The translations under genes and the position numbers were made by a program. The notes under the pieces were generated by a model. That model did no database searches and was not told where the DNA came from. It saw nothing but the letters and a program-made list of their open reading frames with translations. From positions 5,597 through 69,596 of the forward strand of contig JAYUGC010000066.1 in NCBI GenBank assembly GCA_043767805.1: a stretch of 64,000 nt of DNA. The letters are read 5' to 3'. The stretch's first letter is position 1; every line of letters starts with the position of its first letter. This document shows, one piece after another, positions 1 to 64,000 of the stretch. The DNA is from Pseudomonadota bacterium (GTDB taxonomy: Bacteria > Bdellovibrionota > FAC87 > UBA2466).

Positions 1-1305
1 TCGATTAGCCAGGCGGAAAGCCTCTCGGGATCGGGCGGCAACTTCTATACGTACGTGGGAGCACCGGTCATCAATACCCAGACGAACACGTCTCCGGGTC
101 TCACGCCCACCACGGGCTTGAGAGACACCTCGACCCGCGTCACCATCACCGGAACGAATCTTTCGCCTCCGGGGCAAGAGCCGGCGGTGACGATGAGCAA
201 CCAGCCTTGCGCGATCGTGTCCTACGCGAAGGCGCAAATCGTCTGCAATACGTCGATTAACCTGCCGACGGGGCCGCACCCGGTCGTCATCAGCCACGTC
301 GGCGGATCGACTCCCGCGGCGGGACCGCCGATCTTCACGGTTACCGACATTTCGTTTAGCCCCACCGAGCCCCTCAATCCCAGACGCGGATTAGTGCAAG
401 GCGGAACGGTCATCACCATCAAAGGCACGGGCCTCACCGACGCTCAAGGGCGCACGGAAGTACGTCTCGATGGGATTCTGTGCCCGCTCGTTTCCGCGGT
501 GGCAACTCAAGTGGTTTGCACGACGCCGCCTCACGCACTGGGCCCGGTGAACGTGGTGGTGTCGCAAGGCGGATTGTCCGCGACGGTGCCCGTGCCCTTC
601 ACTTACGTGGATTGCACCAGCGCCGTGGCCGTCGTCGATGCGGCGGCGAGGGCAAATTTCCTCGGTGCGGACGGCGCTCGCCAGAACGGGCTCTGGTCCC
701 AAGGAGCCAACGTTCCCAAATTCTGGAACCCGTACTACGGCAATGGCACCGGTATCAACTACTTCAATAACGACGCGAGCCGCTTGAACGCTTGCCGCAT
801 GCGCGGTTACTCGCGCGTGGAAAGCTACACGGTGAACTCTTGGAGCTCGCCGCACAACAACTCCGAGATGATGTGGAACGACGCTTTGACCACGTACGAA
901 ATCGTGCGCGGCTCCTGGCCGGGTATGAATACGTTCACCAACACCTACGTCTGCGCGGGCAAGCTCAATGCCGTTTGCGACAATCCGAAATGGATTTTCC
1001 CGCGGGCGCCGGCAGGCAAATGGCATAACGTGGATCAGCTCCACTGTCCCACCTTCTGCTCGCAGATTGGTTTTACGAACAACCCGAGCCCGGAAGGCAT
1101 GCGTTGCGTGGCTGGCGAGCAGCAGGCGGCTTCCGCCTATCCTTATATCAACTATCGCTACGGTTACTGGCGCAGCCGGGAAATCCCGGGGCGCAGCTCG
1201 AGTGACGCCTCGAGCGGTAACTTCAACGAGGAGTGCTACGCTAGCGGGCAAAAGCATGACCACGACTCGACGGACAAGACGGTCGGTTGCTGGTGCTCGC
1301 GGTAA
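1..1305 (+). CDS. IPT/TIG-repeat secreted protein, 5' partial (frame open to window start), with Cys/Trp/Asn-rich C-terminal domain
   Basis: Frame 1 has no stop between nt 1 and the ATG at 55, so the CDS continues upstream. It carries repeated Ig-like segments ('PVVISHVGGST..IFTVTD', 'VNVVVSQGGLSATVPVPFTYVD') typical of IPT/TIG domains. The last ~230 aa are rich in C/W/N/Y and of unknown type. Third-position GC bias is coding-like. Confidence 0.55.
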   Translation, partial: SISQAESLSGSGGNFYTYVGAPVINTQTNTSPGLTPTTGLRDTSTRVTITGTNLSPPGQEPAVTMSNQPCAIVSYAKAQIVCNTSINLPTGPHPVVISHVGGSTPAAGPPIFTVTDISFSPTEPLNPRRGLVQGGTVITIKGTGLTDAQGRTEVRLDGILCPLVSAVATQVVCTTPPHALGPVNVVVSQGGLSATVPVPFTYVDCTSAVAVVDAAARANFLGADGARQNGLWSQGANVPKFWNPYYGNGTGINYFNNDASRLNACRMRGYSRVESYTVNSWSSPHNNSEMMWNDALTTYEIVRGSWPGMNTFTNTYVCAGKLNAVCDNPKWIFPRAPAGKWHNVDQLHCPTFCSQIGFTNNPSPEGMRCVAGEQQAASAYPYINYRYGYWRSREIPGRSSSDASSGNFNEECYASGQKHDHDSTDKTVGCWCSR

Positions 1306-1317
1306 CGGCTGGCTAGT

Positions 1318-1336
1318 TAGGCCCGACAGGGCCTAG
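1318..1336. terminator. putative bidirectional hairpin between convergent genes
   Basis: 'taggccc-gaca-gggccta' forms a 7-bp stem with a 4-nt loop between the + gene ending at 1305 and the - gene ending at 1333. There is no clear T-tract. Confidence 0.3.
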
Positions 1337-2424
1337 TTAACTTTGGGACGCTTCTTACCGGCCCGCGGCTTCTTGACGGGAGCTTTGGCGGGAGCAGCTT
1401 TCTCTTTGGCCTTTACCTTGGCGGCTTCGGTGCCCTCGGATGAGTCTTCGTCCGAGGACGCCTCGTCGCCCTCTTCCTTCTCGTCCTTGGCCTTCTCGTC
1501 AGAGGGCTTTGCCTTCGTTTCAGGCGCCGCCGCGGCCGGAGTCTCCTTCGGAGTCTCATTGGCGGCTTTCTCTTTCGCGGGCACTCTTTCGGTCAGGGGG
1601 GGCGGTGGCTGCGGCGCGCTGACCGCGGTCAAGCCAGGGGACACCCCGGCCAGCGCCGCGAAGGACGGCACGGTCGAGCAGAGACGGGCCCAGTTGGCGA
1701 AGTTGTATCCGAACGATTCTCCGAGCATCCAGGGCGCGCCGTCCTTTCGAGCGAAAGGGGTTCGGTAAATCGTTTGCGAGAGCTGATCCAGCCAGCCTCT
1801 CGCTTCTTGCAGCATCGGATTATCCTGCGATGCCGTAGCCGATTCGGCCATCGGTTGCGTAGGCAGCATCTGGTCGAGCGCATTCTGGCATTGAGTGGCT
1901 TTCGACACCATCTCGTCGTTACTCTTTGCTCCCAGGGCATGGCGCAGGGCCACGCAGTTCGTGGGGTTGATCAGAATGACGTCGACTTTTCCGATTTTTG
2001 GATGAAGGAAGGCCACGTACTCGATGCTGCCACTCACGGAGAGGCTCGCATAAAATTTGGTTCCGGGCGCGACGGCCGAAACGTAGCCGATGCCGCGCGG
2101 GTTTCTACCTACGTCGCGAAAGTTGATAATGAGACTGTGCTGAGGCGAAACGAGGTTGGGAAGCACTTGGGCGCGCGAGGTGTAGATGACCTGGTGGCCG
2201 TCAGTGCCGGCGTCGCTCACCTTCCATTCGGCCCCCGCCATGATCGGATCGCCGGCTTTGCTGAACGAGAATCCGCCCATGCCCGGGTCGAACAAAGCGT
2301 TCAAGTACGCCGCCTCGTTGTCGGCGCGGGCGACCGAAACGAAAGCAGAAAACAAGACGAAGGCGTGTCCTGCTTTCCGAGCGATCGAAGCTAAATTTTC
2401 ATTCCGTTTTCGCACTTTTAGCAT
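1333..2424 (-). CDS. secreted hypothetical protein with Lys/Ala/Glu-rich (histone-H1-like) C-terminal tail
   Basis: 363-aa ORF with an N-terminal hydrophobic signal-like segment (HAFVLFSAFVSVARA). The C-terminal ~100 aa is low complexity ('KAKDEKEEGDEASSDEDSSEGTEAAKVKAKEKAAPAKAPVKKPRAGKKRPKVN'). No family recognised. Confidence 0.5.
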   Translation of the reverse strand: MLKVRKRNENLASIARKAGHAFVLFSAFVSVARADNEAAYLNALFDPGMGGFSFSKAGDPIMAGAEWKVSDAGTDGHQVIYTSRAQVLPNLVSPQHSLIINFRDVGRNPRGIGYVSAVAPGTKFYASLSVSGSIEYVAFLHPKIGKVDVILINPTNCVALRHALGAKSNDEMVSKATQCQNALDQMLPTQPMAESATASQDNPMLQEARGWLDQLSQTIYRTPFARKDGAPWMLGESFGYNFANWARLCSTVPSFAALAGVSPGLTAVSAPQPPPPLTERVPAKEKAANETPKETPAAAAPETKAKPSDEKAKDEKEEGDEASSDEDSSEGTEAAKVKAKEKAAPAKAPVKKPRAGKKRPKVN

Positions 2425-2629
2425 TCGTAAACGTTACTCTTTCTTTCTTTTCGGATCTTCCGGCGATTTTCTGTACCACCGCGCAGGCAGGGGCCAGACC
2501 TTCACCGCGCTCAGCTTCAAACAGTGCGTCGTGCGGCCGAGTCTAGACGTTGGGAGCGGCACGAACACCGCGTTATAGCGGCGACACCCTTTCTGAAGCA
2601 GTCCGGCAAAATGCGGAAAATTTCACAAT

Positions 2630-3415
2630 TTGAGACCAGGCGAAAACCGAAACTTGCCACGGGCGCCGTCTCCCTCCACCATCAGGGCGGTGGGCCGAAC
2701 GCTCAAATTTTCTTTCGAACGAAAGCACCGCGCCCAACCTTGGGCGCTTGAGTGTGCGCTTGGCGAACAGATTTTCGAAGAAGTGAAAGCGGGGCTGTCT
2801 TTGAACGATCGCCGCTTCGATCGTCTCTTCTCGCCGCGAGCCCGGGATGCTTCGGCTCAGCATTGGACGCCGCTATCGGTGGCGAAAAGAGCGGCGGAGC
2901 TATTAACCGAGGGACAGGGTCGGTTCATTCTCGACGTCGGCTCGGGAGTCGGAAAATTCTGTTTCATCGGAGCCCTCACCACGCCCGGGCATTTTGTCGG
3001 TGTGGAAACACGTGAGTGGCTGGTGCGCGAGTCCCAGGAGCTCACGCGAAGATTTGGTATAGAGCGTGTCGAGCTCGTTCGAGGAGGCATGCGAGAGGTG
3101 GATTGGGACCTCTTCGACGGACTCTATTTCTACAATCCCTTCTACGAGCATCTCGAGGCTGCCTCCCGTATCGATGAGTCCTTGGAGCTGAACCGGCAGA
3201 CCTTCCGCGAGGAGATGGCTTGGGTGATGAAACGGCTCGAGACCTTAAAGCCCGGCGTGAGAGTCGTGACGTTCCACGGCTTGGGCGGAGCTCTTCCCGC
3301 CTCGTTCGAGCTCCAGGGCAAAGAGCCGGCCGGAGAAGATTTTCTGGAGCTCTGGGTGAAGCGCTCCGAAGTCGTGCGCCGCATTGATGACGAAAAGTAT
3401 CCAGGGGCGCGCTAG
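2630..3415 (+). CDS. class I SAM-dependent methyltransferase-like protein (start uncertain)
   Basis: Glycine-rich motif I 'ILDVGSGVGKF', followed by acidic motif II 'VGVETRE' and 'LFDGLYFYNPF'. The true start is probably downstream of 2630. The 3' end overlaps the convergent SulP gene by 4 nt. Confidence 0.45.
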   Translation: MRPGENRNLPRAPSPSTIRAVGRTLKFSFERKHRAQPWALECALGEQIFEEVKAGLSLNDRRFDRLFSPRARDASAQHWTPLSVAKRAAELLTEGQGRFILDVGSGVGKFCFIGALTTPGHFVGVETREWLVRESQELTRRFGIERVELVRGGMREVDWDLFDGLYFYNPFYEHLEAASRIDESLELNRQTFREEMAWVMKRLETLKPGVRVVTFHGLGGALPASFELQGKEPAGEDFLELWVKRSEVVRRIDDEKYPGAR

Positions 3416-5076
3416 GTCGTGGCTTCGCCTCGCACTAACCGGCGCAACGCGAGAGGATGAGTCGAAATCGGCTTATGCTCGTCCAATCCAACCACCGTTA
3501 GGTTAAGCCCTTGTCGCGCAAACTCCGTCCCCAGATCCTCGAGCTTGGCCATGACGCTATGGTCGACGACGCGCGCATTAGACAAGTCGACTTCGATGTT
3601 CTTACGGCCGGCGATTCCCAAGGTATGAATCTTTCGGCGCACGACGATCCAGGTACTGAACACCGCCGCTTGCTGAGGCGCGATCTGGAGCGTGTCCCCG
3701 GTCTTCTCTTTGACTTCGAAAGTCGGCGAAAAGAGGGCCTTCAAAGGCGCGCCGTGGAGAAGGTGAAACGCGAGCTCGACCGCGATACCGATGCCAATGC
3801 CCACCAACAGATCCGTCGAAAGAACGCCGACGATGGTCGAGAGGTAGACCACAAACTGTTCCCAGCCGATCTTGTAGACATGAAAGAACTCTTTCGGAGC
3901 CGCGAGTCTCAGTCCCGTATAGACCAGCATCGCGGCGAGCGCCGCGAGCGGAATGCGGTGAATGAGCACGGGCGCGAGAACCACGAAAGCGAGCAGGAAA
4001 ACGCCGTGGAAGAAGTTCGAGTCGCGGGTTCGCGCTCCGTTATCCACGTTGGCGCGGCTCCGCACGATTTCCGAAATCATCGGCAATCCGCCGATGAGCG
4101 CGGCCAGGGTATTTCCCACGCCCACCGCGAGCAGATCCCGATCGAGATTGGTCTTGCGCTTCCAAGGGTCGAGAAGATCGATGGCCTTGGCGCTCAGAAT
4201 CGATTCCATGCTGCCAATGAGCGTGAACATGATTACCCACTTCCACGCCTTGGGAAGTAAGAGCGCGCTGAAATCCGGGAACGTCATGGCGTTGAACAGA
4301 TTCGACGGCACGGCCACCAGCTGCGACTGACCGACGAGATAGGCATGCCCATGCCAGAGATAGCCGTGGTCGTGGGCAAAATCGAAGAGAAAACCGAGCG
4401 GAATGCTGACGGCGACCACCAGCATCGGGGCCGGAACCATACGGAAATACTTATTCCGCACGAAGGGCGCCAGCACGAGAATCAAGAAACTGATGCCGCC
4501 GATGAGCGCGACTTCCGGATTGAGACGGCTGATCTCTTCGGGGATTTTCATGAGCAAAGTAAACGGGCTTCCGGAAGCGCTAACCCCCAGCAAAATCGGC
4601 ACCTGCTTCACGATGATGATGACGCCGATGGCGGCCAGCATGCCGTGGACCGCCGCCGCGGGAAAAAACTCGCCCAAAATGCCGGCGCGAAAGAGCGCGA
4701 GCACTATTTGCAGCAGGCCCGCCGCCACGCCCACCGCGAGCGCGAGCTTATAAGCGTTCATATCGGCCGGGAGCGATTTGCCGCCCGTGTATCCGAGGTC
4801 GGTGATGCAACCGATAGCGATGACGATGAGTCCCGCCGCGGGTCCTTTAATGGCCAAAGGAGAATCGCTGATGAACTTACCGACGATGCCGCCGATGACG
4901 GCCGTGAAAATTCCGGCGATGGCCGGGTAACCGCAGGCTAGCGAAATGCCCAGCGACAGGGGCAGCGCAATCAGGAAAACCAAAAAACCCGCGCTGATAT
5001 CGAAGCGTAACGATTCACGAAGGGAAGTGGGAACGGGCCCGACCGGCGCGGAAGGGCCAGTTTTTTTCTCAGTCAT
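3412..5076 (-). CDS. SulP family inorganic anion (sulfate/bicarbonate) transporter with C-terminal STAS domain
   Basis: 554 aa with multiple TM helices. It has the SulP-like N-terminus 'FRFDISAGFLVFLIALPLSLGISLACGYPAIAGIFTAVIGGIV'. The C-terminal soluble part ('IEVDLSNARVVDHSVMAKLEDLGTEFARQGLNLTVVGL') is a STAS / anti-sigma-antagonist-like domain. Confidence 0.85.
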   Translation of the reverse strand: MTEKKTGPSAPVGPVPTSLRESLRFDISAGFLVFLIALPLSLGISLACGYPAIAGIFTAVIGGIVGKFISDSPLAIKGPAAGLIVIAIGCITDLGYTGGKSLPADMNAYKLALAVGVAAGLLQIVLALFRAGILGEFFPAAAVHGMLAAIGVIIIVKQVPILLGVSASGSPFTLLMKIPEEISRLNPEVALIGGISFLILVLAPFVRNKYFRMVPAPMLVVAVSIPLGFLFDFAHDHGYLWHGHAYLVGQSQLVAVPSNLFNAMTFPDFSALLLPKAWKWVIMFTLIGSMESILSAKAIDLLDPWKRKTNLDRDLLAVGVGNTLAALIGGLPMISEIVRSRANVDNGARTRDSNFFHGVFLLAFVVLAPVLIHRIPLAALAAMLVYTGLRLAAPKEFFHVYKIGWEQFVVYLSTIVGVLSTDLLVGIGIGIAVELAFHLLHGAPLKALFSPTFEVKEKTGDTLQIAPQQAAVFSTWIVVRRKIHTLGIAGRKNIEVDLSNARVVDHSVMAKLEDLGTEFARQGLNLTVVGLDEHKPISTHPLALRRLVRGEATT

Positions 5077-5134
5077 ATGAAGATCCTCTGAAACCGAATT
5101 GAATTAGGCAATTGACTCGAGACGAGGGACGGCA

Positions 5135-5470
5135 TCAGGCAAGGCGTGGGGGAGCGCGCGGAGATCTCAGAGTGAGGCGAAGTCGGCTGAAAGAGAGGAA
5201 AGCGGAAATCGACGGCGCTTTCGTGACGACTTCACAAAAGGGGCCATGCACGAAAGCGGAAGACAGTAGCCCCTTTGCGGACTCTTCGGTGTCTTCCAAA
5301 TCTTGCGCCAGCGCCTTGAGGGGGGCCAATTCGGAAGCCCGCTTCTGACGGATCGGCAGGCTCGAGGCGGTTTGAACGCGCTGAGAGAGCCCTTGCCCCT
5401 TGAGCTGAGGCGCCGCCAAGTCGGCACCACCGCCCAGGAGCAGCGTGAAAATTAATACCCAAGACTTCAT
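5135..5470 (-). CDS. small hypothetical protein with signal peptide (weak)
   Basis: N-terminus 'MKSWVLIFTLLLGGGADLAAP' looks like a signal peptide. The C-terminal half is Arg/Leu/Pro-rich and may be out of frame or non-coding. Confidence 0.3.
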   Translation of the reverse strand: MKSWVLIFTLLLGGGADLAAPQLKGQGLSQRVQTASSLPIRQKRASELAPLKALAQDLEDTEESAKGLLSSAFVHGPFCEVVTKAPSISAFLSFSRLRLTLRSPRAPPRLA

Positions 5471-5588
5471 ACGTTTCTGATTGAGCGCCTAACCTACAAC
5501 GCGCGTCGATCCTAAATCAAAGGTTAGTTACGTAAATTCCGGTTCAAAGAGTCTACTATCGAACCTTCAATATCATAGAAAGATTTCA

Positions 5589-7325
5589 CTAAGCCGCAAG
5601 CGACTCGTAAAGCTCTCGGGCCTCAAATCTTTGCGAAGGCACTATGCGCAGACGATAGGCTCCGCTCAGGGGCTCGAGCTCCTGAACCGATCCTGCCTCA
5701 AAACCCAGAGGGAGCACTTCAGGCAGGGTTTGCTCGACGGCCGCTTTCAGCTCGGGGCTCACCTTGCCGGTAAGCCAAAGCTTCACGCGCACACTCGTTT
5801 CCGAAGGACGGAGGTCGAGCGCGATGCCCATTTCTTTCAGCTGAAGGTACGAAATCCCTTTCCCCTCGAGACGCCGCCGGAGGGCCTTCTCCGCGCTCTC
5901 GGCTTTCGAGATGAAATCCGCCCGCCGCTCCACGGGAATGCCATGGTTCGTGCCGAGGTAGGACGCGGGCAGGAAGGTCACCCGAAAATCGTTGGACTCC
6001 AGGGCGCTTTGTCTGAGCCCGAGCAAAAAGCGCTCACGTTCCGGCTCGCTCATCGCCTTCGCGGGATAAAACACGCCGTCGTCGCCTGAGAAAATGAGAG
6101 CCTTGCCGACGATGCCCGCCGCTTTCAAAGCCATTTCGAACTTCGCCCGGCGCGCTTCGAAGGCGGCGGAGGCCGCGGTCTGCGCCACGCGCGTTTGTTC
6201 GACGGCACGGACCGCCGCTCCGTCCCTCGGTCCGTCGGCCGCTTTGGCGAGAGCCGCCATGACCGCGTGCAGGTTGCGCACGTTCTGTCCGGCCAAATCG
6301 GCGGCGACCAAGCCCTCGGTCGCCTTCTCCAGGCCCATGCTCAAGGTTTCCTGGGCTTCATAAATACTGGGCGCGAACGTTTCGACGAGATCGAAGTACG
6401 TACGGAGGTCGGAAAGCGTTTCCTCATTTACCCTCAGGCCGAAACGCCGCAAAAACGCCGTTTGCACGAAGTCAGGTTCCTCCCCGGAAGCTTTCTTGAG
6501 AATTTCTATGGCCGCGGGAGAGAGAACGTACTTACCGTCCTCTCCACGCGTGAATGCTCGTGATTCTCCGCCGGTGTAGAGATTTTTGTAGAGCTTCTTT
6601 CGATACCGCTCTGCCGCCAGCGCTCTCGTATTCAAGTGCGCCCGGGTCGCCGCGTCTCCAAAATCCTGCCAGCTATTAGAAACGGTGTACCGGGCAAAGC
6701 GCGCGGCCGTTCCCGCCTGATCGGCGGTGGCGCCAAAGCCCGCGAGATGCCAACGGCTGGAATTGCGAATGGTGCTTCCCGGAAAATCATAGAGCGGCTC
6801 TAAAGCGGTATAGCGCTTCAGAGCCAAGTTGAACTCAGCCGACGCGGACTCCAAAGCTTTCGTCAGATGCTCGCGCAAAGCGGGAGAGTCCGTGTGGAAA
6901 GCAAAGCGAAGCGTCTTATAGTCGGAGTAAACCCGGTCCGGGCGGAGCGCGGGATCCGCCATGAGATGCTTTATGAAAATTTGCTCGTAGAGCGCGACGA
7001 CGGAGGCCGACACTTCCTTGTCTTTGAAGTATTTGTCGTTCATCGCCTTCAAAACGGCATTCTCCACATGGAAAAAGAGGCCATACTTTTCCGGCGTCAA
7101 AGCCGCGGCGAGGAAGCCTGCATTGTCGGCCTCTTGCACCCGGTAGCTCAGATGCGCCTTGAAGGAGTGAAGCGACGAGCGCGCTACCGCATCGTAAGCC
7201 CCTTCGCAGGCGACGTCCCGCAAGGGATCCAGAACCCGTGGGAGGGCCGCGGCCAACGCCAATGCGAAAAGGAGGCGCCCCACGCGCCGAAAGGAAACCA
7301 GACCCACCGGTAGCCGACTGTGCAC
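5589..7325 (-). CDS. large secreted hypothetical protein (578 aa)
   Basis: N-terminal signal-like 'LLFALALAAALP', no recognisable catalytic motif, consistent codon bias. A divergent promoter region with the nuclease gene lies at 7326-7500. Confidence 0.55.
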   Translation of the reverse strand: MHSRLPVGLVSFRRVGRLLFALALAAALPRVLDPLRDVACEGAYDAVARSSLHSFKAHLSYRVQEADNAGFLAAALTPEKYGLFFHVENAVLKAMNDKYFKDKEVSASVVALYEQIFIKHLMADPALRPDRVYSDYKTLRFAFHTDSPALREHLTKALESASAEFNLALKRYTALEPLYDFPGSTIRNSSRWHLAGFGATADQAGTAARFARYTVSNSWQDFGDAATRAHLNTRALAAERYRKKLYKNLYTGGESRAFTRGEDGKYVLSPAAIEILKKASGEEPDFVQTAFLRRFGLRVNEETLSDLRTYFDLVETFAPSIYEAQETLSMGLEKATEGLVAADLAGQNVRNLHAVMAALAKAADGPRDGAAVRAVEQTRVAQTAASAAFEARRAKFEMALKAAGIVGKALIFSGDDGVFYPAKAMSEPERERFLLGLRQSALESNDFRVTFLPASYLGTNHGIPVERRADFISKAESAEKALRRRLEGKGISYLQLKEMGIALDLRPSETSVRVKLWLTGKVSPELKAAVEQTLPEVLPLGFEAGSVQELEPLSGAYRLRIVPSQRFEARELYESLAA

Positions 7326-7500
7326 AACCAGTGCCCGGTTAATCCGTGCCTGTAGGGGTTAGATTTTCCTGACGGGCGGTAGCCACTGGCGACGCGGAAC
7401 GCTCCGTAGACTCAAAGAATACGGGCCTTTCCTGGCCGTCTTGACTCGCCTCGGCCGATCATGGTCCTCTGCCGAACGGGTACCGGCCCTCGGAGGTTCC

Positions 7501-8514
7501 ATGAAAATCCACTCCCTTCTCTTCCTTCTCAGTCTCACCCTGTCCCATGCTCTCTACGGCTGGGGCGAGCGCGGGCACCACGTGCTTTGCGAAGTCGCGA
7601 CCCGGCTCGTGGCAAACCCGGAGCTTTCCGAGTTCCTGCAGGGGCGCGGCCATCAAGCGGGCCACGTCTGCAACATCCCGGACATCTTGTGGCGTAACTT
7701 GCCCGCGCAAGACAAAGCGGGAGAGAACAGTCACTTTCTCGATCCTGAGCCGTTCGGTTACACCCTCGATACCCTTCCCCTGGTGTTCGCCGACATCGCG
7801 ACGGCGAAAGGCGTAACGAGGGCTAAACTGGCCGTCGATCTCGGTTCGCTCTGGTGGAGAGCGGATCAGTTTTTTCGCCGGGCAAAAGCGAACGCGACTG
7901 CCATTGGACTTGCGACGCTTCCCACTTCCGCGCAGCTTCAAGACAACTCGCATCCTTACAACCAAGCGGTGTATCAGTTTTTTACCGACCTCTATCTCAT
8001 GGGGCACTTCGCGGGAGACGCCTCGATGCCGTATCACAACACGTCTGACTACGACGGCTGGCAGAAAGGCCGCGGCGGCATTCATTCTTACTTCGAAAGC
8101 GCCGCGGTGACGGCGCAACCTCTGCAGCTCGCCGAGTGGGTGTACCAGGCGGCCGTTCTCCTGCGCGCGCAAAGCGGAGTCTGGACGAGCGCTACCCAGA
8201 AGATCCGCGCGGTAAGCATTCAAGCCATGCGGGAGATGCCGGAGCTCGATGCGCTCGACGTGCTCGTTAAGCCTTCGGTCGCGGCGACGAAAACCGCCGC
8301 CAAGCGGCCGCCCGTCAAAGAAAGCGCGAAACGCTTCAAGTCTCTCCTCGTCAAAGAGCTCGCCCGCTCGGCTGCTTTACTCGCCGAAATGTGGGACGCC
8401 GCTTACGAGGCCGGAGGAAAACCGAACTTGAAAGTGTACCGCAGCTATCGGTACCCGCTTATGCCCGATTACGTGCCCCTGGATTACACCGCTTCGCGGA
8501 TGGGAGAAGAATGA
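7501..8514 (+). CDS. S1/P1 family zinc-dependent nuclease, secreted
   Basis: Start at 'MKIHSLLFLLSLTL' with a GGAGG RBS ('ggaggttccATG'). The mature N-terminus 'YGWGERGHHVLCEVA' matches the S1/P1 'WG..GH' zinc-ligand signature. Later His/Asp-rich segments ('HFAGDASMPYHNTSDYDGW') fit the family. Confidence 0.75.
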   Translation: MKIHSLLFLLSLTLSHALYGWGERGHHVLCEVATRLVANPELSEFLQGRGHQAGHVCNIPDILWRNLPAQDKAGENSHFLDPEPFGYTLDTLPLVFADIATAKGVTRAKLAVDLGSLWWRADQFFRRAKANATAIGLATLPTSAQLQDNSHPYNQAVYQFFTDLYLMGHFAGDASMPYHNTSDYDGWQKGRGGIHSYFESAAVTAQPLQLAEWVYQAAVLLRAQSGVWTSATQKIRAVSIQAMREMPELDALDVLVKPSVAATKTAAKRPPVKESAKRFKSLLVKELARSAALLAEMWDAAYEAGGKPNLKVYRSYRYPLMPDYVPLDYTASRMGEE

Positions 8515-9512
8515 GCGCCCCCACGCTGCAACCGTTTATCTTGGGCAGAGGCAACGCCGGTCAGGCCATGGCAAAGGCTCTCAGTCTCGTGAACTTCCTC
8601 GATACAGAACTCACGGTACTTCCCCCGGTTTGGGTGGAAAGGGGGCGGCCGCTCGCGGAACTTCCGAAAAGCGGCGCCTCCCGCCTACTCGCCGTCGCCA
8701 ACCCACATGGCTTGCACGCGCGCGCCCTCGTGGAGGCATCCAAAGCCGATTTCGAGGCCGTCGTTTGCGACAAACCCGCGGCGGTGAGCCACGAGGAAGT
8801 CGCGACGCTCAGAAAGATCGCCGGAGCGGTTTCCGTTTGTCACGGCTACCGGCAGACCTGGGGCCCGCGCTGGCTGAAGACGTGGGTCGACTCGGGAGAG
8901 CTTGGGCAGCTGATTGCCGTCGAAGGAAGGTACTGGCAAGCCTCGGCCGCGGCCAAAGCGCTCGCCGGCACGAAATCGGCGAACGCTTGGAAAAACGATC
9001 CGAGTCTGAGCGGTCAGTTCGATACGTTTCTCGATCTCGGCGCGCATTGGGTCGACCTGGTTCAGCACTTACTCGGCGAAAAGGCCGCGTCGGCGCGCGC
9101 TTGGCTTCATCATGCGAACGGCGAAGCGGCCCATCGGGACACGCACGTGCAACTCGAGATGAGTTTTTCGAACCGGCGCCGAGCGTGGGCGTCCCTTTCC
9201 AAGACGTTTCACGGCCAAGGCAATAACTTGGAGATCCACGTGCTGGGCGCGAAAAGCGCCGCGAGCTGGAGCTTCGAGCGGCCGGACGAGATCGTGGTGG
9301 CAAAGGGCGCCGAGCGGCACGTCCACGTTCGTAAGGATACGGCGCTCGGCCTCAAGCAGGCGCCTTTCCACGGAGCGGGTTGGCTCGACGGCTATACGGA
9401 AATTTTGCACCAAGCAGCGCGCCGTGCCGTCGGTCTTTCTGCTTTCTCGGTTCCTACCCTGAGCGAGCACCTCGACGCGGTCGACACTTTGCTCACGGCG
9501 GAAAGGGTTTGA
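8511..9512 (+). CDS. Gfo/Idh/MocA family NAD(P)-dependent oxidoreductase
   Basis: ATG at 8511 overlaps the nuclease stop (ATGA). N-terminal Rossmann segment 'FILGRGNAGQAMAKAL', then 'VVCDKPAAVSHEE' and the conserved 'E-K-P' region of the family. Confidence 0.7.
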   Translation: MSAPTLQPFILGRGNAGQAMAKALSLVNFLDTELTVLPPVWVERGRPLAELPKSGASRLLAVANPHGLHARALVEASKADFEAVVCDKPAAVSHEEVATLRKIAGAVSVCHGYRQTWGPRWLKTWVDSGELGQLIAVEGRYWQASAAAKALAGTKSANAWKNDPSLSGQFDTFLDLGAHWVDLVQHLLGEKAASARAWLHHANGEAAHRDTHVQLEMSFSNRRRAWASLSKTFHGQGNNLEIHVLGAKSAASWSFERPDEIVVAKGAERHVHVRKDTALGLKQAPFHGAGWLDGYTEILHQAARRAVGLSAFSVPTLSEHLDAVDTLLTAERV

Positions 9513-9545
9513 TCGCTTCCGTACGGTGGCCTAGACTCATGGGGC

Positions 9546-10178
9546 ATGGCATTGCGCCTTCTCCTCTGGCTCAGTTTGGCTTCGATTACCGCGCGGGGGG
9601 CGACCCACGTTGAGGCCGCCCTGTTGCGTCTAGACGGCTCTTACCCTTGGCGCCGGGTAGCGGAAGGCGTGCCCACGCTCGCTTATGGCGCGGTCACCGG
9701 TCTCGGCGGACTTTGGATCATGCTGGACTCTCGGCACCACAACGATACCGAGCGCACCGTCGGGGCGGTGGCTGGGGTTACCGGCGCCGTGATGCTGCTC
9801 GATAGTCTCGCGATGAGTTTCGGAAAGAGCTCTGGCGAGCATTTTATCGAGCACTACCGCGAAATGGGTCCGAACGGAGATGGGCTTTTCTCGACGAAAG
9901 ACGCTTACGCCGATGCCGCCCTCGCCCGTTTCGCAGAGACGAGCCGCTCCAGCCGGTACGTACGCGGGGCGTTGGCGCTCGTCAATGCGGCTCCTTACTT
10001 CTATTTTTATTTTTCCAATTCCCTCCGCTACCACAATGCCGTGTTTCTCGGCGGAGGCTTGGTCGCGATCGCGCTCTACCGCTTTCTCGTCCCGAGTCCA
10101 GAAGAAGGCGCGGCCTGTATTTTGATTGGCTCGAGTCCCGCGACGCCCACGAGCCTTGCCCTTCGGTGGAGCTTTTAG
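9546..10178 (+). CDS. hypothetical integral membrane protein
   Basis: 210 aa with several hydrophobic helices and a signal-like N-terminus. It lies immediately upstream of, and is contiguous with, the CDF transporter gene (stop at 10178, ATG at 10179). Confidence 0.45.
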   Translation: MALRLLLWLSLASITARGATHVEAALLRLDGSYPWRRVAEGVPTLAYGAVTGLGGLWIMLDSRHHNDTERTVGAVAGVTGAVMLLDSLAMSFGKSSGEHFIEHYREMGPNGDGLFSTKDAYADAALARFAETSRSSRYVRGALALVNAAPYFYFYFSNSLRYHNAVFLGGGLVAIALYRFLVPSPEEGAACILIGSSPATPTSLALRWSF

Positions 10179-11087
10179 ATGAGACACGGGCACGATCACC
10201 ATCACCACGACAGCGGCCCGTGCGCCCCGAAAAACACGCGCACTCTTTGGCTCGTTTTCTTTTTGTCCGGCGGCTACATGGTAGCCGAAGTGGTGGGCGG
10301 CCTTTGGACCGGCTCACTGGCCTTGCTCGCCGACGCGGCTCACATGGCGATCGACACGGGCGCCATCGCTCTCGGGCTTTTCGCCACTTGGATTGCGCAG
10401 CGCCCACCGACGGACGCAAAAACTTACGGTTACTACCGGGCGGAGATTCTGGCGGCTCTCCTTAACGGCTGCGTTCTCATCGGTGCGGCCGCCTGGATCA
10501 TCGCCGAGGCCCTTCCTCGTTTCAGCACTCCTCCGGAGATTAAAGGATCCGCGATGGCGATCATCGCCTCGGGCGGGCTCATCGTGAACGTCGTCTCGCT
10601 TTGGCTGATGCATGGAAGTGACAAGGATCATCTGAACATGCGTGGGGTTTGGCTTCACCTTGTCGGCGATACCTTGGGCTCGGTGGGCGCCATCACCGCG
10701 GCGGTGCTCATTTGGAAGTACGGCTGGAACCTCGCCGATCCGATCCTCTCCGTCGTCCTCACGTTACTCATCGTTTTCGGCGCCGGCCATTTACTCGTCG
10801 ACTGCGTGAACGTGCTTTTGGAAGGAGTTCCGAAGCACATCGATTTACCGGCGGTGAAACGCGACTTGGAAGCGGCGGGCGGTGTAAAAAATGTGCACGA
10901 CCTGCACGTTTGGCTTGTGACCAGCGGCCTCACCGCGCTCTCCGCGCACGTCACCGTAAACGAAGGCCGCGATCACTCCGAAGTCTTGCGCGTGCTCACC
11001 ACGCTCCTCCACGACCGTCACGGCATCGAGCACGTAACTTTACAACTCGAAGCCCCCACCTTCGCCCACCGCGACCTCCACGTCTAA
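10179..11087 (+). CDS. czcD: cation diffusion facilitator (CDF) family metal efflux transporter (CzcD/ZitB-like)
   Basis: His-rich N-terminus 'MRHGHDHHHHDS'. TM helices carry the metal-site motifs 'ALLADAAHMAIDTGA' and 'HLVGDTLGSVGAI'. The C-terminal cytoplasmic domain contains 'HDLHVW'. Confidence 0.85.
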   Translation: MRHGHDHHHHDSGPCAPKNTRTLWLVFFLSGGYMVAEVVGGLWTGSLALLADAAHMAIDTGAIALGLFATWIAQRPPTDAKTYGYYRAEILAALLNGCVLIGAAAWIIAEALPRFSTPPEIKGSAMAIIASGGLIVNVVSLWLMHGSDKDHLNMRGVWLHLVGDTLGSVGAITAAVLIWKYGWNLADPILSVVLTLLIVFGAGHLLVDCVNVLLEGVPKHIDLPAVKRDLEAAGGVKNVHDLHVWLVTSGLTALSAHVTVNEGRDHSEVLRVLTTLLHDRHGIEHVTLQLEAPTFAHRDLHV

Positions 11088-11118
11088 AAGGCCCCCCTCG
11101 CCGCGGCTACGCCGGCTC

Positions 11119-11147
11119 GCCAAAAGGTGTGTGGATACTTTTAGCCA
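11119..11147. repeat. left 29-bp inverted repeat of RAYT element
   Basis: Exact reverse complement of 11831-11859. Confidence 0.8.
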
Positions 11148-11182
11148 ACGACGGCACGATTCCTGCTTTCGAACGCCTCGCT

Positions 11183-11872
11183 ATGCCAAGAATGAAGCTT
11201 GTTCGAACCGCACGCGGCGTTTATCACATCACCAACAGAGTTAATCATAAACATGATTTTCCACTCCCACTCGAAGAGTGCTGGCCGATTTTCATGAATA
11301 TTTTAGAGAGGGTAACTGAGAACCTATCGGCGGAAATTCACGCTTTTGTCCTAATGTCTAACCACTATCATCTATTCCTAACGACCCCACTCTTCAACGT
11401 TGACGTAATAATGAAATATGTGAATCGGGAAGTAACCCGGGCGATCAGTCGGAAAACCGGTCTGATAAATCATATTTTCGGTGCGAGGTATCACCCCAGC
11501 CTTGTCTACAACCCACGAGACTTTGCTCACGTCCTGAAATACATATATAGAAATCCCGTGAAAGCAGGATTGGTAAAGAGCGTCGAACAATATCCTTTCT
11601 CCACCGTATCTAGCTTAGTTCACGCAAGTCGATTCGAATTTCTGAGAGCGAGCAAATTTTTCCCCGATGCCCTGTCCGGACTTCGCCCTGCGGAGAGATT
11701 ATTTTGGCTCAATGAGCCTCTGGCTAAAGAACAGGAAGAGCTGATTCGAAAGGCAAATAGGAGGCGAGAGTTTCAGTTCTCGAATCGCGTCGCCGAGCAG
11801 AAAGTGGCTGCCCAATTATCTCCGGCACCCTGGCTAAAAGTATCCACACACCTTTTGGCTAAGGGCTGCTGA
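11183..11872 (+). CDS. REP-associated tyrosine transposase (RAYT) / IS200-like Y1 HuH transposase
   Basis: 'ARGVYHITNRVNHKHDF' N-terminus, HuH motif 'VLMSNHYHLFL', and catalytic Tyr motif 'YIYRNPVKAGLV'. The ORF-track extension upstream (10649-11182) is Arg-rich and overlaps czcD, so it is not coding. The last 14 nt overlap the stop region of the convergent membrane-protein gene. Confidence 0.75.
   Translation: MPRMKLVRTARGVYHITNRVNHKHDFPLPLEECWPIFMNILERVTENLSAEIHAFVLMSNHYHLFLTTPLFNVDVIMKYVNREVTRAISRKTGLINHIFGARYHPSLVYNPRDFAHVLKYIYRNPVKAGLVKSVEQYPFSTVSSLVHASRFEFLRASKFFPDALSGLRPAERLFWLNEPLAKEQEELIRKANRRREFQFSNRVAEQKVAAQLSPAPWLKVSTHLLAKGC
11831..11859. repeat. right 29-bp inverted repeat of RAYT element
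   Basis: Exact reverse complement of 11119-11147. It ends precisely at the TAG stop of the minus-strand membrane-protein gene. Confidence 0.8.
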
Positions 11873-14585
11873 GGGTCCGGTCGGGGGTGGCGTTGGTGGT
11901 GGCGCCGATGAGGCGGATGGCGCGGATTTCTTGAGGGTGTAGGTAGGCGAGATAGAGGGTGTCGCCGGTGAATGCCTTCCACTGTAGGCAAGAACTCACT
12001 GGTACGCGGTAGGCGACCCTGCCCGCAGTCAGCGTTCTGAAATTAATGGCGCCCTTGTCGCTCGAAACGTTCAGGTGCCCGTCGGAGAGCGTGAACGCAT
12101 CCGGCACCACGCGCTCGAACTCGATTTCCAAAGCTTCCGCTTTGGAAGCCTTGTCGCGCGGAAGCTGAATCTCGGTCATCTGACCGTTGGCCGAGCTCGA
12201 TGTGCTGAATAAGACCGTATCGGCCCGTCCCGTTCGCCAGGCCAAACCATGAGCGAGCGCGAAACCCCAGTCGCAGCCTTCGAAAAAATTCGCCTGCCCG
12301 TTGTCGACTAGCCCGCGGACCGCCACCTTCTCGCGCCGCAGATCATCACGAATGAGAATCACGTGGTGCGAAAAGACCGCGAAAACGCGGTAGCTCTTCA
12401 AAACTTGCCGAGACAATTCGTAGTACCGCGTCTGCGCGGGCACTCCGTCAAAGCGAGCAAAGGGCGCGCTGCTCAAGTAAACGATCCACTCCGGCTTTTC
12501 CCGATCGAGCTCCTCGCCAATACGCCGCTGCTCTCTCGCGTTCGCGTACGGGTACTGATGCCGAAGCGGAACGGGCAGTTCCAAAAGATAATGAAATAGC
12601 GCGGGCTCGTTGGTGAAGTCGAAAACCTTCTCGCCCGCGAGCTTATGCGTGACAAAGAAATCCCGAAGCTCTCGTACGATTCTCAGAGAATCCTTACCGA
12701 GCTCTCCGTAACCCCACCTCGACAAGGACGAGCGAACCGCAGCGGGTTTAGCGTACCGCGCGGGCAGCGATTCGAAGTGCCACCACACGGATCGGGAAAG
12801 CGGAATGAGCAATACCGCCATGAGCGCGAGCCCCATGGGCTGCAAACCCCGGCCGCGGTACTCGGCCGGAAGCCGATGCTCCCACTGCCGATCGACCCAA
12901 GCCACGCCTTCCGCCATCATCCAGTAAACCAGAGGCAAGGCGAGCGAGACGTGGGCGAGGATGTGCTCGTCCGCGCGCGCTAAGAACTTCCGGTAGTAGA
13001 GAATAGCGAAAACGTTCCAGCCGAACATCACCGCGTCGAGCGGCAAAAGTTTCCCTGCGCGCACCCGGAAAGCGAGAAACAGCAGAGACGAGAAATACAC
13101 TATCCACGGAAAAAGCACCGCGAGGGTGAACCAGTTCGTGATTTTCCAAGGGATCGGAATGCCGACCGCGTAGATGTGTCCCGCCGCCAAATTCACGTAG
13201 CAGCTGATGTAAGCGCCCAGCGCGCCGAACACGGCGAGAAACGCCAGCCAGCCGACGAGAAACAAAGTTCCCCCGGCGAGTCCCGCTTTGGTGATCCGTA
13301 ACGCTTTGAACCAACGCTCGGACGGAATGCGATTGAAGGCTTCAAACCCGAAGAATCCACAGAAGAGGCCGAACGGCACGAAGAGGGCTTCGGGTGTCGC
13401 CACTACGAGCGCGATCGCACCGGCGCCCGTAAACGCCGCGAGCCTCGCCGAGCGGCGAGCTAGAGCAAGCGTCGCCAGGAAAAAAAGCGGGTAGAGAAAG
13501 AGGAACCGAAAGTTGAACCCGTCAAAAACAATGGGCCAAACCCAAGGCAAGAGCACCGCGGTCAGGGTCAGAAGCCAAGGGCGGCGGCGGAAGAAGAGGC
13601 AAAGCAAAACGTACTGCGAAAGAAAAAAGAGCGGCTTGGCGATGAGCGACACGCCCGCGTCCGCGCCCCAAACCGTATCTTCAAAGAAGCGATGCCCAAC
13701 CCAGGCAAAGATCGGATCTTGCAGAAGCCCGTGCTGGAACAGAAAGTCCCGCCAGGGGAACCCGCCCTGACGAAGCAAGAGGCTCGTAACCAGGGACTCG
13801 CCGTCATGATGAAGATGCAGCCAGGTGCGCGCCACCGGAGTTTCCGCCGTCAGCACGAAAATGAAGACCGGAAAAACCAGACCGAAGAAAACTTTGCGCT
13901 CGAGGGCCGCCGCGCTGGCCGCGTCCCTGACGCGGCCCAATCGGCGCGAAATCCATACGGCAAGACCCACGGTAGCCGCCGCCGCGAGCCAGAAGGGAAA
14001 CCAGGGATGCCCGTCCGTGCCCACGCGAGTGGCCTGCGAAGCTCCATAGAGCACGAAGGGGATGGCCGCCGAGAAAAGCGCATTCACCCAAGACGCGCCG
14101 ATTTCGTTGCCGTCGGGCACTCTCCGACGAATCCAGAGCGCCGCCCCATAGACGAGTCCCCCGTACAGCACGGCGACGAGTAAAGTCTGCGCGAAAAAAT
14201 TGCCGTGGCCGTAACAGACGGTGCCCAACCCAAAGACGAAGCCGGTGAACCAAAGCCGCATCATTCTGCCGACGCGAGACGCCCAGGTGGTCGGTGAGAC
14301 CTTGGGCTCGGGAACATCCTTCAGCCAGGACTCAAACCAGACCGGCGTGAACTGCTCCCAGGAAAAGCGGTGGCGCCTGAGCCGCAAGAAAATCCAGGCG
14401 GCAAACAGCGGCATGCCGATCGCTTCCAATAGGTACGCTTTGAAATAGAGATCGATGTTGAAATTGGCAAAAAGCGGATATCCCATCAGGTCCGTGCTGG
14501 GATTAAACCCACGCGGCGTGACGAGCCAGACCAAGGCCATCGTCACTTGGGCCATGACTAAGGAGAGCACCAGGCGAAGCGTCAC
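11859..14585 (-). CDS. large polytopic membrane protein (908 aa) with C-terminal soluble domain; GT-C-like architecture (unassigned)
   Basis: About 550 aa of repeated hydrophobic helices are followed by a ~350-aa hydrophilic C-terminal region. It is the last gene of an overlapping 5-gene minus-strand operon (its start overlaps the stop of the FAD oxidoreductase gene). No catalytic motif recognised. Confidence 0.55.
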   Translation of the reverse strand: MTLRLVLSLVMAQVTMALVWLVTPRGFNPSTDLMGYPLFANFNIDLYFKAYLLEAIGMPLFAAWIFLRLRRHRFSWEQFTPVWFESWLKDVPEPKVSPTTWASRVGRMMRLWFTGFVFGLGTVCYGHGNFFAQTLLVAVLYGGLVYGAALWIRRRVPDGNEIGASWVNALFSAAIPFVLYGASQATRVGTDGHPWFPFWLAAAATVGLAVWISRRLGRVRDAASAAALERKVFFGLVFPVFIFVLTAETPVARTWLHLHHDGESLVTSLLLRQGGFPWRDFLFQHGLLQDPIFAWVGHRFFEDTVWGADAGVSLIAKPLFFLSQYVLLCLFFRRRPWLLTLTAVLLPWVWPIVFDGFNFRFLFLYPLFFLATLALARRSARLAAFTGAGAIALVVATPEALFVPFGLFCGFFGFEAFNRIPSERWFKALRITKAGLAGGTLFLVGWLAFLAVFGALGAYISCYVNLAAGHIYAVGIPIPWKITNWFTLAVLFPWIVYFSSLLFLAFRVRAGKLLPLDAVMFGWNVFAILYYRKFLARADEHILAHVSLALPLVYWMMAEGVAWVDRQWEHRLPAEYRGRGLQPMGLALMAVLLIPLSRSVWWHFESLPARYAKPAAVRSSLSRWGYGELGKDSLRIVRELRDFFVTHKLAGEKVFDFTNEPALFHYLLELPVPLRHQYPYANAREQRRIGEELDREKPEWIVYLSSAPFARFDGVPAQTRYYELSRQVLKSYRVFAVFSHHVILIRDDLRREKVAVRGLVDNGQANFFEGCDWGFALAHGLAWRTGRADTVLFSTSSSANGQMTEIQLPRDKASKAEALEIEFERVVPDAFTLSDGHLNVSSDKGAINFRTLTAGRVAYRVPVSSCLQWKAFTGDTLYLAYLHPQEIRAIRLIGATTNATPDRTLSSP

Positions 14586-15943
14586 GCGTTACCCTCCGCG
14601 GAATGTCCGAGGTAAAAGTTGACCCGCGTTTCCAGATCCGCTTCCCGATCGAGAAGCAGCGACTCGGCTTTGAAGACTCCTTGGATCACATCGTCGATAT
14701 TACTATGAGTGAAGAGCCCTTGGCGCCCCAAAGACAAGAGCCGAGGCAGATAAGCCATGCGCCGGGCCGCCTCCCCCCACTGATCCGCGTGCCCTTTGAG
14801 GTAAACCGGGTAAACCACACTCTGATTGACGTCGAGCCGCTCGTGAATCTTCAAAGGATCGAGCCAGCCCAAAGCCACGAGGGACGCGACGGCCTTATCG
14901 CCTTTAAGAGCAAGCTGCGCCGGATGCGGCACGTTGTACTCGAGACAAAGCACGTTCTTGCCTTCGGCCAGACAATCGCGGCTGCAATACGAAAAATCCG
15001 TCACGCGATTAAACGCCACTTCCGGGTCGGCGGTAAATGTAAACGGGCCCGAAAGGCGCACGTCCTCCGGCACGCTTAGAAACGTAAAGCCCAGGCCGCG
15101 GTATTTCAGCCGGCCCGTCTCGAGACCCGCGAGATCGCCGTGTAGGCGAGACAGCGTCGACACCGGGATGGTGCTGGCCAAAGTGTGCGCCCGTAACCGC
15201 CGCCCATCCACGTCAACGACGACCTCTCCCGGCGTCTCGCGGATGGCGGTCACCTGCGCGCTCAAGCGCAAAGTCACGCCCCGTGAGCGCAGCCGCTCCA
15301 GAATCTTCTCCGCGATCTGATAAACGCCGAGCCGCGGATAGTAGTGGGCGGTAGCCAAAGGATCTTCCGCGTGGCGAGCTTTGCGGCCGAGGCCAAAAAG
15401 GCGCGAAAGCTTGAGAGGAGGCAAGCGATCCTTTGCGAGACGCCCGTCGAGCTCCTTGGACGGAACGGCCCAAATCTTTTCGGTCAGCGGGCCAAAGAAA
15501 CTCTCAAAGAGAGGACCGCCGTATTGCGAGCGCGCCCAGTCCTCGAAGGTTTTCACTTCTCCGGCGGGAAGCAGCCGTGCCAGGCCGAAACCGATTCCCG
15601 ATTTGAGCACTTCTCCCGGAGGGAGCCGTTTCAAAATCTCCAAGGGGTTGACCGGGTAGGACAGGACCTGCCCGCGAAAGAGCACCTTCATCCGAAACGT
15701 GCGATCCAAAAGATCGTCGCCCAAGAGATCGCGGTAGTAAGCCAGCACCTCGGGCCACTTTGCCCGTACGTTATGAGGCCCGAGATCGACACGCGAGCCA
15801 TCCAGATGCACGCCGCGCGCGAGACCGCCCACTTCGGACTCCTTCTCCAGCACGGTCACTTGCACGCCCCGGGAAGACAGGCGATCGGCCAGAGTCAGTC
15901 CCGCGATGCCGGCGCCCAGCACGATGCAGGAGTCCATCTTCAA
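14582..15943 (-). CDS. FAD/NAD(P)-binding oxidoreductase (amine-oxidase / UDP-galactopyranose-mutase-like fold)
   Basis: N-terminal dinucleotide-binding motif 'IVLGAGIAGLTLADRLSSRGVQVTVLEKESEVGG', then 'GPHNV'. 453 aa. Its stop overlaps the start of the membrane-protein gene. Confidence 0.65.
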   Translation of the reverse strand: MKMDSCIVLGAGIAGLTLADRLSSRGVQVTVLEKESEVGGLARGVHLDGSRVDLGPHNVRAKWPEVLAYYRDLLGDDLLDRTFRMKVLFRGQVLSYPVNPLEILKRLPPGEVLKSGIGFGLARLLPAGEVKTFEDWARSQYGGPLFESFFGPLTEKIWAVPSKELDGRLAKDRLPPLKLSRLFGLGRKARHAEDPLATAHYYPRLGVYQIAEKILERLRSRGVTLRLSAQVTAIRETPGEVVVDVDGRRLRAHTLASTIPVSTLSRLHGDLAGLETGRLKYRGLGFTFLSVPEDVRLSGPFTFTADPEVAFNRVTDFSYCSRDCLAEGKNVLCLEYNVPHPAQLALKGDKAVASLVALGWLDPLKIHERLDVNQSVVYPVYLKGHADQWGEAARRMAYLPRLLSLGRQGLFTHSNIDDVIQGVFKAESLLLDREADLETRVNFYLGHSAEGNA

Positions 15944-16905
15944 GAACGCGTCTCCGGAGCCTGATAGACGGGAAAATAGTTCCGGTCTCGAATCCCGCGC
16001 CGGCTACAAGCGGCGCCGTACGCTTTATCGTCGAAAACTCGCGTCCAGCGGCCAGCGGTTAGCCGCTCACCGCCAAAACGGCTCTTGAATTTCTCGAGGC
16101 CGTCTCCTTCGACGGAGCCGCCGCCCAGATTCACCCAAGGCAAACCGAGCGCCTTTAGGCGGAGCATCCCTTCCCATAAGAGCGCGCCCGTCGCGCGGCG
16201 GCCCTCGGTCGTCGAAGCTTGAAAGAAGTACTCGGCTCCCCAGGCGCTGGCTCCAAATCCGGCGATGGAGACGACGCGACCCGCGGTGTCCCGGGCTCCC
16301 AGCCACAAAAATCCCTCCATTTTGGAATAAAGGGAAAGCGTCTCGTCGGAAAAGCGATAGACGGGCGCCGCGCCTACGCGCTCGCAGGTGGAGCGGTAGA
16401 GCGCCGGGAAATCCGAGGCGAGTGCGGCGCGATCGTCTTCCAAAGTCCAGCCGGCGGCGAGCGCCGTATCGGAGCGGACGGATTTACCCTCCAGCCGATG
16501 CCATAGCTCCGATTCGCTCTTGGCCAGATCGACGACAAAAACCGTTCGGGCGGGAGAGGCGAAGGGAAAGCGTTCCCAAGAGCAAAATTGCGGATGCAGA
16601 GCTAGATATCCCGCCACCCATTTCTTCTTGCTCGCGTAGCGAAGGAGCCCTTCGAGAAACTCACCTTCGGCGACGACTCCCGCGGGACCGGCAAATCCAT
16701 AAGGAGTGGTGACATCAATCCAAGCCTCGTACCGCCGCTCGAGTAAAACGACGGCGGACGAGCCATCGGTAAGGAGAAAAGGCGCGGCGCCGCTTCGGGC
16801 GAGCGCCTGGGCATGATCCCAGCGGTGACAGAAGCCATGAGGAATCGTGGCGAGCGAGCTCTCCCACAAGTCCCGGCGACTCAAATCGACGCGCTTCAAC
16901 ACCAC
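15940..16905 (-). CDS. FemAB-family / GNAT-fold (Acetyltransf_6-like) acyl- or aminoacyl-transferase
   Basis: 321 aa. The C-terminal 'GDGLEKFKSRFGGERL' resembles the FemAB / BioF2-like GNAT C-terminal signature. Overall spacing fits a duplicated GNAT fold. The ORF overlaps both neighbouring genes. Confidence 0.5.
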   Translation of the reverse strand: MVLKRVDLSRRDLWESSLATIPHGFCHRWDHAQALARSGAAPFLLTDGSSAVVLLERRYEAWIDVTTPYGFAGPAGVVAEGEFLEGLLRYASKKKWVAGYLALHPQFCSWERFPFASPARTVFVVDLAKSESELWHRLEGKSVRSDTALAAGWTLEDDRAALASDFPALYRSTCERVGAAPVYRFSDETLSLYSKMEGFLWLGARDTAGRVVSIAGFGASAWGAEYFFQASTTEGRRATGALLWEGMLRLKALGLPWVNLGGGSVEGDGLEKFKSRFGGERLTAGRWTRVFDDKAYGAACSRRGIRDRNYFPVYQAPETRS

Positions 16906-17702
16906 TCTCCCTCGAGCCGGACGATCCCATCCGCGGTGGCGAACGCAAAGCCCTGGTCCTGTCCCAAAATCGTGCCGGGCGTCGCCTTGGGGGCCTCGCC
17001 TTCGCGAAGTATCTCACACCGGCTCGCCTTGAAGCGGCCCTTCTCGGTGTCGGCGAAGGCCGAAGGCATCGGAGGAGGCAAAGCCCGGATGAGATCCCGG
17101 ATTTTGCGCGCCGGCCACTTAAAGGAAAAGGCGCCGTCTTCGGGAAGCCGGCGAGGCGCGTAAGTGCTCGTCCCCGTTTGCGGCACGCCTTCGGGCAGTC
17201 CGCCGTCCAGACCACGAAAGAAGCTCACCGCCATTTCGGCGGAAAGCGCGTCCAGCCGGCGAGTGAGCGACCAGAGGTCATCGCCCGCCTCGATGCCGAT
17301 GGCCTTTTGCGCGAGAATGTTGCCGGTATCCACGCCGCTATCGATCCGGTGGATCGTCACGCCGGTTTCCGTCTCGCCCGCGATGAGCGCCCAGGAGACC
17401 GGGTGCACGCCTCGGTAAGCCGGCAGAAGGCTCGAGTGTAGATTCACGGCCCCCCACCTCGCCTTTTCAAACACGGCGGATTTCAGCAGCTCGTACCGGC
17501 AAGTCAGAATGAGATCCAGATCGTCCCATTGTCCGGAGTCCGCCACCAGAGCCGAAGGACAAAGTGCTTTTAACACCGCCAGCTCGTCGGGAACCGATGC
17601 CGACACCACCGACGGCACGAAACCCGCCTCCACTAGTGCTGCGAGCACCGCAATCCCTTGAGGCTTTCCACCGGCAAACGCCCATTTGAAGTCATTCTTC
17701 AT
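16896..17702 (-). CDS. formyltransferase, Fmt/ArnA-N-like (N10-formyl-THF dependent) with C-terminal domain
   Basis: Formyltransferase signature 'VNLHSSLLPAYRGVHPVSWALIAGETETGVTIHRIDSGVDTGNI' carries the catalytic His and Asp. The N-terminus 'MKNDFKWAFAGGKPQGIAVLAAL' resembles the Fmt start. I chose the start at 17702; an alternative is 17747. About 100 aa follow the core, as in Fmt. Confidence 0.7.
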   Translation of the reverse strand: MKNDFKWAFAGGKPQGIAVLAALVEAGFVPSVVSASVPDELAVLKALCPSALVADSGQWDDLDLILTCRYELLKSAVFEKARWGAVNLHSSLLPAYRGVHPVSWALIAGETETGVTIHRIDSGVDTGNILAQKAIGIEAGDDLWSLTRRLDALSAEMAVSFFRGLDGGLPEGVPQTGTSTYAPRRLPEDGAFSFKWPARKIRDLIRALPPPMPSAFADTEKGRFKASRCEILREGEAPKATPGTILGQDQGFAFATADGIVRLEGEWC

Positions 17703-19173
17703 TTTCAAACACTCCGAAGCGAGAGCGCACGAGAGGCGCGTCGACACCGTAAAGCAACGGCTCGAGCATCACTTGAGGCACCTTGTTGTTCAGATCCACG
17801 TGGTACTCGAGCCAAAACCAGAAGCGCCCCATGTCGAGGCGGTAGGGAACGTGCTGTTCGGCGATGGCCGACCACTGCAGGATGTTCCACATGAGTTTGC
17901 CTTCGAGAACCGCGGCCCAGACGCCCTCTTCCACATGCAGCGTCTGATCGACGGGGCCCTCGTCGTCCCAAAGGATGCGAAAGCCCTGCTCCAGGTCGGC
18001 CGCTAGCACGAAAGCAAAACCGCTGTGGGGCCCTTCGACCGCGATCCGAAAGCGCGCCTCGAAGAACAGGTAATCCCGGGTAATCCACTTTTCGACCAGC
18101 GCCGTACGTTCCCACGTGCGCTCGCGGAGCGCGAGCCGGGAGCTGCCGTCGATCCAGCGGCGCAGACGCTCCACTTTGGGCCGAAAACGGAGCTGGAGAC
18201 CGGCTATTTCGTCCAAATAGTTGTCCCAATCCACTTCGGGATGGCGGCGGACATGCCCACGCTCGGCGCTCCAAGTGTCTCCCGGCAAGAACTCGATGAT
18301 TTCGGGTTCCCGCCCGTGGTAATCGCGGGCCACCATTTCGGAAAAAATCTTCGGCGTCGCCCGATTCGCCCAGTTGTTGTGGAAGAACTTCGGGTCGAGC
18401 CAGCAAAAATCGCCCGCGATGGGGGCAATGCGTTTCGGGCGAAGACCGTCCAGGACCCGGCGCTGCTCCGCGAACCCGTGCACGCGTTTCCGAGCTTCTC
18501 GCGTCATTTCTTCCGGCGTGAACTTAAAGCAGCCGGGGTACATCGTCACGCCGGCCGTCTGCACCAGCGCCAAATCGATGTGGGGAAACCTGCCCCTTAT
18601 TTTCTGACACAGATCGAGGTCAGTGAGGTTGTCGTTCAAGTTGATTAGAGTGCAACCGGGCGCCTCCACCACGAACGCGCAGTTCTCCCAGTCGTGATCG
18701 CGGCTGACCGCGGCCGGAAGGAACGTCAAAGGCGTCTTACCGCCCAAAAAGTAACGCTCCCACGGGCGAAATTTGCGGATTTTCGAAAAGCCCATGAGCC
18801 GGAGCGTCCGCTCGATGGTCTGCGCCCTCAAGGAAGGGTGATCGGAGTACTCGGGCAACAAGACTTGCACGTCCCGGCTGAAACGATCGAGCGATGGGAC
18901 GTGAAAATGGTCCTCGTGGGAGTGAGTCAGCAAAAGATAATCGACGTCGCGCGTGACTTCCTCGGCGTCCAAAACCGCCGCCGGGAATTTCCAGGTCGTG
19001 AAATTATAGACGGGCTCGTTCAAAATCCATGGATCGCAAACCAAGGTTCCAAACTCGCCTTCGAGGCGCAAACAGGCGTGTGAGACGAACGTGACTTCGA
19101 GCGATCCGATGGCTTTTTTCCCCCTGCCCGAGACTAGCAGAATGTTTTCGGAAGAAATGGAGGGGTGCGGCAT
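17692..19173 (-). CDS. MBL-fold metallo-hydrolase (493 aa)
   Basis: Canonical 'LLLTHSHEDHF' (HxHxDH) metal-binding motif, plus a long C-terminal extension. It is the first gene of the 5-gene minus-strand operon. Confidence 0.7.
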   Translation of the reverse strand: MPHPSISSENILLVSGRGKKAIGSLEVTFVSHACLRLEGEFGTLVCDPWILNEPVYNFTTWKFPAAVLDAEEVTRDVDYLLLTHSHEDHFHVPSLDRFSRDVQVLLPEYSDHPSLRAQTIERTLRLMGFSKIRKFRPWERYFLGGKTPLTFLPAAVSRDHDWENCAFVVEAPGCTLINLNDNLTDLDLCQKIRGRFPHIDLALVQTAGVTMYPGCFKFTPEEMTREARKRVHGFAEQRRVLDGLRPKRIAPIAGDFCWLDPKFFHNNWANRATPKIFSEMVARDYHGREPEIIEFLPGDTWSAERGHVRRHPEVDWDNYLDEIAGLQLRFRPKVERLRRWIDGSSRLALRERTWERTALVEKWITRDYLFFEARFRIAVEGPHSGFAFVLAADLEQGFRILWDDEGPVDQTLHVEEGVWAAVLEGKLMWNILQWSAIAEQHVPYRLDMGRFWFWLEYHVDLNNKVPQVMLEPLLYGVDAPLVRSRFGVFENEE

Positions 19174-19267
19174 CCGACGAGAGAAGAAAATTCGGCGCCG
19201 AAAACGAAGAAACCCCTTGTAATCGCTAGGTGGATTTAATATTTAACGCGAGAAAAGGAAAACCTAA

Positions 19268-19726
19268 ATGGCTCATGTAGACGATTACCGCGGTTGGCCC
19301 CATTTGATGGCTTCTGGTTTTGATTGCGACCGGCATGCTCTCATGTCGTACGACAAAATCTATACCTTCTTGAAGGAATTGCCGGACGCCATCGGCATGC
19401 AGAGGATGGGCCTTCCCATCGTCTACAAGGTGAACGCCACCGATCATCCCGACATCGGGATCACCGGCACGACGATCATCGCGACGAGCCACATCAGCAT
19501 CCACACCTTCCCTAAGGGACAGAAGGATGGACGCCGTAAGCCCCGTGGCATCGAGCGCCGGGTCTTCAAGCCCTTCTTCACCTTCGACTGTTATAGCTGC
19601 CGCGATTTCGATCCGGACAAAGTCTATGACATGTTGAAGAAGGCCTTCCGTCCTCGGACCCTCGAGACGGCGCTCGTCTACCGCTTGCGCGAAGACGAAC
19701 AGCTCATCGAAGTCGAAGATTACTGA
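19268..19726 (+). CDS. speH: S-adenosylmethionine decarboxylase-like proenzyme (SpeH-type, pyruvoyl-dependent)
   Basis: 'TIIATSHISIHTFPK' matches the AdoMetDC self-cleavage/pyruvoyl site pattern (E/T-S-H-I-S-I-H-T-[WF]-P-E). 152 aa is the typical small-type size. Confidence 0.65.
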   Translation: MAHVDDYRGWPHLMASGFDCDRHALMSYDKIYTFLKELPDAIGMQRMGLPIVYKVNATDHPDIGITGTTIIATSHISIHTFPKGQKDGRRKPRGIERRVFKPFFTFDCYSCRDFDPDKVYDMLKKAFRPRTLETALVYRLREDEQLIEVEDY

Positions 19727-19730
19727 TTCT

Positions 19731-19763
19731 AGAGTGGGCCTGGGGCCCACTCCCCGGAACCGG
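19731..19763. terminator. bidirectional intrinsic terminator (tandem hairpins) between convergent genes
   Basis: 'agtgggcc-tgg-ggcccact' is a perfect 8-bp stem, followed by 'cccgg-aa-ccggg'. It lies between the + gene ending at 19726 and the - gene ending at 19802. Confidence 0.55.
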
Positions 19764-19801
19764 GGCATCTCCGGATTCCGAGGAGCGGGGGATAAAGACG
19801 C

Positions 19802-20272
19802 TTAGTACTCTTTCTTCAGCCAGGCTTTCATTTCGTCGGCGAGGCTCGCCGTTTCCCAGCCGTAGTACACCAAAACCGTTTTCGCCCTCTTTTCAGCCTG
19901 AAACCTGAGGGCGTCCTTGCGGTACACGCACCGCACGCTATCGATCTGCCGGGTCAGGGGAGCCTTGGGCTCCCTTTCCTCGCACCACTCTTTTAAGCCG
20001 TCCATGACGGTCTCACAAAGGCCGGCCGCCGCCCCGAAAGGCGACCCTTCCTTCTTCTGGCCCCGAAACGAGGCCCAATCGACTTCCACTTTCAGCTTGG
20101 GAGACGCGCAGACTCGGCGCACAACGGAAGCTGGCTCCCTCAGACCAAGCTCGGCCTGCCGGAACTCCGGAGCTTCCTTACGAACGTGCCGGATTTTTCC
20201 CTTTCGGGATGGGCCCGCCGTCGCCCCTGCCGCCGCCACGAGAAGTAGCGTCAGTATGGCCACTGACTTCAT
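19802..20272 (-). CDS. secreted hypothetical protein (156 aa)
   Basis: Start 'MKSVAILTLLLVAAAGATAG' (signal peptide) is preceded by GGGAG. It has four Cys and basic patches. The longer ORF-track N-terminus is unlikely. Confidence 0.45.
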   Translation of the reverse strand: MKSVAILTLLLVAAAGATAGPSRKGKIRHVRKEAPEFRQAELGLREPASVVRRVCASPKLKVEVDWASFRGQKKEGSPFGAAAGLCETVMDGLKEWCEEREPKAPLTRQIDSVRCVYRKDALRFQAEKRAKTVLVYYGWETASLADEMKAWLKKEY

Positions 20273-20440
20273 TGAGACTCCCAAGTTGTCGTTGAAGACC
20301 CGGGAATTATTGTGCCCCGAAAAAAGGGGTCGGGTCACGCAACGGAGCGAAATTCAAAAAAAGAGAGTCTTGCAAGCCTAACTTGGCGCGTCAGCCGAGT
20401 CATGTTAGGTAAGAAACCTCAACTCTCTGGAGGTTTCGGT

Positions 20441-21484
20441 ATGAAGACGGCTTTGGCGCTCCTCGCTTTACTCTGTTTCGCGGTTCCTTCTTGGGCTCAA
20501 CACGGCGGAGTCGCCGCTCAGGCCTTGGATCTCACGGCAGTCGATCAAGAGTTGCAGACGAACGGCCTCCGCGGCTGGGTCCACGGCGCGGCCCCTGAGT
20601 TCAACCAGTACGTTTTCACCTGGCGCGACCCGAACGATTTCTTTCTCCACTTCGAGTTCCCGATGATTACGTCGAACCCCGCGATAAAGGCGGAGCTCGC
20701 GAAGCTCGCCCGGCATGACGAAATCCTCATCAAGGGAAAGTTCGCGGGTCTCCAAGCGCCTGTCCGCCACATCCGGCTTTCTTCCGTCCAAGTGGTGACA
20801 AAGTTTAAGTCCGGCGTGACGGCCCCTCACTTCGTGCGCGAAGCGAAAATGCCGGCCGATCTCGAAGGCAAGACGGAGCTCATCGGCAAAGTCCACGCGG
20901 TGGTGGACGACGGCAAGATTCTCGTCATCGAGTACAAGGACGCGGTCATCCCGGTCTTCGTCTCGAACAACACTTACTCCAAAGATTTGTACCGTAATGA
21001 CAAGATCAAGCTCCACTACGTGATCCGCAAGCACCCAAACTCTCCCTCTCACGTGGAGCTCGACCCGGCGGCGGCTAATCCCATCGAAGTCATGGCCCAC
21101 ATGACTGACCTTCACGGCAAACAGGCCGGCGGTATCGACAAAGCCACCGGCAAGCCCATCGGCACCGAAGGCGTGCTGGTGATGTTCCCGAAAAGCCCGC
21201 AGATCATTTTCAACGTGTTTGCCATCCAGGAAGTGGATGCCGACGGCGTGAAAGTCGAGCACACCCTCATCAACTTCGATGACCCGGCCGTGTTCAAAGC
21301 GCTTCGCGAGAAGCTGCAGAAGATGTGGGACGCGGAAGCTTCCACCGTCGTCAATGCCCGTAATAAGTTCATCAACCCGAAAATCCGACTCCGCGTCTTC
21401 GGAGAAGGCAATATGATCGACCCCGGTCAGGCCAATCCGCAGATTTTGATTAAGAGCGAAGCGGACGTCGTTCGGCTTCCCTAG
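20441..21484 (+). CDS. secreted hypothetical protein (347 aa)
   Basis: GGAGG RBS 8 nt upstream of the ATG. Signal peptide 'MKTALALLALLCFAVPSWA'. No family recognised. It is divergent from the gene at 19802-20272. Confidence 0.5.
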   Translation: MKTALALLALLCFAVPSWAQHGGVAAQALDLTAVDQELQTNGLRGWVHGAAPEFNQYVFTWRDPNDFFLHFEFPMITSNPAIKAELAKLARHDEILIKGKFAGLQAPVRHIRLSSVQVVTKFKSGVTAPHFVREAKMPADLEGKTELIGKVHAVVDDGKILVIEYKDAVIPVFVSNNTYSKDLYRNDKIKLHYVIRKHPNSPSHVELDPAAANPIEVMAHMTDLHGKQAGGIDKATGKPIGTEGVLVMFPKSPQIIFNVFAIQEVDADGVKVEHTLINFDDPAVFKALREKLQKMWDAEASTVVNARNKFINPKIRLRVFGEGNMIDPGQANPQILIKSEADVVRLP

Positions 21485-23514
21485 TTCGCGGCGACTTCAT
21501 CGTACGGGCAAGGCATCGCCCCGCGGAAAGGCTTGGTGAGAGGCCGTCCCGCTCTGAGTAGGATGCCTCCGTCAGGCCTCCGGAGCGCTATGAACTGCGC
21601 CGGATGGGCACCCTCGCGGGCGGGGACCTCAAACTCGACGTGTCCCTCTTTCACCACGGCCTTAGTCTGGCGAATCTTTTCTCCCGGGGCCATCCGGTAG
21701 GAGAGCGATGTCTCTTTCAGCTGCTCTAGGGAAATCCGAGTGCCAAAAACTGAAGCATGCCCGTCCTGAATGGGCACGCGTAATATTTCCGACTCGGTGT
21801 TTTGCCGTGCATCGAAAACCCGGCGGCGGCTCACTCCCGTCACGGGATCCTGTTGATGCTCGAGCACAACCCGGAAAGGCACATCGTCTTTGATGTCTCT
21901 CAAGGTGTGGGCAATAACGCCGTCGATATAGTTTTGAATGATATGCGGTTTCTCTTTTTTAACCGACTTGTCGATAATGGCGTTGATGTGCTCCCAGCGC
22001 TTATTGCCGATATAGAGATCCGGCTGATTGCGGTTCCGGTTCACCGCGGCGGCCTTCATGAAAACTTGCAACCCATCTAGACTGACTCCGGCGGGTAGCG
22101 CCTCGGCGCGCAAGACTTTAAGGAACGCCTCGTAATGGACCAAAGGAATTTCGGAAGGCTTACCCGCGGCAAGCGTGGTCAGAATAGCGCCGAGATCGTA
22201 CTTTCCGCGACGAACCAGCGTTTCCCCCTTGGGCTCGATGACCTCGGGCTGTCCTTCGCTGGCCACTTTGAGCATTTCGGCGATGAGCGCTTTTCCGGCT
22301 AGCGTCTTTTGCACCACCTTCAACAGCTCCTCCGGAGCGCCCGTCAAGCGGAGCATTTCGAAGCCCAAATGATTACCGTAAGCCTCGTCGAAAAGTTCAG
22401 AGACCCGTTCCCGCGACGGAACGGCGCCGCGCAAGCTAACTGGAAGCTTCTGCGCGAAATCATCCACGATCTCGTTCAAGAGATCTCGTTTGGGGATGCT
22501 GCTGTCTCCGTTCGGCCCGTCATCCTTCAAGAGGAGAAGCCGCTGAAAATCCGGCAAGGCGGTTTGCGTGCCGTAGTCGATGAAGCCACCGTTCATCATG
22601 AAGTTCGAAGGACTCGTCGCCCCGTGATAAAAACGGCGCGCGTAGGCGGTGGCGTACGACTCGGCAGTGCGGCGAGTGAGCGTCTCCAAGCCATGCTTAA
22701 TCCGTTCTTTCTCCGAAGCCTGCTTCCCGGGCAATCCCGGCAAGGCTTTGGTGAGATTTGCGAGCGCCCCTTCGACCCGAGCTTGATCTAGAGCCAGGGC
22801 TTGCTCACCCTCCATCGAGTGATTCGATAAGAAATGAGCGGGGCGCAAAGGATCCACCCGGACGATGAGCGAGCGCTTCTCGTCCCAGCCTTCGTGCTCG
22901 GTCACGGTGCCGGTCGATAAAATCGCGACCACGCGGTTCGCTCCATGAGGCATTTCACGATGAAGCACCTCGCCCCATATTGCCTCTTGAACGCCTTCGG
23001 TGGTGCTCGCCCCTCCGTGAGCGTGCCCGCGATCTTCGACTTTGGGACCGACGTTCGGCGTAACGCCGTAACCTTTGTGCTGCACGCCTCCGCGCGAAGC
23101 CGCGCGGCCGCTGCCGAGGTTTCCGTTCAAGGCATTGCCACCGTAGCGATCGGAGAAAAATTCCATGAACTTCGCTTCGAACGTGCCCGGCGGGTCGCTC
23201 TCCCGGGGAACGGCATAAGCGAGGGCATCTAAGATTTCTTGTTCGAACTCCGGAGTCATACCGCCCGGAGGCACGTCGATGCCCATTTCTCTAAGCAGAG
23301 CATAGTTAATCCAAAGCACCCGGGCTTTGGCGAGCTTCTGGCCAGTCACTTTCACGTAGCTCTCTTCCGGCAAAATGGAGCCGAGGAGCTCGGGTGGACC
23401 TTCAGTGAGCTTGCTGATGGAATTTTCGCCAAACGCCGGCGTGTAGCCGACGGACAAAAGGCAAGCGACCAGAAAAAGGCGAATCGAACGGCCCATCAAA
23501 CGCTCCTCGAGCAA
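21481..23514 (-). CDS. SelO/YdiU (UPF0061)-like pseudokinase-fold protein with N-terminal signal peptide
   Basis: 'LFLVACLLSVGYTPAFG' is signal-like. 'NGNLGSGRAASRGGVQHKGYGVTPN' resembles the SelO Gly-rich loop plus Lys ('LGDGRA..LQLKGSGPTPY'). 'GHAHGGASTTEGVQEAIWGEVLHREMPHGANRVVAILSTG' resembles '[34 protein letters not shown]'. 'FYHGATSPSNFMMNGGFIDYG' resembles '[21 protein letters not shown]'. Confidence 0.55.
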   Translation of the reverse strand: MLEERLMGRSIRLFLVACLLSVGYTPAFGENSISKLTEGPPELLGSILPEESYVKVTGQKLAKARVLWINYALLREMGIDVPPGGMTPEFEQEILDALAYAVPRESDPPGTFEAKFMEFFSDRYGGNALNGNLGSGRAASRGGVQHKGYGVTPNVGPKVEDRGHAHGGASTTEGVQEAIWGEVLHREMPHGANRVVAILSTGTVTEHEGWDEKRSLIVRVDPLRPAHFLSNHSMEGEQALALDQARVEGALANLTKALPGLPGKQASEKERIKHGLETLTRRTAESYATAYARRFYHGATSPSNFMMNGGFIDYGTQTALPDFQRLLLLKDDGPNGDSSIPKRDLLNEIVDDFAQKLPVSLRGAVPSRERVSELFDEAYGNHLGFEMLRLTGAPEELLKVVQKTLAGKALIAEMLKVASEGQPEVIEPKGETLVRRGKYDLGAILTTLAAGKPSEIPLVHYEAFLKVLRAEALPAGVSLDGLQVFMKAAAVNRNRNQPDLYIGNKRWEHINAIIDKSVKKEKPHIIQNYIDGVIAHTLRDIKDDVPFRVVLEHQQDPVTGVSRRRVFDARQNTESEILRVPIQDGHASVFGTRISLEQLKETSLSYRMAPGEKIRQTKAVVKEGHVEFEVPAREGAHPAQFIALRRPDGGILLRAGRPLTKPFRGAMPCPYDEVAAN

Positions 23515-23668
23515 ATACGTACAGAAGTGACAAATTAGGCTGCAACTAAGCTGCCAACGCGAGTAGGGGCGAATCCCATCCGAGTACGGACCAACTCGTG
23601 CGTGAGAATGCCGGGCGAGGAAATTCCGTCTGAAGGAAAAATTAAACGCCGATCAAAAACTCGACACT

Positions 23669-24745
23669 CTATTCGGCCGATCGGGCGTACTGGTCGGGAA
23701 ACTTCACGGCGTCCCTTTGCCCGAGAGCGCGGGCCGCATGGACGGGCCAATAGGCATCGCGCAGTTGCTGCCGGCCAAGGAGCACGAGATCGGCCTTGCC
23801 ACTCGCAATGATTTCCTCGGCTTGGGCGGGCTCGGTGATGACTCCGACCGCCGCCGTCGCGATGCCGGCGCCTTGGCGTATTCCCTCGGAGAGCGGCACT
23901 TGAAAACCAGGGCCGAACGGAATTTTGGTGATGTCGTTGCTATTGAATCCCGAGCTGCAGTCAATGAGATCGACGCCTTCCGCTTTGAGGCGCTTCGCTA
24001 GCTCGATGGAATCTTCGAGGGCCCAACCGCCAGGCGTCCAATCCGTGCAGGAAAGCCGCACGGTAAAAGGAAACTTGTCGGGCCAAACCGCCCGCATCTC
24101 GCGCGCGGTTTCCAAAACGAAACGAACGCGGTGGTCGAAACTGCCGCCGTAATTATCCGTGCGCTTATTGGAAAGAGGAGAATAGAAACTGTGCGCGAGA
24201 TAACCATGGGCGGCGTGGAGCTCTAGCCACTCATAGCCGGCTTCGAGGGAACGGACGGTCGCCTCGCGAAAGGCTTTTTTCACGTTCGCGATGTCGGCCA
24301 AAGTCATCGCGACGGGTGCGCGATCGATTCTCCCGCCGAAAACCTCCCCGGAAGGAGCGAGGGTCGACCAGCCACCTTCGGCATCTTTGAGCGATCGGCC
24401 GCCTTCCCAAGGCCGCGCCGTACTCGCTTTGCGCCCGGCATGAGCGAGCTGAATGCCGGGGACTGAGCCGTGGGCTTTGAGAAATCGTGTGATGCGAGCG
24501 AGCGGCTCGATTTGAGAGTCTTGCCAAAGGCCCGCGTCTTCGGGAGAGATCCGCCCTTCGGGCGTCACGCCCGTCGCTTCGGCGATGATAAGCGCCGCGC
24601 CGCCCACCGCGCGCGAGCCGAGGTGCACCAAGTGCCAATCGGTCGCGTGTCCGTTTTCGGAACTGTACTGACACATGGGCGAAACGCCTATGCGGTTCTT
24701 TAAGGTGACGGACTTCAATTTGAACGGATCGAATAGATGCGGCAT
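23669..24745 (-). CDS. namA: NADH:flavin oxidoreductase, Old Yellow Enzyme family (NamA/YqjM-like ene-reductase)
   Basis: 'LKNRIGVSPMCQYSSENGHATDWHLVHLGSRAVGGAALIIAEATGV' and 'GIQLAHAGRKAS' are classic OYE TIM-barrel motifs. Confidence 0.8.
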   Translation of the reverse strand: MPHLFDPFKLKSVTLKNRIGVSPMCQYSSENGHATDWHLVHLGSRAVGGAALIIAEATGVTPEGRISPEDAGLWQDSQIEPLARITRFLKAHGSVPGIQLAHAGRKASTARPWEGGRSLKDAEGGWSTLAPSGEVFGGRIDRAPVAMTLADIANVKKAFREATVRSLEAGYEWLELHAAHGYLAHSFYSPLSNKRTDNYGGSFDHRVRFVLETAREMRAVWPDKFPFTVRLSCTDWTPGGWALEDSIELAKRLKAEGVDLIDCSSGFNSNDITKIPFGPGFQVPLSEGIRQGAGIATAAVGVITEPAQAEEIIASGKADLVLLGRQQLRDAYWPVHAARALGQRDAVKFPDQYARSAE

Positions 24746-24763
24746 GGGGAAAACCTACTCCAT

Positions 24764-26050
24764 TTACTTCGGTCCGGCGAGAGACGGGCGGTGCAATTTT
24801 CCGGAGCCGGTGCGCGGAATGGATTCCTCTTTCGAGAACCCATGGGGGATGTGGTCGGGCGGTAACTCTCCCCTGAGCTTGCCGAGAGTTTCCCCCACGC
24901 TCCAATTCGCCTGGATGGGAACGACATACGCGTGAGGCACATGTCCGAGAGTGGGATGCTCTTTCGCAACGACCGCGAGGTCGGAGAAATCCCCCGTGCG
25001 CCAAAGCGCATCGGCAATGACCAGAAGGCTCACCTTGTTTCCCGCGCATTTGAAAATATCATCGAGGCGCCCACTGAGCCGCAGCCGGCCGAGCTCGTCC
25101 ATGACGCCCGTGTCGCCGCTTCGCAACCAGCCGTCCGCCGTGAAGCCTTCCCGCCCTCTTCCGTCGTAGCCCAGCATCACGGTCTTTCCCGAGAACTGGA
25201 CTTCGCTGGTCTCGGGATCGAGGCGCGCGTCGAGTCCTTCGATGGGCAGGCCGACAGAGTCCTCTATGCCACTCACCCTATCCCCGCCATTGATGAAGCC
25301 GCGGCCCGAGAGCTCGGTCATGCCGTACACGATATTGATTCTGGCTGCGGGGTGGCGGTAGCGGATCGCGCGGGCCGTCTCGGGATTCAAACGATCGCCC
25401 GAGGACAAGAGCCACCGCCACGGCCGGCTGGACTCGAGCGCCCAACGTAAGGGAAGCGGCGAAGCGCCTAGCGCGTCCACGCCGAGCCGTTCCACTTCGC
25501 GCAGGAAGGCGCCCGGAAAATAACTCCGCTCGTGCCCCAGGTAAGACGCCCCGGATTTCAGCGCGACGAGAAAATGAGAAAAGCTGCTTACGAAAGTGTA
25601 CGGAATCGGAACGAAGAGGCGGCTTCCCTCTTCCAGACCGAGGCGCGCCGCGGACGCGGTGGCATTCGAGAGAATGCCTTCGGCGGAAAGCAGCGCCCCT
25701 TTTGGCGTTCCCGTGGAGCCGGAGGTAAACCAAACGGCCGCTTCTCCTTCACTTGGGCGGCGAATGACTTTATCCACCGCCGCGCGCAAAGCGTCCGAGG
25801 GCGTAGGCGGGCAGGGGACCGGGATGGAGCCGTTCAGCCAAAGAGCTACGGTATCGATCCAGTAAGCGAGACCACGACCCGAAGAGTTCAGAACGCGCTC
25901 GCCAGGCCGGTGCTCGCGCAGCTCTCCCTTGCGCTTCAACACGGCGGACTTGAAGGCGTCTGCCGTCAGCGTTTCGTTCTCGCTCTCTAATGTGAGTTGC
26001 GGGGCCCGGTCGAGCCAGTGAAGCACGGCCTCCCCGAGAGATTTGGCCAT
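24764..26050 (-). CDS. AMP-dependent synthetase/ligase (short fatty-acyl-AMP/CoA ligase-like adenylating enzyme)
   Basis: A3 motif 'FTSGSTGTPKGA', A5 'IVYGMTE', A7 'GWLRSGDTG', and A10 Lys 'PRTGSGKLHR'. At 428 aa it is shorter than typical FAALs. Confidence 0.75.
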   Translation of the reverse strand: MAKSLGEAVLHWLDRAPQLTLESENETLTADAFKSAVLKRKGELREHRPGERVLNSSGRGLAYWIDTVALWLNGSIPVPCPPTPSDALRAAVDKVIRRPSEGEAAVWFTSGSTGTPKGALLSAEGILSNATASAARLGLEEGSRLFVPIPYTFVSSFSHFLVALKSGASYLGHERSYFPGAFLREVERLGVDALGASPLPLRWALESSRPWRWLLSSGDRLNPETARAIRYRHPAARINIVYGMTELSGRGFINGGDRVSGIEDSVGLPIEGLDARLDPETSEVQFSGKTVMLGYDGRGREGFTADGWLRSGDTGVMDELGRLRLSGRLDDIFKCAGNKVSLLVIADALWRTGDFSDLAVVAKEHPTLGHVPHAYVVPIQANWSVGETLGKLRGELPPDHIPHGFSKEESIPRTGSGKLHRPSLAGPK

Positions 26051-26117
26051 GGCAAAGATTATACACGGACTTAAGTCAGAGACACGTCCGAGCGATCCAA
26101 GTGTTAACTTGGAAAGT

Positions 26118-29100
26118 TCAGCCCGTGGACGGGAGTTTGCCGGAACGCGCGCCCGCGCCGCGCGCCACCTTCATCTCGATGCCCCGGAGCCAGAGAAAAC
26201 AGCGCCCGTTCTCGTCAAAGAGCGCAACCTCGCTCTTGACCGACGTGCCATCGGACTCGAACTGCTCGAGCCGCAGGCTCACCTTCTCGCTGGGCCGATG
26301 GGTGAAGTAGGTCAGCACGTGGGCGACCCGCACGGGCAGGCAATAATTCCCATTCCGCTCGATCTCGATGACGGCCGTCATCTGGAAGGCGGTATCGATC
26401 CACTGGATGAGCCGGCCCCAGAACGAAGCCGAGTAATCATTGGGAAAGAGATCGGCCAGGCCAAAGGTATTCAGCCGTGCGACCGCATCGCCCCGGCCAT
26501 CGATGAGAACATTCGACAAGGTTTGAAACGCGGGCCCGTGAAAGAGGCCTTGCGGCGCATAGATTTGCCGCTCTCCCACGGTCTGAGCGTTAGCAGCCTC
26601 GCGCCAAAGGGGCGGCAAGGCGGCCGTGCCTTCGGCTTCGCACGCGCGAAAGGACCCGTGATCGGAGGAAATCGTGATTTCGAGGACGCCCTGCCCTGCG
26701 CGCGCCTCCATCGAAAGATCGGCGCCCTTGTCGCCCACCACGATGGGACTTTGCGCGACGAAGTCCGCAAGCCCCACCCAGCGTTTGTGATGCAGGTAAA
26801 GCCCAGCCAAGGACATCGCAACCCCCGCCGCCGCCGGAAGGTAGGCGAGCCCTTCGATCCGGTGATCGGAGAGCATGGTATCGAACGCTGGATCAAGCCG
26901 CCGTACGTAGCGATAAACGCCACGCCCGGCGACCGAGGTCCCCAACAACTCCGGGAAGCCCGTCGCGAGCGATTGGCCATAGGCGAGCCAATCGGTGTCA
27001 TCGAAATAGAGCACCGGCCCTTCGCTTTGAAAAAGATCCTGGCGGAAAAGCTCCGCGGCTTTTTCCGGAGTGAGAAGCGAAAGCCCCTTCTGCACGAGCC
27101 CTTGGCGGATGGCGCGGTTCGCGGTCATACCCACGCCGTCCCAAGGCGGCCAGAGGAGAGAGGCCGCCGAGCCCGCGCCCCAAGCGGAGTTGAGCTCTCG
27201 GCAGAATCGATCGAGCACGGCGTTGGCCGCCGCATAGATGGTCTGACCCGGATTGCCGAACCAGGACACCACGGAAGAGAAAAAGAGAATCCGCTTTGGC
27301 GGATTGGCGGCCACCGCGCGCACCACGTGCGCCGCCGACAAAGCCTTCGCCCAAAGCTCCGAGCGGATTTCCTCGGCGGTCTTGGCTCCCAGCGCCCGGC
27401 TGACCTCGACGCCTGAAGCGTGGATCAGCAAGTCGATGCGCCCGTGTTTGTCCAAGATACGCTCGAGATAGGGCGCGACCTCTTCTTGCCTGGTCGCGTC
27501 CACGGTCTCGTAGCTCAACTCCGGATGTTTGGCCCGAAGGGTATCCAGGTGCGGCGTGATCTCGGTTTCCGACGATCGGCCGCAGAGATGCAGATGACCC
27601 ACGTGATCAAGACCGAGGAGCAAGCTTTGGGTGATGCCCTTCGCGCCGCCGATGGCCACTACCACGGCATTTGGAGGAAGACTCTGCAAGGCATCCGGAT
27701 CGGGCATGGCCTCGAGGCGAGCCACATAGCGAACGCCCTCGCGGTAGCGTACTTCCCATTCGAGGGGATCTCTCATCTCTTCGCGAATCCAACGTAACGC
27801 CTCGATCTTCGGATCGGCGTCGTCCAGACGGATGTGTTTGAAACGAATCTCGGGCGATTCCTTGCGTAAGGCTTTGAAGAAAGCGGCGATCGCTTCCGTA
27901 ATGACGCTGCCTTGGCCCATGGTCACGAACCCGATGGTCAGCTCGGCCAGCTTGGGCTCGATCCGCACAACTTCCTGCACGGCCTCGGCCGCTCTGGGAA
28001 GCCCGGTCTCAAGCCATTGATTGAGGGACCCATCCGCGGTGAGCGACAAATCGCTCACGAAGCCGGTCGCGACAAAGATCACTTGCCGCGTGCGGCAGGA
28101 AGCGAGCTGCTGACGAAACTCAGCCGCGAGCGCTTTTGGATCGAAATCGGTCAGGAAATCCGCTGGGGTCAGCGGGATCATGAGCGGGGTCGCTTCGACG
28201 GAAACTTCCCAGATGGGATCAAGCGCCTGAGGGAACCAAGCCACCCGTTTACGCTCGAAATGACCGACCTTTTCGGGCATCGCCTCGGCGCCCTTCGCGG
28301 CCGGCGCTTCGGTCTCCATGTAACCCACGAGATCTTCGACCTTCGTGAAGCGAGCGTAGTTGACCTCGCCCTCGGGCTTGAAGTTCAGGCGATCCATGAC
28401 CGAGAATAGGATTTCGGTCTTCTTGATGGAATCGATCCCCAAGTCTTCCTGGAAACGATCTTCGAGAGAGATTTCCTCGATCTGGTAGCCGGTAATCTTT
28501 CCGATGACGTCGTTGACGATGGAAAGTACGCGGCCCGCGGGCTTCTTTGCTTTGGCGGCGGCCGCTTTCTTGCGGGGGGTCTTACGGAGCAAGTCGCCCA
28601 CCCAAAGCGTTTCCTTCGCTCCGCATTCGCGCGCCAAAGCCGAGAGCAGCGAGGTGGGGCCAATCTCCATGAACTTGGTGGTGCCGCCCTCGGACATCAC
28701 GCCCATCTGCCGGATGAAATCGACGGGCTCGACCAGCTGATTTTCGAGAATGAAGAAGATGTCATCGGCTTTGAAGTTCGTGGCGTCGACTTGGCGGTGG
28801 AGCACGGAGGAAACGAAAGGAATCGCGGGAGGCGAGAAATTCCAGCTGCGGGACCGCAGGAACTTACGCATCACCGGCTTCAAGGAAAGCAGAAACGGGG
28901 AGTGATACGGCTGCGGCGTGAGAAGGCGCTTCGCCTTGACCCCTTTGTCCTTGATGAGCCGCTCGATCTCGTCCACTTCGCCCGGCGCCACGGCGATGAC
29001 CGTCTGGGTGGGGCTGTTGAAATTGGAAAGATGCACGTTGCGGCCGCGAAGGAGGACCGCCGTGCGCTCGCGGTCCGCGCCCACCGCCACTAGATAACCG

Positions 29101-29600
29101 CGCTCGTTGGCGGGCGGCGAAATCTGTTCTCGGTAGGTCACGAGAGCGAGCATTTCTTCGAATGGCACGACGCCCGCGGCGACCAGCATCGCGTACTCGC
29201 CGAAAGAATGGCTGGTCAGCACCTTCGGAAAGATCCCGCGGCACAAGAGCGAGTCGAAGAGCGCCACTTCGAGTACGAAGAGACTCAAATTCTGGATCGG
29301 TAAGAGGGAAGCCGGGTCCGCGCCTTCTTCGGCCAAAATATGAGAGGAGATCTTGGGAAGGCCGGCACTTACCACGAGCTTATCGGCCTTCTCGAAGACG
29401 CCGCGAATCTCGGGACGGTGGTACTGATCGCGGAGCATGCCCGGGTGCGCGGCGCCTTGGCCGGCAAAGAGAAATCCCCAGCTCGCCTGAGCCGTGGCGG
29501 GCTTCACTTGCAGCTGGTAGCCGCCGCCAAAGATAGACTCCGAGCGCACTTCGGCTTTCTGGTACCAGTTGAGGCCATGCAGGAAGGAAGTGCGGTTCAT
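26118..29600 (-). CDS. type I PKS / PfaA-like protein: acyltransferase - ACP - ketoreductase - PS-type dehydratase (no KS)
   Basis: True start is 'MNRTSF' at 29600, overlapping the KS gene stop (ATGA). AT domain: 'GQGAAHPGM', 'LTSHSFGEYAML' (GHSxG). ACP: 'LGIDSIKKTEIL'. KR: 'VVVAIGGAKGITQ' ... 'YAAANAVLD'. DH: 'HRIEGLAYLPAAAGVAM' (HxxxGxxxxP). The ORF-track N-terminal 28 aa are an extension. Confidence 0.85.
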   Translation of the reverse strand: MNRTSFLHGLNWYQKAEVRSESIFGGGYQLQVKPATAQASWGFLFAGQGAAHPGMLRDQYHRPEIRGVFEKADKLVVSAGLPKISSHILAEEGADPASLLPIQNLSLFVLEVALFDSLLCRGIFPKVLTSHSFGEYAMLVAAGVVPFEEMLALVTYREQISPPANERGYLVAVGADRERTAVLLRGRNVHLSNFNSPTQTVIAVAPGEVDEIERLIKDKGVKAKRLLTPQPYHSPFLLSLKPVMRKFLRSRSWNFSPPAIPFVSSVLHRQVDATNFKADDIFFILENQLVEPVDFIRQMGVMSEGGTTKFMEIGPTSLLSALARECGAKETLWVGDLLRKTPRKKAAAAKAKKPAGRVLSIVNDVIGKITGYQIEEISLEDRFQEDLGIDSIKKTEILFSVMDRLNFKPEGEVNYARFTKVEDLVGYMETEAPAAKGAEAMPEKVGHFERKRVAWFPQALDPIWEVSVEATPLMIPLTPADFLTDFDPKALAAEFRQQLASCRTRQVIFVATGFVSDLSLTADGSLNQWLETGLPRAAEAVQEVVRIEPKLAELTIGFVTMGQGSVITEAIAAFFKALRKESPEIRFKHIRLDDADPKIEALRWIREEMRDPLEWEVRYREGVRYVARLEAMPDPDALQSLPPNAVVVAIGGAKGITQSLLLGLDHVGHLHLCGRSSETEITPHLDTLRAKHPELSYETVDATRQEEVAPYLERILDKHGRIDLLIHASGVEVSRALGAKTAEEIRSELWAKALSAAHVVRAVAANPPKRILFFSSVVSWFGNPGQTIYAAANAVLDRFCRELNSAWGAGSAASLLWPPWDGVGMTANRAIRQGLVQKGLSLLTPEKAAELFRQDLFQSEGPVLYFDDTDWLAYGQSLATGFPELLGTSVAGRGVYRYVRRLDPAFDTMLSDHRIEGLAYLPAAAGVAMSLAGLYLHHKRWVGLADFVAQSPIVVGDKGADLSMEARAGQGVLEITISSDHGSFRACEAEGTAALPPLWREAANAQTVGERQIYAPQGLFHGPAFQTLSNVLIDGRGDAVARLNTFGLADLFPNDYSASFWGRLIQWIDTAFQMTAVIEIERNGNYCLPVRVAHVLTYFTHRPSEKVSLRLEQFESDGTSVKSEVALFDENGRCFLWLRGIEMKVARGAGARSGKLPSTG

Positions 29601-31648
29601 GGCTGAAAGTCGATTCCTTCCAGAGTGAACAGCGGTCCCTTGCCCACGTCCGGCACTTCTCCGGGCCGAGCGAGGAGCAGGCAATGGACTCCCGCCTTAC
29701 GAACGTCCGGCAAAGCTTCGTCGATGATGTCCTCGACTCCGATCGCCACTACGTAATCGCTCGTCTTCTGCCAGAGCTCGAGACGCGCGGCGCTCAGCGC
29801 GCAGGCAAACGAGTTCAAGTCGGCATCGACGTGGTAATTGGGGCCGTGAAAATCAAATTGATTGGCGACTCTACCGGCGATGACGTTGTCGAGCGTGCCC
29901 GGCCCGGCGTCCTCGCCGATTTTGGGATACCGTTCCCGGTGCGAGATGAGTCCTTTGAGGCCCGGCTCATCGCCTTTTCTGCCGCGCGCGAACTCCCAAT
30001 GACGAACCCGGCAATTGAGCCAGGCGTCCAGACCGAGCGAACAGGAGGAGATGACCGCCACGCGGTCGCGGGGAATCTGATCCCAATCGAGCCCCGAGCG
30101 ATCGAGCGCTTCGGACACCGCCATGAGGGTTAGTAGCTGGCTCACGTCGATCTGATTCAAGTTATTGGGCGGGATCTTAAAACCGTAGCTCGGAAAAAAA
30201 TCGAGGAAGTTCTCTCTCGGCACAAAGCTCTGCGCGAGCACCGAGACGGGCCCGACCTCGAGCTTCGGCCGCTCGGCAAGCGCGGTCGTCTGAGAAAACG
30301 TTTCCAAAAAGAGATGGTAGTTCGTCCCGCCAAAACCCGCGGAGCTTACGCCCGCTCTCAACGTACCTTCCTTCGCCATGAGAACCGGCTTCGGATTCAC
30401 GAAGACCGCGGTGGGGGCTCGTTCCTCGATGTAACTTTCGAAGTACGGGGATGGGGGTGCCGTGCGATGGGTAAGCGCAAGAATGCATTTGAGCATTCCC
30501 GCGGCGCCGGCCGCTCCCTTGGTGTGCCCGATTAAGGACTTCACGGAACCGATGGGAATCGGCGTGGGCGCGCCCTTGAAAAAAGCATCGAGGGTGTCGA
30601 TCTCGGTTGCGTCGCCGAGACGCGTGCCGGTCGCGTGGCATTCCAGAAAGTCGAGACGCGCGGGCTTGTTGTCGCCGTACGCTCGCTCCAAAGCGAGGCG
30701 CTGTCCATCGGAAGTTGGGGAAAAGAGACTGGCGCCGCGTCCATTCGAGGAACCGCCACAGCCCCGCAGGATCGCCTTTACCGGAAGCCCCGCCTTCATA
30801 GCGTCGTCTAAACGCACGAGAGCGAAGACCGCGGCGCCTTCTCCTTGATTCACGCCGTCCGTTTTATCGTCGAGCGGAAGGCAGCGGCCGTGGGACATGA
30901 GCCCCAGGCGGCTGAACAAAACGAAGTACTCGGGCGCAAGCTGTGTCTCGACACCGCCCGTGAGAGCGATGTCGCATTCCCGCGCGCGCAGTTTCTTCAT
31001 GGCGACGTCTGCCGCGGCAAGAGACGAGGCGCAAGCGGCCCCCACCAGACACCGTTCGCCGGGCATTTTGAAATGCCTTTGCAGGCGGTCGACCGCCGCC
31101 GTGTTGACGACGAGAGGAAGCGGCGTGGAGCGCTCCGCTTCTAGACGCCTAAGGGTGCTATCCAGGATGGCTCTCGCGGGAGCGCGCTCGGCGGCGGGTA
31201 ATGTCTCGATGTGCTCGAGAAGGCGCGGTCGTTCTAGGATGAGCTTGTGCTCGGAGACCTGATCGTCGGGGCCAAGGGCCCCTAGAAACCAGCCGGCTTT
31301 CCATCCCGCGCGCTTTGCCTCGGGGACCGTGGCTAGCGCCTGATGAGTCGCTTCGAGCAAAAAGACCTGAAAGCGATTCGTGTCTTTGAAATCCAGCCCA
31401 TGCGCTAAAGCGAGCCGCCGCACTTCGGTTTCGGCGACATAGGCGCCGAAAGTGGAATAAGTTTTGTCGGGATCTTCGCCGGTCTCGTCCAAATAAAGAT
31501 CTTCGGGCCAGCGATCGGCCGGAGCGCGGCGGATGGAGGGCTCGCCCGCGAGCACTCGCTTCCAAAAAGTGTCGGGGTTCGGTGAGTCCGGAAAGACGCA
31601 CCCAATTCCCACGACAGCAATATCGTCCTTATAAAGTGTATCGGGCAT
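29597..31648 (-). CDS. type I PKS ketosynthase (KS + KS-AT linker), stand-alone polypeptide
   Basis: 'DIAVVGIGCVFPDSPN', active-site Cys 'VGAACASSLAA', His motifs 'ECHATGTRLGD' and 'SLIGHTKGAAG'. About 250 aa of linker follow the KS. The gene is translationally coupled to the downstream AT-ACP-KR-DH gene. Confidence 0.85.
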   Translation of the reverse strand: MPDTLYKDDIAVVGIGCVFPDSPNPDTFWKRVLAGEPSIRRAPADRWPEDLYLDETGEDPDKTYSTFGAYVAETEVRRLALAHGLDFKDTNRFQVFLLEATHQALATVPEAKRAGWKAGWFLGALGPDDQVSEHKLILERPRLLEHIETLPAAERAPARAILDSTLRRLEAERSTPLPLVVNTAAVDRLQRHFKMPGERCLVGAACASSLAAADVAMKKLRARECDIALTGGVETQLAPEYFVLFSRLGLMSHGRCLPLDDKTDGVNQGEGAAVFALVRLDDAMKAGLPVKAILRGCGGSSNGRGASLFSPTSDGQRLALERAYGDNKPARLDFLECHATGTRLGDATEIDTLDAFFKGAPTPIPIGSVKSLIGHTKGAAGAAGMLKCILALTHRTAPPSPYFESYIEERAPTAVFVNPKPVLMAKEGTLRAGVSSAGFGGTNYHLFLETFSQTTALAERPKLEVGPVSVLAQSFVPRENFLDFFPSYGFKIPPNNLNQIDVSQLLTLMAVSEALDRSGLDWDQIPRDRVAVISSCSLGLDAWLNCRVRHWEFARGRKGDEPGLKGLISHRERYPKIGEDAGPGTLDNVIAGRVANQFDFHGPNYHVDADLNSFACALSAARLELWQKTSDYVVAIGVEDIIDEALPDVRKAGVHCLLLARPGEVPDVGKGPLFTLEGIDFQP

Positions 31649-31700
31649 TTACGAGCTGGGAGAGCGTAGAGGAAGGCTCTTAAAAGGTACGGCGTACCTA

Positions 31701-32522
31701 TTAAGATGATTTCTCTATTTTAACGCCTAGCCGCTCGAAGGCATAGCCCGGCGATCCCATGAAGTGATAGCCGCCATCGACGTGGAGCACTTCGCCTGTG
31801 GTAGACGCGGAAAGGTCGGAGAGGAGAAAACCCATGGCGCGCGCCACGTCATCGCCGGTGATATTACGGCCTTGCGGGGACATGGCCTTGAATTTCTCGA
31901 GCACGTCGCCGAAGACACCGAAGCTTTGGGTTTTAACCGGGCCCGCGCTCACCGCGTTGACCCGAATGCGCTTGGGCGCCAAATCGTAAGCGAGATAGCG
32001 GAGCGCCATGTCGAGAGCCGCCTTACACACCCCCATGAGGTTGTAGCCACTCACTACGCGCTCCCCGCCGAAGTAGGTGAGCGTGCCGATGGCGCCACCC
32101 GAGGGCATGAGAGCCGCCGCCTCCCGCGCACAGGCGATGAGGCTATAGCAGCTGACGTCCATGGCGACGCGAAAGCCTTCCCGGCTCGCCTCCAAAGTCG
32201 TGTGCTTCAAATCTTCGACGGGCGCGAAGGCGATGGAGTGCACCAGAAAATCGATGGCCCCCATTTCCCCGCCCGCCTCATTGAAGAAATGTTTGAGCGA
32301 TGCGTCGTCAGCGACGTCGCAAGGGAGAACGAACAGCGGACTCAAAGCGTCCGTCGCCGTTTTTACTTTCTGCAGGTTCCAATCGCGGCCGGGCTTATCC
32401 GTCTGGTACGAGAGCCCTATCTCCGCTCCTTCCTTTTTCAGGAAAGTTGCGATGGCCGTCGCAAGAGACGCCTCATTCGCAATGCCCATGACGATGCCGC
32501 GTTTACCGGTGAAAAGTCCCAT
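31701..32522 (-). CDS. fabI: enoyl-[ACP] reductase, FabI-like SDR
   Basis: Start 'MGLFTGKRGIVMGIANEASLATAIA' is a FabI-type NAD-binding N-terminus. 'Y..MGVCKAAL' is the Tyr/Lys catalytic pair. 273 aa. The ORF-track N-terminal extension (to 33044) is rejected. Confidence 0.75.
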   Translation of the reverse strand: MGLFTGKRGIVMGIANEASLATAIATFLKKEGAEIGLSYQTDKPGRDWNLQKVKTATDALSPLFVLPCDVADDASLKHFFNEAGGEMGAIDFLVHSIAFAPVEDLKHTTLEASREGFRVAMDVSCYSLIACAREAAALMPSGGAIGTLTYFGGERVVSGYNLMGVCKAALDMALRYLAYDLAPKRIRVNAVSAGPVKTQSFGVFGDVLEKFKAMSPQGRNITGDDVARAMGFLLSDLSASTTGEVLHVDGGYHFMGSPGYAFERLGVKIEKSS

Positions 32523-32675
32523 GGGGAAATTGTACCAGTCGGCCCCTTTTGGGGTGCAAAGTGCCCAAACGCGGCACCCCTCCGAGGGGAGAAGCACCTC
32601 CCCTCGAAGGAGGAAACCGGAACACCTCTTGCACAAGAGAACCTCAGGGCTGCATTGGCCCTGGAGGCGGTAGGC

Positions 32676-32978
32676 ATGGACCCACACTGGCTTAAATACA
32701 AGAACGACGACGAGATCGGACCCTTGCTCGCCAGCTACTCGCACACCGACGAGCAGCTCGACTTTCTCAAAAACGATCTCCGCGACAACGGCAATATCGA
32801 GGGCATCCTCGCCGTCTCTCGCCGCCAAGTGGCCATAAAGTACAAAATCTCGAAGCTGGTGGGGGCCGAGGAAGACCGCCACTTCCAAAGGCGCATGAGC
32901 CTTTTGTGGATGCTCGGGGTTTTCGCGCTCGTTCTGGTCGGCGCGGCGAATCTTGCGCTGCGTCTCGGAATCTTTTAA
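32676..32978 (+). CDS. small tail-anchored membrane protein (100 aa), not called separately in ORF track
   Basis: ATG at 32676 has GGAGG 8 nt upstream. Strong GC3 coding bias. C-terminal TM helix 'LLWMLGVFALVLVGAANLALRL'. The sequence is 'MDPHWLKYKNDDEIGPLLASYSHTDEQLDFLKNDL...'. It sits 57 nt upstream of the SPFH gene on the same strand. Confidence 0.45.
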   Translation: MDPHWLKYKNDDEIGPLLASYSHTDEQLDFLKNDLRDNGNIEGILAVSRRQVAIKYKISKLVGAEEDRHFQRRMSLLWMLGVFALVLVGAANLALRLGIF

Positions 32979-33034
32979 CCAGTTTTCCCTTAAACAATAG
33001 GCAGGTAGCGACCGATAGAGCATTCGGTAGCAAA

Positions 33035-34000
33035 ATGCCCGCACCCAAACAACAAAACGGACTTTTCCAAGGCATCTACGAGTTCCAAGATCCGTCGGGC
33101 ACTTTGCTCGCGGCTCGTATCCCGGCCTCCGGCTCCGTGGATCTCTACGACGGCACGACTCTCGTAGTGCGGCCCAATCAGTGCGCGATGTTCGTGCACA
33201 AAGGCCAAGTCGCCGACATTCTCACCCAAGGCACGCATACGCTTCGCACCGAGAACGTTCCGGTGCTCACCCGACTCGCGAACTGGCGCAAAGGGTTTCA
33301 GAGCCCGGTGCGCGCGGAAATCTGGTTCTTCTCTGGAATGGTTTTCACGGCTCGCCGCTGGGGAACCGCTCAACCGGTACTCACCAATCTCGACGCCGCC
33401 CCGATGCCTCTGCGCGGGTACGGCAACTACAATATTTTCATCCGCGATCCCCGCAAGCTTTTCAAAAAGCTCGTCGGCACGCGCAGCTTTCTGGACATCA
33501 CCGAGATCGAGGAGTTCGTCCAGAGCGAGATCCTCGCGGCTCTTCCCACTGCTCTCGAAGTCTTGAAATCGGTTTCCGATCTGGGCGCCTCGCACCGTCA
33601 GGTGGCAGCCAGGTTAGAAAACGATCTCGTGGCCCGGCTCGCCGAGTACGGCTTGTCGGTGACCAATCTCCAAGTGCTTGCTCTCATCCCGCCTCAGGAA
33701 GTGCTCGAGGCGCTGGACGCGAAGCTCGCCATGAAAGTGATCGGCAATCCGAAAGAGTACCTGCTTTACAAGGCGGCCAACTCCCTCGATGCCCTGCACG
33801 AGTCCGGCGGCAATGACTCGCTCCAGATGATGCTCGGGATGATGCTCGGCAAAGGACTCATCGGCGCCGATTATCACGAGAAAGAAAAATCTCTCGCGTC
33901 GGACAAGAGCGCGTCCCAGCAGCGCTGCGCTTCGTGCAACAACATCACCGATGCCGTGAACCGTTTTTGCCCTCATTGTGGCCGGGAGCTTGCTAAATGA
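33035..34000 (+). CDS. SPFH/band-7 domain protein with C-terminal zinc ribbon
   Basis: The SPFH-like core is followed by 'CASCNNITDAVNRFCPHCGREL' (CxxC...CxxC). Start is 'MPAPKQQNGLFQG'. Confidence 0.55.
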   Translation: MPAPKQQNGLFQGIYEFQDPSGTLLAARIPASGSVDLYDGTTLVVRPNQCAMFVHKGQVADILTQGTHTLRTENVPVLTRLANWRKGFQSPVRAEIWFFSGMVFTARRWGTAQPVLTNLDAAPMPLRGYGNYNIFIRDPRKLFKKLVGTRSFLDITEIEEFVQSEILAALPTALEVLKSVSDLGASHRQVAARLENDLVARLAEYGLSVTNLQVLALIPPQEVLEALDAKLAMKVIGNPKEYLLYKAANSLDALHESGGNDSLQMMLGMMLGKGLIGADYHEKEKSLASDKSASQQRCASCNNITDAVNRFCPHCGRELAK

Positions 34001-34692
34001 GTTTTTCGCTTCTGTGCACGGCGTGCGGAGCGCCGAGCGGTCCGGCCGTCGGAGTTTGTCCCTTCTGTAAAGCGGTTCAGTCTTCTCAAAAAGGGGAAGA
34101 GAATCCGACTCTCAAGCGCATCCGCCAGCTCTTCGAAGACGGTTATCTCGAGGACGCGCTCATCAACGCGGCCTCCGCGGAAAAAGAAAACGCGAAGCTC
34201 GCCTCCGATCTCGGTTTTCTTCTGACCTACGCGAAAATTCTCCTCGAGGCCGAAGGGCCGTCGAGCAAGATCCGATCGCTATTGACCAAAGCGAGTTTGC
34301 TGAAGCCCGACATGCCGGAAATCAGCGAGTATCTGGAGCTCATCGAGGCCAAAAGCCGGCTGAACCGCGAGCCAAATGATTTTGGCGAGCAGAATTTACG
34401 CCGCATCCTCGGGCACGCCCCGAAGAATGCTCATGTACTCTTTACTCTGGCGAGTCACCTCTTTTGGGTCGAGAGCAAGCCGGACGAAGCCGTGCCGCTC
34501 CTCCAAAAATGCGTCGACTATCGCCCCACTTTCTTACGCGCCTGGGCCTGTCTCGCCGCGATTCACGCGAAGCGCGGCGATGTGGCTCCTGCTCAGCAAG
34601 CGCTCCATAAGTGTCTCGCGCTGGAGAAAAATCCGGCGATGTATGCCTACTTCGAAAAGCTTCTAACCCAGACCATCGCCCGCGCCGCCTAA
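33997..34692 (+). CDS. zinc-ribbon + TPR-like helical repeat protein
   Basis: N-terminal 'CTACGAPSGPAVGVCPFCKAV' is a zinc ribbon, and the rest is helical-repeat-like. ATGA overlap with the SPFH gene indicates an operon. Confidence 0.5.
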   Translation: MSFSLLCTACGAPSGPAVGVCPFCKAVQSSQKGEENPTLKRIRQLFEDGYLEDALINAASAEKENAKLASDLGFLLTYAKILLEAEGPSSKIRSLLTKASLLKPDMPEISEYLELIEAKSRLNREPNDFGEQNLRRILGHAPKNAHVLFTLASHLFWVESKPDEAVPLLQKCVDYRPTFLRAWACLAAIHAKRGDVAPAQQALHKCLALEKNPAMYAYFEKLLTQTIARAA

Positions 34693-34710
34693 AGCCATTC
34701 GATCCGGGGC

Positions 34711-34848
34711 GGTTGCTGGTTGCTGGACCGAGGTAATCCATTAGTTCTCTCCCTTGCGGACTGCTCGTTAGCGGCAGTCCAATCTCAATAAGGAGTCCGT
34801 GAGGCTAAGATCAAAATAGTCTACCTCGGTCCAGCTTCCAGCAACCAG
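34711..34848. repeat. long imperfect inverted repeat / structured element in convergent intergenic region (possible bidirectional terminator, MITE-like element or sRNA)
   Basis: Left arm 'ggttgctggttgctggaccgaggta' (34711-34735) and right arm 'tacctcggtccagcttccagcaaccag' (34822-34848) share a perfect 14-bp core, 'gctggaccgaggta'/'tacctcggtccagc'. The ~86-nt spacer contains its own hairpin, 'ggactgc-tcgttagc-gcagtcc'. Confidence 0.35.
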
Positions 34849-34890
34849 TGACCGGGCCGGATCGGACGCGCGAAGCGCGGGTTCCCTGCC

Positions 34891-35745
34891 TTATCCCTTC
34901 CGAAGGCCTTTGTCGGCGTATTGATACTCGAGGAAGCGGCGCAAGATTCCTTGTTCCACTTTTCCTTTTTGGCGGGCGGGGACGCAGACGCGGGCGATGA
35001 GCTCGATTTGTCCCGGCTTCGGAATCGTGATCGTCACGCGGGCTTCGGTCGACGGCGTATCGAGCCCTCTTTTGCGGCCTAGCAGCTCGAAGTGCTCGCG
35101 CGCCTTTTGGGCGAACGGCTGGCAAATTTCCACGCAAGAGCTCATCAGCCAGGTCTCGGCCGTCCGCCAGTCGTAACTCGTCTCGAGTGGAACGGTGAAG
35201 ACATGGAGCACATAATGGTCCGTGTAGCTTTCATTTACTAGCGGCTTGAGCAGGAAGAGCGAGTTAGGAACCGAGATGGCTCGTCCCGTATATCCATGGG
35301 TCATATGCCCCGGCCCGATCTCCAAAACGGTGGTGGTAAAGGCGTTCTGATCGATGACGTCCCCCCGAATGCCTTCGATTTCGATCCGGTCTCCGATGGA
35401 GAAGGACTGCGACAAAGTCTTTACGAACGTTCCGCCGAGACAGGCCAGCGGATCGCGCACCGCCAAGACCACGGCGGCGGCGATGGCGACGATGGAGAGC
35501 GCCATCGATCTCAGCTGGGTCGCCCAGATAATGGTCACCCCGAAGAGAAAGAGCACGGCCCAGACGTTCCTCAAGGTGACCATGAGCCAGCGCTGGGTGT
35601 CGCGGTTGGCAAACTTCAAATTGCGCACCAGGCGATTGCCGATAAATCTCAAGGCGAAGACCAAAATGACGAAGGCGATGGAGGCGAACAGCTTTTGAAA
35701 CACGTCCGCCCGGTGGATAAGCGCAATGAGAGTTTGCGAGGTCAT
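34891..35745 (-). CDS. mscS: small-conductance mechanosensitive channel (MscS family)
   Basis: N-terminal TM helices, then the MscS beta-domain motif 'FSIGDRIEIEGIRGDVIDQNAFTTTVLE'. Confidence 0.8.
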   Translation of the reverse strand: MTSQTLIALIHRADVFQKLFASIAFVILVFALRFIGNRLVRNLKFANRDTQRWLMVTLRNVWAVLFLFGVTIIWATQLRSMALSIVAIAAAVVLAVRDPLACLGGTFVKTLSQSFSIGDRIEIEGIRGDVIDQNAFTTTVLEIGPGHMTHGYTGRAISVPNSLFLLKPLVNESYTDHYVLHVFTVPLETSYDWRTAETWLMSSCVEICQPFAQKAREHFELLGRKRGLDTPSTEARVTITIPKPGQIELIARVCVPARQKGKVEQGILRRFLEYQYADKGLRKG

Positions 35746-35883
35746 GGCTCATTCTACCTAAAAAAAAGGGCCCTCGCCTGCCGCGGATATTGCCAAGCCG
35801 TCCCCCGCCCCTTATTCAGACATAGTACGTGAGCTTCGAGCGTCCCATTATTCCCCCAAATTTCCGCCACCAAAGGTCGAGAT

Positions 35884-37941
35884 ATGCGCATAGCTTTCGT
35901 CTTTAACAAGCAAAGGACCAAGTCCGTCGCCGAAGCCGAGTTCGACACGGCGGAGACCATCGAGGCGATTCATAACGCCTTGGGCTCCACCGGGCACGAA
36001 GTGGTCGACGTGGAAATGACCACGGACGCCACCTGGGTGGAACGGCTGCTCCGAGTCAAACCGGATCTCATCTTCAATACCGCGGAAGGCTATCGCGGCG
36101 TCGGCCGAGAGAGTTTGGGGCCGGTCCTCTTCGAGCAATCCGGCCTGACGTACGTCGGATCGGGCCCCTACGCCTGTTTTCTGACCCTGGATAAATTTTT
36201 GACTAAGCAAATGGTCTCCCAGCGCGGGGTTCCCGTCTCCGAAGGCCACTTCGTCACGAGCGAGGACGAGCTCAAGACGGTAGCCATGGAAATGGTCTAT
36301 CCCGCGTTCGTTAAGCCCAACTACGAAGGTTCCTCGAAGGGCATCACCAAGCAGAGCATCTGCCGCACGCCCAAGGATCTTCTCGCCTACGGCAAGAAAT
36401 GCCTTTCCGAGTTCCCCGAAGGCCTCCTCATCGAGCGCTTCATTCCGGGTAAGGACGTCACCGTGTCCTATATCGCGGGCCTGGGCGATGAAGGCGTGCT
36501 GGAGCCCGTCGAGTACACCCAGATGGAAAAGCAGGACGGCGACTGGGTTTACGACTACGAGCTAAAAAACATCTCGGACGAGAAAGTCGGCATCCGCTGC
36601 CCGGCGCAGCTTCACCCCTTCACCCGCATTCAGATTATCGAAAAGATGAAACGTTGCGTTAGCGCGCTCGGCGTCGTCGACATGGGCCGCGCCGATTTCC
36701 GGGTCACGCCGGAAGGCGACGTCTACTTCATCGAGTTCAACGCCCTGCCCTCGCTCCAACCCGGCGCCGGAGTGTTCGAAGCGACGAAACTCTTGGGACT
36801 CAGCTACAACCAAACGTTATCGCGCATCCTGGAAACCTCTCTCTCCCGGCAAAAGTTGCAGGGCCCGGTGAACCGGCCTTCCCGCAAAATGACGGTGAAG
36901 TCGCCGCTGGTCGCGGTGGTCTACAACTTGCGCCGCAAGAACAAGGAAGAGGACGGCTACGAAGACGAGGCGGAGTTTGATTCCCAAACGACGGTGGACG
37001 CCATCTGCACGAGCATCCGCACGCTCAACTATAAAGCCATTCCCATCGAAGCGACACGCCAGCTCGCCGAACAGCTCAAAGAAGCCCACGTCGACATCGT
37101 TTTCAACATCGCGGAAGGCCGCGCGAAGAAAGCGCGCGAAGCGCAAGTACCAGCCATCTGCGATCTCTTGGGAATCGAGCACACCGGAAGCGACGTGCCT
37201 TGTCTCGCGCTGACTCTCGACAAAGCGATGACGAAAAAGATCGTCATGTCGGAAGGCATCCTCACCCCCCGGTACGCCATCTTGAACCGGCCTCCCAAAC
37301 GCATCGAGCTGGGTCTCAAATTTCCGATCATCGTGAAGCCGAACCAGGAAGGCACGTCGAAGGGCATTTACGAAAAGTCGGTCGTCTCCACCTCCGAAGA
37401 GCTCCTCGCTTCCATTCAGGCGCTCTGGACCAAGTTCCAAACACCGGTGCTCTGTGAGGAGTACATCGAAGGCCGCGAGTTCACCATCGGGGTTCTGGGG
37501 AGAAATGCGCTAAAGACCGTTGGCCCCATGGAAATCGCCTTCAAGCCCCGTCCGACGACCGCCTATCCGGTGTACTCCTTCGAAGCGAAGATGAGCGAGA
37601 ATCCCATCGACAATGAGTTCTGCCAGCTGATTTGCCCTCCGGAGCTCGATCCGACGCTCCTTCGCCGTATCAACGCCTTCGCGAGAAAGACGTTCAAGAT
37701 TCTCGGCTGCCGGGACATCGCACGCATCGATTTCCGCGTCGATAAAACGGGACAAATCTACTTCATCGAGGTCAACCCGCTACCGGGTCTTTCGCCCGGT
37801 TTCAGCGACCTGGTCATCATGGCTGACAAATCCGGATGGAAGTACGATGATCTCATCAAAGGAATTTTGAATCCGGCGGTACTCAGGTGGCGCAGCACCT
37901 ACACGCACAGGAATCCCGATAGGGAGAACACGGGTGGCTAG
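35884..37941 (+). CDS. fused tandem D-alanine--D-alanine ligase-like ATP-grasp protein (two Ddl-type modules, 685 aa)
   Basis: Two consecutive Ddl-like units share the same motif order. The first runs 'RIAFVFNKQ..' through 'YPAFVKPNYEGSSKGIT' to 'ADFRVTPEGDVYFIEFNALPSL'. The second runs 'VAVVYNLRRKN..' through 'FPIIVKPNQEGTSKGI' to 'ARIDFRVDKTGQIYFIEVNPLPGL'. Confidence 0.7.
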   Translation: MRIAFVFNKQRTKSVAEAEFDTAETIEAIHNALGSTGHEVVDVEMTTDATWVERLLRVKPDLIFNTAEGYRGVGRESLGPVLFEQSGLTYVGSGPYACFLTLDKFLTKQMVSQRGVPVSEGHFVTSEDELKTVAMEMVYPAFVKPNYEGSSKGITKQSICRTPKDLLAYGKKCLSEFPEGLLIERFIPGKDVTVSYIAGLGDEGVLEPVEYTQMEKQDGDWVYDYELKNISDEKVGIRCPAQLHPFTRIQIIEKMKRCVSALGVVDMGRADFRVTPEGDVYFIEFNALPSLQPGAGVFEATKLLGLSYNQTLSRILETSLSRQKLQGPVNRPSRKMTVKSPLVAVVYNLRRKNKEEDGYEDEAEFDSQTTVDAICTSIRTLNYKAIPIEATRQLAEQLKEAHVDIVFNIAEGRAKKAREAQVPAICDLLGIEHTGSDVPCLALTLDKAMTKKIVMSEGILTPRYAILNRPPKRIELGLKFPIIVKPNQEGTSKGIYEKSVVSTSEELLASIQALWTKFQTPVLCEEYIEGREFTIGVLGRNALKTVGPMEIAFKPRPTTAYPVYSFEAKMSENPIDNEFCQLICPPELDPTLLRRINAFARKTFKILGCRDIARIDFRVDKTGQIYFIEVNPLPGLSPGFSDLVIMADKSGWKYDDLIKGILNPAVLRWRSTYTHRNPDRENTGG

Positions 37942-39148
37942 TCTTTTCCAAAAATACTCGGAAGCCGCTCAGCAGAGAAAGCGACTGAGACAGCTGGGCA
38001 TTACGCTCGGCCACTACGAGACCGGGCCGTTCAACGCCATCACGGACGTCGCCGGAGTCAAAGTGGGCCACGCCACCCTCATCGAAGGATCCGGCCGCCG
38101 CAAGCCCGGCAAAGGCCCCATCCGCACCGGCGTCACCATGATCATGCCGAGCGACGATATTTTTGAAAGAAAGCTCGTGGCGAGCGGTTTCATTTTAAAT
38201 GGCGCGGGAGAAGTCGCTGGCCTCACCCAGCTGATGGAATGGGGGCTCATCGAAACCCCCATCGCGCTCACCAACACGCTTTCGGTCGGCCGTGTCGGCG
38301 ACAGCATCGTAAAATGGATGGCCCAGCGCTACGGCCAGAGCCGCATTCAGGCGGAAGTGGTTATCCCCGTGGTCGGCGAGTGCGACGATAGTTTCTTGAA
38401 CGATGCCGTCGGACTCCACATCCGTCCGCAGGACGTGTTCGCGGCCATCGAGAGCGCGACGAGCGGTCCGGTGAGCGAGGGCTGCGTCGGTGCGGGCACC
38501 GGCATGATTTGCTGCGATTTCAAAGGGGGGATCGGAACCGCGAGCCGGGTCATCCCCATGGGGCTTCAGAAAGAGAAGCACACCATCGGCGTGCTGGTCC
38601 TCTCCAACTTCGGTCGCATGGAAGATTTGCGAGTGGACGGCTATCCGGTGGGCCGCGTGCTCTCTCGCGTGCAAGGCGAATACTCCCGCCGGCGGTTCAA
38701 TTACGGGTCCATCATCGTGGTCATCGCGACTGACCTGCCCGTAACGCCGCTGCAACTGGGACGTATTTGCAAGCGCTCGGCCTTAGGGATCGGCCGCGTG
38801 GGAACCTATGCCGCTCACGGGAGCGGAGAGATCATTCTGGGCTTCTCGACGGCGAACACCATTCCGAGCATTTCGACGCCGAAATTCTCCATGACGGTCA
38901 TCAACGATCCGTTTCTCGATCCCGCGTACGAGGCGGTCATCGAAGCGACGGAAGAAGCGATTCTCAATTCGCTTTGCGCCGCGGTCGATACCGACGGCGT
39001 CGGTGGCCACCGTGTGCCGGCCATCGACATCGAGATGCTGAAAAATCTTTTCTCCCATTACAACGCGACGAACGATTACTCGACGCTTCCCGGTAACTTC
39101 GCGCCTCGCTCGCCCGCGCCTCCCGAGCCCGATCCCATCGACAACTAA
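37934..39148 (+). CDS. P1/S58 family peptidase (DmpA-like L-aminopeptidase/D-Ala-esterase-amidase)
   Basis: GTG start with GGGAG RBS, overlapping the Ddl-like stop. 'ITDVAGVKVGHAT', 'GTGMICCDFKGGIGTASR' and 'GVLVLSNFG' fit the DmpA/S58 Ntn-hydrolase family. Confidence 0.65.
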   Translation: MASLFQKYSEAAQQRKRLRQLGITLGHYETGPFNAITDVAGVKVGHATLIEGSGRRKPGKGPIRTGVTMIMPSDDIFERKLVASGFILNGAGEVAGLTQLMEWGLIETPIALTNTLSVGRVGDSIVKWMAQRYGQSRIQAEVVIPVVGECDDSFLNDAVGLHIRPQDVFAAIESATSGPVSEGCVGAGTGMICCDFKGGIGTASRVIPMGLQKEKHTIGVLVLSNFGRMEDLRVDGYPVGRVLSRVQGEYSRRRFNYGSIIVVIATDLPVTPLQLGRICKRSALGIGRVGTYAAHGSGEIILGFSTANTIPSISTPKFSMTVINDPFLDPAYEAVIEATEEAILNSLCAAVDTDGVGGHRVPAIDIEMLKNLFSHYNATNDYSTLPGNFAPRSPAPPEPDPIDN

Positions 39149-39182
39149 TATTGCGGGGCGTTACGGTAAACTACCGAAATTC

Positions 39183-39215
39183 TTGATAGACCGCCCCATT
39201 GCCTCCCCCTATAAT
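39183..39215 (+). promoter_or_regulatory. candidate promoter (TTGATA ... TATAAT) for small secreted basic protein gene
   Basis: Perfect -10 'tataat' at 39210-39215, about 47 nt upstream of the ATG at 39263. 'ttgata' at 39183-39188 sits at a non-canonical 21-nt spacing. Confidence 0.35.
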
Positions 39216-39262
39216 CGGAAACTAATTCAGTACAGCCTGTACTAGCTTAGAAAGGACCCGAC

Positions 39263-39559
39263 ATGAAATTCTGGATGCTCATGCTCTGTGCGATCACCCT
39301 CTTCACGGCGAGCCTCGCGAAAGCGGAAGACGAAGCCGCGGGAACCGACACGGTCACTACGACCGATACGACGACGACCGATTCCTCCACGACGGAATCG
39401 AAGGGCGGCCACAAGAAGCACGCTCGTAAGCACAAGTCCAAGATGACGAAGAAATCCAAGAAGGCGAAGAGAGCCCACAAAGCGGCGGAGCCCGTTGCGG
39501 CCCCCGAAGCGGCGACTCCCCCGGCTGAAGGCGAAATGCCGGCCGAAGGCGCGAACTAA
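39263..39559 (+). CDS. small secreted Thr-rich / Lys-His-rich basic protein (98 aa)
   Basis: Signal peptide 'MKFWMLMLCAITLFTASLAKA'. Mature part is 'TDTVTTTDTTTTDSSTTE' followed by 'GGHKKHARKHKSKMTKKSKKAKRAHKAA' and a Pro/Ala/Glu tail. Its own -10 box lies upstream and a strong terminator downstream. Confidence 0.5.
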   Translation: MKFWMLMLCAITLFTASLAKAEDEAAGTDTVTTTDTTTTDSSTTESKGGHKKHARKHKSKMTKKSKKAKRAHKAAEPVAAPEAATPPAEGEMPAEGAN

Positions 39560-39570
39560 AAGTTCGGTGA

Positions 39571-39608
39571 GGGTACCCGGCTCCGCGCCGGGTACCCTAC
39601 CTCTTTTA
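39571..39608. terminator. rho-independent terminator (11-bp GC stem + T tract), bidirectional position
   Basis: 'gggtacccggc-tccgc-gccgggtaccc' followed by 'tacctcttttacc'. It lies between the + gene ending at 39559 and the - gene ending at 39606. Confidence 0.7.
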
Positions 39609-40136
39609 CCGAATCAGAAACGTTTCCTCGTAGCGCACGCGCGACTCGCGCACGAGCTGCATCGCCTCTTCCTTGCCGCCGGTTCCCGTCACTTCCCCTT
39701 CCCAGCCCGATTGCTTCATTTCCTCTTCGAGAAACGAGCGAACCTGAGCCAGGCGGTACTGCGGGTATTGCGCGAGAGTTTCGTACTCGGCGACATCTCT
39801 ATCGTCGCAATGAACGCACACGAGTCTCGTGTCGACCACGCCGCGCCACAGACATTTGAACAGGCCGATGGGACGCACCCGCGCGAGCGTGAGGCTCGGC
39901 AACGAGCGCTCGCCCAAGATGAGCGCTTCGAGCGGAGTTTTCTCGGGCGTCGCGGTTTTCGGCAGAATGCCGCAGTTGCCGGGATACGTCGTATCCTCGG
40001 AGAGCAGCGCCGCGACTTTCAACAAGCCCGACTCTTTGTCGAGCACGTACCGGATCGACGAGTCCTTCGGCATCGTGATGACGGCCGGAAAGAAGGACGC
40101 ATCAGCGGGCCAATCGACTGAGTGCCACGGATTCAT
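39606..40136 (-). CDS. inorganic pyrophosphatase (family I) fold protein with substituted catalytic residues (degenerate PPase homolog)
   Basis: Start 'MNPWHSV' at 40136 has AAGGAGG 7 nt upstream. 'IRYVLDKESGLLKV' resembles PPase 'IKYEIDKESGALFV', and 'YPGNCGILPKT' resembles 'YPCNYGYINHT'. The conserved 'DGDPVDVLV' is 'EKTPLEALIL' here, and 'KMTDEAGEDAKL' is 'KCLWRGVVDTRL'. The ORF-track N-terminal extension is rejected. Confidence 0.6.
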   Translation of the reverse strand: MNPWHSVDWPADASFFPAVITMPKDSSIRYVLDKESGLLKVAALLSEDTTYPGNCGILPKTATPEKTPLEALILGERSLPSLTLARVRPIGLFKCLWRGVVDTRLVCVHCDDRDVAEYETLAQYPQYRLAQVRSFLEEEMKQSGWEGEVTGTGGKEEAMQLVRESRVRYEETFLIR

Positions 40137-40170
40137 AACGCCTCCTTTTAGGTTGAGGAACGTAACTAAA

Positions 40171-40398
40171 TCAATCTTCCACCGGCGGGGGCTGGTCCAC
40201 CTGCTGCTGCTGAGTTTCGTCATCGCGAATATCGCCGTCCATGGCCGGCGGCGGGGGAAACTCGCCACCCGTGTCGGCTTCGTACTCCTCGTCTTCGGCG
40301 ACACGCATCGGAGGCTCACTCAAAATGTCGGCGCGCGCGGAACGAACCACCGCGAAGAAGGCGAGCCAGATCGCCAGGCCTAAAGACAACTTTTTCAT
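40171..40398 (-). CDS. small secreted acidic Pro-rich peptide (75 aa), co-transcribed upstream of the PPase-like gene
   Basis: Start 'MKKLSLGLAIWLAFFAVVRSARA' (signal peptide, GAGG RBS). Mature part is 'DILSEPPMRVAEDEEYEADTGGEFPPPPAMDGDIRDDETQQQQVDQPPPVED'. There is a 34-nt gap to the downstream PPase-like gene. Confidence 0.4.
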   Translation of the reverse strand: MKKLSLGLAIWLAFFAVVRSARADILSEPPMRVAEDEEYEADTGGEFPPPPAMDGDIRDDETQQQQVDQPPPVED

Positions 40399-40582
40399 AA
40401 GTGACCTCGAATTGGACGGAGACTTCAGTAGCTGGGAAGACAGCTTCATTATGCCACTAACCGGCGAGACGGGGAAGTCACCCTGGCCGCGTAGTGGTGC
40501 CTTCTCGGCCCCAAAAAAGCCGTTTAAGCCGGCCCTTTTCCTCAATGCCTACACAATTGCGGCACGCCGATCGGGTCAAATA

Positions 40583-40623
40583 GTGAGACTGAGGATCCAA
40601 GACGGGATCCTCTCGAAGTCTCA
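40583..40623 (+). promoter_or_regulatory. 5'-UTR hairpin immediately upstream of the RBS of the beta-barrel OMP gene
   Basis: Nested inverted repeat 'gtgagact-gaggatcc-aagacg-ggatcctc-tcga-agtctcac' has 8+8 bp stems with a 4-nt bulge. It ends 3 nt before the 'ggagggg' RBS and the GTG start at 40635. Confidence 0.3.
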
Positions 40624-40634
40624 CGGAGGGGAAC

Positions 40635-41279
40635 GTGCCGCTACTTAGCTGCCTCGCTTTGCTTTTTATTTCCACGCTGGCTTTTGCCGAAGCGCCCCAA
40701 CGCCTCGCGAAAATCCGTCCACCGCTCTGGGACGTGTCGCCCCGTTTGATGCTCGGCTTCAATTTTTCCTACGGCGCCGCCGATCCCGGCTCTCCGGGCT
40801 CGACTCGCAATGCGCCGTCGTTTCTGGCGTCGGTCGATCTTCCACTCGGAAACGGCTGGTACTTTTCTCCGGGCATGGGCCTACTCGCTCGCGGGGTGCA
40901 GACCACGGTGTACACCTTGGGCACCTTGGATTTAAAGGGTAGCGTGCAGCTCGATTACGTCGAGCTTCCGCTTCTGCTGAAAAAATCCTTCGCAAGTCAC
41001 GTGCGCGGCATGCGCTATACGTTTTTCGGCGGCCCCGCCATGGCGCTCGCCATCCAGCGTGAGGTCGAGCTGCTAGGCGCCGTGAACCTCGACATCTCCG
41101 ATCGCTTTTTCGCGAGCGATACGCTTTTCTACATGGGCGCGGGGATTGAGTATAAAGGACCGAAGGGACCTGGGATCGTGGCGGAGCTCAGGTACGCGCT
41201 GGGGCTCGGCGACATCGATCGGACGGCGAATCAGTACCGCACGCGCGGGATTTTGTTTTTGCTGGGACTCAGCTTTTAG
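40635..41279 (+). CDS. outer-membrane beta-barrel protein (OmpA-N/porin-like small barrel)
   Basis: GTG start with GGAGGGG RBS. Signal peptide 'PLLSCLALLFISTLAFA'. Alternating hydrophobic beta-strand pattern. C-terminal 'GILFLLGLSF' ends in Phe, as in barrel-assembly signals. Confidence 0.6.
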   Translation: MPLLSCLALLFISTLAFAEAPQRLAKIRPPLWDVSPRLMLGFNFSYGAADPGSPGSTRNAPSFLASVDLPLGNGWYFSPGMGLLARGVQTTVYTLGTLDLKGSVQLDYVELPLLLKKSFASHVRGMRYTFFGGPAMALAIQREVELLGAVNLDISDRFFASDTLFYMGAGIEYKGPKGPGIVAELRYALGLGDIDRTANQYRTRGILFLLGLSF

Positions 41280-42094
41280 TCAGCGAGGGAGAGATCGCAA
41301 AAGAGACCTTCGGCAACCCAAGCCTGAAACCAAAGGCTTAGTTTCCCGGGATCGTCCACGAGTCCTTCAATGGCAGCGCAAGCCGACCCGAGAGTCTCGC
41401 CGCGGGAAAGATTTTCCAAGAGACGGAACGCGCCGAGCTCCAGACTCTCGACTCGCATGCCGCCGGAGAGCAGCCGGCGAGCGCAAAGCCACTGCTTGCG
41501 CGGCTTTTTCGGAAACGTAAGGCGTTGCGATCCTAAACGATGGCGCCACAGCCCCAAGATGGGCCAGGCCGATTCCACGAGCCGCACTGAAGGCGCGAGC
41601 TCCAAGCGAACTTGAGTGCCCTCTTCTCCCGCGAGTAACTGCAACCGCTCCGGCGCGAGAGCGCGGGACTGCCCCGCGAAAAAAGCCTCGAGATACCAGC
41701 GCTCGAAACGGGCGAGCTCTCCGAGCCAAGGGTTATCCCGGCAAAGCTCCAGGGATTGCACGAACTCGGGGAACGCCCTACCCGCGACCATAATGTCGGG
41801 AGACTGCGAAGGATGCCTTTCGAAATACAGGCGCACTAGATCGGAAAACGTCTCGTAGTCCTCAAGCCAAGTGACGGACTTCCCCGTGGCCTCATAGTCA
41901 TCGGAGACGCTTTCCAAAAGACGCCAGAAGTAGCCGTTCGCGTAGATCGCCACTCGATCCGCGCGCGCGATGGGCGGCTGATCCACGATGTGCGGATGCG
42001 CGGCCCAAACCGCCGGATCCGTACCGGTGAAAGCTTCACGGAGCGATTGCTGAAGCTCGGCTAGACTGGGCACCCGCCCTCGGGTCGCATCCAA
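41276..42094 (-). CDS. DUF2063-family protein (MbnC/BufC-like partner of MNIO enzymes)
   Basis: 272 aa. It lies immediately downstream of, and overlaps, the DUF692 gene, which is the canonical DUF692-DUF2063 pairing. The start is uncertain (59-nt overlap if taken at 42094). Confidence 0.6.
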   Translation of the reverse strand: MDATRGRVPSLAELQQSLREAFTGTDPAVWAAHPHIVDQPPIARADRVAIYANGYFWRLLESVSDDYEATGKSVTWLEDYETFSDLVRLYFERHPSQSPDIMVAGRAFPEFVQSLELCRDNPWLGELARFERWYLEAFFAGQSRALAPERLQLLAGEEGTQVRLELAPSVRLVESAWPILGLWRHRLGSQRLTFPKKPRKQWLCARRLLSGGMRVESLELGAFRLLENLSRGETLGSACAAIEGLVDDPGKLSLWFQAWVAEGLFCDLSLAD

Positions 42095-42947
42095 GAAATT
42101 CCTCCCGGAAAAACTCTGCCCGGGCCGCCTCTTCGGCTAGCCGGGGAAATTCAGGTAACTGATCGTCCCACTCGATCAGGGTCGGCACGTCCCCAAAAAG
42201 CCTGAGCGCCTGGCGGTACAGCTCCCAAACGGGATCCGATACCGGATGGTCGTGGGTATCAATGAGATGGGTACCCTTGTCCGAGTACCCCGCCAGATGA
42301 AACTGCCCCACGCGATCGGCCGGCACCGCGTTCAAGTAGGTCATCGGATCGAAACCATGGTTGCGGCTACTGACGTAAATATTATTCACGTCGAGCAGCA
42401 ACCCGCAATCGGCCTCCTCGGCGACACGAGAGAGGAACTCCCACTCCTCCATTTCGGAATGAGTGAAGGTGAGATAGCTCGAGACATTTTCAACCAGGAT
42501 GCGGCGGCCGAGAAAATCCTGGACCTGGCCGATGCGGCTCACCACGTGCTTAAGCGCTTCTTCCGTATAAGGAAGCGGAAGTAAATCGTGCAGGTTCTGC
42601 CCTCCGACCCCCGTCCAGCAAAGGTGATCGGAAACCCACGCCGGCTCTACGCGGGCGATGAGCTCTTTCCAGCGCTTTAGATAATCGTCTCGAAACGGAT
42701 CGACCGATCCCAAGGAAAGCGAAACGCCATGAAGAACGATGGGGTAATGCTCGCGCACGGACTCCAGAATTTCGACGGGTCTTCCGAACTCCCGCGCGCC
42801 CAGCCCTAGAAAATTTTCGGTGATGACTTCGAACCAGCCCAGGTTGGGCCGGTTCTCGAGGACGAAGGGATAGTGAGGCGGACGGAGCCCCACGCCCACT
42901 CCGAAGGAGCGTGCCTGGTACCCGTCCGCCTCACCAAATCGATACAT
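42036..42947 (-). CDS. DUF692 / MNIO (multinuclear non-heme iron oxidative enzyme; MbnB/BufB-like)
   Basis: N-terminal 'SFGVGVGLRPPHYPFV' matches the DUF692 'GIGLR..H' hallmark. Later 'HGVSLSLGS', 'ENVSSYL' and 'LLLDVNNIYVSS' are TIM-barrel (xylose-isomerase-like) iron-ligand regions. Confidence 0.8.
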   Translation of the reverse strand: MYRFGEADGYQARSFGVGVGLRPPHYPFVLENRPNLGWFEVITENFLGLGAREFGRPVEILESVREHYPIVLHGVSLSLGSVDPFRDDYLKRWKELIARVEPAWVSDHLCWTGVGGQNLHDLLPLPYTEEALKHVVSRIGQVQDFLGRRILVENVSSYLTFTHSEMEEWEFLSRVAEEADCGLLLDVNNIYVSSRNHGFDPMTYLNAVPADRVGQFHLAGYSDKGTHLIDTHDHPVSDPVWELYRQALRLFGDVPTLIEWDDQLPEFPRLAEEAARAEFFREEFLGCDPRAGAQSSRASAIAP

Positions 42948-42968
42948 CAGAATCCTAGGGAGCGAGGC

Positions 42969-43256
42969 TTAGGCCTTTTCCCACTGGATCTTCACATTTT
43001 TGTCCTTGTTGTCGGCTTTGGCCTTCGTGCACTCGGCTTCCGTCATCTTCTTCCAGCCTTTGCCCTTGCAGCCGTTCTTGCCCGCGCAGTCGTGCGACTT
43101 GTCTTTCGCGCCACAGTCGCCCGTGGTTTTGCAGGAGTTCGCGCCCAAGCATTTGCCCTTGGCCGCGTCGTCCGCTTTCGCCGTGGAGGGGACGAGGATC
43201 GCCGCTCCGAGAATGCCCGTCATTGCTGCCGCCACGATGAGATTATTTTTCTTCAT
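42969..43256 (-). CDS. DUF2282-like Cys-rich secreted precursor peptide (bufferin/BufA-like RiPP precursor), 95 aa
   Basis: Start 'MKKNNLIVAAAMTGILGAAILVPSTAKA' (signal peptide, GGAGA RBS). Core is 'GKCLGANSCKTTGDCGAKDKSHDCAGKNGCKGKGWKKMTEAEC'. It has six Cys and fits the DUF2282 pattern GKCxG...GxDC...HxC.G......W......C. It lies 21 nt upstream of the MNIO gene on the same strand. Confidence 0.7.
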   Translation of the reverse strand: MKKNNLIVAAAMTGILGAAILVPSTAKADDAAKGKCLGANSCKTTGDCGAKDKSHDCAGKNGCKGKGWKKMTEAECTKAKADNKDKNVKIQWEKA

Positions 43257-43473
43257 TTGATTGCTGTCTCCGTTGGTTAAGGGTTCGAAAGAACCCAAAG
43301 ATACTAACAAACCGGATCCCGTTCGTAACGAAGCATTCGACGACGCATCGCTCCCGCGATCACCGCAACACCGATACAAATTGCCACACCGGATCGGCCC
43401 GCTTCCTCACGCCCGAGATTGGTATCGCCATTGCATTGAGATCTCCCCAAGCACCCCAAAAGGAGACTTCCCC

Positions 43474-44190
43474 ATGCAACGCTTGATGGCATTAGCTCTT
43501 TCGTTTTTGACGACGGCTGCCGTCGCCTCCTCTACCGCGGCGGTCCAAGTCCGCTTCGAGAAAGCTTTCATACCTCTGACTTTCGACACCAACGACCGCA
43601 GCCAAGTGGTACTCACAGGGGTTTATCCCGATACCTGCTACCAAGGTGGTGGTGTGCAGTACCAAGTCGACAAAGCCGCCCGTGTCATTCGCGCGACTCA
43701 GTGGGCGTTCTATCAACCCGGAAACTGCCTGCCGGCCACCGTGCCTTTTTCCTCGGTGCTCACTTTCGATCGCTTGGAGGCCGGGATTTACGAAATCGAA
43801 GATGCGGCTAGCGGAACAAAGCTCGGCGAGCTCGCCATCACTTTAGCCAAGGGTCCTCTCGTTCCGGGCGCGAGCTACGCCAACTTCGCTCCGGTCTCCG
43901 ACGCCTACATCGAGCAGAACGCGACTACCCGGCAAACGGAGCTCGTCCTGACCGGTACCTGGACCGATCGCTGCACGCACTTCAAAGAAGTGAAGCTGTT
44001 CTATCAAAGCGACGTGCTCGTGGTTCAGCCGATCGTAGAGCCCTTGAACGAAGAGGACAGCCGCGACTGCGCCTTGCAGATCGATCGCTTCCAAAAACGC
44101 GTCCCCATTCAAACCATGGGGGAGAGAACTTTCTTGTTGCACGTCCAAACCCCTGGCGGCTTTGCTATCAACAAGATCTACAACGACTAA
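43474..44190 (+). CDS. secreted hypothetical protein with internal duplication (238 aa)
   Basis: AAAGGAGA RBS. Signal peptide 'MQRLMALALSFLTTAAVASSTAA'. Two related halves ('VVLTGVYPDTCYQGG..' and 'LVLTGTWTDRCTHFK..'). It is divergent from the RiPP precursor gene. Confidence 0.5.
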   Translation: MQRLMALALSFLTTAAVASSTAAVQVRFEKAFIPLTFDTNDRSQVVLTGVYPDTCYQGGGVQYQVDKAARVIRATQWAFYQPGNCLPATVPFSSVLTFDRLEAGIYEIEDAASGTKLGELAITLAKGPLVPGASYANFAPVSDAYIEQNATTRQTELVLTGTWTDRCTHFKEVKLFYQSDVLVVQPIVEPLNEEDSRDCALQIDRFQKRVPIQTMGERTFLLHVQTPGGFAINKIYND

Positions 44191-44197
44191 CCTTCAA

Positions 44198-44229
44198 GGG
44201 GGGCGGGAGACGACTCCCGCCCCTTTCTC
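44198..44229. terminator. rho-independent terminator (10-bp GC stem + T tract)
   Basis: 'ggggcgggag-acga-ctcccgcccc' then 'tttctc'. It lies between the + gene ending at 44190 and the - gene ending at 44228. Confidence 0.7.
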
Positions 44230-44875
44230 ACCTCTCCCACAGCGCCCACACCTGGGCGGCGAGCTCCGCGTAACACCTCACTCTCTCATTTTCCGGAGCC
44301 ACCCCCGCGGCATGGCTCCAATAGCCAAGATCCCAATCGCGATCGCCCATACCCGCGAACTCCCAATCGATCAAATAGAGCCCATCTGGACTCATCAGAA
44401 AATTTTCGGGATGAGGATCGCCGTGCATCGGAGATAACGGCGTCCCCTTCGCGAGAGCTCGGGCCAAATCGATCCACCGATCCAGATCGGCGGGAATGAC
44501 TTCCTGACGAGCGGCCGAGATCCGCAAGGCGTTTTCCGCCCCGCAAGTTTCCGGAAACACCACACCACTCGCGTGCACGCGATCCAGTAGCGAGCGCGCG
44601 GCACTTTTTTCTTTCGCGGCGAGAGGTGCCCGGGCTTGCGAAATCCACCCCACCACATAACCTTCCTCGTTTCCGGTTATGAAAGGAGGCGCCCAACCCG
44701 CGGCGGAGGCAAGTCGCGCGTTTTTTGGGGCGGCGGAACCTTTGTCGCAAAGCCGGAGGAAGTAATCGCTCCCCTCCGAGTGAAAACGAAGGCCGTTGCC
44801 GTGACGCGCGATCGTGGAAATCGTTTTTCCCTCGGGGAACTCGGGGGTCGCTCGCAACCAGCGCATGGCGTCCAT
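44228..44875 (-). CDS. aminoglycoside/choline-kinase-type phosphotransferase (APH family) protein
   Basis: Brenner motif 'MHGDPHPENFLM' and 'LIDWEFAGMGDRDWDLGY'. 215 aa. The start is uncertain. Confidence 0.6.
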   Translation of the reverse strand: MDAMRWLRATPEFPEGKTISTIARHGNGLRFHSEGSDYFLRLCDKGSAAPKNARLASAAGWAPPFITGNEEGYVVGWISQARAPLAAKEKSAARSLLDRVHASGVVFPETCGAENALRISAARQEVIPADLDRWIDLARALAKGTPLSPMHGDPHPENFLMSPDGLYLIDWEFAGMGDRDWDLGYWSHAAGVAPENERVRCYAELAAQVWALWER

Positions 44876-45077
44876 AATTGCAGGGTGGCACGCATCTCAA
44901 TGTGAAGCAAAAGCCACAATCAAGCCCATAACGCTGGGCATGATATCCTGATAACGAGAGGCTAATCACCGGCGCCGGGAAAACCGATAAGTCGGGTGAG
45001 GGTCTCTCGGGGACCTGGAGCCTGTGGCTGGTCTGCAGCGCCCTTAGTTTTGCCCTGCCTATATTTGCGTAAAACCC

Positions 45078-46079
45078 ATGAAGCCATCGAACGCACAATT
45101 AAAAGAGGAAGCGGGAATCGCGCCCGGCGCTGAGCCGAAGGTGGTTCACGCGTCTTCCTCCATGCTTTCGATTCCGCTCGATTGCCTGCCCGTGGATTTT
45201 CCGCTTCCCTGTCCCATCTACGTCATGGTGGGAGACCGCTACGTCATGCTCCGTTCGCGCAAAGACACACTTACCGCCACCCGGGTTCAGTCCCTGAGCC
45301 AGGCCGGCGCGGACACGGTCCACGTTTTACGCCAGCATTGGCCCGACTTCATCGACGGGGTCGAGGATTACCACATGCCGGGCGAGATGGACGCCGACGA
45401 GCGCATGCGCCACATGCGAGCGCTCCTCATGGCTTACGAAGAGGACCTCCTCGAGCGCAAACAGCCACCGCGCCGCCAAGTTTTCCTGAAGATCGAAGCT
45501 TTGGTCGGTCATCTCGTCGAAGAGATCTACCGCGATCCCGCGCGCGGCGTGCGCCATTTGCGGCGTAATCACGATCCGCGTCTCTACTCGGCGAACCACA
45601 TGGTCAATAGCGCCATCTATGCGACTTTAATCGGCATGTCCTTGAAGTACCCGCTGAACGAAGGCAAGCGGCTGGGTTATGCCTGCCTCGTGCACGATAT
45701 CGGCAACCTTTTCATTCCAAAGACCGTCCTTCAGAAGAAGGGTCCCCTCACGCCCGAAGAGTTCGATCTTATGCGCACGCATACGATGCAAGGAGCCGAG
45801 CTGCTCCAGCAGGTCGCCGCGCCCACCGAAGTCATTCAGACGGCCTACCAGCACCACGAGCGCGTGGACGGTAAAGGCTATCCTCAAGGTCTCTCGGGAA
45901 AGAACATTCATCCCTTCGCGAAAATCTGCGCCATCGCCGATGTGTACGACGCCATCACCAGCACCCGCGCTCACCAAAAGGGCTTGAGCGCCGCCGAGGC
46001 CATGCACCGCATGCGCAGCCAAGAAGGACTCTTCGACATGGAGTTCCTCGCGAAGCTCTCTTTCGACAAGATCCGCTAA
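45078..46079 (+). CDS. HD-GYP domain phosphodiesterase (c-di-GMP signalling) with N-terminal unassigned domain
   Basis: HD motif 'LVHDIGNLFIP' and 'HHERVDGKGYPQGL' (GYP motif). Confidence 0.75.
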   Translation: MKPSNAQLKEEAGIAPGAEPKVVHASSSMLSIPLDCLPVDFPLPCPIYVMVGDRYVMLRSRKDTLTATRVQSLSQAGADTVHVLRQHWPDFIDGVEDYHMPGEMDADERMRHMRALLMAYEEDLLERKQPPRRQVFLKIEALVGHLVEEIYRDPARGVRHLRRNHDPRLYSANHMVNSAIYATLIGMSLKYPLNEGKRLGYACLVHDIGNLFIPKTVLQKKGPLTPEEFDLMRTHTMQGAELLQQVAAPTEVIQTAYQHHERVDGKGYPQGLSGKNIHPFAKICAIADVYDAITSTRAHQKGLSAAEAMHRMRSQEGLFDMEFLAKLSFDKIR

Positions 46080-46264
46080 AACGGCCCCACCCCGTCGATC
46101 TTTTTTTCCCGTTCCAAGATTTCGGAACACGGTGTTCGCACGCCCGCGCCTGGCACGAGACTCGCATTAGGGAATGCTTGGCCACCGCCGGCAGCTCGTC
46201 GGTCCGATGCCTCCCAGCCAAGGATCGATGAGCGCCGTCGCGGCCGGCCGGGAATACTCAAGAA

Positions 46265-47194
46265 TCAGGTGGAGCAGGAATCGCCGCGGATTTGATCCGC
46301 GATGGCCTGGACTTCGAAGTTATTGCCCAAGCCGCGGCGAGCGCGCTCGAGAGCTTCCTTCGCTTCTTCGCAACGGCCTTCCTTGATGAGAAGGTGAGCA
46401 ATGTCGAGCTGCGAGCGAGCGAGATCGGCGGAAAGAAGTTCCGTCGATTGGCCGTCGTTTTTTTTCTTTTCGAGCTCGGCCGCCTGGTGCGTGATGGCCT
46501 TGCGATAATAGTCGATGGCCTTATCGCTCTCGCCCATTTGCTCGTAAACGGAGCCAAGACGAGTGTAGGCGAACTCGGCGTACTTCGTGTCCTGCGCGGA
46601 CTTCTCCAGAAATTGTACGGCGTCGCCGAAACGGCCTTGGCTCAGGTACAGCTCGCCCAAGCCATCGGCGAGAACCGGAGAGCTCGGGTTCGTCTCGTAC
46701 AGTCCCCGCAAGTAGTCCGCCATGGACGCGGCTTTTTCGGGAGAAAGCGAAATACCCACGAGCTCCATGACGGCGAACTCGTTATTGGGGTTCGTGGTGA
46801 GCGCTTTCTTGAAGTAGCCAGCCGCTTTATCGGGATCTTGAAACTCCGTGAGATGCAGCATGCCCATCTCTTCCAAAGCCCGCTCGTGCTTCGGATCCTT
46901 TTGCAAAATGCTCTCCAGCAAGTGAAGGGCTTCTTGCGCTTGGCCGGCACGGACCAAGGCATCGACCTGCGCGAGTTCCGCTTTGAACGAACCTTCGTAG
47001 GTGCGGTCATTGCGACCGGGACGGCGGGCCTGAGGCAAGCTGACCGTGCCGCTTTCGGGCTCGGCTTCTTTGGTGGCCTCCCCCTTCAGAGCGGTTTGCG
47101 CGACGAGGCCTGGCGAGGTAGCGCGCGTGAGGTAAAAGAGCCCTCCCACGAAGACCGAGAGAAAGACCAAAATTCCGATAGCCTTAAGGCTCAA
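46265..47194 (-). CDS. tetratricopeptide-repeat protein with N-terminal membrane anchor
   Basis: 'MSLKAIGILVFLSVFVGGLFYL' is a TM segment. It is followed by several TPR-like helical repeats (e.g. 'YFKKALTTNPNNEFAVMELVG', 'IDYYRKAITHQ'). Confidence 0.6.
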   Translation of the reverse strand: MSLKAIGILVFLSVFVGGLFYLTRATSPGLVAQTALKGEATKEAEPESGTVSLPQARRPGRNDRTYEGSFKAELAQVDALVRAGQAQEALHLLESILQKDPKHERALEEMGMLHLTEFQDPDKAAGYFKKALTTNPNNEFAVMELVGISLSPEKAASMADYLRGLYETNPSSPVLADGLGELYLSQGRFGDAVQFLEKSAQDTKYAEFAYTRLGSVYEQMGESDKAIDYYRKAITHQAAELEKKKNDGQSTELLSADLARSQLDIAHLLIKEGRCEEAKEALERARRGLGNNFEVQAIADQIRGDSCST

Positions 47195-47277
47195 GCGCTG
47201 ACCTCCAGAGGTGCCCCAAAATACAAGAGCCCGAGGAGTGGGGCCAGAGGAAAGTCGACGTGGTAAGCTAAATAGCG

Positions 47278-48891
47278 ATGTTAAAAAGGTTTTCTCCTTG
47301 GGCCTGGGCCCTGCCAGGCCTGCTCGGAGCGCTACTTCTCGCGGTGGGATGGCCGCTAGCCTCCGATCACGATCTCTACCTCCATCTAAAGACGGGTGAG
47401 CTGACCATTGAGCGAGGCCTTCCAGGCCTAAACGACCGCTTCAGTTACACGGACCCGAGCGCCCCCGAAGAGACTCATTCCTGGCTATCCCAGGTCGTTC
47501 TCTATGAGACCTATCACTGGGGCGGAGAAACAGGCCTCCGCGCTTTGAACACGCTCTTACTCTTTTTCTTAGTGGGACTTTGCTTTCGCTTCGTTTGGCG
47601 GAGAGGAAACTCCGCGGCGGCCGCGGGCCTGACGGCGGCGTTCGTCGTGCTGGCCCAAGCGCAGGTGCAAACGTTTCGCCCCGTGGTCATCAGCCAGGCC
47701 CTTGGCGCGGTACTACTGTTCGCGATTCTCGCGCCAGAGACTCCATGGACGAAAAAAAGAGGCCTGGCCGCCGTCCTGCTCACCGCGCTTTGGGCGAATT
47801 TGCACGGCAGTAGCCTACTCGCACCGCTCTTCGTTTTTTTGAGAACGCGCCGATTCGGATGGACCATGGCCTGCGCGGCGGCTCTCCTCGTGAACCCTCG
47901 CGGCCCTGAGCTCTGGATAGATTCACTCGCCATCGTGGATCTGGGCCGCTCGCTCGCCATTGGGGAATGGGTGAGTAACGTCTATCCGCCGATTTTGTGG
48001 ATTGCTGCCGCGGGCGCTCTCTGGACTCTGCTCAAGCGAGGCAGAAACGATTGGACGGCGGTGACCGGCGCGATCCTGGTCTGCCTCGCCTTCAGCGCGC
48101 ACCGCCATTTGGCGTGGCTTTTCTTTCCGCTCTGCGCGGCCGGTGCCGCCCTCGCTTCCGGCGTCACCTTGAGAGCGAGCCCCGCGCTGCTCGGCATCGC
48201 CATCGCGCTTTGGGGAGGCCGCTTTTGGGTGAGCGGTTTGACGACGATGCCCGTCGAGCGCGCGGTAAACTTCCTTCAAGCCGCGGGACTGGAGGGCAAC
48301 GTTTTCAATCACCCGAGCTGGGGCGCCTACCTCGCCTTCCGCCTCTATCCCAAAATTAAGGTCGCTCACACCATGCGCCTACTCACTCACAAAAACATTT
48401 TTCTCTGGGAGAAAGAGCGGTGGTTCTCCCAAGGCGGCATGACGCTCGATGAGGTGACCCAGCAGTGGCCCGAGACCCAAATCGCCTTCTTACCGTCGAG
48501 CTGGCCCATTCCCCATCTGGCGGATCCCACCCAATGGGCGCCGATTTACGTGAACAACCAGGCGGTGATTCTGCTGAGGCGGACCCCCGCCAACACGGAG
48601 AACTGGAAGAAAGCCCAAAGTTACTACGCGAACCGCAAGCTTCCCTTCGAGGAAGGGCCCGGGCTGTTACCGAGACTTGTCGACGAGATCGACCCGGCCT
48701 GGATGAGAGCCCAGGAAGAAAAAGGCGGTTGGGGCAGGTGGCCCGACCCGGAGAAGCTCTCGCGCGCCTACAATGACAGCATCAACACCTGGAAGCGCTG
48801 GCTCTCGTGGAAAGGAGAGTCTTCTCCTGGAGCTCCCGAGCGCTTCTATTGGAAGCCCTCGCCTCCGCCTCAAGGAACCGCGCAGCCGTAG
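47278..48891 (+). CDS. hypothetical polytopic membrane protein (537 aa)
   Basis: Nine or more hydrophobic helices, then a hydrophilic Trp-rich C-terminus. No catalytic motif recognised. Confidence 0.5.
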   Translation: MLKRFSPWAWALPGLLGALLLAVGWPLASDHDLYLHLKTGELTIERGLPGLNDRFSYTDPSAPEETHSWLSQVVLYETYHWGGETGLRALNTLLLFFLVGLCFRFVWRRGNSAAAAGLTAAFVVLAQAQVQTFRPVVISQALGAVLLFAILAPETPWTKKRGLAAVLLTALWANLHGSSLLAPLFVFLRTRRFGWTMACAAALLVNPRGPELWIDSLAIVDLGRSLAIGEWVSNVYPPILWIAAAGALWTLLKRGRNDWTAVTGAILVCLAFSAHRHLAWLFFPLCAAGAALASGVTLRASPALLGIAIALWGGRFWVSGLTTMPVERAVNFLQAAGLEGNVFNHPSWGAYLAFRLYPKIKVAHTMRLLTHKNIFLWEKERWFSQGGMTLDEVTQQWPETQIAFLPSSWPIPHLADPTQWAPIYVNNQAVILLRRTPANTENWKKAQSYYANRKLPFEEGPGLLPRLVDEIDPAWMRAQEEKGGWGRWPDPEKLSRAYNDSINTWKRWLSWKGESSPGAPERFYWKPSPPPQGTAQP

Positions 48892-50201
48892 TTGTACATT
48901 TTCTGCGTGGCTTTATAGAGGTTGAGGCGGCCTCCGCTCACTGTGGCCGCCGCCAGATCCGAAAGCGGATCGACGGTGGAGAGAATCATCTGCTTAACGA
49001 GAAGCGCCGCTTGCGCTGGTGAGTTGACGTAGAGATCGTAGAAGCGCTCACACGCCGCCGCATGCATGAGGGCAACCGCCCCCGCGACATGAGGGGACGC
49101 CATCGACGTTCCGGTGAGTACGCCCGTGCCGCGAGAGAGCGTGGATAAAATATTGGTGCCCGGCGCCCCCAGCTGAATGTGCCTCTTTCCGAAAGCAGCG
49201 TCGGCGTAGCGGTGATCGGTCTCGTCGGTATTGGTGACACCGATCAAGAAATCGCTCTTGCAACCAGTCGGCACGTCTCCCAAGGCATCGACGTCGATGT
49301 TCAAGTTGGCGGTGGCCGCCACCGAGAGGATGCCGTACTTGCCCATCTCGTCGTAAAGATCGTTCCAGATCTGGTACTCGGCCGAGTTGCAGTCGCCCAT
49401 GTCGACACCGAAGCTAGAGTTGGTGACGACGACGTTGGCTCCTTTGGCCCCTTTGCTCGAAAGATAGAGTTTCTTCTGCGCGATGACGTATCCATAAGCT
49501 TTCGCGACTTCCGCCGTGGACTCCGAAGCGCCCGCCACGATCATCAGATGGCTATTCCAATTGATGCCGGTGACTCCGGCATTATCGTTGCCCCTCGCCC
49601 CGACGATGCCCGCGACATGGCTGCCGTGATCGTCCGCGGGAATGACCCCGGAGTTGTCGTAGACATTCCACCCGTGGATATCGTCGATATAGCCATTGCC
49701 GTCATCATCAATGCCGTTACCCGGGATCTCGCCTGCATTCGTCCAAAGGTTCGGCTCGAGGTCCGGATGCGTGAGCTCCGCGCCTCCGTCAATGACGGCG
49801 ACCACGATCTTCGTTCCTTTGAGATCGGCGCCGCCCGTCGTCACGTCCCACGCGGACTCCGCCTGGATGTCTTTGCCCGTCGCGCTCTTTAAGCTCCACT
49901 GCTGTGAGAGAAGCGCGTCGTTCGGCAAATTGCGACGAGTCACGCGGTGATTCGGAGCGACCGAAAGCACGCCCGCGTCGCCGCGAAGCGCGTGGTACGT
50001 CTTCTTAAGGGAAGAGAAGCGGTACAGATTGAGATCGGGCACCAAGAGCTCGGCCGTTCCGAAGAGGGCGAGCGAGCTTGGGGTCACGCCGGGCTTCAAA
50101 CGCACGAGATACTCGCCGGGAATGGGTTCCGCCGCCGCGGATAGGGAAAAGAGTCCCATTGCCACCGTGAACCAAGCCCGAAGCAAACTTCGAAACGTCA
50201 T
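48870..50201 (-). CDS. secreted subtilisin-like serine protease (peptidase S8)
   Basis: Catalytic triad contexts 'VAVIDGGAELTHPDL' (Asp), 'HGSHVAGIVGA' (His) and 'GTSMASPHVAGAVAL' (Ser). Start 'MTFRSLLRAWFTVAMGLFSLSAAA' has a GGGGGA RBS. The alternative start is 50225. Confidence 0.8.
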   Translation of the reverse strand: MTFRSLLRAWFTVAMGLFSLSAAAEPIPGEYLVRLKPGVTPSSLALFGTAELLVPDLNLYRFSSLKKTYHALRGDAGVLSVAPNHRVTRRNLPNDALLSQQWSLKSATGKDIQAESAWDVTTGGADLKGTKIVVAVIDGGAELTHPDLEPNLWTNAGEIPGNGIDDDGNGYIDDIHGWNVYDNSGVIPADDHGSHVAGIVGARGNDNAGVTGINWNSHLMIVAGASESTAEVAKAYGYVIAQKKLYLSSKGAKGANVVVTNSSFGVDMGDCNSAEYQIWNDLYDEMGKYGILSVAATANLNIDVDALGDVPTGCKSDFLIGVTNTDETDHRYADAAFGKRHIQLGAPGTNILSTLSRGTGVLTGTSMASPHVAGAVALMHAAACERFYDLYVNSPAQAALLVKQMILSTVDPLSDLAAATVSGGRLNLYKATQKMYNYGCAVP

Positions 50202-50277
50202 GGTGAATCCCCCAGCTCTAACCATAGCACGAGGGAAAAGTTTGCCCCGAGGGCGCTCGTTTTGCCGTTAATGGCGG

Positions 50278-51459
50278 TTAACGGCCGGGCTCGGCTTCGG
50301 GGGAATCCGCCGGGGGAAACGTCTGCGTGGGAGGGCTCTCGATAAACTCGAAGAGCTGAGTCATGAGGGGATCGCGAATCTCGTCGCGCTCGCTCAAGAT
50401 GTCGTGCTTAGCGTCGTCAAAGCGCTTGATAATGCAGTTTTTAAGACCGCCGCAAAATTTATCCATGGCGGAGTTGAGCACGACTTTATCGTTACCCGCT
50501 TTGAACACCAGCACGGGCACGTCAATCTCGGGCCCCGCGCAGCGGCCGCGCGAGCATGCGCCGATGGTTTCCGCCAGCCAGCCGTAGGTCGCGCCGTTGT
50601 TTCTGTGGTCTTCGGGCTCGTGATTGAAAATTTTCCACTTGCTGGAGAAACGGTTCCGGCTGCTCGTCAGGAGATTGCCCTCGAAGCCTAAAGCCATGGT
50701 CGGCTTCGGTCCCTGGCCCGGCGCATACCAGCTACCCATGCCGAGAGTGCGCATGACCTGCGCGACGCCGGAAGCAAGGATATGAGGCAAGCCGTGAAGA
50801 TTCGGCTTAAAGAGCGGCGCCGAGAGAATGAGCTTGTCGACGGCGCCTTTATTGTCTTTCAGATAGAGCGTCGAAACGAGCCCGCCCATGGAATGGCCCA
50901 GTAAAACAGTTTTTTCGTGAGGCTTCGCCTTCACGCGATCGTCCATGAAAGTCTTCAGATCCAGCGCGTAGTTCTGAAATTTGTCGACATAGACCGGCAT
51001 CGTCCGACCCGTCATGCGGCCGGAGCTCCCGTGTCCGCGGTGGTCCAGGAAATAGACGGAGTAGCCCCGCTCATAGAGATTGAAAATGAGCTCGGGATAA
51101 TAAGAAATGTTCTCGGAAAACCCGTGGGAGATGACAATGGCGCCCTTTTCGTGCGGATGCTCGAACTTCCAAAAGTTGATGTCGACTCCGCCCTGCCCTT
51201 TGAACGTTCCACCGACGCCGACTCTTTCGATGAAGGGAAGAATGCGCTGGAACATGTCCGTTCCGATGTTTTTCTCGCTCGTCGAAACTGGGCGCGCGCC
51301 CGGACCGTATTGCGCCTTCCGGAACTCGTCGCGTTTTGCCTTTTTCCACGCGCGGCTAGGAAGCTCAGCGAACTCGTTGCAACGGCGAGCCGCTCGGCTG
51401 CCCGAAGGCATGAGCAGTATAAGAGAACACACGAACAACCATTTGCTGAAACGAACCAC
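50278..51459 (-). CDS. secreted alpha/beta-hydrolase (lysophospholipase/esterase-like)
   Basis: Signal peptide 'MVRFSKWLFVCSLILLMPSGSRA'. 'HGFSEN' and nucleophile elbow 'LLGHSMGG'. 'DHRGHGSS' is the lysophospholipase-like acid/His region. Confidence 0.7.
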   Translation of the reverse strand: MVRFSKWLFVCSLILLMPSGSRAARRCNEFAELPSRAWKKAKRDEFRKAQYGPGARPVSTSEKNIGTDMFQRILPFIERVGVGGTFKGQGGVDINFWKFEHPHEKGAIVISHGFSENISYYPELIFNLYERGYSVYFLDHRGHGSSGRMTGRTMPVYVDKFQNYALDLKTFMDDRVKAKPHEKTVLLGHSMGGLVSTLYLKDNKGAVDKLILSAPLFKPNLHGLPHILASGVAQVMRTLGMGSWYAPGQGPKPTMALGFEGNLLTSSRNRFSSKWKIFNHEPEDHRNNGATYGWLAETIGACSRGRCAGPEIDVPVLVFKAGNDKVVLNSAMDKFCGGLKNCIIKRFDDAKHDILSERDEIRDPLMTQLFEFIESPPTQTFPPADSPEAEPGR

Positions 51460-51644
51460 GGGGCCGTATTAGTGCAAGCTTTCTGCCACGACTGCTTTGG
51501 GCACGAGACGAATACGCGAGGGCAAGCGCCGCGAAATCCAGGCCTTACCCTTCCCTTGGTTCTTCGGTTTATTAAACTAAGTGTGGGGTGTTCAAAGGTC
51601 AGCCAGCTGCTTGGCGCGAAACGGGCGTGTGGTAAGTTGTTTCG

Positions 51645-52250
51645 ATGCGAGACACCGAGTTCTGGTCCGGATATTGGAAGGCGCAGAATACACCTTGGGA
51701 CATGGGCGGTCCTCATCCGTCGTTGGAAAAACTTTGGGAACTGGCGGAGCCGTGGCTCCCTAAAACGGGCCGCGTTTACATTCCCGCCTGTGGGCGTGCT
51801 CACGAAGGGGCTTGGTTTGCCGCTCGCGGTTATGACGTGTTGGGGGAAGACATCGTGCCCGAGGCGATTGAAGCCGCCCGCGTTGCATACGGCCATCTCC
51901 CTAACTTAACTTTCCGAGTGGGCGATCTCTATCGGGTGAGCGAGGAAGATCGAGGCGCTTTCGATCTCGTCTTCGACCGCGCGGCCTGTTGCGCGTTCGC
52001 ACCGACTCGCTGGGAAGAGTACTTGGCCGCGTGCTCCGAACGGCTTCGATCGGGCGGCCTACTGCTTTCGCTACCTTTCAAAGAGAGCCTTCAAGAAGCG
52101 CCAAAGGGCCCGCCGTTTTTCATTCCCAAAGCAGACTGGCAAAAGCTCGCCGGGAAAGACTTCGACGTTAGAGTGCTCGTGGACAACCCCGTCGATCGCC
52201 CGGCTATTTCGCTCAAAACGGAATTACTCGCGGTTGCGCAAAAAAGGTAA
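51645..52250 (+). CDS. thiopurine-S-methyltransferase (TPMT)-like SAM methyltransferase
   Basis: 'FWSGYWKAQNTPWDMGGPHPSL' resembles the TPMT N-terminus 'W..RW......W'. 'VYIPACGRAHEGAWFAARGYDVLGEDI' is SAM-binding motif I of the TPMT family. Confidence 0.55.
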   Translation: MRDTEFWSGYWKAQNTPWDMGGPHPSLEKLWELAEPWLPKTGRVYIPACGRAHEGAWFAARGYDVLGEDIVPEAIEAARVAYGHLPNLTFRVGDLYRVSEEDRGAFDLVFDRAACCAFAPTRWEEYLAACSERLRSGGLLLSLPFKESLQEAPKGPPFFIPKADWQKLAGKDFDVRVLVDNPVDRPAISLKTELLAVAQKR

Positions 52251-52368
52251 CGTGCTTTAGCCTAGAAAAAGCCCTCTGGACGCCCCGTCCCAAACTCAAA
52301 CAACTCCGTGTTAATATGAGCCCCGCTTCGTCCTTTAGCTCGACGCACTAAAGTCCGAAAAAGAGAGG

Positions 52369-54180
52369 GTGAGACACTGGAAAACTCTGGCTGCCCTTCT
52401 GCTGCTTTTGGGAACTCACGCCCTCCCCGTTTACGTCCTAGCTGAGCCAGCCGTCCCCGCTACCCTAGCCTTTTATCAACCCACGGCCGAGTGGGTTGTG
52501 AAACTCGTCCTTCCCTCGCCCACCGAACGTAGGCCAGACGGCGGAGTCTTCGCGGAAGTCGTCCACGCGCCGGCCTCGGAGGCCGCCCTTCAAGGTCAGC
52601 GAATGTGGCTTCAGTACGGGATCGATAAAAAATCTAGGGATTGGTTTAAACGCCAAAACCAAGACGTTCGCTTTGGAGAGGAAGCTGCCAAGAGCCGAAA
52701 AGAAGGAGCCGTACTGCCCGACGCGCTTGATGGCTGGAAAAAAGTCAGCCCGCTCGAAAGTTTAGCCGCGGCTCGCCCTGGGGGCGAGCTTTTGGTGCGC
52801 CTCGACGACCCCGCGCTGACGGGTACTACTTTGAAAGTCGCCAGCGAGCCCATACAGATCTCCGCTCCCGAGATGGCCCTCGTTCAATTTCAGAAAAAAA
52901 CGGACACTAATCTCTACGAAGTTCGCCATTACAATCCGGCGGCAAAAGATTTCAGCGGGCCGCTCGAAACCATCCACATTGACCAAGCGACGGGCGTCCC
53001 CGATCCCTATCTGCAGCCCGGTAACGTCGAAGGCATCGAGAAACAAGCGCTCAATGCGAAAGGCTGGATGATCTACGGCGCCCGAAATGGCGAGGGAGTC
53101 TTTTCCACCAAATCCCTGGAGCCGCGGGCATTGAGTCTGGTTGATAGCAACCCAACGCATATTGAAAACGGGCTATCCAATTGCCTCAAATGGCGTAACG
53201 AACTGGAGTGGGCGGATCTCGACGCCCGCAAAGGAACCGTCGAGCAAAGTTACCTCAACCCCGGCCCTCCGGAAAATTCCAATCTCGCCGCCGCCGCGAA
53301 ACCGGGAAAGAAATACCTCCTTCTCCACGTCTTCGGCGCCAATGAGCAAACTCCAAAGACCATGGGTCTGGTTACAGGGCACTTCAGCTACGGCGTGGCG
53401 ACGGTTAAGCCAAATCCGTTCACCGGAGAGGCGATGTATGAAGTGATTTACAATCAGATCTACGTTCAAACCAGCAAAGGAATCGTCTCGGGCAAACTCG
53501 CCTGGCACGAGTACATGGGGCATTTCAATCGAGGATGGATGTATGGCCGCCCGGTATCCGATGTCTTAGTCGACGTGCCGGAGCTCTTCGAGCCATTCAC
53601 CTTGGCCGGCAAAAAATACGATGCTTCCGTGTATCTAAGCCGCGCCCTCGAAGCGACGGCGGCCAAATACCGTCACGGCAAAGGCGGCGGGGCCTCGCTC
53701 GTGACACTCACGGAATCCTGCATGCAGGATTCCAATCAAAGCGTGCTTAACGCGATCGAGGCCTTTCGGGCCGATCTTTGGGCGGACAAGAAGGCACAGA
53801 CGTTCATCAAGAACCATCCCAATGACCCTGAGGTGATCCGCCTGACTGAGCTCAACAAGATCGCCTCGGATTATAAAGGCCGCCTGGGTAAAGAAGGACT
53901 GCTTTCGCAGCTAGGCCCTTTCAAGATTCCCCGTTTCTTCAACAAGCTCACCGGACGATGGCGCACGGCCGTCCCGCGAAGAGGGCACGACGAAGTGACG
54001 GGAATTTTCCTGAAAAATGGAAAGCCCGCCGTCGTTCTGGAATCCTTTCAAATCGGCGGTGACATGGCTCACATCCGCCCGCTCGAGCCCACGAGTTTTC
54101 TGCGCAACCAGGGCATGCTCGGCGCGGACGGGCCTGTCTGTGGCTGGTTCTGGCGCTTGCTGGGCCGAATCGGATTGTGA
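52369..54180 (+). CDS. large secreted hypothetical protein (603 aa)
   Basis: GTG start. Signal peptide 'WKTLAALLLLLGTHALPVYVLA'. No family recognised. Confidence 0.5.
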   Translation: MRHWKTLAALLLLLGTHALPVYVLAEPAVPATLAFYQPTAEWVVKLVLPSPTERRPDGGVFAEVVHAPASEAALQGQRMWLQYGIDKKSRDWFKRQNQDVRFGEEAAKSRKEGAVLPDALDGWKKVSPLESLAAARPGGELLVRLDDPALTGTTLKVASEPIQISAPEMALVQFQKKTDTNLYEVRHYNPAAKDFSGPLETIHIDQATGVPDPYLQPGNVEGIEKQALNAKGWMIYGARNGEGVFSTKSLEPRALSLVDSNPTHIENGLSNCLKWRNELEWADLDARKGTVEQSYLNPGPPENSNLAAAAKPGKKYLLLHVFGANEQTPKTMGLVTGHFSYGVATVKPNPFTGEAMYEVIYNQIYVQTSKGIVSGKLAWHEYMGHFNRGWMYGRPVSDVLVDVPELFEPFTLAGKKYDASVYLSRALEATAAKYRHGKGGGASLVTLTESCMQDSNQSVLNAIEAFRADLWADKKAQTFIKNHPNDPEVIRLTELNKIASDYKGRLGKEGLLSQLGPFKIPRFFNKLTGRWRTAVPRRGHDEVTGIFLKNGKPAVVLESFQIGGDMAHIRPLEPTSFLRNQGMLGADGPVCGWFWRLLGRIGL

Positions 54181-54187
54181 AACGGGC

Positions 54188-54739
54188 TTACATCAACCCG
54201 AGCTGAAGCTTCGCCGCTTCCGACATCATCTCGCGGTCCCAGGCCGGATCGAAGACCACTTCGACGTTGGCTTTGTTCACGCCGGGAAGACTCTTCACCT
54301 TCGTCTCGACATCATTTTGCAAGACGGGACCCATGCCGCAGCCGGGAGCGGTGAGCGTCATGGTGATCTGAATGTCGTTCACGCCTTCGCTGACCGAAGT
54401 GACCTGGCACTTATAGACGAGCCCGAGCTCCACGATATTGATCGGAATCTCGGGATCGTAACAGGTCTTCAAAACTTCCCAGATGGCCTTCTCCAAAGAC
54501 TCCGGATCGGTACCCTTATTCTCCAGAACGAGGGTCTGCACTTCCTTGCCGAGCGCATCGGCGTCGCTCCCTGAAATACGGACGAGATAACCAAGCTCGG
54601 TGCCGACCGTATAAGAGCCGCCCAGTTCTTGATGCAAGGTCACGGGCGTGCCTTCGGGCAAATTCACTTTGTTGCCGTCCGGGATTTGCACTCCCACTAC
54701 GTCCCGGGAGAGCTTCACGAGGGAATTATCGAACTTCAT
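54188..54739 (-). CDS. sufT: SUF-system Fe-S assembly protein, DUF59/MIP18 (SufT-like) with N-terminal extension
   Basis: C-terminal 'AIWEVLKTCYDPEIPINIVELGLVY' is the DUF59/MIP18 signature. It is the last gene of the suf operon. GGAG RBS. Confidence 0.6.
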   Translation of the reverse strand: MKFDNSLVKLSRDVVGVQIPDGNKVNLPEGTPVTLHQELGGSYTVGTELGYLVRISGSDADALGKEVQTLVLENKGTDPESLEKAIWEVLKTCYDPEIPINIVELGLVYKCQVTSVSEGVNDIQITMTLTAPGCGMGPVLQNDVETKVKSLPGVNKANVEVVFDPAWDREMMSEAAKLQLGLM

Positions 54740-54743
54740 CGCA

Positions 54744-55196
54744 TCACTCCAAGGTCACCAGTTCATGATTGCCGGTCAAAGCATTCTTGAGCGTGTGCCA
54801 GCAAAGGCTCGCGCACTTCACCCGCGCCGGGAACTCGCAAACGCCCGAAAAGACGGCGAGCTTGCCGAGCCCTTCGGAATCAGCGTCCTCATCCGGCGGG
54901 CTCGTCACCATTTCATGGAACTTGGTGAAAATCTTTTCGGCTTCCGCCGTGGTCTTGCCCTTTAAAAACTCGGTCATCATCGACGCGGAGGCCGTCGAAA
55001 TGGCGCAACCCGCTCCCTGAAAAGCGACGTCCAAAACTACGCCCTTATCGAGCGTCAGATAGACGACGACTTTATCGCCGCACAGCGGATTGAAGCCTTC
55101 CGCCCGGTGCGTCGCGCCTTCCAGCTTCTTGAAGTTACGGGGACGCCGGGAATGGTCCACGATCACTTCCTGATAGAGCTCTCTCAAGTCCGACAT
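54744..55196 (-). CDS. sufU: SufU (zinc-dependent sulfur-transfer scaffold, IscU/NifU-like)
   Basis: 'LYQEVIVDHSRRPRNF', 'NPLCGDKVVVYL', 'GCAISTASASMMTE' and the C-terminal Cys region. The start codon overlaps the sufS stop. The ORF-track N-terminal extension is rejected. Confidence 0.8.
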   Translation of the reverse strand: MSDLRELYQEVIVDHSRRPRNFKKLEGATHRAEGFNPLCGDKVVVYLTLDKGVVLDVAFQGAGCAISTASASMMTEFLKGKTTAEAEKIFTKFHEMVTSPPDEDADSEGLGKLAVFSGVCEFPARVKCASLCWHTLKNALTGNHELVTLE

Positions 55197-56470
55197 TACG
55201 CAAACACCTTGATGACCTTGTGAAGGCCCTCGACCAAAGCGTCGATTTCCTTCGTCGTGTTGTAGAGCGCGAAAGACGCCCGCGCCGTGGCCGGCACGCC
55301 GAAACGATCCATGACGGGTTGCGCGCAATGGTGGCCCGTGCGGATGGCGATGCCCGAATGATCCAAAATGGTCCCGATGTCATGCGGGTGGATGTTCTCC
55401 AGCACGAAGGAAAGCACGCCGGCTTTCGCCTTCGCCGTGCCGATGAGCCGCACGCCCGGCACTTCCTGCAAAGCCTTGGTGCCGTAAGCGAGGAGCGAGG
55501 CTTCGTGCGCCGCGATATTGTCGACGCCGACCTTTTCCATGTAATCGATGGCCGCGCCGAGCGCGATGCCGCCGCTGATGTTCGGCGTACCCGCTTCGAA
55601 TTTATAAGGAAGCGCGTTGTAGATGGTGCGCCCAAAGGTCACGTGACGAATCATGTCGCCGCCGCCCTGATAAGGCGGCATATGCTCGAGCAGCTCCTTC
55701 TTGCCCCAAAGCACGCCAACTCCCGTTGGGCCGTACATCTTGTGGCTGGAGAAAACGTAAAAATCGCAACCCAACTCCTGAACGTCGACCGTCATGTGGG
55801 GCACGGCCTGAGCGCCGTCCAAAAGCACCACGGCGCCCAATTCGTGTGCCATGCGGGTCATCTCTTTCGCCGGGTTGATGGTTCCCAGCGCGTTCGAGAC
55901 GTGCACGAGTGCCAAAATTTTCGTACGCGGCGTGAGGAGTTTTTTGAACTCTTCCATCATCAGCTCGCCGTGGTCGTCCATGGGAACGACCCGGATCTTC
56001 GCGCCAGTGTGCTCGGCAATCATTTGCCAGGGCACGATGTTGGAATGATGCTCCATCGCCGAAAGCAGAATCTCATCGCCCGCTTTCAGGTTTTTCATCC
56101 CGTAGCTGTACGCAACGAGATTGATACCCTCGGTGGTTCCCCGGGTGAAAATGACTTCTTCGAGGGACCGGGCGTTGATGAACTCCTTCACCTTGGTTCG
56201 GACGGCTTCGTACTCTTTTGTCGCGCGCTCGGAAAGCGTGTGCACGCCCCGGTGAATATTCGAATTGTCGTGCCGGTAATAATGCTCGATGGCTTCAATT
56301 ACGGCTTCCGGCTTTTGCGACGTGGCTGCGTTATCCAAGTAGACGATCGTGTTGCCGTTCACCTGCTCGTTCAAGATCGGAAAATCCCGGCGGTAGCGGT
56401 TCACGTCGAAAGCCGCCTCGGGCGTGAACGAGCGAGAAGGCGTTTTGGTGGTGTCGGTACCCATGATCAT
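55196..56470 (-). CDS. sufS: SufS cysteine desulfurase (class V aminotransferase, group II)
   Basis: 'RDFPILNEQVNGNTIVYLDNAATSQKP' resembles E. coli SufS 'RADFPVLSREVNG...LDSAASAQKP'. PLP-Lys region 'FYVFSSHKMYGPTGVGVLWG'. Active-site Cys loop 'RTGHHCAQP'. ATGA overlap with sufD. Confidence 0.85.
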   Translation of the reverse strand: MIMGTDTTKTPSRSFTPEAAFDVNRYRRDFPILNEQVNGNTIVYLDNAATSQKPEAVIEAIEHYYRHDNSNIHRGVHTLSERATKEYEAVRTKVKEFINARSLEEVIFTRGTTEGINLVAYSYGMKNLKAGDEILLSAMEHHSNIVPWQMIAEHTGAKIRVVPMDDHGELMMEEFKKLLTPRTKILALVHVSNALGTINPAKEMTRMAHELGAVVLLDGAQAVPHMTVDVQELGCDFYVFSSHKMYGPTGVGVLWGKKELLEHMPPYQGGGDMIRHVTFGRTIYNALPYKFEAGTPNISGGIALGAAIDYMEKVGVDNIAAHEASLLAYGTKALQEVPGVRLIGTAKAKAGVLSFVLENIHPHDIGTILDHSGIAIRTGHHCAQPVMDRFGVPATARASFALYNTTKEIDALVEGLHKVIKVFA

Positions 56471-57759
56471 TTGTTCCCCGCCAGCCGGTTCTGTAGCCAA
56501 TGCTTGTCCAAATGTGCCGCGAGTCCCTCGACTGGAACGGCATCGAGCACTTCATGCGCGAATGCGGCGGTGAGAAGCTCCTCGGCGCGCTGCTTGTCGA
56601 CCCCGCGCGCCCGCAAGTAAAAGAGCGCGTTGGCATCGAGCTGACCGGTCGTCGCGCCGTGGGCGCATTTGACGTCGTCGGCGTAAATTTCCAGAGACGG
56701 TTTCGTATTGATCTCGGCCTCGCGGCTGAGCAGTAAGTTCTTGTTGGTTTGAGACGAGTCCGTTTTTTGAGCTTCGCGGCGCACGAGCACTTTGCCGTCG
56801 AACACGCCGGTGGCCGCGCCGCCCAAAATACCCTTATAGAGCTCGACGCTGCGGCAATGCGGGACCGCGTGATCGAAAAGCGTGCGGTTATCGAGATGCT
56901 GCTTGCCGTGCCCGACGAAAAGTCCGTTCAAAATGCTTTCTCCGCCCTCACCCTGGAAACGCACTTCGATCTCGTCCCGGCCGACCGCGCCGCCAAAGGC
57001 AAGCACGTGCGACTCGTAACGAGCCGAGCGCCCAAGATCCGCGCGAAGCTGACGGAAATGCTGAGCCTCCGGCCCTTCCGTCTGACAGGTGACGTGACGG
57101 ACTTTGGCGTTCTCGCCAATGCGGATTTCTGCAAGCGCATTACGCCAGTAGCTTCCGCCATTCTCGCCCTCGAAACGCTCGACGAGAGTCAGCTCGCTAT
57201 TACGGCCCAAGTCGACCCAGAGCCGCTCGCTAATCAGCGTATTGTCCGCTTTGTCGCCGAGCCAAACCACTTCGATGGGCTCTTTGAGCTGGCAGTCGTC
57301 ATCGACTTGCACCATGAGGCCGTCTTGAAGAAAGGCGCCGTTCAACGCGGAAAAAGCCCTTGTCTCATCGGTCTGCCGCAACCAGGCCCGCGCGCTTTCG
57401 GGGTCTTTCTGAATCACTTCCGCGAGCGAGCGGATGGATACGCCCTCGGGAAGAGAGCCGAGTTTCGAAAGCGAGGGCTGATGGCGGCCATTTACGAAAA
57501 CGATGAGGTGGGCGTCGGGAACTCTCGCTTCGACCTTAGCGGGTTTCGAGTCCCGATAAGCCGCCGTCATCGGCTGAGCCGCCAGCGCTCTCACGTTCGT
57601 GTATTTCCACGCCTCGTCCTTCACGGAGGGAAAGCCCAGCGAAACGAAACGCTGCAACGCGACCGCGCGCCAATCGGCAATCCACGCAACCTCGTGGCCA
57701 GGAAGGCTCGCTGCCGTCTTTTGAAACTCGGCGGAATAATGTTTTGCGTCGCCGATCAC
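56467..57759 (-). CDS. sufD: SufD Fe-S cluster assembly protein
   Basis: GTG start overlapping the sufC stop (GTGA). Beta-helix repeats. It sits between sufC and sufS. 430 aa. Confidence 0.8.
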   Translation of the reverse strand: MIGDAKHYSAEFQKTAASLPGHEVAWIADWRAVALQRFVSLGFPSVKDEAWKYTNVRALAAQPMTAAYRDSKPAKVEARVPDAHLIVFVNGRHQPSLSKLGSLPEGVSIRSLAEVIQKDPESARAWLRQTDETRAFSALNGAFLQDGLMVQVDDDCQLKEPIEVVWLGDKADNTLISERLWVDLGRNSELTLVERFEGENGGSYWRNALAEIRIGENAKVRHVTCQTEGPEAQHFRQLRADLGRSARYESHVLAFGGAVGRDEIEVRFQGEGGESILNGLFVGHGKQHLDNRTLFDHAVPHCRSVELYKGILGGAATGVFDGKVLVRREAQKTDSSQTNKNLLLSREAEINTKPSLEIYADDVKCAHGATTGQLDANALFYLRARGVDKQRAEELLTAAFAHEVLDAVPVEGLAAHLDKHWLQNRLAGNK

Positions 57760-58514
57760 GTCTGCGCTCCCGCAAAAGCCGCGTAACCCGTTTTTTCGAG
57801 CTCGAGTGCGAGCTCTTTCGTGCCGGATTTCACGATCCGGCCGCCGAGGAGCACGTGCACGAAATCGGGAACGATGTAATCGAGCAAACGCTGATAGTGG
57901 GTGATGACCAAGAAGGACCGGTCGGACCGGCGAAGCGCGTTCACGCCGCCCGAGACGACTTTAAGCGCGTCGATGTCCAAGCCCGAGTCGGTCTCGTCGA
58001 GTACCGCAAACGTGGGCTCCAGCATCGCCATCTGGAAAATCTCGTTGCGCTTCTTTTCGCCGCCCGAGAAACCCTCGTTCACCGCGCGGTCCAAGAGCTT
58101 CTTGTCGATTTCGACAAGCTTCGCTTTGGACTTCGCCATGGCGAGGAAATCCATGGCGTCGAGCTCGGGCTCGCCGCGCTCCTTGCGAGCGGCGTTCAAG
58201 GCCGCTTTCAGGAAGTACATATTGTTCACGCCGGGAATTTCCACCGGGTACTGAAAGGCGAGAAAGACGCCGGCCCAGGCGCGCGCTTCGGGCTCGAGCT
58301 CGAGCAGGTCCTTGCCCTTATAGAGCACGCGGCCGCTAGTCACTTCGTAGCCTTCGCGGCCGGCCAGCACATTCGCCAAAGTGCTCTTTCCCGTGCCGTT
58401 GGGTCCCATGATGGCGTGCACTTCACCGGGGTTGATGGAAAGGGTGAGGCCCTTGAGAATTTCTTTTCCGCCGACCTTCACATGAAGGTTTTCAATGGAG
58501 AGTAACGCAGTCAT
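57756..58514 (-). CDS. sufC: SufC Fe-S cluster assembly ATPase
   Basis: Walker A '[10 protein letters not shown]', ABC signature '[12 protein letters not shown]', Walker B '[12 protein letters not shown]', H-loop '[10 protein letters not shown]'. Confidence 0.9.
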
Positions 58515-59962
58515 CCGACACTTCCTTCCAAACTGACTTCGAGTAACTTTTGGGCTTCCACGGCGAACTCCATGGGTAGCTTTCTGAAAACTTCCTTACA
58601 AAATCCGTTCACGATGAGGCTCACCGCGTCCTCGGGCTTTAATCCCCGCTGCTGGCAGTAGAAGACCTGGTCTTCGCTGATTTTCGACGTGGACGCTTCG
58701 TGCTCGACTTGCGCCGTGGGGTTCTTCGACTCGATGTACGGGAAAGTGTGCGCGCCACATTTCGACCCGATGAGAAGCGAATCGCACTGGGTGTAGTTAC
58801 GCGCGCCTTCCGCGTTCTTCTGCACTTTCACCAGACCGCGGTAGGTGTTTTGTCCCTGCCCCGCCGAGATGCCTTTCGAGATGATGGTGCTCGATGTGTT
58901 CTTGCCGAGGTGGATCATCTTCGTGCCGGTATCGGCCTGCTGGTAATGGTTCGTGAGAGCGACGGAATAGAACTCGCCCACGGAATCATCACCCTGAAGA
59001 ATAACGGACGGGTATTTCCAGGTGATGGCGGAGCCGGTCTCGACTTGCGTCCAAGAGATTTTCGACTTTACGCCTTTGCACTTACCCCGCTTGGTCACGA
59101 AGTTGTAAATGCCGCCCTTCCCCTCTTTGTCACCGGGGTACCAGTTTTGGACGGTGGAGTACTTAATCTCCGCGTTATCCATTGCCACGAGCTCCACCAC
59201 CGCGGCGTGAAGCTGGTTCTTGTCGCGCATGGGAGCCGTGCAGCCTTCGAGATAGCTCACGTGAGAGCTTTCTTCGGCGACGATGAGCGTGCGCTCGAAC
59301 TGGCCGGTCTCGGCCGCGTTGATACGGAAATACGTCGAGAGCTCCATGGGGCAGCGAACGCCCTTGGGGATGAAGCAGAAAGAGCCATCGCTGAACACGG
59401 CGGAGTTGAGGGTCGCGTAGAAATTGTCGGTATAGGGAACGACGGTGCCCAGGTACTTACGGACCAATTCGCCGTGGTTCTTTACCGCTTCCGAGAAGCT
59501 GCAGAAAATGACGCCCATCTCGCCGAGCTTCGCTTTGAATGTGGTCGCGACGGAAACGCTATCGACTACCGCGTCGACCGCGACGCCGGACAAGCGCTTT
59601 TGCTCGTCCAAGGAAATGCCAAGCTTATTGAACATGGTGCGAAGCTCAGGATCCACTTCGTCCAGCGACTTAGGACCCGCTTCTTGGCTTTTCGGCGCCG
59701 AATAATAAATGACGTCCTGAAAATCGATTTTCGGATAATAGACGTGCTGCCACTTGGGCTCGGTCATCTTCTGCCAGGCGCGGAAGGCTTTCAGACGAAA
59801 CTCGAGAAGCCACTCGGGCTCTTCTTTTTTGGAAGAGATGAGGCGCACTACGTCCTCGCTCAATCCGCGCGCGATGCTTTCGTTCGCAATGTCCGTCGTG
59901 AAGCCGTACTGGTAATCCCGCTTCAGATGCTCGTCGACTTCGCTGTGCCCTTGGATTTTCAT
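58511..59962 (-). CDS. sufB: SufB Fe-S cluster assembly scaffold
   Basis: 483 aa, highly typical SufB ('[12 protein letters not shown]', '[13 protein letters not shown]', '[20 protein letters not shown]'). Confidence 0.9.
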
Positions 59963-60426
59963 TGCCGGTATCCTTCCGCCGCGCGGGCGGTAACGCCCGG
60001 GTTGCCAACCCCAAAGGGTAAGACCATGTCTTTAAGGGTGAGCTGCTCGAGGGAGCGGCGCACCGTCAGGGAAATCTTTTGCCAGTTGTTCATGACCGGG
60101 CAATGGGACTCGAGACCGCAGTTGTCGGAACCGGTCCGGTGGCCGCTGCACTCCGTGAGGGCGATGGGCCCTTCCAAAACTTCGATGATGCGGGCGATCG
60201 AAATCTGATCCGCGGGCTGGCCCAGGCGGTAGCCGCCATTGACTCCCCGGTGCGAGAATAGTAATTCTCCCCGGCACAACGTCTTCAAGATCTTGCTTAC
60301 CGTCGGAAGAGGCAGCTTGGCCTCCAGCGCTAAATCCCGGGCCGTGAAGGCCTTCGCTTCGGGATTCGAGGCGAAATAAGACAGCAGGACGATCCCGTAA
60401 TCAGTCATTTTTCCAATTCTAATCAT
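59959..60426 (-). CDS. Rrf2-family transcriptional regulator (IscR/SufR-like, Fe-S cluster sensing)
   Basis: N-terminal wHTH '[50 protein letters not shown]'. Three-Cys cluster-binding segment '[17 protein letters not shown]'. It is the first gene of the suf operon. Confidence 0.75.
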
Positions 60427-60554
60427 ACTTTTAGCCTCGGGGGTGAAATTAGAACCAATCTGGTACTATTTCAAGGCATTTCTTTGCCCGATTTTAGGCT
60501 AATTGTACTTATGAAATTAGATAGTTAGATGAGTAAGGCGCGGTGCGCGTCCGC
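60427..60554 (-). promoter_or_regulatory. AT-rich promoter/operator region upstream of Rrf2-suf operon
   Basis: Markedly AT-rich relative to the genome. It contains partial inverted repeats around 'ttttagcc' / 'ttttaggctaa' that could be Rrf2 operator half-sites. No consensus boxes identified with confidence. Confidence 0.3.
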
Positions 60555-61448
60555 TTACAGGCCCACGCGGAGGTAGAACTGGTAGAAGCCGGCCTTCTGG
60601 CCGTCCGTCCAAACTAGCCCCGCCTCGGTCTTATCCGCGACGCTGGCGGTCTCGTAATAGAAGCCAAGGGCGATGGGATCGGTTACCTGCCACTCGATCC
60701 AGGGAGAGAAGGTGAGCGAAGGAACCCATTCGTCGTTATTGGTGGCTTTAGCGCTATGATCGCGGAATTTCACCAAAGTGAAATTGAGCGGCACGCCGAG
60801 AGTCACTTTCGGAAACACTTTGAAGGAAGGCTCGAGGATGACCCGGTTCTCGAAAATCGGGTGGGCGACGTCCTTGCCCTTCCCGTCCGTATAGCCCGAG
60901 CGATCGTAGACGTGCACGATGGGGACTTCGTAAAAAGTGAAGCTCAGGGAGCTCGTGATGGTGCGATCGAAAACGAAGTAGTCCCGCACCGTCGTCAGCA
61001 TGCCGGCGTCCCGCTTGTCCGAGTTAGTCGGAAAGTAAACGCGGAGCTGGTTGCTGTAAGAGAAAAGTTTATCGTCCGACACGGAGACCTTGGAAAAGTT
61101 CGCGCGGATGAAGCCGTCGAACAGTATCGGCGCGAGCTCGGCTTGAGAGTAATTTCCGGTCTTCGTGGTGTTCGTATTGAAATCTTGCGAGTAGCTCAAA
61201 GCGAACTTGTCGCTGAACTTGATCCCGAGCTCCACGGTATTTTGCATCTCGAACGTGGGGTCGCCCTGGTACCAAGTCGGGCGGACCGTAAAGATGGCGA
61301 TGGCCTTCGCGGAATCTTCCTTGGGGCGTTCCTTACCTTCCCCTTTGAGGACGGGACCCGTGGGAAGGCCGGGAGCCTTCTGCGCGCGCGCCCACACGGC
61401 AGAACCCGCGAACATCGAAGCCAACAAAATGTATTTCACCCACGTCAT
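60555..61448 (-). CDS. outer-membrane beta-barrel protein (porin-like), secreted
   Basis: Start 'MTWVKYILLASMFAGSAVWARAQ' (signal peptide). Amphipathic beta-strand pattern, with aromatic girdle residues and the C-terminal 'FYQFYLRVGL'. The ORF-track N-terminal extension is rejected. Confidence 0.5.
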   Translation of the reverse strand: MTWVKYILLASMFAGSAVWARAQKAPGLPTGPVLKGEGKERPKEDSAKAIAIFTVRPTWYQGDPTFEMQNTVELGIKFSDKFALSYSQDFNTNTTKTGNYSQAELAPILFDGFIRANFSKVSVSDDKLFSYSNQLRVYFPTNSDKRDAGMLTTVRDYFVFDRTITSSLSFTFYEVPIVHVYDRSGYTDGKGKDVAHPIFENRVILEPSFKVFPKVTLGVPLNFTLVKFRDHSAKATNNDEWVPSLTFSPWIEWQVTDPIALGFYYETASVADKTEAGLVWTDGQKAGFYQFYLRVGL

Positions 61449-61713
61449 GCCAAGCGGAGCAAATCTGCAAGGGGAGGACCAGCGGTCTACGCCCCTTCCC
61501 GAGCCTAGCCGCCCACTAGGAGTGTTCGCGGTGACGTAATTCGTCACCTACGTCGTATAATCGGCGAGCGAAACGGGCTCGAGTGTTTCAAATTCATCAA
61601 GTTTGTTGAGCTTGCGATTCAATTCTCGCAAAAGAAACCAGACTCATGGGACAAAAACCCCGCCTTCTCATGGCCTTCGGTTTGCACAGGCAAAACAGCA
61701 AGGAGGCAAAACA

Positions 61714-62013
61714 ATGTTTCATCTCATCGGTTTTCTCATCATCGGTCTTGTAGCGGGTTTACTCGCTCGCGCGCTCATGCCGGGACGGCAGGATCTCACC
61801 ATTCCGAAAACGATTCTCGTCGGCGTGGTGGGCGCGATGTTAGTTGGCTGGCTCGGCAGAGCGTTCGGTTGGTATGGACCCGACGACAGCGCGGGCTTCA
61901 TTGCTTCGACCATCGGGGCGTTCGTGGTGCTTGCCGCTTACATAGCCGTGGCGAAACCCAAATCGGTCTCGAGCAGCCACTCGGATATCAATTATCCGCG
62001 TAAGGCCGCTTAG
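61714..62013 (+). CDS. GlsB/YeaQ/YmgE family (transglycosylase-associated) small membrane protein
   Basis: AGGAGG RBS 8 nt upstream. 'MFHLIGFLIIGLVAGLLARALMPGRQDLTIPKTILVGVVGAMLVGWLG' is the typical GlsB/YmgE two-helix pattern. Confidence 0.6.
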   Translation: MFHLIGFLIIGLVAGLLARALMPGRQDLTIPKTILVGVVGAMLVGWLGRAFGWYGPDDSAGFIASTIGAFVVLAAYIAVAKPKSVSSSHSDINYPRKAA

Positions 62014-62016
62014 GCT

Positions 62017-62436
62017 TTATTCGCGGTTGACGAGCATACCGTCTTTGGAAGGCGTTTGTGTGACTTCCCAGCGATTGCCGTCGGGATCGACGAAGAGAAA
62101 ACTCTTCTCGCCCCACGGATGCTCCTTGGGAGCCCCGCTTACTTCGATCTTGCCCACCTCCTCCGTGGGCAAATCGAGGAGACGCACATAAAACGCGTCC
62201 ACGTCGGACACGGTGATACCGAAGCCAGCCGCGCCACGCGCGCCTTCGGAACGGAAGTACTTCGCGCTCTTTCCGGTGGGCTTGAAGAAAGCTACGCGGA
62301 AGCGGCTCGGTAGGACGAACTCCGCGAACTCGGCCTGGCTGAAATGCGGCTTCACGTCGAAGACTCGCTCGAAAAATTCCGCCATTTTTGGCACGTCGGA
62401 AGAGGCCACGACCAGATGCGAACAAGCTAGGATCAT
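62017..62436 (-). CDS. VOC family protein (glyoxalase/bleomycin-resistance/dioxygenase fold)
   Basis: 139 aa. 'HLVVASSDVPKMAEFFERVFDV' and 'EVSGAPKEHPWGEKSFLFVDPDGNRWEV' match the paired beta-alpha-beta-beta-beta modules of the VOC fold. Confidence 0.55.
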   Translation of the reverse strand: MILACSHLVVASSDVPKMAEFFERVFDVKPHFSQAEFAEFVLPSRFRVAFFKPTGKSAKYFRSEGARGAAGFGITVSDVDAFYVRLLDLPTEEVGKIEVSGAPKEHPWGEKSFLFVDPDGNRWEVTQTPSKDGMLVNRE

Positions 62437-62465
62437 GGCGGAACTCTATCCCAGCTGGACCCGAA

Positions 62466-63341
62466 ATGGAAAACCAGCTAGAAGGCGCCGTGACCTTGAT
62501 TCCCAAAGAGGAGCGCACCCGCCATCTGATTGCCGAATGTCCCATTCGGATGTCCGAGCTCGTCGTGAGCCAAGTGGGGATTAGCGCTGAAAGGTTCGCG
62601 TCTCTCCTCTATTGGGGCGGTGTTTACTTAAATAAGGATCGCATCACGGAGGATCGAGAGCTCGTCCCCGGTGACTATGTCCGCGTGCATCTGCAGCCTC
62701 GCCGTTTCCCGGCGGCGGCGGCGCACGACTGGAAGACCCGCGTTTTTGCAGACACCGCCGACTTCGTACTGGTGAATAAACCTCCCGAAGTCCCGGTGCC
62801 CCCCACTCTCGACAATCTCCACGAGAATGTTTTGGCGTGTGTCTCCCGCGCGCTCGGCACCCGCCTCTGGATCACGCACCGCTTGGATCTGCCGACCCAA
62901 GGGTTCCTGATGCTGGCCCGTTCGGCGCGCTATCAATCGCTTTTCAATAAGTGGCTTAACGAAGGCCGCATCGAAAAAGAGTACCGCGCTCTCGTTGCGA
63001 GCGAAGTTTCCCCGGGCACTTTCATTCACTGGCAGCAGCCATCCAAGGCCGCTCCCAAGATTGTCTCGGCCGAGCCCCAGAAAGGGTGGCAACGCTGTGA
63101 GCTGCGTGTGCTTTCCTGCCAGCCGCACCGCGAAGGCTTTGAAGTCCGCTTGAGACTCGTTACGGGAAGAACTCATCAGATACGTTGTCAGCTCGGCGCG
63201 GTAGGAGCGCCACTGCTGGGCGATACCCTCTACGGCGGCCCGCGCCGAGACGAGGGCGTTGCCTTGCAAGCCTGCTCGCTCCGCCTACCCGATCGCCATT
63301 CCCAAACCACCCTCGAGTTCACCTTGCCCGCTCCTTGGTGA
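62466..63341 (+). CDS. RluA-family pseudouridine synthase
   Basis: Catalytic motif 'THRLDLPTQGFLMLARS' (HRLD...G) and 'VTGRTHQIRCQL' (RTHQIR motif). Start 'MENQLEG'. Confidence 0.75.
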   Translation: MENQLEGAVTLIPKEERTRHLIAECPIRMSELVVSQVGISAERFASLLYWGGVYLNKDRITEDRELVPGDYVRVHLQPRRFPAAAAHDWKTRVFADTADFVLVNKPPEVPVPPTLDNLHENVLACVSRALGTRLWITHRLDLPTQGFLMLARSARYQSLFNKWLNEGRIEKEYRALVASEVSPGTFIHWQQPSKAAPKIVSAEPQKGWQRCELRVLSCQPHREGFEVRLRLVTGRTHQIRCQLGAVGAPLLGDTLYGGPRRDEGVALQACSLRLPDRHSQTTLEFTLPAPW

Positions 63342-63387
63342 CAAGGACCGGAGGCCGGGCTAATTTAGCAAGTCAAAGGAGTCCCGC

Positions 63388-63645
63388 GTGAAAAAGGTTA
63401 CCGTCTACACCACGGAATATTGTCCCTATTGCGTTCGCGCCAAGAGCTTTCTCAAAGGCGAAGGCATTGCCTACACCGAGGTGAATCTCGAAGGGAAGCC
63501 CGACGAGATGAAAGCGCTGAAAGATCGCACTGGCCTTAGAACCGTGCCCCAGATCTTCTTCGGCGAAGAGCTCATCGGCGGCTGCGACGCGCTCTTGGCT
63601 CTGGGCGCGAGCGGCAAGCTCAAGGAAAAGCTCGGCCTTACATGA
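63388..63645 (+). CDS. grxC: glutaredoxin (Grx3/GrxC-type)
   Basis: GTG start with AAAGGAG RBS. 'VTVYTTEYCPYCVRAKSFL' contains the CPYC active site, and 'TVPQIFFGEELIGGCDAL' is the GSH-binding region. Confidence 0.8.
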   Translation: MKKVTVYTTEYCPYCVRAKSFLKGEGIAYTEVNLEGKPDEMKALKDRTGLRTVPQIFFGEELIGGCDALLALGASGKLKEKLGLT

Positions 63646-64000
63646 AACCGAGCTTTGAGATCCTGACCGGAAGGACGGCCTCTCATGTGGGGCTCGCTCC
63701 GGATGGGAAATCCCGTCTTCACAAGGACGCCATCGCGGACTTCACGCGCCTCGCCCAGGACGCCAAGCACGAGGGCTTCGATCTGCGGATCGTGAGCTCC
63801 TACCGCGATTATCCGGCGCAACTCAGAATTTGGAACGAGAAAGCAGAGGGCAAACGGGCGCTACTCGATAAAGACGGCAAGCCCCTCGACCACGCGAAGC
63901 TCTCCCCCGACGAGATCGTGACCGCCATTTTGCGCTGGTCGGCGCTCCCGGGCGCGAGCCGCCATCATTGGGGCACGGATTTCGATATCGCGCCGGCAAA
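63642..64000 (+). CDS. D-alanyl-D-alanine carboxypeptidase family (peptidase M15/VanY-like), 3' partial (runs off window end)
   Basis: ATGA overlap with grx. 'LRIVSSYRDYPAQ' and 'SRHHWGTDFDI' are M15 zinc-ligand motifs (SxHxxGxAxD). Confidence 0.6.
   Translation, partial: MKPSFEILTGRTASHVGLAPDGKSRLHKDAIADFTRLAQDAKHEGFDLRIVSSYRDYPAQLRIWNEKAEGKRALLDKDGKPLDHAKLSPDEIVTAILRWSALPGASRHHWGTDFDIAPA

Follow-up and report, generated by a model that had tools for sequence, protein, structure and literature searches.

A probable Buf2-family bufABC operon with a predicted copper-buffering peptide product

The three-gene locus described here is very probably a bufABC operon of the Buf2 family (also BufA2, 'BUF_6/12Cys' or 'Cys-Lys captophorin'), a periplasmic copper-buffer pathway. 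It lies in a stretch of 64,000 nucleotides, which was analysed whole and is called the window. The gene structure, the family membership of the three proteins, the intact iron ligands and the catalytic Asp were computed here, as were the Cys pattern typical of the family and the conservation of the three-gene architecture. An ORF check of the window placed bufA, bufB and bufC on the minus strand, with the coordinates first given for them in an earlier note on this DNA, which had described three co-directional genes. The features of the locus are as follows.

40635-41279, plus strand, convergent: OMP beta-barrel gene (PF13568 at 4e-11)
41276-42094, minus strand: bufC, 272 aa, TTG start, predicted DUF2063-type partner protein (PME1)
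42036-42947, minus strand: bufB, 303 aa, predicted MNIO (DUF692) bufferin maturase
42969-43256, minus strand: bufA2, 95 aa from ATG, predicted bufferin-2 precursor, stop codon at 42969-42971
42972-43172, minus strand: BufA core, 67 aa including 16 Lys
43173-43256, minus strand: BufA predicted signal peptide, residues 1-28, cleavage predicted between AKA and DD as judged by inspection
43266-43271, minus strand: Shine-Dalgarno GGAGAC of bufA, with GGAGACA invariant in five related upstream regions
43281-43311, minus strand: conserved upstream elements, with columns invariant across five loci

The genes are closely packed. The gap between bufA and bufB is 21 nt, bufB and bufC overlap by 59 nt and bufC overlaps the convergent OMP gene by 4 nt. 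The TTG start of bufC has GGGAGGAA 5' of it, and an overlap of bufC with the MNIO gene (59 or 47 nt) is retained in the related loci L083 and L085. bufA is kept in relatives, with substitutions mostly at codon position 3 (16/13/41 for the three positions, window against L086). A long antisense ORF at 43000-43260 was taken to be a shadow ORF because stop codons interrupt the copies in relatives. Rfam and tRNA scans of the entire window returned no match and therefore no RNA element is annotated in it. Upstream of bufA, TTTGTTAGTAT (43301-43311) resembles an extended -10 element (TGnTAnnnT), and the palindrome GGGTTC-TTTC-GAACCC follows downstream of it at 43281-43296. The TTTG..A, GTT.TT and AACC columns are invariant in five loci, and the window contains each element only once. 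These elements may represent a putative promoter plus an operator or 5'-UTR hairpin. A generic scan for sigma-70 promoters and terminators around the operon was uninformative, since its counts were not above those expected from shuffled sequence.

The precursor BufA includes the core quoted in the earlier note, GKCLGANSCKTTGDCGAKDKSHDCAGKNGCKGKGWKKMTEAEC, letter for letter, and has Cys at residues 36, 42, 48, 57, 63 and 76. Its N-terminus reads MKKNN, LIVAAAMTGILGAAILV and PSTAKA, followed by DD. By inspection this resembles a Sec signal of the kind proposed previously, with a KK n-region, a hydrophobic h-region and an AxA site, and the putative signal region is conserved in the alignment of relatives. 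BufA scored 60.4 bits against NF050166 (Cu_RiPP_BufA2) and thus passes its cutoff of 60 only marginally; the match has E = 1.5e-16 and spans model positions 4-76 of 79. The 11 close relatives of the precursor all match this model too, with a best E of 3e-19. The description of the peptide as DUF2282-like did not hold. PF10048 (DUF2282) gave no match at E <= 10 to BufA or its 10 closest relatives, and all 11 match the sister family NF050166 instead; in precomputed annotation PF10048 matches were graded only 'weak' or 'faint'. With PF10048 silent for the peptide and its relatives and six Cys present, a Buf1/DUF2282 identity was rejected.

The six Cys are invariant across 11 relatives (alignment A1). 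Their spacing in BufA is 5-5-8-5-12, compared with a family mode of 5-5-6-5-12, so that the third loop has 8 residues rather than 6; 13 of 133 family members share the spacing of BufA. Lys makes up a fraction of 0.239 of the core; in the family the median is 0.186 and the highest value 0.286. An 'extremely Lys-rich' core was therefore dropped as an anomaly. Cys-Lys dyads are found at C42-K43 and C63-K64, whereas the other two central Cys lack a Lys directly after them. The marginal BufA2 score, the longer third loop and the low number of dyads count against the Buf2 assignment. The EGKCG motif is absent from the core. An AF2 model of the precursor was of low confidence (pLDDT 59.8) and was used qualitatively. 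In this model C36 fell within the first strand and C76 within the helix, an arrangement of CysI and CysVI known from bufferins.

BufB contains GVGLRPPH and matched PF05114 at E = 3e-110, bearing out its identification as a DUF692 protein. It scored 386.5 bits against NF050167 (MNIO_BufB), where the cutoff is 310. Seven residues (H108, E153, D186, N189, H217, D230 and H232) align with the MbnB ligands H90, E133, D163, N166, H192, D208 and H210 and are conserved, so the iron-ligand residues expected of a DUF692 enzyme are in place. PDB 3BWW was the top sequence match to BufB among solved structures, and H73 and E259 were assigned as iron ligands by motif against it. The BufB motif E259-W-D261-D262 corresponds to E-R-D-F in 3BWW, which is of the Lys-Cys type. 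In MNIOs of the Cys-Lys type the residue that follows the catalytic Asp is an Asp (BufB2-Asp251) and not a Phe (PMC13097082), and an Asp is found at the D262 position in 62 of 77 homologs. By its E-W-D-D motif BufB thus bears the predicted catalytic Asp plus the Cys-Lys-type Asp.

BufC matched PF09836 (DUF2063) at 49.5 bits (cutoff 27.2), as had been suggested for the third gene, while the HvfC model NF050145 gave 41 against a cutoff of 142. A sequence search of the PDB with BufC found no match at E <= 1, and a fold comparison was therefore needed. The AF2 model (pLDDT 82.7, pTM 0.74) was matched by Foldseek to TglI (8hi7_A, E = 1.3e-6) and to NgoC/3DEE (E = 4.7e-6). For the C-terminal RRE-like domain there was a weak match only, to the TbiB1 RRE (E = 2.9). 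With both Pfam domains and the BufB model positive, the proposal of an MNIO plus DUF2063 RiPP cluster of the bufferin type was well founded.

The same note had also labelled the cluster methanobactin-type. MNIOs are known to catalyse varied reactions and BufB is weakly similar to MbnB and TglH. A secreted copper-scavenging chalkophore made by methanobactin-like or other MNIO chemistry (oxazolone-thioamide formation or beta-carbon excision) is nevertheless extremely unlikely. The other MNIO equivalog models scored BufB far below their cutoffs (MbnB TIGR04159, 72.3 against 325; ApyH, 94 against 400; ChrH, 49 against 600; HvfB NF003818, 253.7 against 360). The partner is a DUF2063/PME1 protein rather than MbnC, an MbnT-type or other transporter gene is absent, and the 95-aa precursor is a predicted Sec substrate with a folded 67-aa core. 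MNIO-PME1 clusters examined to date install 5-thiooxazoles, which are regarded as their general product (PMC13097082). MbnABC and TglHI do share with the window locus a TIM-barrel MNIO with His/Asp/Glu/Asn iron ligands that acts with a partner on Cys of a ribosomal peptide, and the BufC model resembles TglI. They differ in their chemistry, which is oxazolone-thioamide formation or beta-carbon excision where a 5-thiooxazole is expected here, in leader-peptide precursors that lack a Sec signal, and in their partners and transporters.

The Buf2 assignment extends to the relatives of the locus. The best MNIO identity in a scan of genome contigs was 64%, and homologs were spread over many phyla. 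Among 80 loci carrying the closest MNIO homologs, 61 have a C-x5-C-x5-C-x6-8-C-x5-C-x12-13-C unit upstream of the MNIO gene and 61 have a DUF2063-like ORF downstream of it. A phmmer search started from the BufC sequence alone failed to find BufC in about one quarter of loci, even when one profile round was added, owing to fast divergence or contig ends. When the neighbour ORFs of 81 loci were clustered all against all, only the MNIO, the DUF2063 protein and their antisense shadow ORFs were shared. The conserved DoxX or transporter gene for which a search of homologous neighbourhoods had been advised was not among them, and no fourth gene of any kind was conserved. A profile search with the peptide returned 1,863 representative clusters with E <= 1e-3, and 463 remained at the stricter limit of E <= 1e-10.

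The closest characterised system, and the prototype of the family, is Buf2 of Caulobacter vibrioides (buf2ABC, CCNA_03001-02999; Leprevost et al. 2024, PMC11626156). It has a six-Cys core and no bufD/DoxX (PMC11626156). The window locus shares its gene order of precursor, MNIO and DUF2063 protein, the lack of DoxX, a Sec signal peptide (predicted for the window peptide) and a core of about 60-67 aa with six conserved Cys. The window precursor passes the BufA2 HMM of that family and the MNIO passes the BufB HMM. Unlike C. vibrioides Buf2, the window peptide has a third inter-Cys loop of 8 residues (mode 6) and a core somewhat richer in Lys (24%), and SigF-type regulation is not evident. Six conserved Cys are found in 90% of Buf2 precursors (PMC12452194), and the group corresponds to the 'Cys-Lys' precursor class (PMC13097082). 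Six Cys, Lys-richness, the bufABC order and the missing DoxX are thus published hallmarks of Buf2. The earlier note was correct in listing six Cys, a Lys-rich core and no DoxX, but not in calling them unusual. As the supposedly unusual features are the published defining features of Buf2, there is no evidence for the undescribed modification pattern that it proposed; the expected chemistry is 5-thiooxazole formation and not the oxazolone-thioamide of methanobactins.

The Buf1/DUF2282 (PF10048) bufABCD systems are similar in the sequence cluster of the MNIO, the DUF2063 partner and the small folded peptide, for which Sec export is predicted here. Their 5-thiooxazole chemistry and copper-buffering role would also be shared. 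The four conserved Cys, the PF10048 match, the usual DoxX and the frequent sigma/NrsF genes of Buf1 are missing at the window locus. The Lys-Cys captophorins fontiphorin, oxazolin (HvfABC) and gonophorin (PMC13097082) likewise combine an MNIO-PME1 pair with a precursor bearing a signal peptide, which for BufA is predicted. These pairs install 5-thiooxazoles on precursor Cys and the same would be expected here. EGKCG repeats are a feature of the Lys-Cys captophorin precursors, and the MNIOs of this group show Asp-Phe at the position where BufB has Asp-Asp.

From the characterised homologues we infer the thiooxazole chemistry, the choice of modified Cys and the disulfide, and likewise the location in the periplasm and the role in copper buffering. 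In the cytoplasm, BufB and its DUF2063/RRE-type partner BufC would jointly carry out four-electron oxidations of cysteines in the BufA2 core, drawing on O2 and the multinuclear non-heme iron centre of BufB, and would thereby form 5-thiooxazole heterocycles (-4 Da each). In Caulobacter Buf2 the central four Cys lose 4 Da each, CysI and CysVI are unmodified and the product absorbs at 305 nm (PMC11626156), although the structure of the Buf2 modifications is not fully solved even in Caulobacter (PMC12452194). By analogy C42, C48, C57 and C63 would be modified here, and C36 and C76 would remain thiols and form a disulfide after export, as in the expected product of Caulobacter type with four modified central Cys and a CysI-CysVI disulfide. 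Export of the modified precursor to the periplasm would be directed by the Sec signal peptide (residues 1-28), and cleavage there by signal peptidase I would free the Lys-rich small protein of 67 aa (Asp29-Ala95). The average mass of this core before modification is 7106.0 Da, which four 5-thiooxazoles would lower by 16 Da, or by 18 Da together with the disulfide. With N/S donors from its thiooxazoles, the mature protein could chelate Cu(I)/Cu(II) and in this way buffer copper stress. The most likely product is therefore predicted to be a periplasmic 67-aa copper buffer with four central 5-thiooxazoles and one CysI-CysVI disulfide.

A Pfam scan of 48 window ORFs found no copper-related gene, ECF sigma/NrsF pair, Sigma70 or DoxX, and because of this the copper link is drawn entirely from homology. 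A thiooxazole Buf2 peptide aimed at a target other than copper (Hg, Au, Ag, Zn, or redox or sulfur stress) would fit the lack of a copper-homeostasis gene, SigF/NrsF pair or metal-sensing regulator in those 48 ORFs. MerC-Buf2 fusions are known and roles with other metals have been proposed (PMC12452194), and gig-like operons were originally observed as gold-induced. Such a target is unlikely, however, given that the sole experimentally studied Buf2, the Caulobacter buf2 operon, is copper-induced and copper-protective (PMC11626156) and that the characterised 5-thiooxazole peptides (fontiphorin, oxazolin, gonophorin and Buf1) are all tied to copper. Regulators may also be non-adjacent, and Buf2 clusters mostly occur without sigma/anti-sigma genes (PMC12452194). 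Copper buffering is thus the preferred role.

The neighbours of the operon were considered as possible parts of an extended system. The beta-barrel OMP gene, which had been noted downstream on the opposite strand, was confirmed there and abuts bufC; the others are a divergent gene for a secreted ORF11_beta-like protein and an upstream APH-like kinase gene (44228-44875). In a lineage-specific system these could act with the bufferin to give a variant product or localisation, possibly by extra phosphorylation or outer-membrane handling. The OMP gene adjoins bufC in all lineage relatives with sequence (L083, L084 and L085, at 74%, 76% and 60% identity). The gene tables of two JGI contigs carrying P0005 list an APH-family gene that ends 40 bp before bufA and has the same orientation. 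L085 has an APH C-terminal remnant upstream of bufA, and the ORF11_beta-like gene is kept in L083 and L087. Against this, all three genes are absent from 80 Buf2-type loci of other lineages, and close relatives also retain the surrounding gene order (pyrophosphatase, S58 peptidase, ATP-grasp, MS channel), so that relatedness alone may explain why these genes lie together. Being encoded on the strand opposite to bufABC, the OMP and ORF11_beta-like genes are not co-transcribed with it, and BufB and BufC suffice for maturation in the model system. An extended system of this kind is very improbable. Scarcely more probable is a new bufferin subtype, in which the Buf2 operon gained accessory genes of its own that change the peptide or its destination. 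Three neighbours are candidates for this role: the small APH-family kinase, encoded upstream in the direction of bufABC and immediately next to bufA in some relatives; the secreted ORF11_beta-like protein, whose gene is divergent; and the outer-membrane beta-barrel protein, whose convergent gene invariably abuts bufC. If this were so, phosphorylation of core Ser/Thr and outer-membrane association or release would be possible.

As a Buf2 operon, the locus adds one uncharacterised member to a described and widespread family with thousands of members, which current NCBIfam models already recognise. Labelling the genes BufA2, BufB and BufC instead of DUF2282-like or methanobactin-type avoids a false claim of novelty. 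The lineage-specific neighbours (OMP, APH-like kinase and secreted protein) are the sole part that could repay further work. The BufA2/BufB/BufC labelling also predicts a testable product, a periplasmic peptide of 67 aa that would carry four thiooxazoles and one disulfide.

Three minus-strand genes were found at the positions reported in the earlier note, and both the core sequence and the GVGLRPPH motif quoted there were present. They encode a Cys-rich precursor (bufA), an MNIO (DUF692; bufB) and a DUF2063 (PME1) partner (bufC). An antisense ORF lies over bufA.

43256 down to 42969, minus strand: bufA, 95 aa, ATG start preceded by GGAGAC
42947 down to 42036, minus strand: bufB, 303 aa, starting 21 nt past the bufA stop
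42094 down to 41276, minus strand: bufC, 272 aa, TTG start preceded by GGGAGGAA, 59-nt overlap with bufB
43000-43260, plus strand: antisense shadow ORF over bufA, 86 aa, wobble positions common with bufA, GC3 0.81

bufA is a genuine gene and not an ORF artefact, because it is kept in four related contigs, its substitutions are biased to the wobble position (16, 13 and 41 differences at codon positions 1, 2 and 3 between the window and the homologous locus L086) and the antisense ORF contains stop codons in L086 and a second relative, L085. A naive GC3-based gene picker took the antisense ORF in place of bufA.

The precursor had been described as DUF2282-like. PF10048 gave no match to the bufA product or its ten closest relatives even at E <= 10, which does not bear this out. 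The bufA product matched NF050166, "BufA2 family periplasmic bufferin-type metallophore" (60.4 bits, cutoff 60, E = 1.5e-16), as did 11 of 11 members of its close family. It has a predicted Sec signal of classic form (MKKNN / LIVAAAMTGILGAAILV / PSTAKA, with DD after the cut). The 67-aa core contains 16 Lys and has Cys at positions 8, 14, 20, 29, 35 and 48 (core numbering), with a net charge of +6 and a pI of 9.1. The six Cys, a G-K-N-x-C-K-G-x-G block and an N-x-C-K block are invariant among relatives. The family is large, since a precursor profile run on 1.84 billion proteins matched 1,863 representative clusters (at the level of 50% identity) with E <= 1e-3; at the stricter E <= 1e-10, 463 were matched.

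The six Cys and the Lys-richness had been read as anomalies. Both fell within the range of the 133 family members in hand. The Cys spacing was 5-5-8-5-12, found in 13 members, with a family mode of 5-5-6-5-12 (88 members). The Lys fraction was 0.239 (family median 0.186, maximum 0.286; 12 of 133 at or above the query) and the net charge of +6 compared with a median of +5. An independent sample was drawn from the MNIO side. A same-strand upstream six-Cys unit was present in 61 of 80 species-level loci of the closest MNIO homologs, in some as a tandem 12-13-Cys version. Within this unit the Lys fraction was 0.195 for the query, with a median of 0.154 and a maximum of 0.205 across the 61 loci. 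From these comparisons, six Cys and Lys-richness are family traits.

On its sequence the bufB product is unambiguously an MNIO. The HMM checks proposed for the enzyme and its partner were both positive, with PF05114 at 3e-110 for BufB and PF09836 at 49.5 bits (vs 27.2) for the DUF2063 domain of BufC. BufB also scored 386.5 bits against the equivalog NF050167, "MNIO family bufferin maturase" (cutoff 310). Identities as HvfB, ApyH, MbnB and ChrH were rejected, each model being far under its cutoff. Iron ligands were mapped by alignment to MbnB of Methylosinus trichosporium (PDB 7TCR) and the ligand list of PMC9060507. BufB H108, E153, D186, N189, H217, D230 and H232 were identical to MbnB H90, E133, D163, N166, H192, D208 and H210. 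MbnB H54 and E239 lay outside the local alignment and corresponded by motif to BufB H73 (VLHGVS) and E259 (LIEWDD), both kept relative to 3BWW. In MNIOs the catalytic Asp is reported to lie directly past the Glu-x position, with the residue after it being Phe for Lys-Cys (EGKCG) substrates and Asp for "Cys-Lys" substrates such as BufA2 (Gadgil et al., PMC13097082). The motif is E259-W-D261-D262 in BufB and E-R-D-F in 3BWW, and Asp follows the catalytic Asp in 62 of 77 close homologs. With D262 after D261, BufB thus carries the signature fitting its substrate class. Some close homologs lie behind Cys-rich precursors that do not have the six-Cys Buf2 pattern (L076:495-761, L042:5516-5791, L035:1279-1617). 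In a Bdellovibrionales MAG the precursor has KCKG/DGKDGC repeats, and another example is a 16-Cys CxxC-rich lipoprotein-like peptide; such precursors may be other substrate classes of this MNIO clade.

BufC is, by sequence comparison, fast-evolving. A word-indexed search found only six homologs, and PDB chains gave no match by sequence. The AF2 model built on the six-sequence alignment was confident (pLDDT 82.7, pTM 0.74), its N-terminal half being helical and its C-terminal half made of strands and helices. The top Foldseek matches were TglI, partner of the MNIO TglH (8hi7_A, E = 1.3e-6), and NGO1945/NgoC (3DEE, E = 4.7e-6), the PME1 partner from the gonophorin cluster, known as a crystal structure (PMC13097082). 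For the C-terminal domain of BufC, the similarity to the RRE protein TbiB1 did not reach significance (E = 2.9), so the proposal that this domain may be RRE-like comes from published work.

In 81 loci, every ORF of 90 aa or more from 4 kb upstream to 5 kb downstream of the MNIO match was clustered. Apart from the MNIO and DUF2063 genes, together with the shadow ORFs antisense to them, nothing was widely common; the next-largest group occurred in 16 of 81 loci. A Pfam scan of 48 window ORFs gave no match to DoxX, Sigma70_r2/r4, NrsF or any copper-handling family. The missing DoxX, previously counted as a departure, agrees with the published Buf2 picture. Buf1 maturation and function do not need DoxX (PMC11626156), and Sigma/NrsF genes occur in Buf1 clusters and not in Buf2 clusters (PMC12452194). 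A single metal-efflux gene was seen in the window, for a cation diffusion facilitator (10179-11087, plus strand; PF01545 and ZT_dimer) with a His-rich N-terminus (MRHGHDHHHHD), approximately 31 kb from the buf operon.

The nearest relatives, L083 (MAG GCA_964653655.1; BufC 55% identical) and several Logan, ENA and JGI contigs, had flanking genes in common with the window.

40635-41279, plus strand: outer-membrane beta-barrel (OMP) gene, PF13568, convergent to bufC with a 4-nt overlap of its stop
43474-44190, plus strand: secreted 238-aa ORF11_beta-like protein, divergent from bufA, weak precomputed PF27154 (ORF11_beta) match only
44228-44875, minus strand: APH-family phosphotransferase, 215 aa, upstream of bufA on the same strand

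In all relatives of the lineage for which sequence is available, the OMP gene adjoins bufC (identity 74% in L083, 76% in L084, 60% in L085). The ORF11_beta-like gene was present in L083 (47%) and L087 (85%). Two JGI contigs with precursor P0005 have an APH-family gene 40 bp upstream of their bufA, and an uncalled APH C-terminal remnant lies just upstream of bufA at L085:675-851. The window APH-family protein weakly matched the class V lanthipeptide kinase LxmK model (E = 1.4e-4). None of the three genes was found alongside Buf2 loci of other lineages, the OMP gene being absent from 80 such loci. Shared ancestry is the simplest reading of the flanking-gene conservation, since wider synteny is likewise kept among close relatives. 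A secreted 98-aa protein with a Thr/Asp-rich and then a Lys-rich stretch (39263-39559, plus strand) had no family match; it is conserved in L081 and L083, where the corresponding gene calls are also 98 aa long and lie at the same position.

The divergent intergenic region between bufA and the ORF11_beta-like gene is 217 bp and contains three elements conserved across five loci, the third being the Shine-Dalgarno sequence.

Within 43281-43311, minus strand: extended -10-like element TTTGTTAGTAT, TTTGyTA (TGnTAnnnT-like)
Within 43281-43311, minus strand: perfect palindrome GGGTTC-TTTC-GAACCC with 6-bp arms

Invariant columns across the five related loci were TTTG..A, GTT.TT and AACC. These elements may plausibly be a promoter and an operator or 5'-UTR hairpin.

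A maturation pathway can be proposed from characterised homologs. BufB and BufC would act on the cytoplasmic precursor, recognised through its core and not its signal peptide, and turn Cys into 5-thiooxazole by four-electron oxidations of -4 Da each. The modified precursor would leave by Sec and be cut by signal peptidase, and a CysI-CysVI disulfide would be made in the periplasm. The product would be a small folded protein holding copper by thiooxazole N/S donors. In Caulobacter Buf2 each of the four central Cys loses 4 Da, with CysI and CysVI left unmodified (PMC11626156). On this pattern C42, C48, C57 and C63 of BufA would be modified, C36 and C76 would form the disulfide and the 7106.0-Da core would become 18 Da lighter. 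A low-confidence AF2 model of the precursor has C36 on its first strand and C76 on its sole long helix, which fits the published bufferin topology. Nothing in the window links the locus specifically to copper, and a copper role would follow from its homologs.

Elsewhere, the window contains a polyketide or fatty-acid-type gene set (24764-33044, minus strand), adjoined by an Old Yellow Enzyme-type oxidoreductase (23669-24745).

24764-26050, minus strand: AMP-binding enzyme
26118-29684, minus strand: 1188-aa AT-KR-DH protein
29597-31648, minus strand: 683-aa ketosynthase
31701-33044, minus strand: enoyl-ACP reductase-like protein

At 35884-39148 (plus strand) a 685-aa double ATP-grasp/D-Ala-D-Ala-ligase-like protein is followed by an overlapping Peptidase_S58 (DmpA-type) protein. 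The pair, also conserved in L083, resembles a peptide-ligase/aminopeptidase module. At 54188-60426 (minus strand), a complete suf operon for Fe-S assembly encodes an Rrf2 regulator, SufB, a SufC-like ATPase, SufD, SufS and an FeS_assembly_P protein, and the window is therefore a chromosomal housekeeping context. No rRNA or tRNA was found in the window.

The reading of the locus as an MNIO/DUF2063 bufferin-type RiPP cluster stands. The DUF2282-like precursor does not, nor do six Cys, Lys-richness and the lack of DoxX as departures; these traits define the already described Buf2 (BufA2, "BUF_6/12Cys") or Cys-Lys captophorin family. To that known family the locus adds one more, so far uncharacterised, Buf2 member.
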